NCBI GenBank assembly: GCA_937894565.1
Contig: CALBHK010000397.1
Coordinates: 1 to 51,363, forward strand
Length of the DNA: 51,363 nucleotides
Source of the DNA: an uncultured Chlamydiae bacterium
GTDB lineage: Bacteria; Chlamydiota; Chlamydiia; Chlamydiales; CALBHK01
Reading direction: 5' to 3'
Part shown: positions 1 to 51,363 of the stretch, in pieces
Position numbering within the stretch: the stretch's first letter is position 1
Layout of the letters: each line of letters opens with the position of its first letter
Position numbers and translations under genes: made by a program
The notes under the pieces: model-generated
Told to the model about the DNA's origin: nothing
Seen by the model: only the letters and a program-made list of their open reading frames with translations
Database searches by the model: none

Positions 1-62
1 GGGAGTCAGAGAGGGCTGCGTAAGAAAAATTTTGCCAACACTTTTGTTTACACCCTTTTATT

Positions 63-506
63 CTATTGAACTGAGGCTGCCGCGGATTTTTCTTTCATTT
101 TTAAATCATAGCTTATGACTTTATTGTCTATTTGTTCCGGTGCTAGCCCGGACATTAAAGCATGTTCGTTTAAGCAAGCTTGATAATTGGGATCAGCGTT
201 ATTCTTTAAAGTGGCAAGTGTTTCTAGGTTAGCAGGGGGGATTGCAACATCTGTGTGAGAGTTAATGAATCCTTTTACAGCTTGCCAAGTGACTAATGTT
301 CTATGGGGAACAATGGGTGTATAAAAAGGATCCATCCCTTCCACAGAAACTAAAACTTTAGTTGATTCGATGTGATGCAAAATGTTGGGTGATCCATCCG
401 TGTGAACGATTTCTAACGATCCGTAGCATTTCGCATCGAAATCAAACGAGATCTGCTTGCCAGGGTAAATGCTTTTAAAAAATTCTTTGGCTTCATAGTA
501 GTTCAT
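63..506 (-). CDS. Hypothetical phage protein (147 aa), last gene of the fibre cassette
   Basis: Track ORF 63-623 trimmed to the ATG at 504-506. That ATG is preceded by AGGAGA (reverse complement of 511-516) and starts just after the stop of the upstream gene (517-519). No family recognised. Confidence 0.55.
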   Translation of the reverse strand: MNYYEAKEFFKSIYPGKQISFDFDAKCYGSLEIVHTDGSPNILHHIESTKVLVSVEGMDPFYTPIVPHRTLVTWQAVKGFINSHTDVAIPPANLETLATLKNNADPNYQACLNEHALMSGLAPEQIDNKVISYDLKMKEKSAAASVQ

Positions 507-516
507 TTTTTTTCTC

Positions 517-1191
517 CTAAATAAAATAGCCTGTTGAAAATTGGTAACCGCCATTGTTGGTAACACTGTCTTGAGTAGTAATTCCTGCTCCATAAGCATA
601 TGCACGATAAACTGTAGAGGCAATTTGCGCTTGAATATTCGATACGTAGAAAGTGCCTACATTTCTATAGGCACCTGCCACTATTTGGCCAACTCCTAAT
701 CCATCATTTCTGACAGTGAAGGGGAGTCCTCCGATATTCACAATGCCTGTTCCTGTGTTAGTTTGCGTAGATGAGTTATAAACTATGTGGCATACATTTC
801 CCATTCTTTGATAATAGCCAAATTGGAAAAAATACACTCCAGAACCAGCTGTGGTTGCTCCAGTCAAAGTCGGAGTGAATGTGCCTTCTGAAAAAGTTGA
901 CAGAACGTTCGTTCCTGAATTAAAGGATATCCCAGAAAACCAAATATTTCCTGTGGATGGATCAGCCGTTAAAACAGTGGATCCAGAAGATGGGTCTATT
1001 GTTCCACTTGCTGCGTGAGTAATCTTTAATCGATTTGAATCACTAAAATCGACACCCATTGAATACGAACGTGTTGTCCCTATGGATAGTTGATACCAAA
1101 CATCACTAGAAACTGTCGGTTGAGTGACTGTTGCTGAATTGATGATTTTAGCTTTATATAGCGTATTGTTATCAGAATTATTGATCGCCAT
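517..1191 (-). CDS. Tail fibre / receptor-binding-like protein
   Basis: 224 aa. The N-terminal MAINNS tag is shared with four upstream genes. Gly/Ser/Thr-rich beta-type sequence (GTFTPTLTG...GYYQRMGNVCHIVY). Sits at the distal end of the tail operon. Confidence 0.55.
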   Translation of the reverse strand: MAINNSDNNTLYKAKIINSATVTQPTVSSDVWYQLSIGTTRSYSMGVDFSDSNRLKITHAASGTIDPSSGSTVLTADPSTGNIWFSGISFNSGTNVLSTFSEGTFTPTLTGATTAGSGVYFFQFGYYQRMGNVCHIVYNSSTQTNTGTGIVNIGGLPFTVRNDGLGVGQIVAGAYRNVGTFYVSNIQAQIASTVYRAYAYGAGITTQDSVTNNGGYQFSTGYFI

Positions 1192-1378
1192 GTGTTTACC
1201 TCAATAAAGCCCGTAAACTTCAAATTTAGGGCGGCTAGCTTTACCAGACATTTTCTTGGATGTCTGGGTGTCTGGATGTTTGGAATTCCAACTATCTGGA
1301 TTCCTGGTTTCCCAACCATCAGATTATCAACGTTTACTTCACGTTGAAAGTCACAGGAAAACATATTTTAATCCGATT

Positions 1379-2281
1379 TTAAAAAAATTCATACACCCAA
1401 ATTTCACCGCGAGCCCCATTTCCTGCAGCAGCTCCATTGCTGACACTATCAGTTCCTCCTCCGCCACCGCCTCCACCCCCACCAGGTGTTCCTCCCGTTC
1501 CTCCAGGAGCAGGCGCCGCTCCACCACCACCACCTGTTCCTGTACAAAATACGCCGCCAGAAGTAATAGATGTATTTGGAGTTCCGTTTCCGCCATTTTG
1601 AACAATATTAACAACCCCTCCAGACCCACCATTTGAGATGACAGATGGCGAAGCCGCCCATGTTCTTATATTTCCTCCGCGACCTCCATTAAAGCGAGTA
1701 TTTCCCGTATTCAATCCTCCGCCACCTCCAGCACCCCCACCTCCTAGGCAAGAGCCTAATCCAGTAGCGTTAGGCGAGTCCTCACCATTATTCGCAGCCC
1801 CCACGGCTCCACTTCCTCCAGCTCCAGCAACTTGAACAGCATAAAAATTGCTGAGAACATATGGAGCACCTCCTCCAGATCCACCCCCTCCATTTAATCC
1901 TCCACCTCCGAATGAGCTGATACTTGGACTATAAGTGAAAATGTTTCCAAAAGAAGTGATTCCTGCAGCTGACCCATTATTTCCATTTGTACTATTTGTT
2001 GTTTGTGTTGAGCCTCCATTTCCACCAGCTCCAATAGTCACAGTTTGAGTGACTCCTAGCGAAGAGGCATCGCATTGATAAATGAACATACCAGAGCAAC
2101 TACCACCGCCACCGCCACCGACGTTTGTTCCAGAAGCTCCTCTTCGTCCTCCACCGCCTCCGCCTCCACCACCCCAGCCAACAATCAAAGCAGAAGTCGT
2201 TCTAGAATCTTTAGTCCAAGATCCTGAAGCGGTGAATTTGGTTATTTTTGAACTTTTATTTATAGAATTATTGACTGCCAT
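1379..2281 (-). CDS. Glycine-rich fibre-cassette protein, paralog A
   Basis: 300 aa, ATG with GAGG upstream. N-terminus is MAVNNSINKSSKITKFTASGSWTKD, followed by WG(9) and further Gly runs up to 10 residues. C-terminal GEIWVYEFF is conserved in paralogs B and C. Resembles the glycine-rich domain proteins seen in phage fibre loci. Confidence 0.75.
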   Translation of the reverse strand: MAVNNSINKSSKITKFTASGSWTKDSRTTSALIVGWGGGGGGGGGRRGASGTNVGGGGGGSCSGMFIYQCDASSLGVTQTVTIGAGGNGGSTQTTNSTNGNNGSAAGITSFGNIFTYSPSISSFGGGGLNGGGGSGGGAPYVLSNFYAVQVAGAGGSGAVGAANNGEDSPNATGLGSCLGGGGAGGGGGLNTGNTRFNGGRGGNIRTWAASPSVISNGGSGGVVNIVQNGGNGTPNTSITSGGVFCTGTGGGGGAAPAPGGTGGTPGGGGGGGGGGTDSVSNGAAAGNGARGEIWVYEFF

Positions 2282-2307
2282 ATCTAAACCTCAATGGATC
2301 CATATAA

Positions 2308-3183
2308 TTAGAAATGTTCAACGATTATTATTTTACCAGCAGACCCTGTGCCACCTGCTCCTGAATTGGCTTGCGCGGATATTCCACCACCACCTCCGCC
2401 ACCAGCACCTCCAGGATTACCTCCATTTCCACCAGTTCCTCCTGTCGCTCCAGCTTTCGCTCCTCCGCCACCACCGCCAGCCGAACCACCGCAAACCAGC
2501 CCTCCGCTAGTAACGGCAGTATTGCCATCTCCACCATTTATGGTACCTGTTTCTATGCCTGCGGTTCCACCAGCTATATAAGTTACGCCATTTGAATTAT
2601 TAATTGCCCCGCCAGCTCCTCCAGATCTTGCAGTAACAGTATCGCCACCACCGCCGCCACCACCCCCTGTAGGTGAAAAAGTAATTACTGCTGCTGGGGC
2701 ATCTCCTGCGGTATTTCTTCCAGAGCCACCTGGATTAGTTACAACAGAGGCAATAGCATATGAAGTGTTTAATCCTCCCCCGACACCATTGATGCCAGAT
2801 GAAGTTGTGCCACCTTGACCAGCAGCTCCACCAACAGCTATCATGTTTCCAAATGTCGTATTACCTCCTGTAGTTCCATTATTACCGTTTGTTGCATTCA
2901 CTGTTTGGGCTACCGCCCCACCAGCGCTAGCTCCTATTGTATAAGACTCTGTGGATCCAAAAAATGAAGAAGGGGCAGCAAAATATCCTGAGCCTCCTGA
3001 ACCGCCGCCACCGCCTCCTGAAGATGAAGCACTAGTTCCTTTTCTTCCGGAAGCTCCACCACCACCGCCTCCCCATAAAAATACTTCTATCCACTGCGTA
3101 CGAGCATCCTTTGTCCATGTGCCAGAACTAGAAGTATAGGTAGTGACTTTAATTGAACCGTTTATACTGTTATGTGTAACCAC
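2308..3183 (-). CDS. Glycine-rich fibre-cassette protein, paralog B
   Basis: 291 aa. GTG start at 3181-3183 preceded by GGGAGGA. N-terminus MVTHNSINGSIKVTTYTSSSGTWTKD, C-terminus GKIIIVEHF. Same architecture as paralogs A and C. Confidence 0.7.
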   Translation of the reverse strand: MVTHNSINGSIKVTTYTSSSGTWTKDARTQWIEVFLWGGGGGGASGRKGTSASSSGGGGGGSGGSGYFAAPSSFFGSTESYTIGASAGGAVAQTVNATNGNNGTTGGNTTFGNMIAVGGAAGQGGTTSSGINGVGGGLNTSYAIASVVTNPGGSGRNTAGDAPAAVITFSPTGGGGGGGGDTVTARSGGAGGAINNSNGVTYIAGGTAGIETGTINGGDGNTAVTSGGLVCGGSAGGGGGGAKAGATGGTGGNGGNPGGAGGGGGGGISAQANSGAGGTGSAGKIIIVEHF

Positions 3184-3199
3184 ATGGATTCCTCCCTAA

Positions 3200-3499
3200 T
3201 TAGAATGGCTCTAACTCTCCTTCTAAATTTATAGATAAAATACTTGCTCCTAACCGTGCTTTAGCCTCGTTATAAGCAGCTTCTCTCTCAGCTTTGCTAA
3301 TATCATCCTCCGGTGGTTTCATAATAGAAAGAGGTCTTACATAATCTTGTAAGTCTTCCATCCAAATATCACCCATTCCAGCTTCATGGGTTTCTTTTAC
3401 TGAGTAACCTGCTGGAGGCTGCCATTCAGTCACTCCATCCCACATAATGACGTTGGAAACCCGATTATTTTGATCTATGACTGCATATCTACTGCTCAT
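3200..3499 (-). CDS. Small phage protein, possible fibre chaperone/assembly factor
   Basis: 99 aa, wedged between Gly-rich paralogs B and C. The N-terminal pattern (YAVIDQNNRVSNVIMWDG..W.PP.GY) resembles small proteins common in phage fibre regions. Function is inferred from position only. Confidence 0.45.
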   Translation of the reverse strand: MSSRYAVIDQNNRVSNVIMWDGVTEWQPPAGYSVKETHEAGMGDIWMEDLQDYVRPLSIMKPPEDDISKAEREAAYNEAKARLGASILSINLEGELEPF

Positions 3500-3508
3500 A
3501 ATTTCTCC

Positions 3509-4384
3509 TTAAAAATATTCAAAAACCCACAATTCACCGCGTCCGCCATCTCCACCTTTTCCAGAGTTAAATCCGTTAATTGAAACACCACCTCCTGCAC
3601 CACCGCCTGATGGGGATCCACCAGATCCTCCTGCACCACCTACCGACCCAGAACTAGATCCACCACCACCTCCTCCAGTACCTCCAATAATATAGTATGA
3701 CGAACTAGCTGCGTTGTTTCCTGCACCACCACCGATGCCAGCCGCTCCCGCTGTTCCGCCTGCCAATAAAACAGATGAATTTATATGCAATATGTCCCCA
3801 CCTTTTCCACCCCCAAATGTTGTATTTGTGTTGGTAGTGCCACCACCACTTCCACCACAAGTTCCGGCGTAAATCATAGTTTTATTTTGACCAGCAACAC
3901 CTGCTGCTCCCACTCCCCCTAATTGGCCGTCATTTGCGATGGTCACAGGAGAACCATAAACGACAGATAATTTAGCCGTACCAGCAAATCCTTGACCGCC
4001 TGCTTGTCCACCAAATCCTCGACCCCCACCAAAGACCTGGAAAGAACCAATAGAAGTTGTTCCTCCATCTCCACCTGCATTTCCCTGTGTTGAATCAACC
4101 GTAATTGATGGTCCACCTGTACCACCTGCGCCAATAGTTACAGTTTCAACAGCTGCTAAACGAGAGGCTTCCATTGTCTGAATAATAAATGGCCCCCCAG
4201 CTCCGGAACCACCACCACTTTTTGAATTTGTCCCAGAAACACCTCTTGGACCACTTCCACCACCACCTCCGCCACCCCACCCAATCAAAGTAACTATTTT
4301 AGTGCGTGGATCTTTAGTCCAAGTTCCTGAAGATGTAAACTTGGTTAGTTTGCTGGTATTATTGATCGAATTTTGCGTTGCCAT
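3509..4384 (-). CDS. Glycine-rich fibre-cassette protein, paralog C
   Basis: 291 aa. N-terminus MATQNSINNTSKLTKFTSSGTWTKD, C-terminus GELWVFEYF. Collinear with paralogs A and B. Confidence 0.75.
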   Translation of the reverse strand: MATQNSINNTSKLTKFTSSGTWTKDPRTKIVTLIGWGGGGGGGSGPRGVSGTNSKSGGGSGAGGPFIIQTMEASRLAAVETVTIGAGGTGGPSITVDSTQGNAGGDGGTTSIGSFQVFGGGRGFGGQAGGQGFAGTAKLSVVYGSPVTIANDGQLGGVGAAGVAGQNKTMIYAGTCGGSGGGTTNTNTTFGGGKGGDILHINSSVLLAGGTAGAAGIGGGAGNNAASSSYYIIGGTGGGGGGSSSGSVGGAGGSGGSPSGGGAGGGVSINGFNSGKGGDGGRGELWVFEYF

Positions 4385-4408
4385 TCATTCTCATTAAGGA
4401 AGTTTTAA

Positions 4409-5077
4409 TTAGACAACGGTTAAGTTTCCGACTGCGCTTAAAACTCTCCATGTATTATTAGCAACCACGCATAGACACTCTAAAGCATCTCCAGCGTCTG
4501 TCGAAGCTAGGCTTCCTCCAACTCCAGCAGTTGTTGCCACATTTCCAAATTTAACTGTTTGGGATGCATTTTGTGCCAATAACCAACCGCCTGCACCATT
4601 TCCGGCAATCCTGAAAACGGTTCCTTGTGCTGCTGTGGCTGGGAGAGTTAAAGTGCATAAAGAGGCATTATCTGCTATATAGCCGGTATTAACAGCGATT
4701 GCTTGAGAAGTGCCGGTTACATCTACCCATGAAGAAACGCCGCCACTGCCACCAGAGGAGGCAGCCCATTTAACACCTGAAGTCTGAGAAGAATCGGCTG
4801 TCAAAACAAAATTGTCTGTTCCAACTGTCAGAGGGGTGAATGTACCTGCTCCTGTGCCAACAAGGACAACTCCTTTCGCAGTGTAGTCAGCAAAGCCTAT
4901 TAAGGTATCTGCTGCTCTGTTTGGAAATGTATAGGTGCCTGCTCCTGCAAATCCTTGTGTAAAGGTCATATCGCCTGAGCCATTAAATGTTGCGGTCCTT
5001 TTTGTAGTACCGCCGCCAAGACTAAATCCAACCGATAGATTAGAGATATCTAGGTTAACTGATGAATTTTGAGCCAT
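4409..5077 (-). CDS. Tail fibre-like protein
   Basis: 222 aa, AGAGG RBS, N-terminal MAQNSSVN tag. The motif [37 protein letters not shown] matches a conserved fibre motif (G..L..G....L..G..G.VL......G..W) seen in many phage fibres. Confidence 0.6.
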
Positions 5078-5273
5078 TTTCTTGCCTCTTGTTAATTTTT
5101 AAACGAAACTCATATCGAGTTGTTTTCACCGTTCTGGTGATATTACAAATTGATTTCTGACAATATTTGAGTCTTTGAATATATGAGTTTCTGTCTAAAT
5201 TTTTTGAGCTGTCAAAATAGGCTACCTTCGAAGTAAAAATTAACGCTGAGAAGTATAGAGCCCAATATTCCGT

Positions 5274-5639
5274 TCATTTTTTAGAGCTGATTTGTTTTAA
5301 TTTTTGTTTTGGTTTGTTATTTATTTTTGGCGCTTCCAGGAGTTTGACTTCTTGGGCGATGTATTGCTGGCTTTGAGTAATCAATTGGCTCAGTGAGCTT
5401 TCAATAATAAGAAATTTATTTCTCATTTCTTCTATTGCTTGCTGAAGTGCAAATATGCGATTGACTTCGGTTTGTTGCTGGAGGAGTAATCTTTTAGGAG
5501 CGCAATCTTTAATGACTTTTGGTTGACCCTGCCCATTTTCTTGCCACCAGGACTCCAGATAATTGGGACAATCTTTTTCCGAAGAACATAGTTTTGCCTT
5601 TACGAAAGGACAATTTTCACCGCATGAAGTGCATTCCAT
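5274..5639 (-). CDS. Cys-rich N-terminus plus coiled-coil protein, unknown function
   Basis: 121 aa. Six Cys in the first 46 residues (CTSCGENCPFVKAKLCSSEKDC...DC), then a Q/L-rich heptad-like region and a Lys-rich tail. Embedded in the fibre module. Confidence 0.5.
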   Translation of the reverse strand: MECTSCGENCPFVKAKLCSSEKDCPNYLESWWQENGQGQPKVIKDCAPKRLLLQQQTEVNRIFALQQAIEEMRNKFLIIESSLSQLITQSQQYIAQEVKLLEAPKINNKPKQKLKQISSKK

Positions 5640-5655
5640 TGAGTTACCTATTTAG

Positions 5656-6270
5656 TTAAGCTTGTTTTTGACATAAAATTCCTACGACTGCCAATGGCCT
5701 CCAAGTGGCTCCATGATTGTGGGGCTGAGAAGCTCCTATTGCATTTGAAGAACTATTCATCCCTTCTGTTGTTCCTTGTCTTGGTCGTTGATTTTTGGCT
5801 CCGTGGGCATAATGTGAACTTGTATTGCTTTGATCAGAACCAAAGAAATACTGGTGAGTATGGTTGGGGATTTGATTAATGGTTAGGCCGACACCAGGCT
5901 GCTGCCAAGTTCCTGCTACAGTATTACCTGCTGGTCCGTAAAGACCGCCTCGAAGAGCTAAAACGCAATCCCCCAAAAAGTTGATTGGCAGCCATCCATC
6001 TGGAGCAACGTTTTGATAAAACCAGCATAAGGTTCCTGCTGGAAAACCAACCTGATCAAATCTAATCTGATAGTTGCTTGTAGCGCGCCTTATCATAAAA
6101 AGATCGCTCGCTACAGCTGATCCATTAGGTAATGTTGGGAAGAGAGAAATATCAATCGTTCGAACTTTATCAATGGTCACTTGTTTATCGGTTAATCCCT
6201 GGCGAATGATCGTTGTATCCCCATCATCTGCAACCGAAGCGACTGGTAAACCTGGAATCTGTACTGACAT
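5656..6270 (-). CDS. Tail fibre protein with phage tail-collar-type domain
   Basis: Track ORF trimmed to the ATG at 6268-6270, which has an AAGGAG RBS and follows the upstream stop at 6279-6281. Motifs FPAGTLCWF...APDGWLP...LTINQIPNHTHQY...QPHNH resemble the tail-collar (MdpB-like) domain. Confidence 0.65.
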   Translation of the reverse strand: MSVQIPGLPVASVADDGDTTIIRQGLTDKQVTIDKVRTIDISLFPTLPNGSAVASDLFMIRRATSNYQIRFDQVGFPAGTLCWFYQNVAPDGWLPINFLGDCVLALRGGLYGPAGNTVAGTWQQPGVGLTINQIPNHTHQYFFGSDQSNTSSHYAHGAKNQRPRQGTTEGMNSSSNAIGASQPHNHGATWRPLAVVGILCQKQA

Positions 6271-6278
6271 AAATCTCC

Positions 6279-6761
6279 TTAAGGTGTTGGGTACGTTTTT
6301 GTCTGGCCCCAAACAAGAATATCTGTAGCTGTACCGCCATTAACGATTTGATTTCCTGCCAAAGTTCCTGCCCCAAGAGTCAATGTATTATTCGAAACGA
6401 CTGTCAAAGTAGGTGCTAATCCTGGTTTTTTTGCTCCAACGGCAAAAATGTATCGAGTGGGGTTGGCTAAATCTACGGCGGTTAGAGTGATCAAAGTTCC
6501 GGCAGTTCCGTCATAAGGGAAAAGACCTACGCCGTTTCCATCGGTCAAAATAGCTAATTCCTCTTGCTGTTTTAAGAAGGCCAGCCAGCGATTTGTGTAT
6601 CTTCCCAACCAATTGAACCAATTTCGAGGTGGAAATTCTAAACGAGCCCAACCTTCTAATTTTTTTTCAGTAGGCGGTTCAAGAACGTTGTTTTGCCCTG
6701 ATATTGGATCTACAACATCATTTTCTGCCCATTCAGGTAAAATTGTAGGTTTAAGCACCAT
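6279..6761 (-). CDS. Tail fibre protein (conserved fibre N-terminal domain)
   Basis: 160 aa, AAGGAG RBS. PEWAENDVVDP....PP.EKKLEGW...EFPPRNWFNW is the widespread fibre N-terminal motif (P.W......P...K...GW....PP...NW). Confidence 0.6.
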   Translation of the reverse strand: MVLKPTILPEWAENDVVDPISGQNNVLEPPTEKKLEGWARLEFPPRNWFNWLGRYTNRWLAFLKQQEELAILTDGNGVGLFPYDGTAGTLITLTAVDLANPTRYIFAVGAKKPGLAPTLTVVSNNTLTLGAGTLAGNQIVNGGTATDILVWGQTKTYPTP

Positions 6762-6771
6762 TGTTAACTCC

Positions 6772-7527
6772 TTAAGGTATTGGCGGCTGCGAGCCGTTAA
6801 ACATGATGACTTCGGCTAATTGTCCAGCCCCTGTCGTATCAATTGGGGTTCCAAATTCGGCAAAGCCTCCTCCAAAAGTTGGATTTGTTACTCTGCCTGC
6901 TTGCACAGCTAGAAGATCGCCTGTATTAATTTCTAAATTTTCCAAATCAAATGGATTAGCTTCATTAGGTGCGACAAGAAGTAGATCTTCGACGGGGTCC
7001 CCGCTAAAAACAAAAGGAAGCGGAACATTGTAAGTTGCAGTAATGGGAGTGTATTGAACGCCTGCTGGACTGACAGATTGAATAGCAGTAACAAGTTGGT
7101 CTGGAGGATTTGGAAATACCAGACCATCAGTGGACATTTGAAAAGCTGCGGGATAATATTCATGGTAACGGATTTTATTCGCTTTTGTGAGGAATTTGAG
7201 AACGGTAATGACTTCTTCAGGCGTGCCATTTGCCTTATTTATAAAAATTTGAAACTTCAGTCTTTCTCTGTAATCTTCATCGGATTCATTTGGTAAACGC
7301 GCGAGACCAAGAATTTCACCAAGTCCATCCAACTGCGCTCCAATTGAGGTTTCCAAGGAGCGTTGAAATTTTAAGTCTTGATCGACATTGTCTATTTCTT
7401 GCATTGACTTGACAAAGGCGCGAATAAACCTTTGAAAACGGCTATATTCTCCATCAACGAGACTTTGCTGAAATTGACCTGCTAAAAGGGCAATGGCTCT
7501 TTGAACGTGATTGGCTATTCTAACCAT
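6772..7527 (-). CDS. Baseplate protein, DUF2612-like (gpI-type wedge/fibre adaptor)
   Basis: 251 aa. Motifs GAQLDGLGEILGLARLPNESDEDYRERLKFQIFINKANGTPEEV resemble DUF2612 baseplate proteins. Lies directly downstream of the J-like gene. Confidence 0.55.
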   Translation of the reverse strand: MVRIANHVQRAIALLAGQFQQSLVDGEYSRFQRFIRAFVKSMQEIDNVDQDLKFQRSLETSIGAQLDGLGEILGLARLPNESDEDYRERLKFQIFINKANGTPEEVITVLKFLTKANKIRYHEYYPAAFQMSTDGLVFPNPPDQLVTAIQSVSPAGVQYTPITATYNVPLPFVFSGDPVEDLLLVAPNEANPFDLENLEINTGDLLAVQAGRVTNPTFGGGFAEFGTPIDTTGAGQLAEVIMFNGSQPPIP

Positions 7528-7585
7528 GTCACCCCCTCAAACAGTAGGGTCAACCATTTTGTTGGCGTCAGCATAATGGTTGTTA

Positions 7586-9574
7586 TCATACTGTCACCGT
7601 GATTCTTGTTAGATCAAAGACGGAGATTTCATTTTCTGCGATGACGATATCTGCTGTACCAAATAGGGGAGTATCCCCTGGTTCATTCGTGGATGCAATT
7701 TGCATCACGCCGCTAGCGATTCCGGGAACACTAAAAATTTGAGCAAGGACGCGTTGCAATAGAACGTCTATGCCTATGCCTAAAGTAGATCCATAGGTGT
7801 TAATGGCTGCTGCCACTAAGTCTTGACCATTTGGAGGAAATACTTCCTCAGCATATAGGGTTAAGGTAACCGTAACCCAAATGTAGATTGGAGTGGGGCG
7901 GCTAAAATTGATGACTTGGAATTCGCCTTGTGAGTCGGTGATGGTAAACGCAGTATTCCCGAATGTTTGGATACCTGCTGGTTTCGTGGTCCAGATTTTA
8001 TTTGCGACGTCAGCATCAGTGCCTCCTTGTACGACAGCTTCAAAACTTTTTGGAACTCTTCCGCCTTTAATAACCGCCGTCGCTTGTGAAGCCCCTCCGC
8101 TGACGGTGAAATCATTGGGGATCATTGTTACTTCGATAGCGGTTGCCATATCCATAGTGATGGTTCTATTGGCTGTCCCTCCAACGCTTGCAGTAACAAC
8201 TTCAGGCTGATTTTGAATCAAAGCAGCAATTACGCTCATGGTAGCCAAATGAGAAGTCGCAAAGGTGACGGTTGGCAAAGTCGTACCATTTAAAACGACG
8301 ACTATGGTGTTGCCTGTGACCAAATCTTGATTTAATACGATCAAAATTGGTTCTTGAGTCAAGGTACTATTTTCGAAAACTAAAGCAGATATTACTCCAG
8401 GTACTTGCTGAAGCAATCTTGCTCTTATAGATTCAACTGTTCCAGCTCCCAAGAGTCGAAGCGAATTGTTTCGACGTATTCTTAATTCCGCATCCGTTTC
8501 AATGAAACGACCTGTCACTCCAGCTTTAAGATTATTTATTGATATCCAACCTGAAATAGGAGTGAGGATTTCGGTCAATGTATTGACAGGGGCAGCGATT
8601 GGACCAAAATCTTGGGATAGAAAAACAACAGGAGTAGATTGGGCAGTGATGCTTAAATTAGTTCCAACAGCGATGGAAAAGGGAACGTCTGACTCATCGG
8701 CATTGATGGTTATAGTTCCATCCATATTATCTATGGCCGTCACAGGTTGAACCCCAGCATTGACTACGGAAGCAAGGGCTGCTGTTAATGCGTTATTTGA
8801 TGCTGGGATTTGATAAGTAATTGCATAAGTAGGTTGGCTTGCTCCGCCTGTGATCACGATTGAATTGACTATGGCATTGAATCCAACATTTGGAATGATG
8901 GTGATAATATTTGGATTTGTTGGTGTTGCAGAAAGAACGGCAGGGGAAGTGGAAATCTGCGCAGCTAATAGAGCCAAAGTCGTGTTGTTATTCGTAGTAA
9001 AAGGAACCGCTGCTAATTGAACTCCATTGATGGTGGCAACTATTGAATTTGAAGTAACAAAACTCCCTGTAAAAGTGACGATAGGCAGCGAATATGAAAA
9101 GGCTTGATTGTTGATTAGAGCCGTATAAATTTGAGCTGCCAAAGCGCTAACCTGAATAGTTGCGGATGCTGCCTGTGTTCTTGTAATAATCGTGTTTTGT
9201 TGAGCAAAGAAAACAGCTCCGGTATCGGGGATTCTAGCGAGGGCTCCTTGATTGATAAGAGTGCCATCTAATCCAGCGCAGACGCCTATAACTCTAGTTT
9301 GTTGAGCGGCAAGTCGAGTGATGCCATTTAATTGAACGACGTTATCGAGGCTGATCCCTTCCGCGAAGTTGGGATATTGGCTGAAATAAACATCCTCCAT
9401 ATTTTCCCAAAGATCGGCTAATACTTTTGAAAATACTCCGATTTGCTGGCCAAATATAGATTGCGGATCTAAGTTGATATCGCCAAATTCTGCGAGCAGC
9501 TGATTTTCTAAATCAGTTTGAATATCGACTAATCGTTTAGCTTTAAATCCCTGAGCGGTTAAACCAAATGTCAT
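7586..9574 (-). CDS. Baseplate J-like wedge protein with inserted repeat modules
   Basis: 662 aa with an ATGA overlap to the upstream W-like gene. The N-terminal and C-terminal parts look J/gp6-like. The middle carries two copies of the module also found in the sheath and the capsid-associated protein. Confidence 0.7.
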   Translation of the reverse strand: MTFGLTAQGFKAKRLVDIQTDLENQLLAEFGDINLDPQSIFGQQIGVFSKVLADLWENMEDVYFSQYPNFAEGISLDNVVQLNGITRLAAQQTRVIGVCAGLDGTLINQGALARIPDTGAVFFAQQNTIITRTQAASATIQVSALAAQIYTALINNQAFSYSLPIVTFTGSFVTSNSIVATINGVQLAAVPFTTNNNTTLALLAAQISTSPAVLSATPTNPNIITIIPNVGFNAIVNSIVITGGASQPTYAITYQIPASNNALTAALASVVNAGVQPVTAIDNMDGTITINADESDVPFSIAVGTNLSITAQSTPVVFLSQDFGPIAAPVNTLTEILTPISGWISINNLKAGVTGRFIETDAELRIRRNNSLRLLGAGTVESIRARLLQQVPGVISALVFENSTLTQEPILIVLNQDLVTGNTIVVVLNGTTLPTVTFATSHLATMSVIAALIQNQPEVVTASVGGTANRTITMDMATAIEVTMIPNDFTVSGGASQATAVIKGGRVPKSFEAVVQGGTDADVANKIWTTKPAGIQTFGNTAFTITDSQGEFQVINFSRPTPIYIWVTVTLTLYAEEVFPPNGQDLVAAAINTYGSTLGIGIDVLLQRVLAQIFSVPGIASGVMQIASTNEPGDTPLFGTADIVIAENEISVFDLTRITVTV

Positions 9575-9933
9575 GTTAGTAATTCCTGCGTTATTGTGAT
9601 CTGCCCTTGGACAGTGTCCACAGAGAAAGTCACGGAATAAATACGCCGTGTATCGTCAAAATTACTTGTGAAACTGAGAATTTGGTTTACACCTCGAGTA
9701 GAAAGAATCTCTTGCTTGAGAACGCTTTCCATTCGAATTTGATTGGGGGATTTGATGAAAAAATCTTGATAATAGGAAACGCCTGCAGTGATATCTAAGA
9801 ACCATTCTCCCAAAATAAAGCGCAAGCGAATGGCTAGATTTTGAGCGATCTGGTCTTGATCCTCAACGAATTGCAAGTCAAAATCTTGTAAGAGTAAATC
9901 GCCAGTTGTTGTGTCTAGCGCTATATCTTTCAT
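9571..9933 (-). CDS. Small baseplate wedge protein (gpW/gp25- or XkdS-like)
   Basis: 120 aa. Pattern D..TGDL....D...V...DQIAQNL.IRL.F.LGEWFLD...G, plus its position immediately upstream of J. Confidence 0.5.
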   Translation of the reverse strand: MKDIALDTTTGDLLLQDFDLQFVEDQDQIAQNLAIRLRFILGEWFLDITAGVSYYQDFFIKSPNQIRMESVLKQEILSTRGVNQILSFTSNFDDTRRIYSVTFSVDTVQGQITITQELLT

Positions 9934-10020
9934 GAAGCCTCGTTAACTCAAAAACGTTTCCTAATACGTTTACAGATGGGTATTTGAGTTAATTAAGGCT
10001 ATTGGATACTTGAGTAGTTT

Positions 10021-10671
10021 TTAAGGGATTGTACCCTTAAGAGCATCTATAGATGCTTTCAATGAGGCATATGTCGGCACAGTGCCTTGGAATATTGGGT
10101 TTCCAACTGCGGTTGTCACCGAGGTTGTCAAGATTCCTAGTATTTTACTGACAATATCGAGAACTTCTGTAGAGCTGTTCCCGATCGCCACTTTACCAGC
10201 AGTTTCAATTTGAATGTCACCACTTTCTTTGATTCTTATATTAGAGCTTTTATAAGTTAAAAGCACGTCCGAGTTGTTCTCAGCTAAAGAATTTTCTGTA
10301 AAAGGAAAAAGCCCCATGATCGCAACAGCATCGGATAGGTCGAATTTCCTTGGATCGTTGGGTGCTACATTGCCTCCTACTGATTTCCAAAGATCTGTAC
10401 TCCTTTCAATAAACAAAAGCAAGCAGGTGTCGCCTTGAACAACTGGAAAAGTCAAACTAGCACCGCCTGCTTTTGGAAAAATTACTGGGACATTACTTAA
10501 AATAGGCAAATCCAATGTTGTCCCATCTAAATAACTCTTTTTCAAAGCCGGTTGGATTTCAGCTTTTTGCTTCGTATAGTCATAGGAAACGATGACTCCT
10601 GGCAAAGCGGTATGGACATCATAAAGCTGAAATTGAATTGCTTGTCTTAAAGCATCAGTGATCGTCGTCAT
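10021..10671 (-). CDS. Baseplate central spike/hub protein (Gp138-N / gpV-like)
   Basis: 216 aa. LYDVHTALPGVIVSYDY..QKAEIQPALK...DG....LP.L.NVPV.FP.AGG..LTFPV..GD.CLL.F.ERS.D.W matches the Gp138 N-terminal/gpV-type fold signature as I recall it. Confidence 0.6.
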   Translation of the reverse strand: MTTITDALRQAIQFQLYDVHTALPGVIVSYDYTKQKAEIQPALKKSYLDGTTLDLPILSNVPVIFPKAGGASLTFPVVQGDTCLLLFIERSTDLWKSVGGNVAPNDPRKFDLSDAVAIMGLFPFTENSLAENNSDVLLTYKSSNIRIKESGDIQIETAGKVAIGNSSTEVLDIVSKILGILTTSVTTAVGNPIFQGTVPTYASLKASIDALKGTIP

Positions 10672-10889
10672 TCTTCATCACCCTGTGCTATTGTTAAACA
10701 ATCAAGGAGTCCATCCCGGACTTTAGACAAAGCCCAACCTAATTCTTCTAAGCCGTCATCGTTATTTAAATAATGATTTACAAACCGATCCCTTTTATAT
10801 CGATCGCCCCAACCACAAAATTCAATATTTAGTAACTGGTCGAGCTTTTCTCTTATTCTTCCTAAATCTTCTAAACGTTCTGCTTTCAT
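10668..10889 (-). CDS. Small hypothetical baseplate-module protein
   Basis: Track ORF trimmed to the ATG at 10887-10889, which forms an ATGA overlap with the upstream stop. It overlaps the downstream start by ATGA as well, so translational coupling on both sides supports coding. Confidence 0.5.
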   Translation of the reverse strand: MKAERLEDLGRIREKLDQLLNIEFCGWGDRYKRDRFVNHYLNNDDGLEELGWALSKVRDGLLDCLTIAQGDEE

Positions 10890-11749
10890 ACTAAAATCAC
10901 TTCCATTATTGATCGCCAATTTGGACCGAATAAATCTCCCTCATGCTTTATAGAAAATACCGCATAAGGTCCATTAAGTCCGATTCTTTCAGATTTGATA
11001 TTGAGCCTATCACCAGGGAGAATATCAGGGCGAAGAGTGGTTTGAACGATATATCCAGTTCGCGGGCCATCCAGATATACAGCCGCTCTCTTATCTGTAT
11101 AGCGCTGAGGAATTCCGATCATGCCAGTGTCGGCATTGATTTCTATGGCTGGTTTTGAAGTGGTTCCATATTGAGGGATGATTTGAAGCTTTCCATTTTG
11201 AACGCTCCATCTTAGACCGAGTCTTAAAACTGCTTTGTCTAGGGCATTTTTACCCATTCCAGCATATTCGAACCCTTGCTCATAAACAACATTGTCAGTA
11301 GCAGTAAACTCAGAAATAGATAGCCCAAGTTGATCGGCGATCGTTTGGACAACCTGACGGACTGGGACCTTTTCCTTGAAGCTAACGGTAATAGATTTCT
11401 GGTTAAGAATTTTTTCTCCGTCTCCGCAATCAAGTGTAGTGACGATTTCTGGCTGATCATAGGCATGGCTGACTTGGGTGGTATTACCAATGAAAAGCAA
11501 TTGTTCGCCCGCGTCTTCTCGATACCCGGCGGATAAGATAACTTGGTCTCCATAATCTTTGATCCTGTTCCTATTTTCTTGACTGAGGTTCCAAATTTTT
11601 ACAGATGCTGTATTGGTTGACCAGCTCAAATTCTTCTGAATAGAAAAGGAAATGCGAAGAGCTGAAAGCTTAATTGTTCCAATATAGCCATTGAAAGTAT
11701 TGTTTCTCAATCCAACTTCTACGGATGCTATTCGATCAAATCTGGCCAT
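10886..11749 (-). CDS. Baseplate hub / tail-tip protein (gp27-, gpD- or XkdQ-like)
   Basis: 287 aa. Positioned between the tape-measure-proximal proteins and the spike. Family assignment is by position and size only. Confidence 0.45.
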   Translation of the reverse strand: MARFDRIASVEVGLRNNTFNGYIGTIKLSALRISFSIQKNLSWSTNTASVKIWNLSQENRNRIKDYGDQVILSAGYREDAGEQLLFIGNTTQVSHAYDQPEIVTTLDCGDGEKILNQKSITVSFKEKVPVRQVVQTIADQLGLSISEFTATDNVVYEQGFEYAGMGKNALDKAVLRLGLRWSVQNGKLQIIPQYGTTSKPAIEINADTGMIGIPQRYTDKRAAVYLDGPRTGYIVQTTLRPDILPGDRLNIKSERIGLNGPYAVFSIKHEGDLFGPNWRSIMEVILV

Positions 11750-12070
11750 TTAAGCGAACTCCCCGAGAGAATAATAGATGAGTTCAGTAACCTCGCCCAT
11801 GTCTAGACGTTGAATTTTTCCTTCTCCTCCAATGATGTTTTGGCAAACGATATCTCCTGTGGGTTTGCCATCATTGACATATTGAGAGGTTAAGTTATAG
11901 TTAGCGACGACTTTTATCCCAAGGATGATGGGAACTAAATCGCGAGTTAGAATGTCCATGACCCAGTATTCATTCATTGCGTTCCATCTAAAAGATAAAA
12001 CAAATGTTTGATTAGCCAATTCAATTTGTTCTTGCCATTGGGCGGGTTCTTTAAAAGGAATAATTTGCAT
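11750..12070 (-). CDS. Small baseplate plug-like protein
   Basis: 106 aa. The motif F.LSFRWNAMNEYWVMDI......PII.GIKVV resembles small baseplate plug proteins of Pam3-like myoviruses, from recollection. Confidence 0.4.
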   Translation of the reverse strand: MQIIPFKEPAQWQEQIELANQTFVLSFRWNAMNEYWVMDILTRDLVPIILGIKVVANYNLTSQYVNDGKPTGDIVCQNIIGGEGKIQRLDMGEVTELIYYSLGEFA

Positions 12071-12714
12071 TACACCACCCCTAAGATTAAATTTTTGCTG
12101 GATAATACGTTAGGGAGAATCGTGGGTTGCACAGAGATCAAGGATTGAACGCCTACATTAATCCCGCTTGAGGCCTGATCTTTTAGACTATTGACAGGAT
12201 CATTTTGAATAAGGGGATAATTGGCGTTGGACGCCACAATGTCTCGAGGAATTTTGTTTTGCACTCCACCGAAAACATTTCCTTGATCAAGTTGCAATCT
12301 AACGCTTGTATCTATGATGAGCCTTTGTAATTCGATGGTAAAAGTTAAAGACTGCCCTGTCTTTATATCTCTGGGTACATCTAAAACAGTAATAGCCATG
12401 TTTTGATACACTTTTAAACCTGTGACCACGGTCACAGGCAACCTTGATTGATGAAGGGCGATGAGACGGTTAAATGCATCAATTGAGCGATTAAAAGGGG
12501 CAAAAATACTCAGTGGAGTATCTGAAACAAGGCCGACCAACACTAAAACGTCGGGTTCGTTGATAATATGATCCGATATGATTGTGCCATCTTCAATCGG
12601 ATAGTTTGTTACGCGCGAAGAGAAGCGATGTTCTTCCCGAATGGTAACATCTAGATCGATTGACCCAACTTTTGGGCTAGGATATTTTTTTCCAAATAGC
12701 AGAGATAAAACCAT
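12070..12714 (-). CDS. Dit-like / tail-tube-initiator protein
   Basis: 214 aa. HRFSSRVTNYPIEDGTIISDHIINEPDVLVLVGLVSD resembles the Dit-like phage tail protein N-terminal signature. Lies immediately after the tape measure. Confidence 0.45.
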   Translation of the reverse strand: MVLSLLFGKKYPSPKVGSIDLDVTIREEHRFSSRVTNYPIEDGTIISDHIINEPDVLVLVGLVSDTPLSIFAPFNRSIDAFNRLIALHQSRLPVTVVTGLKVYQNMAITVLDVPRDIKTGQSLTFTIELQRLIIDTSVRLQLDQGNVFGGVQNKIPRDIVASNANYPLIQNDPVNSLKDQASSGINVGVQSLISVQPTILPNVLSSKNLILGVV

Positions 12715-13820
12715 TACTCCACCTGAGGATTGTTGTTATAGATTTCCCTAATCTTATCTATGAAAGCATTGTCAAAAGCTTCATCGAAAGACTGGCGAAT
12801 AGCGATTTGCTGCTGATCAGTCGTTCCTGCAGGAATCTGCATATCGACTTTAGTATTGATATTGAAATTGGCTGGAAGCTTGCCTTGTTTTTGTTGTTCT
12901 ACTAAGGCATTGAAAAAGAAAGCGTCTTCTTCGTCAACTTTCCTTTTAACCATATTAAGAGTTTCACCGCCGAATAATTTGGCAACTTCTTCGGTTATCG
13001 CATCCGCAATAAACGAAAATCCACCCTTAATTCCTTCTGTGGAAAAGACATCTGCAATCACTCCAAAGCCTTTAAAAGCATCTCCATTTAAAATCTGGGT
13101 GAATATTCCAAGCGCTTCAGTGATGGCAGGCAAGAGCTTAACTACGAAAACCTCTGTCAGTTGTGTCAGCTGATTTTTAAAAACCGCTAGATTTCGAGAA
13201 TATTGGCTTAGACTTGGGATTCCATCTTTCAAGGCCTTAGCATATTCGGTATGTTTTTCTGTCAGCAATCCAATGCTATCGCCGGCTGCCTTGGCGAAAT
13301 CTATATATTTTTGGGCGTCTTTTTCACCGAAGAAAGCGACAGCAACCTTTAATTTATCTCGATCATTGCTGAGAGTATTAATGTGCTTGAGGATGTCGAT
13401 AAATAATTGATTGGCATTCTTCAATTCACCAGTGAAATTATCTCTAATTTCTATCCCTGTGTAATAAGCGATTTCTTGAAGCTGTCCCATTCCCCATTGA
13501 GCATCTTGAAGCATTTTATTCAAACCGGAAATGGCAGCATCAAAATTGCTTGGATCAATTCTAAATTCTTCGGCAGCCTTTCTTAACTTGATAAATTCTT
13601 CGAATGAAATGCCAATACTCTTAGCGAGATCATTGGCATCCAATGTGGCATTTGCAATGTCATTGAAAAAGTCTAGGGTTTTAGCAACGAATGCAGTTGC
13701 AGCTGTTGCTGCAATAGCAAATTTTGTTTTAAACCCTATGATTGTACGATTAAATTGCTCAACGCCTCTTTGATCGACTTGAAAGCCTAATCTAGTGACT
13801 AATTCTCTAACGACTGTCAT
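12714..13820 (-). CDS. Tail tape measure protein (short, 368 aa)
   Basis: Helical, Ala/Lys/Glu-rich sequence. Lies directly downstream of the frameshifted chaperone pair, the conserved location of tape measure genes. Confidence 0.7.
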   Translation of the reverse strand: MTVVRELVTRLGFQVDQRGVEQFNRTIIGFKTKFAIAATAATAFVAKTLDFFNDIANATLDANDLAKSIGISFEEFIKLRKAAEEFRIDPSNFDAAISGLNKMLQDAQWGMGQLQEIAYYTGIEIRDNFTGELKNANQLFIDILKHINTLSNDRDKLKVAVAFFGEKDAQKYIDFAKAAGDSIGLLTEKHTEYAKALKDGIPSLSQYSRNLAVFKNQLTQLTEVFVVKLLPAITEALGIFTQILNGDAFKGFGVIADVFSTEGIKGGFSFIADAITEEVAKLFGGETLNMVKRKVDEEDAFFFNALVEQQKQGKLPANFNINTKVDMQIPAGTTDQQQIAIRQSFDEAFDNAFIDKIREIYNNNPQVE

Positions 13821-14453
13821 TTCTTCGACCTTTCCTTTTAGATTCTTCCATCAGGTCGAGTCGCATATCCAGCAAGGCATTTGCCCTCAACAGATCATCT
13901 AGATTCCATGTGCGCTCGATTTCCTCTAAAGAGGCTATTCCTTCTAATACTAACCGCCAGAGAAGGAACTCATCTTTTAATTCCGTATGGAGGTTTTTCT
14001 CGTATCTGGCTGACGATTCTGCGGCATCGGTGTTGCTTCCTTGAATAGGCCTCCAATACCGCTCTCCCCAAAAAAAGAACCGAAATTGCAATCTACCACG
14101 AAGGCCAAGACCTGCATCAAAGTAGGTAGATCACCTGCAAATTCAACATCTATTACAGAATCGGTTAATTCCATTCCCTCTTTTCTGACTCCTTGGCATA
14201 GCTCAAGGACTAAACTTTCAAATGTTTTGTCATCCAATTGGGACATTAAAGATTCAATAGCTTTGACAGCTTCTCCTTTTGAAAAAGGAAGCCCAGCCAT
14301 GCTTTGATCTTTGCCTCCAGGAAGGAATAATTGAGCCAAAGCAGGTCCAAAGATACGCAAAAGCTTTGCCTTCATTCTTAAAGCTCTTCTAGCGGGTAAC
14401 TGAGTACAGGTATAAACCGATCCATTGATTTGTTTTTCTCGTGTTTCAATCAT
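13807..14453 (-). CDS. Tail assembly chaperone frameshift product (gpGT-like, about 215 aa)
   Basis: A -1 slip on T TTT TTT (minus strand, 14076-14070) after ..NFGSFF continues as WGERYWRPIQ... in the open -1 frame down to the stop at 13807-13809. This is the conserved G/GT arrangement of tailed phages. Confidence 0.6.
13977..14453 (-). CDS. Tail assembly chaperone (gpG-like, zero-frame product)
   Basis: 158 aa between the tube and tape measure genes. Overlapped in the -1 frame by ORF 13807-14091, with a slippery heptamer in the overlap. Confidence 0.7.
   Translation of the reverse strand: MIETREKQINGSVYTCTQLPARRALRMKAKLLRIFGPALAQLFLPGGKDQSMAGLPFSKGEAVKAIESLMSQLDDKTFESLVLELCQGVRKEGMELTDSVIDVEFAGDLPTLMQVLAFVVDCNFGSFFGESGIGGLFKEATPMPQNRQPDTRKTSIRN
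14070..14076 (-). promoter_or_regulatory. Programmed -1 ribosomal frameshift slippery site (UUUUUUU followed by GGGG)
   Basis: The plus strand shows A7 at 14070-14076 preceded by CCCC (14066-14069). In the zero frame the site reads tcT TTT TTT ggg. The frame relation of the two ORFs (start coordinates mod 3 of 2 versus 0 on the minus strand) equals -1. Confidence 0.6.
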
Positions 14454-14887
14454 TAGACGTTTACTCCATTGCTACCAACGAAGACGTCCAGATCAACTAG
14501 ATCAAGAACCCAATCGCGATTAGCTAAATCTTTACCGAATTCAGAAGATGGATATTTCTTCACCCAGCCAGTAGCACTGAAATAAAGGGAATTTCCGCTC
14601 AAGTCTTTGATTAAGATCGGGACAACTCCGGCATTGGTTAATTCATCAATGTTAGCGAAGCCTGAAAGTACGTCGTTACTTGGACTCGATTGCTTTAAGG
14701 TGAGCGTCATATTTCCAGAGCGATTGTTACTTTTGATACGCGTGCTTGTACCATCCGCGCCAGTAACCTTCGCCCATTGATCGTCATCTCTATCAACTGT
14801 TAAAAAAGTTCCATCAGCGAAGCCGCTCATAGGAATCCCGCCTACTGTAATAATGACCTGCTTAGGGTCATAAGTTCTTACTGACAT
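14453..14887 (-). CDS. Tail tube protein (DUF3277-like)
   Basis: 144 aa directly downstream of the sheath. Pattern Y....VIITVGG..MSGFADGTF..V.......G..T..LKQSSPSN. Confidence 0.65.
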   Translation of the reverse strand: MSVRTYDPKQVIITVGGIPMSGFADGTFLTVDRDDDQWAKVTGADGTSTRIKSNNRSGNMTLTLKQSSPSNDVLSGFANIDELTNAGVVPILIKDLSGNSLYFSATGWVKKYPSSEFGKDLANRDWVLDLVDLDVFVGSNGVNV

Positions 14888-14904
14888 AATTATCTCCTAA
14901 GTAT

Positions 14905-17316
<2,412 letters not shown>

Positions 17317-17327
<11 letters not shown>

Positions 17328-17499
17328 CTTCTACCCCATACAACACAAGAACTGAATGAAGCTCGAAGCCTTGCTGATAATAGGTGTCATATTTGACATC
17401 GAATAATTTCCATGCATTGGCTGTCAATTCATTGAGGAAGTCATTGAGCCTGTCTTCTAACGTCATAAAAGAAGTGTCTGAAATAATTTTTGCTTTCAT
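17317..17499 (-). CDS. Small hypothetical neck-module protein
   Basis: 60 aa, ATG with AAGGA upstream, overlaps the downstream gene by 11 nt. Confidence 0.4.
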
Positions 17500-17516
17500 G
17501 GTTTTTCAATTCCTTT

Positions 17517-17873
17517 TTATTGTCCTTCGAGCCTTAAGACTAAGTATTTATAATGGTTTACCAACCCCATTGCCGGTGCGTTTTGCCATGGAAAAACCTG
17601 AACCACTTCAAAAGTTTTCCCGAAGAAAAGAACAAGGTCTGGATTTACACTCGTGACCGTGTTAATGAGGGTCGAGGTAAAAAGCTTATAGCCTTCTGAA
17701 TCTCTTCTTGCCTCTGGCAGCTCCTGCATTTCTTCACCCTTCATGGGCTGGATGCTGGAAGTTATTTGAGTATCTGTGTAAGCGCCATCAATCCAGCGCC
17801 CATTCGTATAACCTCCGCTTTGAAAGCGACGAAGTATTACTGGAGAGCGAAAGATTTCAAATGGCGATGTCAT
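17517..17873 (-). CDS. Neck / head-tail joining protein (putative)
   Basis: 118 aa with an ATGA overlap to the upstream gene. Position only. Confidence 0.4.
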   Translation of the reverse strand: MTSPFEIFRSPVILRRFQSGGYTNGRWIDGAYTDTQITSSIQPMKGEEMQELPEARRDSEGYKLFTSTLINTVTSVNPDLVLFFGKTFEVVQVFPWQNAPAMGLVNHYKYLVLRLEGQ

Positions 17874-18352
17874 TTGAGCTCCACCTTATAGCGTACTGAC
17901 TGCACCATCTGACCGAAGTCAATTAAAGGCTTGGAGCTTTTCTTAATAGCAATAGTCCTTGGAGAATTGGGAGGGGAAACAATTGCACGGATCTTTTGAA
18001 CAATCAGTTTTGTCATTAGCTGTCCTATCAATCCTAAGGATTTTTCTGCTGTTCTTTTACCGTCCAAAATTTTAGTGTATTCGCCTTGTATCGCATTATT
18101 TATTAATGCCTTGTTCTCATCGAAGCTTGTAGACATAAAGGGTCTAGCTGGAATGGTATTCGTCCCGAATTCATTCCCTGCTGCTATTTGAGGAATCGAA
18201 AGGCCAGCAGCTTGCTTCCGCTGTCCTTTTACCTGTGTCTTTGTGGTGGTTCCCTGTTGAAAACCGACTTTGACGTAGGAGCCATCGAGCAAAGCAATTT
18301 GCCGTTGGATTTCATCAAATCCTAGATCCTTATCCTTGACAACAGCACGCAT
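17870..18352 (-). CDS. HK97 gp10-like head-tail joining protein
   Basis: 160 aa. The motif NEFGTNTIPARPFM is the hallmark of the HK97 gp10 family as I recall it. Confidence 0.5.
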   Translation of the reverse strand: MRAVVKDKDLGFDEIQRQIALLDGSYVKVGFQQGTTTKTQVKGQRKQAAGLSIPQIAAGNEFGTNTIPARPFMSTSFDENKALINNAIQGEYTKILDGKRTAEKSLGLIGQLMTKLIVQKIRAIVSPPNSPRTIAIKKSSKPLIDFGQMVQSVRYKVELK

Positions 18353-18743
18353 TGATCACCGCAAAATTTGGGGGTAAATTCGTTACAGTTGAACCGATGA
18401 CGGTTCGTTTGATCAAATCTTTGTACAACCTGCCATATTGGGTGGCATTCAGGATGGAAGAATCGGGAGAGATTGCAAGCCCAATAGACAGTTCTCCCTC
18501 GCTGAGATTAGTAGCCACTCCTGTTTGAGGACTGGTTTGCAATTGAAGCCAATGAGCCAAAAGATAGACGTAGGCTAGCACGCCGCAACAAGATAAGACC
18601 TGTTCATTGACTTGGCATCTCAACAAACCAATCATGGTATTGTAGTTAGCCAACTTCATTGGATCGGTCGTATAGAACTGCGGTGCAATAACGAACAACG
18701 TATCAATTATCGTTTGACTTGGTATTGGATCCGAAATGCTCAT
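18330..18743 (-). CDS. DUF4054-like head-tail connector protein
   Basis: Track ORF trimmed to the ATG at 18741-18743, preceded by GGAGGAAGAGG. Hydrophobic/helical pattern with ..LAHWLQL.. as in DUF4054 proteins that follow DUF2184 capsid genes. Confidence 0.45.
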   Translation of the reverse strand: MSISDPIPSQTIIDTLFVIAPQFYTTDPMKLANYNTMIGLLRCQVNEQVLSCCGVLAYVYLLAHWLQLQTSPQTGVATNLSEGELSIGLAISPDSSILNATQYGRLYKDLIKRTVIGSTVTNLPPNFAVINACCCQG

Positions 18744-19086
18744 TTTCCTCTTCCTCCGCTTGGTGAGAAATTTTATGAAGCTGTTTTTTAGCTGCATCTA
18801 CGACTTTGTCACGGCCATCTTCATCGATAATTCGAGTCAGGTAGGCATGGTCATAAATTTGAGGGATGAGTTTCATCATCTCCTTAACCGACTTCTTTCC
18901 ATCCGCCTCCTTGTCTGGAGATTCGGGAATAATCACGATGATCCCTTCTTCGACCCTGTGTTGAAATAAAGGGTGAAGGAGGAGGGCTTTGAGTTCGCCC
19001 TCCGGAATCTCATTGATCCCTGGCATCAGGCGGCTGGTGAAGTTACAATAGTAGACGTTCTTACCGTTGTACTTGACTAAAGCCAT
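18703..19086 (-). CDS. Hypothetical head-module protein
   Basis: 127 aa. Its start overlaps the capsid gene stop by 1 nt. No family recognised. Confidence 0.45.
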   Translation of the reverse strand: MALVKYNGKNVYYCNFTSRLMPGINEIPEGELKALLLHPLFQHRVEEGIIVIIPESPDKEADGKKSVKEMMKLIPQIYDHAYLTRIIDEDGRDKVVDAAKKQLHKISHQAEEEENEHFGSNTKSNDN

Positions 19087-20015
19087 TAGATTCCCTCCCC
19101 GATGGACAGTGAAAGCGGATAATAGATGATGATCCCGCCGTAACGAGATTCGCAGTTGACAATGAACTCAAGACCACGCTCTTGAGGTGGATATTGAGTA
19201 AATGGCATTGGAATCTCCATCGTGAGCTTATCAGGGTTCTTCTCATAAGCGATCATGATGTCAACGCCGCCAGGACCTGCACCCTTCAATTCAGGAACCC
19301 AGTCCACAGTTGTGATGAACGGATTATTTTGAATAAAATACTCCAAAATCGTCGTATCGCTGTTAGCGGAACGAGGAGTTGAAGAGATCAACGTGTATTG
19401 ATCGATAGGAAGAATCAACGTGTTAGGCATTTCAACCCCATTTGTGAGGCCTACAATACCGTTGGACAATTGATTCATATCGCGCAAAATTTGATCAGGT
19501 GTTTTATTGACCCAAAGTGTAGAAGCACCTGTACCATCTGCAGGAACAGAAGCTGCTGGGATGTTTGGGTTATTAGTCAGACCAAGGATGTTGGAAACAT
19601 TATCTCCAAACCAGGCAAGCTTATTCACCTTTTGGTCATTGGCTCTTCGAGTAGCGTTTGCCTGACGTTGTGTAAGACTTCTCCCTACAAACATCGCAGC
19701 TCTAATTTCCTGCATCGAATAACCATAGCTGGCTCCAATGGATTTCACTGGAGTGATGAATTCCTTACCGCGAATATCGCAACGAGGGAAGTCATCGGCA
19801 TAGCTCGAAATGATTCGTGCAAGACCGGTTTCTTCAAACGATTGGTAAGTGATCGATTCCGCACCCGCACCAGCTTCTGTGCTAACAGGAATTAGCTTGA
19901 TCGCTTTGAGTGGAGGGAATTCAATGTCGTACGACTTTGATTTTATAGACTCGAGCTCACGAGCAAAGAACGCAGTCTCTGCCGAGTCGAGATTAACGCT
20001 TACAATTCTATCCAT
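19086..20015 (-). CDS. Major capsid protein (DUF2184-like, HK97 fold family)
   Basis: 309 aa with a strong TAAGGAGAAGG RBS. The N-terminus ..ETAFFARELESIKSKSYDIEFPPLKA..IPVS resembles the DUF2184 capsid family. Located after the scaffold and capsid-associated genes. Confidence 0.7.
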   Translation of the reverse strand: MDRIVSVNLDSAETAFFARELESIKSKSYDIEFPPLKAIKLIPVSTEAGAGAESITYQSFEETGLARIISSYADDFPRCDIRGKEFITPVKSIGASYGYSMQEIRAAMFVGRSLTQRQANATRRANDQKVNKLAWFGDNVSNILGLTNNPNIPAASVPADGTGASTLWVNKTPDQILRDMNQLSNGIVGLTNGVEMPNTLILPIDQYTLISSTPRSANSDTTILEYFIQNNPFITTVDWVPELKGAGPGGVDIMIAYEKNPDKLTMEIPMPFTQYPPQERGLEFIVNCESRYGGIIIYYPLSLSIGEGI

Positions 20016-20027
20016 TTTACCTTCTCC

Positions 20028-20810
20028 TTAGTTCGGCAAGTTGATTTCTAATGTTGCAAGAGCACCAGCTGTAGCTCCAACGGTGTACCTTGCAGCTGGA
20101 AGCGCAATAGCGCGCCCTCCGTCTGAATCCGCACGGAATCCACCAGGAAGCAGAAGACCATTGGCGGCAAATCTCCAGTAAACTGGGCTGTCGCTTGTTA
20201 GGTTCTGTTCTGCTGCTACATAGACACGACCTCTGGTAAGCAGAGATACGCAATCTCCTTGGAAATAAATCGGATTTCCAAATGACCCGAGAGTATTCAA
20301 TGGATTCGGTTTATTTTGAGTTCTTGCACCTACTCCATAGAAGGTATCTTGAGTAGTATTCGTGATAGTTGCTGTGGCTTGCGATGCGCCAAGAGTCACT
20401 ACAAATGAGTTAACAATAGCAATCTTACTTTCTGTTGCCGTAACAGTTATTGTTCTATCGTTTGCCCCTCCAACTATCGCTGAAGCAATATTTGGTTGAG
20501 CTAAAATAGCAGCAACAATCGTGTTCATTGTTGCCAGGTGGGAAGTTGCAAATGTAATGGGTGCTAGTGCTATCCCATTTACACTTACGTTAATCACATT
20601 GGATGTGACCAAGTCTGAACTTAGGACAATTGTCGATAGGTTGGACTGAGGAAGGCGTACGATGTAATCTTGACCAATTACTTTCGCAAGTCCGAGACCC
20701 ACGTTAAAATTCTCAAATGCTATAGGAGAAAGGACGTTTTTAAAGCCGGAATCGGCTAAAAGACCTACGCTCCCGACATCCATTAAAAAGGGATAGCTTA
20801 GTTGTGGCAT
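20028..20810 (-). CDS. Capsid-associated (decoration/cement-like) protein carrying the shared module
   Basis: 260 aa between the scaffold/protease and the major capsid gene. Residues ~61-151 are the module also present in the sheath and J-like proteins. Confidence 0.55.
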   Translation of the reverse strand: MPQLSYPFLMDVGSVGLLADSGFKNVLSPIAFENFNVGLGLAKVIGQDYIVRLPQSNLSTIVLSSDLVTSNVINVSVNGIALAPITFATSHLATMNTIVAAILAQPNIASAIVGGANDRTITVTATESKIAIVNSFVVTLGASQATATITNTTQDTFYGVGARTQNKPNPLNTLGSFGNPIYFQGDCVSLLTRGRVYVAAEQNLTSDSPVYWRFAANGLLLPGGFRADSDGGRAIALPAARYTVGATAGALATLEINLPN

Positions 20811-22090
20811 GGTATTTTACCTCCGGGCTTGTAACCATTTTTCATCTTGTCGATCATTGCCTGGCGAGCCATGGCGGAATCGGCAGGTTGATGATCGAAT
20901 TTAGTTCTGTATTCAACTGGGGTTGCAATGACTTGAGATGGGGCAGGGGTCATATCTTCGAGCAGAGCATCGAATCTCGCTTGAATATAAACTGCAGTTT
21001 TTCCATCTAGATTTGCATTCTTTTGGCGTGCTCTGATGACTTCCTTTTTGATTTCCAGGTCGGACATTTCATCAATTCTAGCCAAGGTTTTAGAGTCCAA
21101 GACACTCTCTGCAACTTTTTGCAATTTGACCCGCTCTTTAACGAGAGATCTGATAGATGCAGCGTCCATATTGTTGTATTTGTCGTTCTCTCTTTTTTCC
21201 TTGTCTTGTGGCTTCAAGGGAACGCGTTCTCCATTGGGAGCTTTGACAGGAGTTTCATGGGTTGCATAAGGATTTTCCTTAGACATGTAGCCCACTTCTT
21301 TTTCTTCCTTTTCTTCTCCTTCGTCTTCCTCTTCTTCGAGGTCGACATCCCCATTTTTTATTGAATTAAGTTCAGCAGATAGCTTGTCTTTTTCTTCAGC
21401 TATCCTGCTATTTTCTGCCTCGAGATTTGCAATGCGGGCAAGCAGCTGCTCAACTTGATTAGCTACATTGTCCTCCATCAAAATCTCGTCATCGTCAATT
21501 TTGACTTTCCTTTTAGCCATATTGGCCTCCTCTATTAAGATTTCTTCTGCATCGAAACTATCTAATGCGATTCTTGCCTCACTGCCTGCTCTGGCATTGT
21601 CAACAATGCTTAAGTGGTTGTATTTGATATTGGATTGACGGAAGTTATAAGGCTGGCCGTTGTAGCTTCCTTCTTCCGGGATGAGATCGACGGTGTACCC
21701 GAGAGACAGCTCTCTACGGTTTCTGTCAGTAACGTCTTTAACGCTCGCCAGATCTGTAATTACTAAATTTGAAATGACGAACTCACCGTCTTGGGTAATT
21801 GTTTCCCCTGTATAGCCAATGGCAAGACGCTTGGCATTTTCAGCCGAGATAAGGCGTTCTTGAGGATGCCCATTTGTCACAGGAATCATTTTCATGGTGT
21901 CCAGACTGTCTATTTTAAAAACTTCGTCAGGATGACGCAGTTCTTTGCGAATAGTTCCATCTGGGTTTTTATAGAGAAAAACACCCGTGCGGGTGACTAT
22001 GGCATTGGCTTTGATATACCCTTCATCTGTAATGAAGGCATCGCCTTTGACTTGGCCTCTATCAAAGCGAGCAACATCATTTAACTTCAT
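20798..22090 (-). CDS. Prohead scaffold/protease-like protein (DUF2213-like)
   Basis: Start moved to the ATG at 22088-22090, because the track start at 22102 is TTG. The N-terminus DEGYIKANAIVTRTGVFLY..DGTIRKELRHPDEVF....IPVTNGHP resembles DUF2213. There is a central acidic/coiled-coil stretch (EEEEDEGEEKEEKE). Confidence 0.6.
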   Translation of the reverse strand: MKLNDVARFDRGQVKGDAFITDEGYIKANAIVTRTGVFLYKNPDGTIRKELRHPDEVFKIDSLDTMKMIPVTNGHPQERLISAENAKRLAIGYTGETITQDGEFVISNLVITDLASVKDVTDRNRRELSLGYTVDLIPEEGSYNGQPYNFRQSNIKYNHLSIVDNARAGSEARIALDSFDAEEILIEEANMAKRKVKIDDDEILMEDNVANQVEQLLARIANLEAENSRIAEEKDKLSAELNSIKNGDVDLEEEEDEGEEKEEKEVGYMSKENPYATHETPVKAPNGERVPLKPQDKEKRENDKYNNMDAASIRSLVKERVKLQKVAESVLDSKTLARIDEMSDLEIKKEVIRARQKNANLDGKTAVYIQARFDALLEDMTPAPSQVIATPVEYRTKFDHQPADSAMARQAMIDKMKNGYKPGGKIPCHN

Positions 22091-22230
22091 TTCTCTACCC
22101 AAAGATCAAATTGTTAATATCACAACTATTTCATTTAGAATAAGTTGGTTAACTGTATAGCTGGATGGTTGGGTAGCTGGATGTATGGATTACTGGAAAT
22201 CTTATTGGTTGGATAGATGATTGGTTGAGT

Positions 22231-23082
22231 CTAGATATCTAAGAGTCCTTCTAAAACTGGAACAGCGACACATCGGCAATTGATGTCAGTTCCCGGATGG
22301 CCAGTATCTTTCGGTGGGTTGTCCCAACGAAATTTCTTACCATCATGGGCTTTATGGGTGGGGCGAACTCTTTCATCGCCTGCCGTTTGCCAGATGTATT
22401 CCTCGACACCCAATTCTTGCTGCCTAAGTTTTGTTAAGCTCGCATTCAATTTAGATGTCTGATCTCTCGCGATTAACTTCGCGCGCCGTCTAGTAATTCC
22501 GAATCTTTCTTGGATTGATTGAGTCATTGAGTGAAATCTGCTTCCTTCCTGCAAGCCACTCTCGATGATCTGTGCGACCTGTTCGAGTTCTTGTGCTGGA
22601 AGAGAGCGGATTAATTGAGCATTTTGGCTTCCGAACAGTTTTAACTGGTCTTGAAGCCAAGGCTGGTCGATAAAAATATCAATTCCGAAAACGGAATTGT
22701 TGATTCTGTCGAACTGCCTTTTATTATACCTGGCGACTTGTGCGCCAATTATTTTTGATTCCGCTATGGTTTCTTCAACTTTACCCTTTATAGCGTGTAT
22801 TACAGAATTTATCAATCTTTTTAATGCATCTGAAAAATCATCCCCCCTTGCCGAAGAGGTCGGATAGAGCTGTTCCACTTCTAAAATCAGAGAGGGGAGT
22901 GCAGGAATAATGATTTCTTTAATCAGGGTTTTTAATTCGTTTGTTAAAGAGAAAAGTACTCTCATATATTCTCTTTCCAGAGAAGATGGCGGATGCCATT
23001 TAGGAGGTTTTTTCATCTTTGCTGGTTGAAGCTTCCCCATGCGCCTCTGTTGAATTTTAGCAAGCTGATCAATAGAAACCAT
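22231..23082 (-). CDS. Head morphogenesis protein (Mu F / SPP1 gp7 family)
   Basis: 283 aa. C-terminal hallmark W.TAGDERVRPTH...DG..F.......GHPG.DINCRCV. Lies directly downstream of portal. Confidence 0.75.
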   Translation of the reverse strand: MVSIDQLAKIQQRRMGKLQPAKMKKPPKWHPPSSLEREYMRVLFSLTNELKTLIKEIIIPALPSLILEVEQLYPTSSARGDDFSDALKRLINSVIHAIKGKVEETIAESKIIGAQVARYNKRQFDRINNSVFGIDIFIDQPWLQDQLKLFGSQNAQLIRSLPAQELEQVAQIIESGLQEGSRFHSMTQSIQERFGITRRRAKLIARDQTSKLNASLTKLRQQELGVEEYIWQTAGDERVRPTHKAHDGKKFRWDNPPKDTGHPGTDINCRCVAVPVLEGLLDI

Positions 23083-23084
23083 GG

Positions 23085-24542
23085 TTATACCGGTGAGCGA
23101 TATCTGATTCCTGTAGGCATAAAATCAGGTCCAATGCCTGGAGGAGGTGTTTCCTGTGCTTTTTTCTCTTCTTCTAATTCAGCCACTTCTTCTGGATCAA
23201 AACCGTTTTTACGTCCTTCAAGATCCACTTCAGTATTCATAGACCAACGGTTGCCACCGAAACGAGAAACAGCCACCTCAGCAGGATCAAGAACTCCTCT
23301 GTCGAGATAAATGGCGTCTGTTTCTGCGACGATTTTTCTGACGATGGCTTCTTGTTCTTCGGTGTTCTGCCATAGGGGGACAAATTTGATGGACCAGTTG
23401 TCTGGTTCGTCGCCAGCGAATGGTCCATTTTTTGAGAGCATGATGTAGCGAGTGAGCTTTTCAAGGACTGGTTTAAGCTTGGATTCCTGCTCCTGCTTAA
23501 CCATATCGTAAAAATTTCTGACATCGTTATCTCCAGTGGAGTTCATGCCGGCGGAGCTTCTTCCGAAGAGGAGGGATACTGGAATGCCAGAGACCGCAGA
23601 TAGAGCCAGCATAAAACGATCGAGAAGCTCAGGGATGCCTGAGATATTTGTTGAGGCCTTTTCATATTTCTCCGCCGCATCCAATATCATCGTATTGGTT
23701 GCACCTTTGGTTAAATTAAGAATGTCAAGCCGTTTCATGACTTGATTGTCAGCGCATTGTGAAGAGATTAATTCCGCGAGATTGGGAATAGAAAGAGTGT
23801 AATTGACGAAATCCTGCATGATAAGCCCTGCATTAGCAAAGGCCGTGGAATAATTGCGAAGTTCATCGTAGATTGACTGAATAAGGGGATCACCCCAGCC
23901 ATTATTGAAATTTTGCTGCCTTGGAGGCAGTATAGACCAATCTACACGTAGAATTCTTGAGTGATGTACATAGAATAGAGCTCCTGTACGAGTGTCATTG
24001 ACCGTATAGACATTTGGATAGCCATAATTCGGGCTATTCAGATCCTTTTCGAAAGTGCCGTCTCTGCTGAAAGATTGATAGCGATCAAATACATGAAGCC
24101 ATTTTATATCCCTAATATTTCGCTCGTCGACAGGTTCTTCAAGAGGTAAGCCATCGGCAATTCCCATCACACAAAGAGCGCCTCCATACTGTCTGGCCCA
24201 TCGAAGCAGAGTGATCAAATTGAAGTTAGCTTTGAGGGATTCCATTTTGCGATTAATGTCTTGTCCTGAATCTCCCTCGATTTCCCACCCTTGTCTGACC
24301 ATTTCGGATGGCACAATATCCATGATTCGTCGGGTGATCCCGTCAGATCTATACAATTGATCCAGTTCCGCTTGTTCGAATATTTTCTCCAGGCGAAAGT
24401 GAGCATTGACGTTTTTATCGCGTCCTCGCATGCCTAGCCCAGTCAGGACATTGATCCATCCATCGGCCTTGACAAATCCATCATTATGAGGAACGCGACT
24501 CTGTTCTTCAGCGGATTTTTTCTCAAAATTATACGTAGCCAT
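23085..24542 (-). CDS. Portal protein (DUF1073-like)
   Basis: Start trimmed to the ATG at 24540-24542, preceded by GGGAG (the track start at 24566 is TTG). About 485 aa. First gene of the morphogenesis operon, upstream of the Mu F-like gene. Confidence 0.7.
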   Translation of the reverse strand: MATYNFEKKSAEEQSRVPHNDGFVKADGWINVLTGLGMRGRDKNVNAHFRLEKIFEQAELDQLYRSDGITRRIMDIVPSEMVRQGWEIEGDSGQDINRKMESLKANFNLITLLRWARQYGGALCVMGIADGLPLEEPVDERNIRDIKWLHVFDRYQSFSRDGTFEKDLNSPNYGYPNVYTVNDTRTGALFYVHHSRILRVDWSILPPRQQNFNNGWGDPLIQSIYDELRNYSTAFANAGLIMQDFVNYTLSIPNLAELISSQCADNQVMKRLDILNLTKGATNTMILDAAEKYEKASTNISGIPELLDRFMLALSAVSGIPVSLLFGRSSAGMNSTGDNDVRNFYDMVKQEQESKLKPVLEKLTRYIMLSKNGPFAGDEPDNWSIKFVPLWQNTEEQEAIVRKIVAETDAIYLDRGVLDPAEVAVSRFGGNRWSMNTEVDLEGRKNGFDPEEVAELEEEKKAQETPPPGIGPDFMPTGIRYRSPV

Positions 24543-24804
24543 ATACTCCCAAGAGTTAGAGATCAAAATGATACTTGGGGAAGATGGGTACTTGGTGGCA
24601 ACGGCGAGAAAATCGTCGTCTTTGTGTCGATGAGTGTTTGATTTCAGCGTCCCTCCTGAAAAAGAGGGGAGCTTTTCTAAAAATCACCTTATCATAGTTT
24701 TACAAAAAAATAATAGTGAAGAGTTTGTGAAACAGCTGTTTCGTAATTCAAAAAGGGTAATTGGTCAAACAAAACTTTGCGTGTTCCGCCATGTTTACAT
24801 CTCT

Positions 24805-24850
24805 AAAACCGGCGGAAAAAACATTGTTTTGTGTTTCATCCGCCGGTTTT
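24805..24850. terminator. Hairpin with 12-bp perfect stem flanked by A4/T4 (bidirectional terminator-like)
   Basis: aaaaccggcgga (24805-24816) pairs with tccgccggtttt (24839-24850), leaving a 22-nt loop. Intergenic. Confidence 0.4.
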
Positions 24851-24886
24851 ACTGTTTCCTGATACTTTTTTTATACTCTAGAAGGC

Positions 24887-24972
24887 ATCTACAAATCGAC
24901 AAATGTCATTTTGCGGATCAATTTCATTATCATAAAAATTATCTACAAAATAACATTTGTCGATTTGTGGAT
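24887..24972. repeat. Inverted pair of 32-nt units (28/32 match), member of the ATCCxCAAATCGACA..TTTTGCxGAT repeat family
   Basis: atctacaaatcgacaaatgtcattttgcggat (24887-24918) versus the reverse complement of atctacaaaataacatttgtcgatttgtggat (24941-24972). Related units occur at 35061-35203. Confidence 0.8.
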
Positions 24973-25009
24973 TGATTTTTTCCGAGATCAAGGTTTTGCT
25001 GCATCCATA

Positions 25010-25059
25010 AATTCTCCAAAACCTACCAACTAAATTTAGTGGGTTGATTTTGGAGAATT
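25010..25059. repeat. Nested palindrome upstream of the RHH-czc operon (candidate operator)
   Basis: aattctccaaaa (25010-25021) and ttttggagaatt (25048-25059) form a 12-bp perfect inverted repeat. It encloses the 12-bp palindrome actaaatttagt (25029-25040). The structure lies about 100 nt upstream of the RHH start. Confidence 0.6.
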
Positions 25060-25160
25060 CATTACCATGCCTACATACATGTTTATATGGTTGTATATAA
25101 ACATTATTTCAAATATGTATAGGATAACCAAAGAATTCCAAGCCGAGGAGGAGGTTGCCT

Positions 25161-25391
25161 ATGAGAGAACAAGTGGTAAGACTAAGTTTTGACATATCTG
25201 TACATGAACATGCGTTGCTAAAGTCTGCTTGTGCTGAGGCTATGATACCCATGAAAGATTTTTTGCATGATTTGGTATTGAGAGGAATACAGGAACTTAA
25301 GGAAAAGAAATCGCGCGAAAAATCAAAAGAGTCAAAAGCGGGCAAGCTCGAAACGAAGACACTTGTTGAATGTGTAAAAGATGACGCTTGA
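25161..25391 (+). CDS. Ribbon-helix-helix (CopG/Arc-like) small DNA-binding protein
   Basis: ATG at 25161 is 6 nt after GGAGGAGGAGG. The N-terminus VVRLSFDISVHEHALLKSACAEAMIPMKDFLHDLVL fits a beta-strand plus two helices RHH pattern. Lys/Glu-rich tail. Its end overlaps the czcC reading frame. Confidence 0.55.
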   Translation: MREQVVRLSFDISVHEHALLKSACAEAMIPMKDFLHDLVLRGIQELKEKKSREKSKESKAGKLETKTLVECVKDDA

Positions 25392-25437
25392 AGTCGATAA
25401 ATTTTACACAAAGCATAGCTATAGAGGATTTTCATTC

Positions 25438-26694
25438 ATGGGTGTAAAAAATTGGAAAAGATTATGTTATTTCGTTTGTGTTTCCTTCTTCCTATATTTT
25501 CCTTGTGAGATTTTTTGCGAAACAACTCTTTCTTTTGACGAAGCAGTATCCAAAACTTTATCCCTTTCTCCCAAGCTTCGCATCGCCAATAGTGAAATAA
25601 ATGAAAAGGCTGGGGCTCAAACTCAAAGTCGACTCTATCCAAATCCAGTAGCGGGTTACAGTGTTGAAAATGTCTTTGGGAATAAGAATTGGCAAGGTTG
25701 GGAAGCTACAGAATCGCGATATGAAATTGCTCAACTAGTAGAATTGGGTGGGAAAAGGGGATTCCGATATCAAACAGCAAGATTTCAATTCTATGCCGCA
25801 CAGGCGGGATTTGAAGCCAAGCAACTTTTCCTTCTCAATAGACTTTTAAAATTATTCACTTTAGTTGTTGCCTCCCAAGAGAATCTCGCGCTAGCTGTAG
25901 ACCAAACGAAAGTTGCGGAAGAAGTCTATAAGACAGTAACCGCAAAAGTCGAGGCGGGTAAAGTTTCTCTAATCCAACAAAATAAAGCAGAAATTGCTCT
26001 TTCAACAGCTCAGATCAACTTAGAGAAAGCTAAAGCGGACTTTTCTAAAAATAAAGAAAGGCTTTCGATTTTATGGGGATATTCCTGTCCTGATTTTGAT
26101 AGAGTCAGTTTTCCTTTTTATGAAATTAATTTACCAATTCCCTTCGAAGAATGTCTATCTGATTTAAGAGGAAATCCTGAACTTTTGCGATCTCAAATGG
26201 GGCACCTTGCAGCTCATCAAAATTTAAATTTAGAAAAATCTTTAGCTATTCCAGATGTGACAGTAATACTTGGATACAAAACACTTCAAGATACAGGAAA
26301 TAAAGGGCTAATCCTTGGAGCTTCTATTCCTATCCCACTTTTTAATCAGAATCAAGGAAATGTACAGAGAGCAAGGGCTCAAACGCTTAAAGCTCATGAT
26401 CAGTATATTGAACTTGAGCTTGCTTTAGAAAATAAACTCTCTATCGCGCATAAAGAGTTAGTGAGAGCCTACAATGAAGCAGAGCGGATAAGATCTACAG
26501 TGCTTAAAGCGGCTTTCCAATCTTTTGAACTAGCTCAAGAAGGTTATAAGGAAGGAAAATTTGAATACTTAGACATGCTCGATTCTCAAAAAACCCTTTT
26601 TGAAGTTAGAGAAAGATACATTCAAGCCGTGCTAAATTATCATAAAAGCATAGCAGATATAGAATATTTAAATACACAGGAAGATGGGCTATGA
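25438..26694 (+). CDS. czcC: Outer-membrane efflux protein, TolC/CzcC family
   Basis: Start set at the ATG at 25438 (AGAGGA upstream), which yields a signal-peptide-like N-terminus MGVKNWKRLCYFVCVSFFLYF. The track start 25381 is an alternative. TolC-type repeats and the first position in the czcCBA order support the call. Confidence 0.75.
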   Translation: MGVKNWKRLCYFVCVSFFLYFPCEIFCETTLSFDEAVSKTLSLSPKLRIANSEINEKAGAQTQSRLYPNPVAGYSVENVFGNKNWQGWEATESRYEIAQLVELGGKRGFRYQTARFQFYAAQAGFEAKQLFLLNRLLKLFTLVVASQENLALAVDQTKVAEEVYKTVTAKVEAGKVSLIQQNKAEIALSTAQINLEKAKADFSKNKERLSILWGYSCPDFDRVSFPFYEINLPIPFEECLSDLRGNPELLRSQMGHLAAHQNLNLEKSLAIPDVTVILGYKTLQDTGNKGLILGASIPIPLFNQNQGNVQRARAQTLKAHDQYIELELALENKLSIAHKELVRAYNEAERIRSTVLKAAFQSFELAQEGYKEGKFEYLDMLDSQKTLFEVRERYIQAVLNYHKSIADIEYLNTQEDGL

Positions 26695-27911
26695 AAATGA
26701 AAATATTTTATTCGATTACAGGGATAGCTCTTTTAATGAGTAGTATAGTGGCTTGGCAGTTTTGGTCATCATCACCACTCAAAAAAGAGATTGCTTCGTT
26801 AGAAATCGCCGAAGCAAATCCTCATGGTCATACTGACGAGCACGGCCATAGCGAAGAAAATATTATTCCACTTTCATCGGATCAAATTAAAGATCTGGAT
26901 ATTCAAACAAAAATAGCAGGTCCTGGAGAATTGTCTGTGACCATTTCCACTAGAGGAAAAATTATATTGCATCCCGATAGGCTAGCTCACATTTTGCCTA
27001 AAATCTCTGGAGTAGCTAAAGAAGCTCGAAAAAACATTGGAGATCGAGTTAAAGAAGGTGAAGTCTTAGCTATTTTGGAAAGTCGTGAAATGGCAGATAT
27101 CAAAGCGAATTATTTAGCAGCTAAAGAGAAAGAAAGCCTTGCCCTTTCTCTTTTAGACCGTGAAAAACGTTTACATGAGAAGAAAGTTTCTGCTGAACAG
27201 GATTATTTAAATGCAAAATCAGCTTATGCAGAAGCTAAAATTAATGTTCAATTATCCGACCAAAAACTCCATGCCTTTGGGATTGAGGATGAAGAAATCA
27301 AAGAGCTTTCTAATGAACATAACCCTGATTTAAGACTTTACGACATCCGATCTCCTATGGATGGAATTGTGATCGCTCGTCACATTAATAAGGGGGAATT
27401 TATTGAAAATACGACGACGATTTACGAGATTGCTGATCTTAGCATCATCTGGATAGAGATCGGGATATATCCAAAGGATCTTGTGAGGGTAAAAGAGGGA
27501 CAAATGGTGGATATTTCTCTTCCTGTAGATGGAAAGATCGCACAGGCAAAAATAATCTATCTTAGTCCGATCATTCAAGATGAAACTATAACGGCTAAAG
27601 CTGTAGCCGAATTGACAAATCCGAGTGGAAACTGGCGCCCTGGTTCCTTTGTTAAGGTAAATATTGCAACTGAAAATGTTTTTGTTCCCCTTGTCATATC
27701 TAAAGAGGCGATTCAAGAGATCGAAGGCAAAGATTTTGTTTTTGTAAAAGTACCTGAAGGTTTTGAAAAAAGACAAACCCAAGTAGGTGTTAGCGACGAT
27801 AAAAATGTTGAAATTCTTTCAGGCTTAAGTGCAGGAGAAGAATACGCCTCTTCAAAAACATTTTTATTGAAAGCTGATTTAAGCAAAAAAGAAGCGGAGC
27901 ATGAACACTGA
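26691..27911 (+). CDS. czcB: RND efflux periplasmic adaptor (membrane fusion protein), CzcB-like
   Basis: 406 aa with an ATGA overlap to czcC. N-terminal TM segment, His-rich stretch NPHGHTDEHGHSEE, HlyD-type barrel-sandwich motifs. Confidence 0.8.
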   Translation: MKMKIFYSITGIALLMSSIVAWQFWSSSPLKKEIASLEIAEANPHGHTDEHGHSEENIIPLSSDQIKDLDIQTKIAGPGELSVTISTRGKIILHPDRLAHILPKISGVAKEARKNIGDRVKEGEVLAILESREMADIKANYLAAKEKESLALSLLDREKRLHEKKVSAEQDYLNAKSAYAEAKINVQLSDQKLHAFGIEDEEIKELSNEHNPDLRLYDIRSPMDGIVIARHINKGEFIENTTTIYEIADLSIIWIEIGIYPKDLVRVKEGQMVDISLPVDGKIAQAKIIYLSPIIQDETITAKAVAELTNPSGNWRPGSFVKVNIATENVFVPLVISKEAIQEIEGKDFVFVKVPEGFEKRQTQVGVSDDKNVEILSGLSAGEEYASSKTFLLKADLSKKEAEHEH

Positions 27912-35942: not shown

Positions 35943-37497
35943 CTCGACTTTGTACAAATCTAATCGTTTTTCCAGGCTAAGCCGCTGCCAGATATTCAAT
36001 TAATGATCCTATCCACGGGACTCTTGGGTGATGTGCATCCTCTTTTCTTGGTTCATTCACTTCTGACTCATAATTATTTTCACGGAAGGACTCTGGAATA
36101 AGCTTCCTGAAAATTAAATTATCCTTCCACAGCACCTTGCGGACAGCTGTTAACAAATCTGAAAATGTGGCCTCCTTTTTCTCGTACCAAGCTGTCTGTG
36201 CAACGGCGATCGGACGCTCCTCGTTTAAGCGATTTGCAATCAGGCAAACTATTGTGTAGAGACTTAACAAAATTGGAGTGCTTCGAGCGATTGCTTTGTC
36301 TGACCATTGCCGCTGTGTTTCTACCCCCAAATGCTCACGCACTTCCTCAAACGTTACCTCATGATTCCACCTTTGGGCATACAGCTCTACAATCCTTTCA
36401 GGTGAAAGAGTCACATCTGTCGACATCAGAGGAACTGGATCTAATTCACCATCCGGATCAACCACCAATACCCATCTAATAGGAACGGGAGGAAAGCCAT
36501 CAACTCCCCACAGACTGGTCCCCGAAACGTATTTGATGACTTTTTTCTTGCCATATGCCTGAATATCCGCTTCTTTCCATCCGAGATCTGCCATAGAAAG
36601 CATATGTTTGAAGCCAAATAATCTAACTCCCTTCACCCTTTTTCTACCTCTTTTACCAGAGTCTTCAGGCGGGAAATCATAGAGACGTGCATTCATCTTT
36701 AGCCTCGTGACCAGAGAAATCTTATGCTTTAAACAGACCCAAGCAAGTTTTCCAGATGCAAATCCACCATCTCCAACGAGAATGAGAGGGATATTATTAG
36801 CCCACGTTAAAATTTGGAGGATCATTTGTACAGTCCACTGAAGAGTAGTTTTATGACGTTTTTTTGTGAGTTTATCGCTTTTCTCTGATGGTTCCAATAC
36901 TGTCATAAATGGCAGCGCAAAATGACGCGATGAAAATGGAAATCGCCAGGATACCGCCATAGAGAGCCACTTCAGCCCAGAACTCTTAACCAGGGTGTTC
37001 TTGGAAGAGCGAACAGCATCGCGGTAGTATCCTTTGGCCTTAATTTTTGATCCTTTACGTCGTTCCAGGGTCTCATCGACAAAAATTACAAGCGGTAGGG
37101 CATTGCCAATGAGCTCTAAGAGCATTTTAAAGAGTATCTTCGAGCCCATCAATGGCGACCAGTTTACTCGGTTCAGCACGTGGTGATACTTTGCAAAACT
37201 GCTGTTATCACTCAAGCCTACAACTCTAAGGATTGCACAAACGGTACGTTTGCCACGGCACAGAAGGGCTCCTATCAGCATCGTCCTGGCATTTTTCCAA
37301 ACGGGACAGGAAAAAAGTACCGCAAAAGGGGCAAGAATTGTTAAAATTGTAGGCGATAGGGATGTCATAATTTCGTCGCTGATTGTGTTTTTAGACGAAC
37401 AGCAGTTTGCGACGAACGTTACATTCCTATCAATTTTTAATTTTTTTCGGTTCGATTGAACCATTAGTCGGAGTAGTCAAAATTGTACAAAGCCGAG
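35943..37497 (-). mobile_element. IS element (1555 bp, IS4/IS701-like) inserted in glgC
   Basis: Terminal inverted repeats are ctcgactttgtacaa (35943-35957) and ttgtacaaagccgag (37483-37497), matching at 14/15. A 5-bp target duplication tgctt lies at 35938-35942 and 37498-37502. There is a single transposase ORF. Confidence 0.85.
35977..37464 (-). CDS. DDE transposase (IS4/IS701-like)
   Basis: 495 aa. Candidate catalytic residues lie in VIFVDET, LILVGDGGF and the Y-x2-R-x3-E signature YAQRWNHEVTFEE. The true start may be the internal MTSLSP. Confidence 0.8.
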   Translation of the reverse strand: MVQSNRKKLKIDRNVTFVANCCSSKNTISDEIMTSLSPTILTILAPFAVLFSCPVWKNARTMLIGALLCRGKRTVCAILRVVGLSDNSSFAKYHHVLNRVNWSPLMGSKILFKMLLELIGNALPLVIFVDETLERRKGSKIKAKGYYRDAVRSSKNTLVKSSGLKWLSMAVSWRFPFSSRHFALPFMTVLEPSEKSDKLTKKRHKTTLQWTVQMILQILTWANNIPLILVGDGGFASGKLAWVCLKHKISLVTRLKMNARLYDFPPEDSGKRGRKRVKGVRLFGFKHMLSMADLGWKEADIQAYGKKKVIKYVSGTSLWGVDGFPPVPIRWVLVVDPDGELDPVPLMSTDVTLSPERIVELYAQRWNHEVTFEEVREHLGVETQRQWSDKAIARSTPILLSLYTIVCLIANRLNEERPIAVAQTAWYEKKEATFSDLLTAVRKVLWKDNLIFRKLIPESFRENNYESEVNEPRKEDAHHPRVPWIGSLIEYLAAA

Positions 37498-37502
37498 TGC
37501 TT
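37498..37502. repeat. Target-site duplication (right copy, TGCTT)
   Basis: See the left copy at 35938-35942. Confidence 0.75.
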
Positions 37503-38651
37503 AACAATCGACCGCAATCCAATAATGCTATTGCTAACCTCTGCGGCTTGAACCAAAGATCCATCACAGATAATAGCATTCGTGATCGCTGAGTTAATGA
37601 TCTTGGGAGCTGATAAATAATGTTGTCTGAAAAAAATATGTTTTTTTTCTTCGCAACAATTGAATTCAGGATTAGACGACGTCAGTGCAATATTGGCTTT
37701 GAAAAATGATTCAATAGTGCCGATGTCTTCCCAATAACCGTTATGAGGATAAGCAAAAACATTTCCTTGGCCGACTTTAGTTGGAATCAGATGTTTACCA
37801 AAATCTTCTCGAGGATCACATTGCAGCAAATCTAATAATGCTTGTCGCTTGAAGACATAAATTCCCATCGAACCAAGAAATTGTCGTTTGCCAATCTCTC
37901 CTCCAACCATTTTCTCAAGAGTATTTGAGGAACAACGCAATTGATTTAAAAGTTCTTGTTCTTGTGGTTTTTCATAAAATTCAGTGACGGAGTAATCTTC
38001 GTTTAACTTCATGATCCCCATGCGTTTTGCATCTTCCTCATTTACAGGCAGTGCTGCAATTACTAGATCAGCAGAAGTCTCTTTAGCAAAATCAATGATG
38101 TGTTGGAAATTCATGTTATAAATCTGATCGCCCGACAAAATAAGAAAATATTCTGCAGAAGTTTCAATAAAATAATGCAGATTTTGTCGAATAGCACATG
38201 CTGTTCCCTGAAACCATGATTTATGCGAGTGTTTTTGTTCTGCCGATATCAGCTCAATAGAAGAAGAAGAAAATGCACCTGGATGGTAAGTATTAAATAT
38301 GTGTTGGTTAAGTGAAGATGAAAGGTATTGAGAAATAACAAAAATTTTAGAACAACCCGAATGAATGGCATTAGAAATAGGAATATCAATCAAACGATAT
38401 TTACCACCAAAACAAACAGCTGGCTTGCACCGTGTATTTGTAAGTGGTTCAAGGCGTGTACCATTTCCCCCTGCAAGAATAATTGTGGTGACACAATTCA
38501 TGGCCACTGATATCTTAGCTTTTTTAGGCGAAAGGTAGCATTCGGCCATTTGTGTCATTGGGGACCTTGGTTTCTTTGAGTAAATAGTAATTTTTATTTA
38601 ACACATGGCAATTTTTAAACGAAGCGAATTCCCTCTATTTGCTTCACTGTA

Positions 38652-38700
38652 GGCAAATTAAGAGATGACAAATTGTGCAACAGCTGCTGCATAATTTGCC
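38652..38700. terminator. Hairpin downstream of the integrase gene
   Basis: ggcaaatta (38652-38660) pairs with taatttgcc (38692-38700). It encloses the near-palindrome tgcaacagctgctgca (38676-38691). Lies between the integrase stop (38736) and the glgC start (38558). Confidence 0.35.
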
Positions 38701-38735
38701 TTCCGCGTTGTAATCCTCGCACATTCAGAAAATTT

Positions 38736-39713
38736 CTAAGATATCAAATTGACTTTTTTACTCGCATTGTCGGCTCGTGATGATTTATCATAAGCGTAAA
38801 CCATTTCTGCTGTGGAATGTCCGGTTACACGCATAATATCGCTGTCTTGAAATCCTTGCTGCTTAAGGTAAGTAACAGCAGAAGCTCTCAACACATGGGG
38901 GGAAACTTTAAAAGGAATCCCGGCAGCTTTCCCAGCTTTTCCAAAGGTGATAGCTACCTGATTGATCATGACAGGTTTTCCAGACCTAGTTATAAATACG
39001 TGCCCAGCTCTTTCTTCAATGTAATCTTTAAGCCGCTTCATAATGCTCTCTGAATAGGTAATCACCGTTTCTTTCTTGAGTCTTCTCATTTTTGACTGAA
39101 CAAATGTAATCTCACAGCAGTCCCAATCAATTTGGTTGGTTTGCAAAGATAATACCTCATTCACCCTCTTACCACCTTGTAAGATCACTTTTCCAATCAA
39201 ACAATCGCGTGGATTGAGCTTTTCTAATTCCTTGAAGAATAAAATCCACTGCGCTTGTGTCATTGCATGAGTTTTAACCTTTTCATATACGCTAAAGAAT
39301 GTTTTTGCGTTTCCCTCTTTATTTGGAATGGCCTTTTTTATAACGCCTTCAAGGCGACGACTCAAAAATCCAGTAAACGAGATATAACAGGCTGCACGAG
39401 CCTGTCTGGTGGTTTCTGCCCAATCCTGAAACAGTTTAATGCTGTCGATAATACCTTCATGATTGATCAAAGCAAATTGTTGCAAGCTGATGAGGGGATT
39501 AAGCCATCCGAACTCGACTAATTTTTTCATACCCGATCTATAGCTAAGCTGTGTTTTTGGACTTAAAGTCAGTAGCCAATAAGAAATCGCTTCCTCTACA
39601 GAAATTTCGTCTAGTTTCTTCCAAACCGAATTAGCTTTGAAAGACGCTGCTTGTTCATAGGTTTCCAAATTGGAGGTGACTTGAGGCTCCAAGATTGCTG
39701 GCAGTAAAGTCAT
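38736..39713 (-). CDS. Tyrosine recombinase / phage-type integrase
   Basis: 325 aa. Catalytic-domain motifs are GGKRVNEVLSL (Arg box), HVLRASAVTYL (H-x-x-R) and GHSTAEMVYAYD (His and the nucleophile Tyr). Confidence 0.85.
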   Translation of the reverse strand: MTLLPAILEPQVTSNLETYEQAASFKANSVWKKLDEISVEEAISYWLLTLSPKTQLSYRSGMKKLVEFGWLNPLISLQQFALINHEGIIDSIKLFQDWAETTRQARAACYISFTGFLSRRLEGVIKKAIPNKEGNAKTFFSVYEKVKTHAMTQAQWILFFKELEKLNPRDCLIGKVILQGGKRVNEVLSLQTNQIDWDCCEITFVQSKMRRLKKETVITYSESIMKRLKDYIEERAGHVFITRSGKPVMINQVAITFGKAGKAAGIPFKVSPHVLRASAVTYLKQQGFQDSDIMRVTGHSTAEMVYAYDKSSRADNASKKVNLIS

Positions 39714-39895
39714 AGCTGTTGCTTCCCCTCACAAAAAACCTCGAATAATTTTTTATGTTCTTTCCTGCATATTATTTCTTTGATGGGGGAGTTAGACTCG
39801 GTCTTTATGATGGCCAGATCAAAAGTTTTATTAGTTTTTTTTGTTTCAAATATTTTTTTGTGGGATTTTGAGTCTTTGAGTTCATTTTTCGGCAT
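39710..39895 (-). CDS. Small Lys-rich protein translationally coupled to the integrase (possible excision/directionality factor)
   Basis: Track ORF trimmed to the ATG at 39893-39895, preceded by GAGGTG. Its stop overlaps the integrase ATG (ATGA). 61 aa and very basic. Function is inferred from position only. Confidence 0.4.
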   Translation of the reverse strand: MPKNELKDSKSHKKIFETKKTNKTFDLAIIKTESNSPIKEIICRKEHKKLFEVFCEGKQQL

Positions 39896-40125
39896 CGACA
39901 CCTCAACTTGTTTATAAGCGGCTTTATAAACAAGAAAAGATAGCTCAAAAAATCTTTCGTGGCAACTTGAAGTTTTGATGGTTACAAACATTTTACAGCA
40001 AGTCGCTTTAGCTATTCCATATTTAATGCGTTTTTCAATCTTTAATGCTAAATGCCTATTGACCTCTAATCGCCTTATCTTTTATACCTCTTATTTCTAC
40101 ATCGTTAAGGAGGCTAAGTAATGAC

Positions 40126-40383
40126 ATGAGCGAAGAAGTTCAAGAGCTAGTACAGCAAACCACTAAAGATATCAGTAGCCAAGATGATCAATTAGTAGTC
40201 AGTCGCCGCAACAAGAAAAAAATCAAAGCTACTATTTATCTGACCGAGGAAGCAGAGCAAGCATTTACTGAGCTTTATATCCATCGCTTGCGCAAAGATA
40301 GAAAGATCGACCGCTCGGTCATTGCTTGCGATGCCATTCAGATGCTTTACGAAAAAGAATGTCTGGAAGCTGCTTCGAATTAG
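40126..40383 (+). CDS. Small DNA-binding-like protein (RHH/ParG-like)
   Basis: 85 aa with AAGGAGG upstream. KATIYLTEEAEQAFTELYIHRL....IDRSVIACDAIQMLYE fits a strand-helix-helix pattern. Convergent with abiEii, overlapping by 4 nt. Confidence 0.5.
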   Translation: MSEEVQELVQQTTKDISSQDDQLVVSRRNKKKIKATIYLTEEAEQAFTELYIHRLRKDRKIDRSVIACDAIQMLYEKECLEAASN

Positions 40384-41240
40384 AAGAATGCGTTTTCTTT
40401 CAGCCATTGGTTCAGGACTGAAATCACATCCTCTATCGATTCAGGCAGTTTGAGAGCGCCTTTTTTCGCTTTGATTTTTCTACGGTAGGGAGTCCAGTTT
40501 TTCTCAAGCGTTTCTAAAGCATCCATGCCGAATGCAACCGGTAGTTTCTTCAGAAGAGTTTTTCTGTGGTGGAAAACCAGCTGGACGGCTTTCTTTGCAA
40601 GAGAGCTGTCGAGAACATCTAAGCGAACTAGCGAGTACAGGTCATGGAAATCTTTCATCCTGGTGTTGCCTCCTCCTCGGAAAACAACCGTTTCTAATTT
40701 CTCTGCAAAAATGAATTCCTTCGGATAGCAATGCAGAGAAATTCTGCTTTCAAAGAGAGGGCCTTTCGATGTGGCAGTCAAATCCATGGGATATTCAATT
40801 GGCTCCACGCGGTCGCCGAATCCTAAATCCATGCGCATGACCGTCTTGGTGGCGCCGAACAATGCCTGCAGCGTAATTTCAGCTCCTGTGTATGCGAGCT
40901 GCGAATGATCGAGGATCTTGATTTTAGCCACTTCGAAGGCAAAGCTATCATTAGCATTGATATCGCAGATCGCTTGCAACACAGTTCTTAAAGACTCTTC
41001 AGTATTCGATAGCTTTTGAATGAAGAAGTCAAGATCCTGCGTCTCCCTTCCAAGATGGATGTATTTTGCCAGGAGGGATCCTCCTTTCAGAACAAATTTT
41101 TCCCTGTAAATAGAACGCGCTAAACGGGTCAAAAATCTCTCTAAGATCAGATTCCTCCAAAGTTCTGCAAAGGTTGTTTCCCGCTCCTTGGCCAGTGCTT
41201 TGATTTTCTCTTTGATTGATTGTTCGATTGCAGATTTCAT
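40380..41240 (-). CDS. AbiEii/AbiGii-family nucleotidyltransferase toxin (DUF1814), copy 1
   Basis: 286 aa. Motifs FVLKGGSLLAKY, GRETQDLDFF and RMKDFHDLY. ATGA-type overlap with the upstream abiEi. Confidence 0.85.
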   Translation of the reverse strand: MKSAIEQSIKEKIKALAKERETTFAELWRNLILERFLTRLARSIYREKFVLKGGSLLAKYIHLGRETQDLDFFIQKLSNTEESLRTVLQAICDINANDSFAFEVAKIKILDHSQLAYTGAEITLQALFGATKTVMRMDLGFGDRVEPIEYPMDLTATSKGPLFESRISLHCYPKEFIFAEKLETVVFRGGGNTRMKDFHDLYSLVRLDVLDSSLAKKAVQLVFHHRKTLLKKLPVAFGMDALETLEKNWTPYRRKIKAKKGALKLPESIEDVISVLNQWLKENAFF

Positions 41241-41833
41241 AGTGTAAACGCCGAAATGTAAGGAGTTAAGTCGACTCTAAGCTTCTTCGCATATCTTAGA
41301 AGCTTGTCGATATCCGGTTTTCTATCTTTGCTTGTCTTTAAATAAGCTTGCAAAGCCTTTAAAGCGGTTTCCTTGTCCAGATAGCGGAAAGAGTCCACGA
41401 CAGTCCGTTCCCGATCGAAAATTTTGAGCTTCTGGCTGCCGATTTTAATCGTGGTCTGTCCAAAAGAGATGTTCCGCATCCGGACGATGTGAGCATTTTC
41501 CCTGGCAGGGGAGGTGGTGGCATGCGGAATAGCAATCCAAAATTCCCTCATGATTTCATCCGTTAAACCGTAATAGCATAGAGCAGAAATGAGACAGATG
41601 ACCCCATTCGGGATGCTCAAAGTAGTAACCGCGAGATCTTCCCATTCGAATTCGGAGTCAAAATCAAGGTCGGTGATTTTATACATCCCTTTGCTGACCC
41701 GCTCGATCTGCCCCTTCGTGCAAAAATAGGCAAGCATCCGGGGAGGGATTCCTGCTTTCCTTCCTTCTGCGGAAGAAAAAACTGCTTTTTTGGACAGCGC
41801 TTTGAGCGCGGCTGAGTACTTGGATCTTATCAT
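41237..41833 (-). CDS. AbiEi-family antitoxin/transcriptional regulator, copy 1
   Basis: 198 aa. N-terminal winged-helix-like region (IPPRMLAYFCTKGQIERVSKGMYK) and a conserved core IPNGVICLISALCYYGLTDEIMREFWIAIPH. Paired with AbiEii. Confidence 0.8.
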   Translation of the reverse strand: MIRSKYSAALKALSKKAVFSSAEGRKAGIPPRMLAYFCTKGQIERVSKGMYKITDLDFDSEFEWEDLAVTTLSIPNGVICLISALCYYGLTDEIMREFWIAIPHATTSPARENAHIVRMRNISFGQTTIKIGSQKLKIFDRERTVVDSFRYLDKETALKALQAYLKTSKDRKPDIDKLLRYAKKLRVDLTPYISAFTL

Positions 41834-41839
41834 ACCCGT

Positions 41840-41888
41840 AATGTAACAGAAAAACCCATTAACGGCAACTGGGTTTTTCTGTTACATT
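41840..41888. repeat. 19-bp perfect inverted repeat (AbiEi operator and/or terL terminator candidate)
   Basis: aatgtaacagaaaaaccca (41840-41858) and tgggtttttctgttacatt (41870-41888), with an 11-nt loop. It ends 6 nt upstream of the abiEi-1 start codon and lies 50 nt downstream of the terL stop. Confidence 0.8.
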
Positions 41889-41937
41889 TTCACTCGTGGA
41901 ATTCATTAATAAATCTTTTTAAAATAAGGATGTTATA

Positions 41938-43287
41938 TCAAAGAGTTGTCAAAGCGGTCAGGTCATATGTCGAATCAGTAAGCATCAAAAAAGCACCGCT
42001 CAGAGCATCAACAATATCATCATGGCTTCCTTCAGGGAAATTTTCCACCTCTCTTAAAAAATCTTCGTTCCAGGACGCCTGCAGGATCTTGATATTTCCA
42101 GCCTCTGCCTGAGAAGAGACAGGGAGAGCTCTCGTTACTTTGTCCTGGGTAGCTTTGAATGTCTTCACGTTATATCCTTGAAGCATTCTAACGAGATAAT
42201 CTGCTTCGCTTATTCCAGCCTGGCCAGGATCCTGCTCGATACCAATCCTTATCGAAACGCCATCTTGACTTGCCGTATTTTTGATGGCATTTTGAACCCC
42301 TAAAGGACTTTGCTGAATTCTTACCATATCGGTGATGTACAAAATATTATTTTTATCCTTTTCAAGACGCAGACCAACAGTATAATCAGGGTCATTGCTT
42401 TCTGTTTTTTTTGTTGCTGCTCGATCCCAATAACGCACGGCCTTTAATCCGCCCTTTGGAATGGCTTTGACAACTTCAAAAAAGCTCCTCTGGAAAAACA
42501 TACCTGCTGTCGGCCTGACGTTCCAGTTTCCCATTAGCAGTTGCTCTCTTTCGAAACGAGGAAGCGCTTTAAGGTTGGCTAAGTATCCAGGATCCTTATC
42601 GAGTAGGATTTTATTATCATGCACGGTTGAAGCTACAAAAGAAACGCTCTTGGGCAGGCAACTCGGGTCTTTTCCTATCAACTCTTCGCGACTAGACCCC
42701 CAAATTGTCTGATCATTTTGAATGAAGAACCAGCGAGTTTTTCCGCTTCGTGAGGGGATTGGGTATCCTGATTTTTCATCAATCCACCAGGAAATAAATT
42801 GTCGAACCCAGGAATCTGTATCTGGGTTGGTAGTGGCTCGAATATATGGCTTCACTCCGCAAGTTGATCGATTTCTTGAGAGCATATAAACAAATTGCTG
42901 CCAGGAAAAGTGAGTAAGCTCATCAAACCCGACAAGGGGAATCTGTGAGCCTTGCCAGTCAAAGCGTGTTTTATCATGCTCTAGGTGAGCGAATTTGACT
43001 TTGCCATTTCCTTGGAAATCCCATTCAAGAGTGGACTCCTTAGGAGTTCCGTTCGCATGAACAAAAAGCTCGCAGCTTGTATCCCATAAGCCGCCTGGAT
43101 TGCGGACTTGAGTGCTGTTTCTTCTGAATATTACAGCAGAGAATCCGGGAACATTTCTATGTCGCAGGCATTCCATTAAAAGAGCCCAAGTTTTGCCGCC
43201 TCCAGCAGCTCCACCATAAATGACAATATCCGCCGAAGCATTCAAGAACTGGTATTGAGGACCTTTCTGAGGTATGATTTTAGGCAT
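41938..43287 (-). CDS. terL: Terminase large subunit
   Basis: 449 aa. Walker A is IYGGAAGGGKTWAL. The C-terminal nuclease region ends with ..FPEGSHDDIVDALSGAF, typical of the terminase_6 type. Confidence 0.85.
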   Translation of the reverse strand: MPKIIPQKGPQYQFLNASADIVIYGGAAGGGKTWALLMECLRHRNVPGFSAVIFRRNSTQVRNPGGLWDTSCELFVHANGTPKESTLEWDFQGNGKVKFAHLEHDKTRFDWQGSQIPLVGFDELTHFSWQQFVYMLSRNRSTCGVKPYIRATTNPDTDSWVRQFISWWIDEKSGYPIPSRSGKTRWFFIQNDQTIWGSSREELIGKDPSCLPKSVSFVASTVHDNKILLDKDPGYLANLKALPRFEREQLLMGNWNVRPTAGMFFQRSFFEVVKAIPKGGLKAVRYWDRAATKKTESNDPDYTVGLRLEKDKNNILYITDMVRIQQSPLGVQNAIKNTASQDGVSIRIGIEQDPGQAGISEADYLVRMLQGYNVKTFKATQDKVTRALPVSSQAEAGNIKILQASWNEDFLREVENFPEGSHDDIVDALSGAFLMLTDSTYDLTALTTL

Positions 43288-43768
43288 GGGGGTCCTCCAC
43301 CTTTTCTTCTATGCAGTCGCCTCTGCCGTTATCGGGAATGTAAATCTGGACAGGGTCTTCTCCCTTGACGATTGTTTCCGTGACAATAGTTTCTCTTTGG
43401 CCAAGCCATATTTTTCCAAGCCAGATAGCCATGGTTGCGCTGTGCTCAGCTTGCTGAAATTGATAACGGCGAAGGGAGAGTTTATGACGCCCATTGCACC
43501 TTTTTCTTAGCTCCGCAAAACCCATACCAAAAGCCTCCCTCAACCTTCGATCCAAGGTATCGACGCTGACTCGAAAAGAGCCTGCAATTTCTTCGGCTGT
43601 CGCTTGCATTTCCGTCCAATAGAGCACTTGATCCAGGTTGATTTCTTTTGCAGGCACAATTCCCTTCCATTCAGCAGGAGGGGATTGCGGATCCACTGGT
43701 GGTTTGACTGTTTTCTTAGGCCGACCATTTGGCTGGCCTGTAGGCTTTCTAGGCATAATTTTCACCAT
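43280..43768 (-). CDS. terS: Terminase small subunit (putative)
   Basis: 162 aa overlapping the terL start by 8 nt. Basic N-terminus, HTH-like ATAEEIAGSFRVSVDTLDRRL, then ..MAIWLGKIWLGQRE. The alternative ATG at 43756 (MPRKPTG) is equally plausible. Confidence 0.6.
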   Translation of the reverse strand: MVKIMPRKPTGQPNGRPKKTVKPPVDPQSPPAEWKGIVPAKEINLDQVLYWTEMQATAEEIAGSFRVSVDTLDRRLREAFGMGFAELRKRCNGRHKLSLRRYQFQQAEHSATMAIWLGKIWLGQRETIVTETIVKGEDPVQIYIPDNGRGDCIEEKVEDPHA

Positions 43769-45074
43769 TCAACTTAATGTTGCATGGCTCGTTTCTATGC
43801 AGCTTGTACTTCCTATAACGATCGACAATAACATCGCAATATTTTGGATCGAGCTCGCAACCAAAACATCGGCGGTCCAACTGCTCTGCTGCGATTAGTG
43901 TTGTCCCGGAGCCCAGGAAGAAATCGAATACAAGATCATCCTTCTTTGAGCTGTTATTGATAAGATAGCCAATTAATGGGATAGGTTTCATGGTAGGATG
44001 CTCGGCATTTCTCTGCGGCCTATCGAATTTAAGAAGGGTGGTTTGCTTGCGGTTATTATACCAACGATGCTTCTCTCCCTCTTTCCATCCGTAAAGCACA
44101 GGATCATGGTCGCTGTATTCCTTGCCCCCGAAAAGGACAGGTTCATGCTGCCATTGATAATCTTGCCGTCCAAGAACAAGGGAGTTCTTTAACCAGATAA
44201 GACACTGTGTCATTTTTAAGTTTGACTCCCTGAAAAACCGGCGGAATTTTTCCCCTTCAGAATCGGCATGAAATACATAGATTCCAGCTCCTTCTTTCAT
44301 GAAGACGAAAGCATTCACATAGAAATCTCGCAAAAGGGATTCAAAGTCCTCATTTGAGAGATCGTCATTTTTAATGGTAAGCTTCTCTTTTGTGCCGCCC
44401 TTATACGCAACATTATAAGGGGGATCTGTGATTACCAGATCAATCAGTTCTGACTCAAGTACCTTTTCGATATCACCATGAATTGTGGCGGATCCACAGA
44501 TTAGCCGATGCCTTCCCAAATCATAAATATCGCCAGGCTTAGACTTTGGTTCCTCCGGCAATTCTTCTTCATAGCCGTCATCAATCGCTTCAATCTTTTC
44601 GGGGTCTTTGAACTGAAGTTCAGTTTCGGTAAATCCCCAATTGAACAAATCTTTTACCTCCCATTCATTGGCTAAACGCTCCCAATCCCATTCCCCAGAA
44701 TTCTTATTGCTGCGAATAAGATATTCTTCAGCTTCCCTGGAAGTAAGCTGCCGGTTTGGAACCCGCACTTCGATTTTTTCTTTTCCACGACCTAGTGCTT
44801 TCATAGCTTTAACCCTCATGTGGCCAGCCAAGATAGTATTATCTAGATTGACGACGATGGTCTCCACATAGTTAAAGCTTTTTAATGATTGCTTTAGCTT
44901 TTCCATCTGATCTTTTGTGATCTTGCGAGGATTTTTCTCGTGATCTTTGAAGTCTTTGATCTGCCTGGTTTCCGTATGCCATACCAGCTCATCTAAAACG
45001 ATTTCAGATTCTTGCGCGGGGGTCTCAATTTCGACCGGCTGGACCTCCGAATCCTTAGTTTTGCTCTTTGCCAT
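43749..45074 (-). CDS. ParB-like nuclease domain fused to an N6/N4 DNA methyltransferase
   Basis: 441 aa. ParB box NTILAGHMRVKAMKALG, motif IV VITDPPYNVAY, and motif I FDFFLGSGTT after it (beta-class order). Confidence 0.85.
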   Translation of the reverse strand: MAKSKTKDSEVQPVEIETPAQESEIVLDELVWHTETRQIKDFKDHEKNPRKITKDQMEKLKQSLKSFNYVETIVVNLDNTILAGHMRVKAMKALGRGKEKIEVRVPNRQLTSREAEEYLIRSNKNSGEWDWERLANEWEVKDLFNWGFTETELQFKDPEKIEAIDDGYEEELPEEPKSKPGDIYDLGRHRLICGSATIHGDIEKVLESELIDLVITDPPYNVAYKGGTKEKLTIKNDDLSNEDFESLLRDFYVNAFVFMKEGAGIYVFHADSEGEKFRRFFRESNLKMTQCLIWLKNSLVLGRQDYQWQHEPVLFGGKEYSDHDPVLYGWKEGEKHRWYNNRKQTTLLKFDRPQRNAEHPTMKPIPLIGYLINNSSKKDDLVFDFFLGSGTTLIAAEQLDRRCFGCELDPKYCDVIVDRYRKYKLHRNEPCNIKLNGENYA

Positions 45075-45182
45075 CTTTCATCTCTCTGATTTAATTTTTT
45101 TTCTTGTACAGAACTTGTAGACCAATTTTTTCCTAATTACCAAATTGGTAAAAAACGATAGAAAATCGGTATTTAAGATTTA

Positions 45183-45222
45183 AGAGAGTAATTGAGGAAG
45201 GGGAGTAGAGAGAGTAATTGAG
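45183..45222. repeat. Two 14-bp direct repeats (agagagtaattgag) with a 26-bp period
   Basis: Copies at 45183-45196 and 45209-45222, between DUF1064 and the MTase gene. The 15-bp palindrome ttaccaaattggtaa lies nearby at 45137-45151. Confidence 0.75.
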
Positions 45223-45243
45223 TAGAAGCCTTAATGGCTTAAT

Positions 45244-45585
45244 TTAAACTTTGCTGACGATTTCAATGGTAATTGGATATAAATCCTCAACCATCTTTCG
45301 CTTTGTCTGGCTTAAAGCCGTATCCTTTCCTTTGGTATCGATAAAGCTTATTTCACCATTTGCATAAAAAACTTGAAAATCACAAACATATCGCACTTTT
45401 CCAGGGAGGTCAAAGGGGATTTGTCTTAGAAAAAACAAAACCTCTCCTGCTTTTTGAAGGATTTGGAGCTTATCGTAATACCTTCGCTCTAATTTCGATG
45501 GGAATTTTTTACCATCCCTCTCGCAAGGAACTGCACCAAATTTATGCTTTGGTCTCCCTTTTGGTCTAAAAAATTGTATAGTCAT
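45244..45585 (-). CDS. DUF1064-like phage protein (putative nuclease/resolvase-like)
   Basis: 113 aa. KFGAVPCERDGKKFPSKLERRYYDKL.....GEV..F..Q..FDLPG.VRYVCDF.V....GE..FIDTKG matches the DUF1064 pattern as I recall it. Confidence 0.65.
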   Translation of the reverse strand: MTIQFFRPKGRPKHKFGAVPCERDGKKFPSKLERRYYDKLQILQKAGEVLFFLRQIPFDLPGKVRYVCDFQVFYANGEISFIDTKGKDTALSQTKRKMVEDLYPITIEIVSKV

Positions 45586-45748
45586 TTGATATAGGCATGC
45601 TCCTCTGATATTAAAGAATTTTTATTCTGTCAGATTTTTTGATTTTCTTGCATCTACATATTGAACATACGCGTGGTAAAGTGCATATGTCCATTTTACA
45701 TGCAATATGGCGAGATTAAGATGAAATTGCCAGATTTAAGGAAAGATG

Positions 45749-45776
45749 AAATAGGGAAACAGCTGTTTCCCTATTT
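45749..45776. terminator. 28-nt perfect palindrome (hairpin) downstream of the small lipoprotein gene
   Basis: aaatagggaaacagctgtttccctattt. The 12-bp stem around the agct loop is flanked by A/T runs. Located 28 nt after the stop at 45804. Confidence 0.5.
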
Positions 45777-45803
45777 AGAATGACAGCTGCTGCTTAGAGA
45801 ATT

Positions 45804-46007
45804 CTAATTATCAGAATCACCTTGAGGAGTCGGTAGGCCCTTCATTCTGGGACCTTCGCTATTTCGTTTAGTACTTGGAGCATTTCTAGTTGCTACAATA
45901 CCCTTCATGCGAGGTCCTTCAGGGATATTTTGATAATCGTAAGTTTGACAACAGCATCCTTGAAAAATGGGTAGAAGTAAAAGAAGTAGCTGAGAAAATT
46001 TCGACAT
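45804..46007 (-). CDS. Small secreted protein or lipoprotein with duplicated EGPRMKG motif
   Basis: 67 aa. The N-terminus MSKFSQLLLLLLPIFQGCCC is a hydrophobic signal followed by Cys. Two copies of EGPRMKG(I/L). Confidence 0.45.
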   Translation of the reverse strand: MSKFSQLLLLLLPIFQGCCCQTYDYQNIPEGPRMKGIVATRNAPSTKRNSEGPRMKGLPTPQGDSDN

Positions 46008-46016
46008 AAGCAGTCC

Positions 46017-46880
46017 TCATTTTTGATTCTCTATAAGATTGGTATTTAATCGAAGCCAATCGTTAATCTTAACTAGAACCTGATCAATGTTTAAGGGTAG
46101 ATTCTCTGCACGCAAATTTTTTAGATACTCGCTCCAAAAATTTTGCATTCGCGACCTTTCGTCCTTCTCATATGCAATCGGCAAAACAAGGATGGTCTCC
46201 CGATGCTCGAATACCGTGCGTATAATCCCTTCTAAATTAAGGAAGAACGGCAATTGTGAAGAGGATATCATGGAATAAAGGTCGTGAAAGTCTTTCATGC
46301 GGCTATTAAAGGAACCTCGATGGACAATCGTCTCCAATTTTTCGGCAAAAATAAATTCTTTGGGATAACAAGACAGCTTTACACTGCTTTCAAAAAGCAT
46401 GCCTTTCGAAGGTGTTGTTAGTGGAATCGAATATTCAATAGGTTCTACAACGTCTCCAAAGCCAATATCTATAGCAACTTTAAACCTAATATTGCCAAAA
46501 TATGCAATCATCGCTACTTCAGCTCCTGGATATCCCATATGAGGATGGGCCAGTTCGCTTACTTTAAGCTCTTGAAAGATAAATCCATCTTTAAGGTCAA
46601 TGCTTGCGATTTCCTCAAAAATATTCCTTAATTCTCCAACTCCATTACTCAAGCTTTGTGCGAGAAAATCGAGATCGCTTGTTTCTCTCCCAATTTCGAT
46701 ATATTTGGAGAGAAGAATACCGCCTTTTAAGACAAAATGCTCACGGAAATTCGACTTAGCCAAACGCACGAGAAAGCGCTCAAGTGTGAGATTCTGCCAA
46801 AGATCAGCGGGATCTCGATTTTTTTCTTTCGCGATAGCTCGCAGTTTTGCTTTAAATGATTTTTCTAAATCCGACGTCAT
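46017..46880 (-). CDS. AbiEii/AbiGii-family nucleotidyltransferase toxin (DUF1814), copy 2
   Basis: 287 aa. Motifs FVLKGGILLSKY, GRETSDLDFL and RMKDFHDLY. Collinear with copy 1. Confidence 0.85.
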   Translation of the reverse strand: MTSDLEKSFKAKLRAIAKEKNRDPADLWQNLTLERFLVRLAKSNFREHFVLKGGILLSKYIEIGRETSDLDFLAQSLSNGVGELRNIFEEIASIDLKDGFIFQELKVSELAHPHMGYPGAEVAMIAYFGNIRFKVAIDIGFGDVVEPIEYSIPLTTPSKGMLFESSVKLSCYPKEFIFAEKLETIVHRGSFNSRMKDFHDLYSMISSSQLPFFLNLEGIIRTVFEHRETILVLPIAYEKDERSRMQNFWSEYLKNLRAENLPLNIDQVLVKINDWLRLNTNLIENQK

Positions 46881-47470
46881 GTTGTATAAGATAAAATGTA
46901 TGGGGTGATGTTTACACGCAACGTCTTTGCATATGCGCCAAGTTTTTTAGGGTCTGGCTTATATTTAGTGTTCTGAAAATATTTCTGAATTGCTTTTATT
47001 GCAATTTCCTTGCTCAGATAGCGAAACGCATCAACAATACAACGCTCTCTATCAAAAATATGGACGTTATATTCACCTAAAGCAATTTCGATTCTTCCGA
47101 GCTCAGTATTACGCATTCTGACGATTCTGGTATTGGGTCGCTTTGAAGGATGGGATTCATGGGGTACTGCAATCCAGATTTCTCGCATAATCTGATCCGT
47201 CAAATCGTAGTAACAAAGCGCAGAAATCAAACAGATGACCCCATCAGGAATGCTCGCTGCAACCAATGCTAAGTTTTCCCACTGAATCTCAACTTCTGGT
47301 TCATATTGAGCAAAGCGGTAAGCTCCTGGATAAATCCTTTCTAAAGTGCCTTTTCTCACTAAATAAGCTAGTGCATGCCTTGGGACATCCTGTTTTTCTG
47401 CATCTGCTGCTGTAAAAAAAGGAACGTTAAGAAACGGATCTAATTGCTTCATATATTTTGATTGTCTCAT
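46877..47470 (-). CDS. AbiEi-family antitoxin/transcriptional regulator, copy 2
   Basis: 197 aa. The core IPDGVICLISALCYYDLTDQIMREIWIAVPH is nearly identical to copy 1. ATGA-type overlap with abiEii-2. Confidence 0.8.
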   Translation of the reverse strand: MRQSKYMKQLDPFLNVPFFTAADAEKQDVPRHALAYLVRKGTLERIYPGAYRFAQYEPEVEIQWENLALVAASIPDGVICLISALCYYDLTDQIMREIWIAVPHESHPSKRPNTRIVRMRNTELGRIEIALGEYNVHIFDRERCIVDAFRYLSKEIAIKAIQKYFQNTKYKPDPKKLGAYAKTLRVNITPYILSYTT

Positions 47471-47757
47471 TTCTTAAATCTATAAAATCTACCCGTTTAA
47501 GTCAAATGGGTTGTTCTTGAAGAATTTATCGTTGACGTCAAATCAAAAAAGACTTTATAAGACAAGTAAGGAATATGCACAAAGAATTTTAATATTTGAT
47601 GCAATGATAGCGTTTGTCATTGATTTTCAAAGACATGCATACTCATGGTTTTATAAATGAGCGGTCAAAATCAAGCAAATTTGGGGGAAATCGCCGCTAT
47701 TAAGGGAAGCGCCGCCCTTGATGCCTCTTGCCAAAAACATAGCTATAGGCGCGATAT

Positions 47758-49053
47758 ATGATTAAGACTATAGGTTTTGGGCTACTTCTTTTACTTTGTT
47801 CATTAAGAACATTTTGTATTGCTGACGACAATATCAATTTTTCTCCTCTTCAATTGAATGTTCTAGTAGATGAAGTCATTCGTCGAAATCCAAATCTTGA
47901 TGCAACGCGTTTAAGAATTCAAGCTGCACATGAAGTTGTTCACAGAGTACAGGTGCTTGACGATCCTCAAGTAATGATCACGTCTGATCAAAATAAATTT
48001 CATAAGACTAGTGACTTTACCCCTATGATGGGCTATGAGATTAGCCAGGTGATTCCCTTCCCTGGCAAGCTGCGCTTGAAGGGAGAAATTGCACGGCAAG
48101 TCATGTTACAGCAACAGAGCATACAAATTACGACCTATCGCGAGCTCATTCGACAAACCAAATTACTTTACTATCAATTATATACTAATGCTGTTTCTAT
48201 AAGAATTAATACAGATAATTCTAGCCTTGTTAATGCGCTAATTGAAGATAGCATGGCACTGTATCGATCTGGAAAAGGAGAATATGTAGATACAATTAAG
48301 ATGCAGTTAGAGCTACAAATGCTAGAAGAACAGCGTCTCATGCTTGAATCTGAAAAAGTAATGTTCAAGAGTATGCTAAATGCTTTATTGAATCGTTCTC
48401 CTAATGAAGCTTTAGGTGACCCGATAGCCTCTTTTACCAAACCATTTCAACTCTCATACATTCAAGCCGAATCAATTGCCTTAACTTCGCGATCAGAACT
48501 TCATCGAATGCAGGCGATGGTCATGGAACAGGAAAAAATGGCGCAGCTAGCACGCCGTAACTACTATCCCGACTTCGAAGTGGGTGTAGCATATGAAAGA
48601 ATGAATAATAATTTTGATGGTCATGTCGATGATGCCATAATGTTCAAGGTAGGGTTTAATCTTCCGATTTGGATTCCAGAAAAACAAGCAAGAGAAGTGC
48701 GTGAGGCACGTGCTAATGCTTTTGCGAACCAGAAGGAATTGGAAGGAATGAAAGCCATGATCTCCGGAAAATTGAAGGAGCTACTTGCAAAACTCAAATC
48801 TACTGATGATAAAATTTCTCTCTATAGAGATGGAATTTTACCAAAGGTCAAAGAAGCATTCTCAGCATTGCTCTCTTCCTTCCGTTCTGGTGAAGGAAAG
48901 TTTGTGCTTCTGCTGGATACTTGGCGACAAGCGTTTAATGCTGAACTTGAGTATGAACGCTTTCTTTCAGAGCGCGAAATCATCATAGCAGAACTAGAGC
49001 GTGCAATGGGTATGACATTGGAGGAGATCTTATGCGACTATACGATGCGATAA
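47758..49053 (+). CDS. Outer-membrane efflux protein, TolC/CusC-like
   Basis: 431 aa. Signal peptide MIKTIGFGLLLLLCSLRTFC, TolC-type repeats, first gene of a C-B-A operon. Confidence 0.75.
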   Translation: MIKTIGFGLLLLLCSLRTFCIADDNINFSPLQLNVLVDEVIRRNPNLDATRLRIQAAHEVVHRVQVLDDPQVMITSDQNKFHKTSDFTPMMGYEISQVIPFPGKLRLKGEIARQVMLQQQSIQITTYRELIRQTKLLYYQLYTNAVSIRINTDNSSLVNALIEDSMALYRSGKGEYVDTIKMQLELQMLEEQRLMLESEKVMFKSMLNALLNRSPNEALGDPIASFTKPFQLSYIQAESIALTSRSELHRMQAMVMEQEKMAQLARRNYYPDFEVGVAYERMNNNFDGHVDDAIMFKVGFNLPIWIPEKQAREVREARANAFANQKELEGMKAMISGKLKELLAKLKSTDDKISLYRDGILPKVKEAFSALLSSFRSGEGKFVLLLDTWRQAFNAELEYERFLSEREIIIAELERAMGMTLEEILCDYTMR

Positions 49054-50219
49054 AAGGTGCGATCGTTGCGTTTTTTGTGGCGATTACGGTTATAAGCTGC
49101 CAATCAGAGCAAAAACCACAGGAACAGAAATCAGAGCAGAACGATAAACCTACAAGTATGTCGAATATGGAAGGCATGCCTCCTCCGGGATATGCAGAAG
49201 TAAAAATCGATCCGCAGCGTATCCAACTCTTTGGAGTGCGTACAGAAAAAATTATTTCTCGAGAAATAAACAAGTCTATTCGTGCTGTGGGCATTGTTGC
49301 TGCTGATGAAAGGCGTGTCGCAAATGTTCAAACAAAGTTTAGTGGATGGATTGTCGATCTCTATGTGAACTTCACCAACCAGACTGTCAATCAAGGAGAG
49401 CCTTTATTTTCTGTCTATAGCCCCGCTCTTCTTGCCACTCAAGAAGAATACATAATCGCGAAGAAAGGTTCAAAGAATCAACTTAAAGGGACTTTTGGTG
49501 AGGAATACTCCCGCACAAATCAGAAACTTCTTGAATCAGTCAGGCAACGCTTAGAATTATGGGATATTCCCCAAGAAGAAATAGATCGTTTAGATCGACA
49601 AGCTATCCCCATGAAAACGCTTACCCTCCGTTCTCCTATCAATGGAATTGTGTTACAGAAAAATGCTTTTGCTGGGATGAATGTTGAACCAGGCATGAAT
49701 ATCTTTACTGTTGCCGATCTTTCTCACGTTTGGGTATTGGCGGATATTTTTGAACAAGATATCGCCTCTATTCGCATTGGGCAGCAAGCAACTTTGACAA
49801 TGAATGCTTATCCTGGAAGAACTTTCGAGGGACAAGTTGATTTTATTAATTATGTCCTTGATCAAACGACGCGAACGACAAAGCTTCGCTTTGATTTCAA
49901 TAATATGGAAATGCTTTTGAAACCAGGCATGTACGGGGTTATTGAGTTAACGATCCCGATAGGATTTGTATTGGCTCTTCCTGAAGCAGCAGTTATCGAC
50001 ACCGGAACAAAAAAAATTGTATTCATTGAAAAAACACCAGGTTTTTACAGACCTATTGAAGTACAACTAGGCGCCAAAGGAGGAGGCTACTATCAGGTTT
50101 TAAAAGGTTTAAATGAAAATGACTTAGTGGTAACGAGCTCCCAATTTTTGATGGATTCAGAGAGTCGGATCCAAGCCACTGGAGGGGGAATGCAAGGAAT
50201 GGAGATGGAACAAAAATGA
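49032..50219 (+). CDS. RND efflux periplasmic adaptor, CusB-like
   Basis: 395 aa with a GGAGGAG RBS. Lipoprotein-like VISC, Met-rich N-terminus (MSNMEGMPPPG) and C-terminus (GGGMQGMEMEQK), and IDPQRIQLFGVRTE typical of the CusB family. Confidence 0.8.
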   Translation: MRLYDAIKGAIVAFFVAITVISCQSEQKPQEQKSEQNDKPTSMSNMEGMPPPGYAEVKIDPQRIQLFGVRTEKIISREINKSIRAVGIVAADERRVANVQTKFSGWIVDLYVNFTNQTVNQGEPLFSVYSPALLATQEEYIIAKKGSKNQLKGTFGEEYSRTNQKLLESVRQRLELWDIPQEEIDRLDRQAIPMKTLTLRSPINGIVLQKNAFAGMNVEPGMNIFTVADLSHVWVLADIFEQDIASIRIGQQATLTMNAYPGRTFEGQVDFINYVLDQTTRTTKLRFDFNNMEMLLKPGMYGVIELTIPIGFVLALPEAAVIDTGTKKIVFIEKTPGFYRPIEVQLGAKGGGYYQVLKGLNENDLVVTSSQFLMDSESRIQATGGGMQGMEMEQK

Positions 50220-51363
50220 TCGCTGCCATTATTGAATTCTGTGCAAGAAACCGTTTCATTGTTGTGATTTGTACAGCTTTGATATTGCTTTGGTCTGCCT
50301 GGGCGATTCGTAAAAGCCCCATCGACGCTCTCCCCGATTTATCAGATACGCAGGTCATCATTTTTACTGAATGGATGGGACGAAGTCCAAATTTGATCGA
50401 AGATCAGATTACTTATCCCCTTGTGACGACTTTTCTTGGAGCTCCCAAAGTCAAACTCGTGCGTGGCTTTACAATGTTTGGCATGTCTTTTGTCTATGTT
50501 ATCTTTGAAGATGGCACAGACATCTATTGGGCCAGAAGCCGTACTTTGGAATATTTATCTAAAATGCAAGGCAGGCTGCCGCCTGGAGTTACGCCTCAAA
50601 TGGGTCCTGATGCTACAGGTGTGGGTTGGGTCTTTGAATATGCTTTGGTCGATGAGTCTGGAAAATACTCCTTGCAGGAACTTCGCAGCTTTCAAGATTG
50701 GTATTTGCGCTACTGGTTGACTTCTGTACCAGGAGTTGCTGAAGTAGCCAGCGTTGGAGGATATGAGAAAGAATACCAAGTGGAAATCGATCCCGTTAAA
50801 TTGCAAGCTTTCGAACTCTCCTTAGCCGACGTTAAGCAAGCTATTGACCAATCAAATTTAGATGTGGGTGGGCGCGTCATCGAGCTTGCGGAACATGAAT
50901 ATGCGGTTAGAGGACGAGGTTATATTACAGATAAAACCATGCTTGAAAAAGTTGTGGTCGGAACAGATGGTAAAGGAACACCAATTTTAATCAAAGACAT
51001 TGCCCATGTGCAAATTGGCGGCAATATCCGACGGGGTTTAGTTGAATTAGATGGTGAAGGGGAAGTGGTCGGCGGCATTGTTGTGATGCGCTATGGAGAA
51101 AATGCGAGAGAGGTGATCAATCGCATTAAGGCAAAACTTGAAGAAATGGCCTCATCATTCCCACCAGGCGTTAAACTCATTACGACTTATGATCGCTCCG
51201 GACTCATCGAACATTCGATGGCAACACTTTCTGAGGCGCTAATTGAAGAAATTATCATCGTCTCAATCATCATTATGCTCTTTCTGTTTCACTTTAGATC
51301 AACACTTGTCGCCATTATCACCCTTCCTATAGCTGTAATGGTCTCATTTATCCCGTTGTTTTA
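50216..51363 (+). CDS. cusA: Cu(I)/Ag(I)-type RND efflux pump CusA, 5-prime partial (runs off the window)
   Basis: Not in the ORF track because there is no stop inside the window. The ATG at 50216 overlaps the cusB-like stop (ATGA). My translation MIAAIIEFCARNRF...IDALPDLSDTQVIIFTEW...VYVIFEDGTDIYWARSRTLEYL...GPDATGVGWVFEYALVD aligns closely with E. coli CusA as I recall it. Confidence 0.85.
   Translation, partial: MIAAIIEFCARNRFIVVICTALILLWSAWAIRKSPIDALPDLSDTQVIIFTEWMGRSPNLIEDQITYPLVTTFLGAPKVKLVRGFTMFGMSFVYVIFEDGTDIYWARSRTLEYLSKMQGRLPPGVTPQMGPDATGVGWVFEYALVDESGKYSLQELRSFQDWYLRYWLTSVPGVAEVASVGGYEKEYQVEIDPVKLQAFELSLADVKQAIDQSNLDVGGRVIELAEHEYAVRGRGYITDKTMLEKVVVGTDGKGTPILIKDIAHVQIGGNIRRGLVELDGEGEVVGGIVVMRYGENAREVINRIKAKLEEMASSFPPGVKLITTYDRSGLIEHSMATLSEALIEEIIIVSIIIMLFLFHFRSTLVAIITLPIAVMVSFIPLF

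Follow-up and report, generated by a model that had tools for sequence, protein, structure and literature searches.

A shared N-terminal octapeptide on unrelated fibre-type proteins of a phage element as a likely docking tag

Near one end of the 51,363-nucleotide stretch of DNA analysed here (the window), five genes of an uncultured water-borne phage, all on the minus strand, begin with variants of one octapeptide and continue into proteins of different kinds, which raises the question of what the common start does. The sequence-only reading took it for a peptide by which alternative or simultaneous fibres dock onto one adaptor encoded just upstream, and we followed up both the tag and the proposed adaptors.

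An octapeptide common to unrelated proteins

The pattern M-[AV]-x-x-[NS]-S-[IVD]-N opens five minus-strand ORFs of the window, whose coordinates were confirmed: 517-1191 (tag224, MAINNSDNN), 1379-2281 (glycine-rich head 3, MAVNNSINK), 2308-3183 (glycine-rich head 2, MVTHNSING, with a GTG start), 3509-4384 (glycine-rich head 1, MATQNSINN) and 4409-5077 (tag222, MAQNSSVN). Read directly from the sequence, the 24-nt tag of tag222 lies at 5054-5077 and those of the other four at 4361-4384, 3160-3183, 2258-2281 and 1168-1191, all on the minus strand. Among the window ORFs of at least 90 aa (n=80, 18,307 residues), five match ^M[AV]xx[NS]S[IVD]N whereas 0.001 would be expected from composition, and the tetrapeptide [NS]S[IVD]N occurs five times in these 18,307 residues, each time as a tagged N-terminus. 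The five genes do share the tag as first proposed, but they are not strictly consecutive, because an untagged 99-aa ORF (3200-3499) interrupts the array between its second and third tagged genes. The codons for Ser6 across the five tags are TCT, TCT, AGT, TCG and TCA, drawn from both the TCN and the AGY families, which indicates selection on the peptide.

The same holds far beyond the window. IMG/VR contains 80 sites that encode MATNNAIN, spread over 67 viral contigs or loci; all 80 are ORF starts, the ORFs run to 155-748 aa where complete, and 61 distinct 24-mers encode the octapeptide, with every synonymous position variable. Selection acts at the peptide level, and the consensus octapeptide is M-A-x-(N/Q)-N-(S/A)-(I/V)-N. 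In 596 Gb of cellular genomes only three of the 13 pattern matches were real, all three on MAG contigs, so the tag is essentially absent from cellular genomes. To judge from the searchable literature, the tag is also undescribed.

Behind the tag, the C-termini comprise a tip domain (38), C1q/TNF-like heads (21), glycine-rich heads (about 45) and at least 20 others; these body domains are also found untagged on longer fibres, and many of the longer tagged proteins continue with conserved linkers, such as xP(I/F)P...GGTG or L..AG..YDGAGTF. Tagged genes occur in both myophage and siphophage contexts, in arrays of up to 5-9. The tag is real and modular, being carried by unrelated fibre-type bodies in the window and in hundreds of other phages; this modularity was observed directly, as were the fold classes, synteny and co-distribution described below.

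Three kinds of body behind the tag

The proposal that the C-terminal parts fall into at least three unrelated types is borne out, the types being the glycine-rich trio, tag222 and tag224. Beyond residue 10, BLASTP connects just the glycine-rich trio among the five tagged proteins; three of the five are paralogues, so that the array represents three independent bodies rather than five. The ORF at 3509-4384 combines a TNF-like with a glycine-rich domain and matches Pfam PF21722 (Gly_rich_2, gathering cut-off 24.3 bits) with 26.7 bits, and its paralogue at 2308-3183 scores 25.1 bits. Despite a score of 19.0 bits, below the cut-off, 1379-2281 aligns with the other two and is a clear paralogue. The AF2 model of 3509-4384 (pLDDT 84, pTM 0.85, residues 1-5 below 50) has the TNF-like plus glycine-rich fold according to Foldseek, with matches to the Bxb1 tail tip (9d93_Q, E 3.4e-10), the Pam3 fibre (7ypx, E 4.2e-6; 7yfw) and the ALK glycine-rich domain. 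Its TNF-like domain begins near residue 10 and its first strand at residue 11, and no helix, and so no N-terminal alpha-helical baseplate-docking domain, is predicted in this model before that strand. All three glycine-rich proteins correspond to the Pam3 gp24 fibre reduced to its head, with the tag in place of the docking helices and with no other attachment module.

The interrupting 99-aa ORF (3200-3499, minus strand) matches a single profile, phrog_14370, a family of unknown function, over residues 1-48 and has no Pfam match at E up to 0.1. Homologues were found in 15 loci outside this phage lineage, and wherever positions were compared they directly follow a tagged glycine-rich gene, a placement conserved across lineages. 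The succession of a glycine-rich head and this ORF parallels the Pam3 gene order gp24-gp25 (PMC9608196), and by this analogy the ORF probably encodes a Tfa/gp25-like assembly chaperone of the glycine-rich heads. The earlier count of seven fibre-type genes, the five tagged ones and two upstream, left this chaperone-like gene out.

The protein tag224 (517-1191, minus strand, 224 aa) combines a divergent tag, MAINNSDN, with a fibre-tip domain of the type 'EGTFTPTL...GLPFT'. Just seven homologues were found; fibres P0245-P0247, which are longer and untagged, end in the same C-terminal domain, and the tag of P0243 is MAISNSLN. The neighbouring 147-aa ORF (63-506, minus strand, MNYYEAKEFF...), called as a 147-aa gene on the related locus L001, follows tag224 in presence and absence when L009, L014 and L015 are compared with the other relatives, and it may be the assembly partner of tag224.

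The remaining tagged protein, the 222-aa tag222 (4409-5077, minus strand), consists of an N-terminal beta-strand region and a C-terminal beta-sandwich tip domain (4412-4744, minus strand) that ends in W-x-V-x-S-x-x-G-N-L-T-V-V. In its AF2 model (pLDDT 81, about 96 for the C-terminal domain) the tag leads directly into predicted beta strands at residues 9-31, the tag itself being a low-confidence coil in this monomer model as in that of 3509-4384. Foldseek matched the model to the N-terminal region of CBA120 TSP4 (E 2.6e-6, TM 0.39) and to CpaA (6o38). These matches and the domain's size, about 105 aa in about 10 strands, point to XD1 rather than XD2/XD3, so that the tip domain looks XD1-like. 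The TSP4 paper describes XD1 as a spacer or glycan-binding fold, the docking modules being XD2 and XD3.

The tip domain has neither a Pfam match nor a sequence match in the PDB, and tag222 is the sole window ORF matching its HMM. All 120 full-length locus matches carry the domain C-terminally, and so do almost all of the best 150 representatives; at 50% identity the family comprises 7,248 clusters. Only about 5% of the best 150 representatives are tagged, and about 30% of the domain-selected loci lack a tagged gene within 3 kb. Given such wide untagged occurrence, the domain serves a function that does not depend on tags, most simply that of a distal tip or receptor-binding domain. As for tag222 as a whole, 793 homologues with a conserved N-terminus were found. 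Across the relatives it invariably opens the array and matches the baseplate proteins in conservation (92-93% identity, against 91-92% for the wedge protein), whereas the remaining tagged genes vary in presence, the array being a hotspot of gene gain and loss. One relative, L029, has neither tag222 nor any other tagged gene.

What the tag would bind, and what else it could be

The gene order runs baseplate, stub, collar, array, all on the minus strand: a baseplate wedge protein (6772-7527; DUF2612/P2 I-like by Pfam and PHROG, with PDB sequence matches to wedge proteins), a 160-aa stub with a typical fibre N-terminus (6279-6761; PHROG tail-fibre N-terminal matches), a 204-aa collar-type fibre protein (5656-6270; PHROG tail and tail-fibre matches) and, between the collar gene and the array, a 121-aa Cys-rich coiled-coil protein (5274-5639) conserved in all relatives including L029. 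The sequence-only reading named the collar or the stub as the adaptor on which the five tagged proteins dock, alternatively or together. This proposal agrees with the gene order and with the fibre-type N-termini that PHROG assigns to both proteins; moreover, the tag of tag222 itself needs a partner, for which these two are the nearest structural candidates. However, tag-bearing loci outside this lineage contain homologues of neither, although their tag consensus is identical, and L029 retains both proteins in the absence of tagged genes. The collar also evolves faster than tag222 (42-81% identity to relatives where tag222 has 63-93%), a behaviour closer to that of a receptor binder than to that of a conserved platform. 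Roughly one chance in six is what we would give to either protein as the general adaptor, and this part of the earlier proposal is not supported.

The tip domain of tag222 is the better candidate socket, judging from sequence and distribution. The gene upstream of a tagged one is itself tagged or encodes a fibre with the tip domain at its end, in 44 of 74 cases by a strict regular expression and in more by HMM. The domain is present in at least 59 of the 67 tag-selected loci (or their contigs), whereas the tag is present in 47 of the 67 domain-selected loci, an asymmetry expected if the tag depends on the domain. In six loci the two genes are translationally coupled, the end of GNLTVV overlapping the start of MATNNAIN at TAATG, and in a siphophage the tail terminator is fused to the tip domain, with tagged genes directly after it. 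A protein fusing tip and tag, of the 'Rosetta stone' kind, was looked for and none was found. Because tag222 is itself tagged, a second partner must be postulated, and its own variant tag may bind the upstream collar or stub fibres. Co-occurrence of this kind could also reflect the shared fibre toolkit of one phage supergroup, the samples being phylogenetically non-independent.

Three further explanations do without docking. The tag might be intrinsic to the proteins, capping or nucleating a trimeric beta structure at the N-terminus or serving as a motif recognised by a chaperone, with any attachment made through other surfaces. The strands into which the tag of tag222 runs, the conserved linker modules after the tag in many longer proteins and the chaperone-like gene that accompanies the glycine-rich heads would suit such a role. 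Yet the same octapeptide before more than 20 unrelated folds cannot belong to one of them, the tag is low-confidence coil in both models, and the chaperone-like gene goes with the glycine-rich class only, which leaves this explanation improbable, somewhat below the collar or stub as adaptor. A role of the conserved 5' end at the nucleic-acid level, as a translation-initiation signal, a 'downstream box' or a linker for cassette recombination, with the peptide incidental, draws on the AAT-rich codons after a good ribosome-binding site, on the roughly 37 nt, ribosome-binding site included, that the starts of 1379-2281 and 517-1191 have in common, and on the gain and loss of genes in the array. 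The diversity of 24-mers for an identical octapeptide and the use of both serine codon families speak against it, as does the lack of any promoter or terminator signal above chance, and we regard it as very unlikely. Slightly less credible still is a packaging or targeting signal. In T4, the capsid-targeting sequence is carried by unrelated internal proteins whose genes lie in a hyperplastic region, and a formal likeness exists in that an N-terminal consensus of about 10 residues stands on unrelated proteins of a variable cluster. Here, though, the bodies are fibre heads and tips (the Pam3 fibre, TNF/C1q-like heads, tip domains of long fibres), the genes sit in the baseplate and fibre module, and neither a protease site nor linkage to head genes was seen.

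We therefore favour, with somewhat better than even confidence, the octapeptide as a short N-terminal docking tag, with tag222 as the likely hub and its tip domain as the best available socket candidate. The modular tag, the precedent of docking peptides and heads that carry nothing but the tag agree with the earlier idea of docking through a shared tag; the adaptors then proposed are not supported. Both the docking and the identity of the partner are inferred. Through the tag, receptor-binding proteins that are interchangeable and mostly head-only would be attached to a trimeric virion partner. In the window, the tip domain of tag222 would receive the tags of 3509-4384, 2308-3183, 1379-2281 and tag224 (517-1191), and the 99-aa gene product would serve the glycine-rich heads as a non-virion chaperone, resulting in a multi-head adsorption apparatus on a ~70-kb E217/Pam3-like myophage element. 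If the octapeptide is a docking peptide, it identifies receptor-binding proteins of environmental phages that form a large class so far without annotation. ORFs that start with MAxNNxIN could then all be annotated as virion-attached heads, which would explain how such phages carry 2-10 alternative heads and give a testable handle on the host range of phages without a cultured host.

A broader version, which we put forward tentatively and think rather less likely, is that the octapeptide and the always C-terminal 'GN(L/I)T(V/I)V' sandwich act together as a universal plug and socket across morphotypes (myophage baseplate fibres, the siphophage tail terminator, ~38-kb phages), by which small head-only receptor binders are chained or branched onto the tip of any fibre. 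Thousands of uncultured phage lineages would then exchange heads and leave the tail untouched.

Relation to known receptor-binding systems

Short N-terminal docking peptides on secondary receptor-binding proteins (RBPs) are established for K1-5, G7C, KP32 and CBA120 (PMC6872550, PMC13352976); they can be as short as 7 residues in K1-5, KP32 and G7C (PMC6872550) and have been validated experimentally (PMC13352976). In the branched systems (K1-5/SP6 with the gp37 adapter, G7C gp66-gp63.1, Klebsiella KP32/KP34, CBA120 TSP1-4), as here, a short N-terminal peptide is common to unrelated RBP bodies, the platform is on one conserved protein (for which tag222 is the candidate) and the bodies are exchanged horizontally. 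Where such systems are recognised by at least two divergent RBP genes with a common N-terminal peptide, the present array has five. However, the tag sequence differs, and the bodies here are small head-only domains rather than tailspike depolymerases. Their platforms are N-proximal T4 gp10-like XD2/XD3 jellyrolls, whereas a C-terminal XD1-like sandwich is the candidate here, and the arrays here reach 5-9 tagged genes, with one tag across myophage and siphophage contexts.

The bodies find their closest parallels in two other systems. Cyanophage Pam3 gp24/gp25 likewise has a TNF-like plus glycine-rich head with a small chaperone-like gene directly downstream, and the baseplates are related, Pam3_gp18 and E217 families being found on the same contig. 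Pam3 gp24 is, however, the sole fibre of that phage, and its docking relies on a helical bundle at the N-terminus and on disulfides to the wedge, whereas here an 8-residue tag replaces the helical domain and three paralogous heads stand beside two other tagged proteins. The T2/T6/S16 gp37-gp38 arrangement similarly places the gene of a small glycine-rich adhesin immediately after that of the fibre it would cap at the tip; in some tagged loci there is translational coupling between the two genes, tip capping here being putative. S16 gp38 attaches by three short helices, not by a peptide tag (cited in PMC9608196), and was not among the Foldseek matches of the glycine-rich head model. Most likely, the present system extends the known docking-peptide way of building multi-receptor phages, the tag itself being apparently new, and an 8-residue plug, possibly with a ~105-aa socket, would carry the design principle of Klebsiella and E. 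coli phages over to broader and simpler modules.

The N-terminal tag in the window and in viral contigs

The ORF listing and the sequence itself both confirmed the five tagged ORFs that the sequence-only reading had described as consecutive genes with a shared N-terminus, all on the minus strand: 4409-5077 ([10 protein letters not shown]), 3509-4384 (MATQNSINN), 2308-3183 (MVTHNSING, from a GTG start), 1379-2281 (MAVNNSINK) and 517-1191 (MAINNSDNN). The pattern M-[AV]-x-x-[NS]-S-[IVD]-N is found in 5 of the 80 window ORFs of at least 90 aa (18,307 residues), against 0.001 predicted from composition, and the core tetrapeptide occurs nowhere in these residues outside the five N-termini, so the shared tag is real. 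Both the TCN and the AGY codon families are used for Ser6 across the five tags. The five genes stood, but their strict adjacency did not, because an untagged 99-aa ORF (3200-3499) lies within the array. Since three of the five proteins are paralogous to one another, there are three independent bodies. A promoter and terminator scan gave no signal exceeding chance.

A degenerate DNA pattern search revealed that MATNNAIN is encoded at 80 sites on 67 viral contigs, by 61 different 24-mers, and every one of the 80 sites is an ORF start. The same pattern matched 596 Gb of cellular genomes 13 times, with 10 chance short ORFs and 3 matches on MAG contigs. The tag strings were not found in the searchable literature. 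When the tagged proteins were clustered by their C-termini, 38 ended in the C-terminal domain of the 222-aa protein of 4409-5077, hereafter the tip domain, 21 in a C1q/TNF-like head and about 45 in a glycine-rich head, and there were at least 20 other types of C-terminus; single-linkage clustering of whole bodies merged them all into one group, since they have domains in common. Four viral loci (L073:703-2630, and L157, L173 and L153 downstream of 3300) carry three or four tagged genes in tandem, for proteins of about 155-220 aa with FSGY(L/M)I-type ends, which by their sequence look like C1q/TNF-like heads. Tagged genes are present in a siphophage-like genome, beside the tail terminator and tube genes, and also in phages of about 35-40 kb.

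The element and the conservation of the array

The array neighbors E217/Pam3-type sheath, tube, plug, hub and sheath-initiator genes, and the same DNA was found in groundwater, wastewater, sediment and drinking-water metagenomes. A groundwater contig of 70,265 bp shares 99.99% identity with window 56-15077. Window 1-55 has no match to that contig, which goes on with small ORFs, ParA and primase-helicase, indicating a breakpoint or variant junction directly downstream of a 147-aa ORF. A nucleotide search of the cultured phages in INPHARED with the first 8 kb of the window gave no match.

The cargo block (24600-41900) that separates the portal gene (23085-24566) from TerL (41938-43287) encodes OEP, a CzcB/HlyD-like protein, an RND pump resembling AcrB/CzcA, a P-type ATPase, an ATPase bearing an ArsR HTH, a DDE transposase, an NTP transferase, a tyrosine integrase and AbiEii. 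On the far side of TerL (43700-50300) there is a methylase gene, and both AbiEii and an OEP and HlyD pair occur a second time. At this junction the cargo differs between independent contigs of the element, which measure 78,118 bp (about 11,000x coverage), 70,265 bp and 29,492 bp. According to these gene contents and the exchange of cargo, the element is myophage-like, with ParA, primase-helicase and integrase, and carries metal-type RND efflux operons. The cement protein (PF22758, 20028-20810) and a 662-aa baseplate protein (7586-9574) have a short common segment ...(I/V)TFATSHLATM..., which suggests, at the sequence level, that capsid decoration and baseplate here have a domain in common.

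In 25 related IMG/VR loci, a block of wedge (6772-7527 in the window), a 155-160-aa stub (6279-6761), collar (5656-6270) and Cys-rich protein (5274-5639) is kept, and the hypervariable array comes after the Cys-rich gene, always with the orthologue of the 222-aa protein first and 1 to about 9 further tagged genes (165-693 aa) following. The 222-aa protein is as conserved among relatives as the baseplate, with 92-93% identity where the wedge shows 91-92%; the other tagged genes vary in presence, and the collar reaches only 42-81%. One relative, L029, retains the stub, collar and Cys-rich gene and lacks the 222-aa protein and all tagged genes; a small membrane protein gene comes after its Cys-rich gene. 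The Cys-rich protein (121 aa, with seven Cys in the first 46 residues followed by a coiled coil) is kept in all relatives, L029 included, and may merit attention because Pam3 fibres attach via disulfides.

Heads carried behind the tag

Homologues of the 222-aa protein keep its N-terminus, and distant relatives related through the C-terminal domain alone also begin with MATNNAVN or MATQNSIN. Its model contains a high-confidence C-terminal sandwich of about 105 aa, and its structural matches are CpaA and the N-terminal region of CBA120 TSP4. The TSP4 match had suggested a T4 gp10-like branching domain, an interpretation that we dropped because the matching part of TSP4 is probably XD1, which the modeled domain resembles by its size and co-hits; in the TSP4 paper, XD1 is a spacer or glycan-binding fold, and the docking modules are XD2 and XD3. 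The tip domain, marked by GN(L/I)T(V/I)V (window 4412-4744), occurs in 7,248 protein clusters at 50% identity. Nearly all of the best 150 representatives, on proteins 153-1,406 aa long, have it at their very C-terminal end. It belongs to no Pfam family and matches no PDB sequence, and is therefore a very common unannotated fibre-tip domain. Only about 5% of the best 150 representatives are tagged. The domain clearly has a role independent of the tag, most simply that of a distal tip.

PDB sequence searches with the stub, the collar, a glycine-rich protein and the profile of the 222-aa protein returned nothing useful. In INPHARED, the 222-aa protein matched only Microcoleus phage My-WqHQDG (OR578706.1), in a 481-aa hypothetical protein (L031:7840-9282) that begins with MAVQNNYNNT and has the tip domain at its end. 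This start resembles the divergent tag of the 224-aa window protein (517-1191), whose own tip domain, EGTFTPTL...GLPFT, is also terminal in longer untagged fibres.

The glycine-rich trio (3509-4384, 2308-3183 and 1379-2281) matches Pfam Gly_rich_2, two of the three exceeding the cut-off; tblastn of a glycine-rich protein against cultured phages gave no match. Many glycine-rich homologues open with the tag, and others have quite different N-termini. In the AF2 model of a glycine-rich head (pLDDT 84, pTM 0.85), tag residues 1-5 fall below a pLDDT of 50 and the first strand starts at residue 11. Among PDB structures, the model is most similar to a Bxb1 tail-tip chain, the Pam3 fibre gp24 and the ALK glycine-rich domain, and from the comparison with the Pam3 fibre we conclude that the trio are head-only versions of this fibre type, with the 8-residue tag in place of the docking helices. 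The untagged 99-aa ORF comes after the first glycine-rich head; its homologues in 15 loci of other lineages lie directly 3' of a tagged glycine-rich gene wherever coordinates were compared, and it is probably a chaperone.

Candidate partners of the tag

We consider the tag a putative and reasonably probable docking peptide of virion receptor binders. The sequence-only reading had proposed the collar or the stub as the common adaptor, which now seems unlikely, because neither has a single homologue in tag-bearing loci outside this lineage. The tip domain of the 222-aa protein is a better, still tentative, candidate socket. Of the 67 loci selected by the tag, at least 59 contain it, either in the locus or on its contig, and a tagged gene has upstream of it a further tagged gene or else a fibre gene whose product ends in the tip domain. 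A tagged ORF comes next after 58 of 98 domain-bearing ORFs and after 52 of 997 other ORFs. The stop codon that ends ...GNLTVV overlaps the start codon ATG of MATNNAIN in six loci, and among loci chosen by the tip domain alone, 47 of 67 have a tagged gene no more than 3 kb away, on the same strand every time. The tag is thus nearly always accompanied by the domain, but the domain is not always accompanied by the tag, an asymmetry that fits a tag which depends on the domain. In a siphophage-like contig of 34 kb (L033:9239-12053), the tip domain forms residues 156-249 of a fusion with the tail terminator (PF13554). Next come genes for a 198-aa tip-domain protein and a 64-aa protein, both tagged, and for a glycine-rich protein that lacks the tag; all of these lie between the terminator and tube genes. 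The co-distribution could also come from a shared fibre toolkit, and the samples behind it are phylogenetically related. The main sample was selected by one tag sequence only, and its tag/tip-domain pairs are phylogenetically non-independent. A "Rosetta stone" search for natural fusions of tip domain and tag found none.

In K1-5, G7C, KP32/KP34 and CBA120, short conserved N-terminal peptides dock secondary receptor-binding proteins onto a platform (PMC6872550, PMC13352976), and by analogy the tag of the window may work in the same way. However, its sequence is different, its bodies are small heads whereas theirs are tailspikes, its candidate platform differs in position and fold, and it spans more phage types than the tags of these systems.

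Follow-up and report, generated by a model that had tools for sequence, protein, structure and literature searches.

The window analysed here (the whole 51,363-nt stretch of DNA) appears to come from a chlamydial megaplasmid belonging to the same family as C. sequanensis pCrib and R. massiliensis pRm2. The 17.4-kb block between its terL and portal genes is best read as the plasmid-maintenance and cargo region of this phage/plasmid hybrid of environmental chlamydiae, and we put the probability of this reading at about 0.8. terL-portal adjacency is otherwise near-universal; within this already known megaplasmid family the split is probably the norm, and the block is unlikely to be a foreign island breaking a prophage. 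The family itself is very likely a hybrid of a myovirus-like phage of ~42 kb and an ancestral chlamydial plasmid.

The C. sequanensis CRIB-18 plasmid pCrib (LK031773 / NZ_LK031773.1) has been solved as a circle, and 7% of its proteins are 'phagic' (PMC4208316). pRm2 of 'Rubidus massiliensis' (80.9 kb) is circular by PCR, present in 2-3 copies, encodes 20 phage proteins and resembles pCrib (PMC4791399); the window itself was compared with pCrib. A 'phage group' of genes has been described in chlamydial plasmids, whose core includes pgp7/8 (PMC7846284).

terL (41938-43287) and the portal gene (23085-24542) are both minus-strand genes, separated by 17,395 bp (24543-41937); coordinates and Pfam domains thus confirmed the separation described in the sequence-only reading. 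The myovirus-type virion module (1-24542, minus strand; Pfam, PHROGs) is transcribed in the order portal (PF06381, 4.1e-90), MuF-like minor head protein (22231-23082), DUF2213 (20798-22102), major head protein (19086-20015), neck, sheath (14905-16791), tube, chaperone, tape measure, baseplate and fibres (three paralogous genes, 1379-4384). The portal ORF spans 23085-24566, and its ATG at 24542 is the annotated start in the 94%-identical portal gene of the C. sequanensis plasmid. The packaging module (41938-45786, minus strand; Pfam) is transcribed in the order DUF1064 (45244-45585), N6/N4 DNA methylase (43749-45074), a terS-like ORF assigned by position alone (43280-43768), and a full-length large terminase gene, terL (Terminase_6N, 4.8e-30; Terminase_6C, 6.9e-17), with 96-99% coverage of known phage terL proteins. 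Upstream of DUF1064 lie ~200 bp of conserved DNA ending in a perfect 28-nt palindrome (45749-45776), and homology among relatives ends ~125-200 bp upstream of the gene. A minus-strand hairpin with a perfect 19-bp stem directly after the terL stop (41840-41888) is the likely terminator of the DUF1064-to-terL operon, and the packaging operon and the portal-to-tail operon would now be separate transcription units. The terminase segment is only ~3.8 kb long, with cargo on either side.

The contents of the block were confirmed by Pfam, NCBIfam and PADLOC. The cargo module nearest the portal gene (25073-33049, plus strand; Pfam, NCBIfam) consists of a small regulator-like ORF (25161-25385), a czcC-like OEP (25381-26694), an MFP (26691-27911), an RND pump (27911-31165) and a P1B heavy-metal ATPase (31162-33039; TIGR01525, 546 bits). 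It is followed on the same strand by a gene for an ATPase_2 (PF01637) protein with an ArsR-type wHTH (33552-35045, in the region 33440-35047), whose start carries an inverted repeat resembling an operator (33521-33565) and which matches the PADLOC candidate defence family PDC-S27 over its full length (E 4e-82). Beyond a minus-strand 117-aa ORF (35278-35631), which had been called CBM-like and matched no family, glgC (35670-35942 and 37498-38558, minus strand) is split by a 1,555-bp IS701-family element (35943-37497; transposase 35977-37464, minus strand; Pfam and, for this cargo region, NCBIfam NF049999 at 307.7 bits) with terminal inverted repeats and a 5-bp target duplication, TGCTT, at 35938-35942 and 37498-37502. 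The insertion is recent. glgC is intact at the same site, adjoining the recombinase, in three relatives, of which the independent contig L068 carries the empty target site. Next to terL are the genes for an AbiEii toxin (40380-41240) and an AbiEi antitoxin (41237-41833), both on the minus strand (Pfam, PADLOC).

Between glgC and the AbiE pair lies the plasmid recombinase module (38736-40383), comprising a tyrosine recombinase gene (38736-39713) and a small ORF that overlaps it by 4 nt (39710-39991), both on the minus strand, and a small RHH-like ORF on the plus strand (40126-40383). As judged by sequence, the recombinase is an ortholog of chlamydial plasmid Pgp7/Pgp8. It is 47-49% identical over 98-99% of its length to both recombinases encoded by the 7.5-kb Chlamydia plasmids (E 1e-87 to 1e-91) and matches Pgp7/Pgp8 from 112 Chlamydia plasmids. 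In contrast to those plasmids, there is only one copy here, lying between the packaging and portal genes of a >50-kb plasmid, and its surroundings showed neither a 22-bp iteron array nor any other tandem repeats. Gong et al. 2013 and Song et al. 2013 reportedly found Pgp8 to be required for plasmid maintenance. By analogy, the recombinase would most likely serve plasmid maintenance or multimer resolution, not chromosomal integration, and its proposed role as the integrase of an island, at an att end, is not supported. Both small ORFs that had been described as RHH genes (25161-25385 and 40126-40383) lack a family match. In the second, residues 34-74 share 44% identity with the C-terminal end of the protein encoded beside ParA in the C. 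sequanensis plasmid; this is compatible with an RHH fold and no proof of it.

We compared the locus with close relatives (terL 87-98% identical) and distant relatives (terL 67-77% identical). The closest match is the C. sequanensis plasmid, an 89.5-kb circle with the same backbone and virion genes, with which the window is collinear in four blocks at 83-96% nucleotide identity. Its terL (23177-24526) and portal gene (85515-86972) are 25.7 kb apart, and between them lie AbiE, small ORFs, the Pgp7/8 recombinase, adjoining carbohydrate-metabolism genes, a czc operon and a second AbiE pair. Gene order was constant in >20 close relatives: terL, optional AbiE, RHH-like ORF, small ORF, recombinase, optional cargo, ATPase, optional cargo, portal. 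The recombinase module was directly downstream of terL, AbiE aside, in all of them. Gaps between terL and portal ranged from 3.5 to >25 kb overall, and in close relatives were 3.5 (L006), 3.9, 4.6, 5.2, 5.5, 6.0, 7.1, 7.8, 8.3, 9.1 and >10 kb. The suggestion that the two genes were once adjacent was borne out by the distant relatives, in 12 of 12 of which they are 11-84 bp apart with no recombinase between them. Several of these are on IMG/VR contigs of 41-44 kb; one contig of 41.9 kb has a self-closing gene order and carries phage early genes and no ParA or helicase gene.

No replication or partition genes were found within the 51,363-nt window, so it is collinearity that identifies it as plasmid DNA. 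Most likely the replicon is a plasmid rather than the chromosome that a prophage would imply; chromosomal copies do exist, since the element is on contigs of 1.9-2.1 Mb in two relatives. In the C. sequanensis plasmid and in IMG/VR relatives, the fibre genes are followed by those for ParA and a 781-aa DnaG/Toprim/DnaB protein, and this ParA is 75% identical to that of the Protochlamydia megaplasmid pPNK. On a circular replicon, an island in a phage and a phage in a plasmid are one and the same cointegrate.

The phage genes flanking the block on each side are under strong purifying selection. dN/dS was 0.02-0.10 for terL, terS, the methyltransferase, portal, MuF, DUF2213, MCP, sheath, baseplate, recombinase and ATPase genes, with values of 0.02-0.07 in the packaging module and ~0.04-0.05 for the recombinase. 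dS in these comparisons ran from 0.1 up to saturation, all of it accrued after the split for terL, terS, portal, MCP, sheath and baseplate. These values conflict with the earlier description of a crippled prophage.

Similarity to pCrib was much higher in the virion module (95.7% nucleotide identity over 20.6 kb, at 66844-87406 of that plasmid; dS 0.01-0.13) than in the terminase module (dS 0.4-1.2). The two czc-containing modules have swapped positions. The window's portal-proximal module is 85% identical in nucleotides to positions 27005-34985 of the C. sequanensis plasmid, which lie beyond the terminase module, upstream of DUF1064; it is absent from the ATPase|portal position in compact relatives. 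Reciprocally, the cargo to the right of the terminase module in the window (45803-51363), outside the block, is 82-88% identical in amino acids to the portal-adjoining module of that plasmid (87663-89524 plus 1-3836). It comprises a 67-aa lipoprotein-like ORF (45804-46007, minus strand), a second AbiEii/AbiEi pair (46017-47470, minus strand) and a second czc operon (from 47758 onward, plus strand), the last two overlooked in the sequence-only reading. Together the dS disparity and the swapped czc junctions indicate module exchange; no shared core sequence was found at the four exchanged junctions. pCrib differs further in that an ATPase homolog was not detected between recombinase and portal, where the window keeps it as compact relatives do, and in carrying a glucoamylase-to-phosphoketolase block in place of the IS-split glgC.

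We propose that terL adjoined the portal gene in the phage ancestor, and that the recombinase module entered the spacer in the ancestor of the lineage, the site later becoming an accessory-gene hotspot. Two plasmid modules would have been fixed in the chlamydial lineage: the RHH-like ORF, small ORF, Pgp7/8-type recombinase and wHTH ATPase in the terL|portal spacer, and ParA with the primase-helicase downstream of the tail fibres. Today the interval would serve as the replicon's maintenance and accessory locus, with at least three insertion points at which interchangeable cargo may be exchanged through recombination between related plasmids. In the window, the point between terL and the recombinase module would hold AbiE, that between recombinase and ATPase glgC (later joined by the IS701-family element), and that between ATPase and portal the czcCBA-P1B metal-efflux operon. 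The AbiE pair is an optional insert, found in the C. sequanensis plasmid and seven relatives and missing from 15 others; it would most likely act as an addiction or exclusion module.

One rival addresses function and can stand alongside the structural hybrid-plasmid explanation: the phage part would be a domesticated particle system, GTA-like or non-propagating in some other way. On this view the capsid of a ~42-kb phage would be too small for a whole replicon of 80-90 kb, and the genes would serve gene transfer or another host function, not a viral cycle. We regard this as possible though improbable. Complete ancestral-type relatives measure 41-44 kb, whereas pRm2 and pCrib reach 80.9-89.5 kb (PMC4791399), purifying selection is strong over saturated dS, and no repressor or lysogeny switch was identified. 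Moreover, the C. sequanensis plasmid is typed as non-mobilizable, yet its 20-kb virion module is 95.7% identical to the window's. Against this, that plasmid keeps phage early genes homologous to those of the canonical relative, and the split architecture occurs on ~45-kb contigs (L097) that may be fully packageable.

Less probable still is an integron-like or att-type system, in which the recombinase and inverted-repeat motif clusters capture cargo cassettes at terL|portal. Three TGTCGATTTGNRGAT motifs (24887-24972) lie in the portal-proximal spacer (24543-24981, with a plus-strand 113-aa ORF at 24634-24975 that has no family match). The block common to the window and the C. sequanensis plasmid ends with this spacer, at a recurrent homology breakpoint (24978-24981); homology to two compact relatives stops at 24558-24563. 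Three further motifs with 30-nt inverted-repeat arms follow directly 3′ of the ATPase stop (35061-35203), and the motif count was reached in 0 of 100 shuffles. Cargo breakpoints recur within a few base pairs (24978-24981 and 35036-35057), each abutting one of these clusters, and cargo is highly variable directly beside the recombinase. However, related motifs in relatives track the flanks of the ATPase gene, mostly on the promoter side, giving the look of an operator set; none is present at the recombinase|glgC joint or the AbiE insertion, the exchanged junctions share no core, and the cargo units are not cassettes but operons of several genes, with regulators of their own.

The ATPase boundaries (33440-33469 and 35036-35057) recur in many relatives, and the gene lies between recombinase and portal in nine. 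By gene order, ATPase and recombinase are shared backbone and only czcCBA-P1B and the IS-split glgC are variable cargo; 'backbone' is valid only within the lineage, as ATPase homologs occur in many non-phage contexts.

It is very improbable that the packaging operon of a chromosomal prophage was recently entered and inactivated by a discrete island of the integrative type, equipped with an integrase and a TA pair of its own. Adjacent terL and portal in distant relatives, the lower GC of the block (0.35-0.41 against 0.41-0.47) and the presence of a tyrosine recombinase and TA pair would fit such an event, and recombinase-bearing foreign DNA did enter the spacer. This entry is ancestral, however: all close relatives examined have recombinase, small ORFs and ATPase between the two genes, and >20 loci and the complete plasmid of a cultured isolate are split likewise. 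In addition, the recombinase is a Pgp7/8 ortholog, the homology breakpoints resolve the block into three or more insertions that occurred independently, and packaging and virion genes are under purifying selection. The 10-nt repeat GAATTCATTA previously pointed out is present (25055-25064 and 41899-41908) but not significant, with at least two copies in 6 of 100 shuffles; it coincides with no homology breakpoint, and the flanks hold no significant direct repeats. The comparative data already largely refute an island. The related idea of a rearrangement splitting the prophage is partly true, in that the czc modules are swapped; the split itself is lineage-wide.

An assembly chimera, wrongly joining different replicons or strains at the block edges, is likewise very improbable. 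In its favour, the source is probably a metagenome, and two joints, portal-spacer|czc (24982-25072) and DUF1064|AbiE2 (45710-45802), occur in the window alone, are the exact reciprocal of the two joints in the C. sequanensis plasmid and gave a joint-specific 46-mer with no match in JGI metagenomes. Against it, no long repeats at the joints could mislead an assembler (the two czc operons are only 21-29% and the AbiE pairs ~48% identical in amino acids), L068 independently reproduces the three internal joints of czcA-P1B-ORF-ATPase-glgC-recombinase, many assemblies show the joints terL-AbiE-recombinase and recombinase-glgC, and the lineage-wide terL/portal separation is independent of the two joints.

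The hybrid megaplasmid resembles P1-type phage-plasmids (Cre/lox, ParAB, phd-doc) in combining a tailed-virion set, partition and replication genes, a tyrosine recombinase, TA addiction and cargo, with no sequence relationship to P1. In contrast to P1, the terL|portal interval houses recombinase and cargo, the replicon is roughly double its phage ancestor in size, the host is an obligately intracellular chlamydia, and any virions or lytic cycle of the hybrid are putative. Fixed accessory and defence hotspots are familiar in phage genomes, as P2/P4-type hotspots and 'morons', and like the chlamydial locus they carry variable cargo at fixed sites between conserved phage genes; defence-type genes in the chlamydial cargo include AbiE and the PDC-S27-like ATPase. 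Cargo in the interval of relatives includes ankyrin proteins, TetR with FAD monooxygenase, Fic/DOC, IS21, AraC/GyrI, a nuclease, dehydrogenases and P-type ATPases. Unlike those hotspots, the chlamydial one interrupts terL-portal adjacency, carries plasmid core functions, and holds metabolic and metal-resistance operons of up to 25 kb.

The large terminase gene terL (41938-43287, - strand; Terminase_6N and Terminase_6C domains) and the portal gene (23085-24542, - strand; PF06381, 4e-90) are separated by 17,395 bp (24543-41937). The positions of both genes and the contents of the intervening block, as proposed from the sequence alone, were borne out by ORF listing and family searches. The block contains an OEP/MFP/RND efflux pump (25381-31165), a P1B heavy-metal ATPase (31162-33039), an ATPase_2 plus wHTH protein (33552-35045), a glgC gene (35670-38558) split by an IS701 family element (35943-37497), a tyrosine recombinase (38736-39713) with a translationally coupled small ORF (39710-39991), and an AbiEii/AbiEi pair (40380-41833). 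The full-length terL aligns with phage terL proteins over 96-99% of its length, with a best identity of 53%. After portal comes a complete myovirus-type virion module, which runs to the window's left end and closes there with three paralogous fibre genes. The virion and packaging set comprises a terS-like ORF, terL, portal, MuF, a scaffold-like protein, MCP, neck, sheath, tube, tape measure, baseplate and fibres, and all of these genes are open. The terminase segment is only ~3.8 kb long, and its far side is bounded by a second AbiE pair (AbiE2, 48% identical to the first) and a second czc operon, both overlooked in the sequence-only reading.

Two further features of the phage modules were observed. 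In an archaeal virus, Methanoculleus virus L4768 (locus L002, 1242-4436), terL is 54% identical and the order methylase, small ORF, terL matches that of the window; this is a striking cross-domain similarity of packaging modules. The three tandem fibre or fibre-assembly-like genes (1379-4384; phrog_863) carry short proline-rich (CCACCnCC) repeats, and their number and variants differ among relatives. Identity to the plasmid of Criblamydia sequanensis falls here from 96% to 70-88%, which suggests host-range diversification.

That plasmid, the 89,524-bp circular pCrib of C. sequanensis CRIB-18 (LK031773), was retrieved by a search of a plasmid collection with terL (94% identity). BLASTN showed the window to be collinear with it in four blocks, both sides of the terL-portal block included. 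These are the virion module (window 4409-24981, plasmid 66844-87406; 95.7% nucleotide identity), the czc-P1B module (25073-33049 and 27005-34985; 85%), the segment from the recombinase to DUF1064 (38737-45709 and 19983-26937; 87%), and a lipoprotein ORF, AbiE2 and the second czc operon (45803-51363, and 87663-89524 plus 1-3836; 81-85%). The C. sequanensis plasmid likewise splits terL from portal, by 25.7 kb. Its gap holds AbiE, the same small ORFs as the window, the recombinase, glucoamylase, acetate kinase, PRPP synthase, glgP, phosphoketolase, a czc operon with a P-type ATPase, and a second AbiE pair. This plasmid and pRm2 of 'Rubidus massiliensis' are circular megaplasmids with phage proteins (PMC4208316, PMC4791399), and Köstlbacher et al. 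describe a 'phage group' among chlamydial plasmid genes (PMC7846284). No paper describing the terL/portal split, or calling these replicons phage-plasmids, was found in the literature searched.

An exact look-up of the window's own terL among public assemblies gave no record. A terL scan of one genome per species yielded 20 loci, nearly all in Chlamydiota MAGs (Parachlamydiaceae, Rhabdochlamydiaceae and others) and with terL 87-98% identical. Gene orders were established by tBLASTN, with proteins of the window queried against every locus collected. In all close relatives the sequence of features is DUF1064, MTase, terS-like ORF, terL, AbiEi-AbiEii (in about half), an RHH-like ORF on the opposite strand, a small ORF, the recombinase, a variable stretch, the ATPase on the opposite strand, a second variable stretch, and portal. 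The smallest gaps between terL and portal in close relatives are 3.5 kb (loci L006 and L076) and 3.9 kb (L025 and L078); others measure 4.6, 5.2, 5.5, 6.0, 7.1, 7.8, 8.3 and 9.1 kb, and in nine loci portal is more than 10 kb away. In distant relatives (L027-L040, terL 67-77%) the two genes are 11-84 bp apart, with no recombinase, in all 12 loci that have both; four of these are IMG/VR contigs of 41-44 kb. The gene order of one distant-relative contig, 41.9 kb long, joins end to end, and the fibre genes of this contig are followed by homologs of pCrib's hypothetical 'early' genes, with neither ParA nor helicase.

Compared with the compact relatives, the window has extra DNA at two points. Between recombinase and ATPase (35048-38736) lie the interrupted glgC and a 117-aa ORF, and between ATPase and portal (24564-33463) lie a spacer ORF, the czc-P1B module and a 106-aa ORF. 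A third insert, AbiE, is optional and separates terL from the recombinase module. Among the close relatives compared, presence or absence varies for such sub-blocks only and not for the whole block, and the recombinase module is found in all of them. The block did not arise by recent insertion of an island into a chromosomal prophage that was thereby disabled, which was one of the earlier proposals. The accompanying idea of an original terL-portal adjacency, broken by the entry of DNA with a recombinase, holds for the ancestor of the lineage. We interpret the block as a lineage-typical locus, made up of a plasmid recombinase and accessory genes, of a chlamydial phage/plasmid hybrid megaplasmid; AbiE, glgC::IS701 and czcCBA-P1B are its lineage-variable additions in the window. 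The apparent island-broken prophage would be the normal architecture of such hybrids, and a tempting mis-annotation is thereby corrected.

Solitary terL homologs (70-72%) were found in a Chlamydiae MAG, a Parachlamydiaceae MAG and a Puia (Bacteroidota) MAG (L019, L020 and L021). The first has no portal within 10 kb, and the other two are on short contigs; they may be either remnants or members of an ancestral phage group with a wider host range. Three contigs that carry the element (L004, L008 and L010), binned in MAGs labelled Bacteriovoracaceae and Verrucomicrobia, are probably mis-binned plasmid contigs.

Pairwise Nei-Gojobori dN/dS was calculated for the window against as many as eight relatives, all with terL and portal split. 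Values of 0.016-0.10 were obtained for terL, the terS-like ORF, MTase, DUF1064, portal, MuF, DUF2213, MCP, sheath and baseplate genes, with dS from 0.06 to saturation, and the recombinase and ATPase were constrained to an equal degree. As all compared relatives carry the split, constraint lasted long after the split arose, which conflicts with the idea of a crippled packaging operon. The near-universal adjacency of terL and portal can break stably while selective constraint on both genes is kept. A perfect 19-bp hairpin (41840-41888) lies directly past the terL stop codon, and a weak sigma-70-like promoter, not above chance, is found ~150 bp upstream of portal. We infer that the terL-side and portal-side late-gene blocks may now be separate transcription units.

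The protein previously taken for an integrase shares 47-49% identity, across 98-99% of its length, with Pgp7 and Pgp8, the recombinases of 112 Chlamydia 7.5-kb plasmids, and 91% with the recombinase of the C. sequanensis plasmid. Pgp8 is reported to be essential for plasmid maintenance; the reviews consulted yielded no statement of this. Genes of the recombinase family belong to the chlamydial plasmid core (PMC7846284). A second set of plasmid genes, a ParA and DnaB-like helicase module, is located downstream of the fibre genes in pCrib and in loci L042, L044 and L050, a position beyond the left end of the window. In that plasmid and three IMG/VR relatives the post-fibre genes encode ParA (75% identical to ParA of the Protochlamydia megaplasmid pPNK), a small partner protein, and a 781-aa protein with DnaG-Zn-ribbon, Toprim and DnaB-C domains. 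The small RHH-like ORF beside the recombinase (40126-40383) is related to the C-terminus of the ParA partner protein; its single-sequence AlphaFold model (pLDDT 62, low confidence) has two C-terminal helices, compatible with RHH and not diagnostic. We therefore read the lineage as a hybrid that combines a phage of ~42 kb with chlamydial plasmid functions. Two sites hold its plasmid genes: the spacer between terL and portal, and the region after the fibre genes. The hallmark recombinase occupies the break in a lineage spanning several chlamydial families.

The window is itself a linear excerpt, and copies of the element are also found on chromosome-size contigs, in a 2.07-Mb chromosome-level MAG (L016, 15899-18609) and on a 1.92-Mb contig (L011). 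In L016 the portal alignment ends after 336 codons, beside an IS transposase homolog, and this copy looks to be decaying.

Junction partners are swapped between the window and the C. sequanensis plasmid. In the plasmid the portal spacer adjoins AbiE2 and the second czc operon, czc(a), and DUF1064 adjoins a regulator with the efflux module czc(b)-P1B. In the window the portal spacer adjoins czc(b)-P1B, and DUF1064 adjoins AbiE2-czc(a). No core sequence is shared among the four exchanged junctions. Between the two replicons dS is 0.01-0.13 for virion genes and 0.4-1.2 for terminase-module genes, recombinase and czc, so the modules differ in history; the figures imply that the 20-kb virion module was exchanged recently between plasmids of different chlamydial hosts. 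A ~210-bp unit encoding a 67-aa protein with a signal peptide and lipobox-like FQGC behaves as an independent module whose junction varies by plasmid (window 45804-46007, - strand; C. sequanensis plasmid 87663-87890; loci L081 3870-4075 and L082 3328-3533).

A Mu-like transposable phage, prompted by the MuF domain and the variable flanks, was dropped, as no transposase is present and plasmid cargo makes up the flanks. Recent duplication of AbiE and czc as the origin of the layout was ruled out by the 48% protein identity of the AbiE pairs and ~21% of the OEPs. The suggestion that the contig is chimeric also fared poorly. L068, an independent 9.9-kb contig from an ENA metagenome, matches window 27543-35942 at 96% and 37498-38961 at 91%, and so confirms the joints from czcA through P1B, ORF, ATPase and glgC to the recombinase. 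Several assemblies also show the terL-AbiE-recombinase and recombinase-glgC joints. The only joints confined to the window are those at 24982-25072 and 45710-45802, and no repeats that could mislead an assembler are present at either. A 46-mer from the first of these, between portal spacer and czc, was absent from the JGI metagenomes searched.

A 10-mer at 25055 and 41899 had been offered as a possible att repeat. It is compatible with chance, and the homology breakpoints lie elsewhere. Self-BLAST of the window revealed no other repeat and no long internal repeats; no tRNA genes were found in the window, and no tandem repeats or iterons in the block. The motif TGTCGATTTGNRGAT occurs six times in the window, confined to two clusters of three (24887-24972 and 35061-35203). 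It is half of a ~25-bp palindrome, ATCYNCAAA-TGTCGA-TTTGNRGAT, and the observed count was reached in 0 of 100 shuffles. Recurrent breakpoints at 24978-24981 and 35036-35057, agreeing within a few bp, each abut one cluster, so that these statistically real inverted-repeat clusters, both adjoining recurrent cargo breakpoints, might be recombination sites. We consider this improbable, because in relatives TGTCGATTTGNRGAT mainly follows the flanks of the ATPase gene: related motifs flank that gene in loci L006, L008, L016, L076, L081/82, L097 and L101, and likewise the portal spacer of pCrib. The clusters are more likely to be an operator set than a recombination site. A perfect 15-nt inverted repeat, AAATCAAGCAGCAAA / TTTGCTGCTTGATTT, spans the start of the wHTH ATPase gene (33521-33565), is conserved in L006 (8616-8662) and L025 (5900-5947), and resembles an operator for autoregulation. 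A perfect palindrome of 28 nt, AAATAGGGAAACAGCTGTTTCCCTATTT (45749-45776), marks the outer end of the terminase module; it is conserved at ~26938-26965 of the C. sequanensis plasmid and stands just before homology to other elements ends.

To our knowledge, microviruses are the only viruses known from environmental chlamydiae, which are obligate intracellular bacteria, and no report of infectious particles carrying the replicon was found in the literature searched. We give perhaps one chance in five to the following scheme. Environmental chlamydiae would keep widespread, selectively conserved tailed-phage machinery on non-conjugative megaplasmids; inside amoebae, its particles would carry the plasmids from one chlamydial family to another or serve as a GTA-like transducer between them. 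Cargo at the terL-portal break and elsewhere would have doubled the replicon past the ancestral capsid capacity. The mismatch between an 80-90-kb replicon and a ~42-kb ancestral phage is the only argument here for a gene transfer agent. If the scheme is right, tailed particles would be a horizontal vehicle of chlamydial megaplasmids inside amoebae. The locus bears on how non-conjugative plasmids move between obligate intracellular bacteria, and C. sequanensis and R. massiliensis (pRm2) are cultured hosts.

On these plasmids the locus gathers metal-resistance, glycogen/carbohydrate, effector-like (ankyrin, Fic) and defence genes. Cargo varies by relative, and includes ankyrin-repeat proteins, TetR plus FAD monooxygenase, Fic/DOC, IS21, an AraC/GyrI regulator, YhcG nuclease, dehydrogenases and P-type ATPases. 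In the window block, AbiEi (PF13338; PADLOC 1.3e-79) and the AbiEii nucleotidyltransferase (PF08843; PADLOC 2e-69) are adjacent, with a 4-nt overlap. The ATPase is a full-length match to PADLOC PDC-S27 (E 4.2e-82; residues 26-495 on 3-472 of 474), a candidate defence family, its defence activity being itself a candidate annotation. Homologs (68-97% identity) are abundant in metagenomes, many in non-phage contexts and some adjoining AbiE pairs; as phage or recombinase neighbours occur in only ~10-12 of 80 loci (L068-L147), the gene is mobile by itself. The ORFs at 24634-24975, 25161-25385, 33054-33374, 35278-35631, 39710-39991, 40126-40383 and 43280-43768 gave no significant match in Pfam, PHROGs, NCBIfam or PADLOC; among them are the small ORFs earlier described as 'RHH' and 'CBM-like'.

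The element in glgC encodes an IS701 family transposase (NF049999, 307.7 bits against a cut-off of 170), with inverted repeats matching at 16 of 20 positions and a 5-bp TSD. The IS-free target site is present in L004, L009 and L068, and the empty site in L068 indicates that insertion was recent. Glycogen accumulation is under the control of the Chlamydia plasmid. Glycogen and carbohydrate genes (glgC, glgP, glucoamylase) are repeated cargo directly beside the Pgp7/8-type recombinase on the plasmids studied here, at window 35670-38558, L004 13223-14542, L009 14551-15828, L068 8132-9457, and 11053-12735 and 18649-19950 of the C. sequanensis plasmid.
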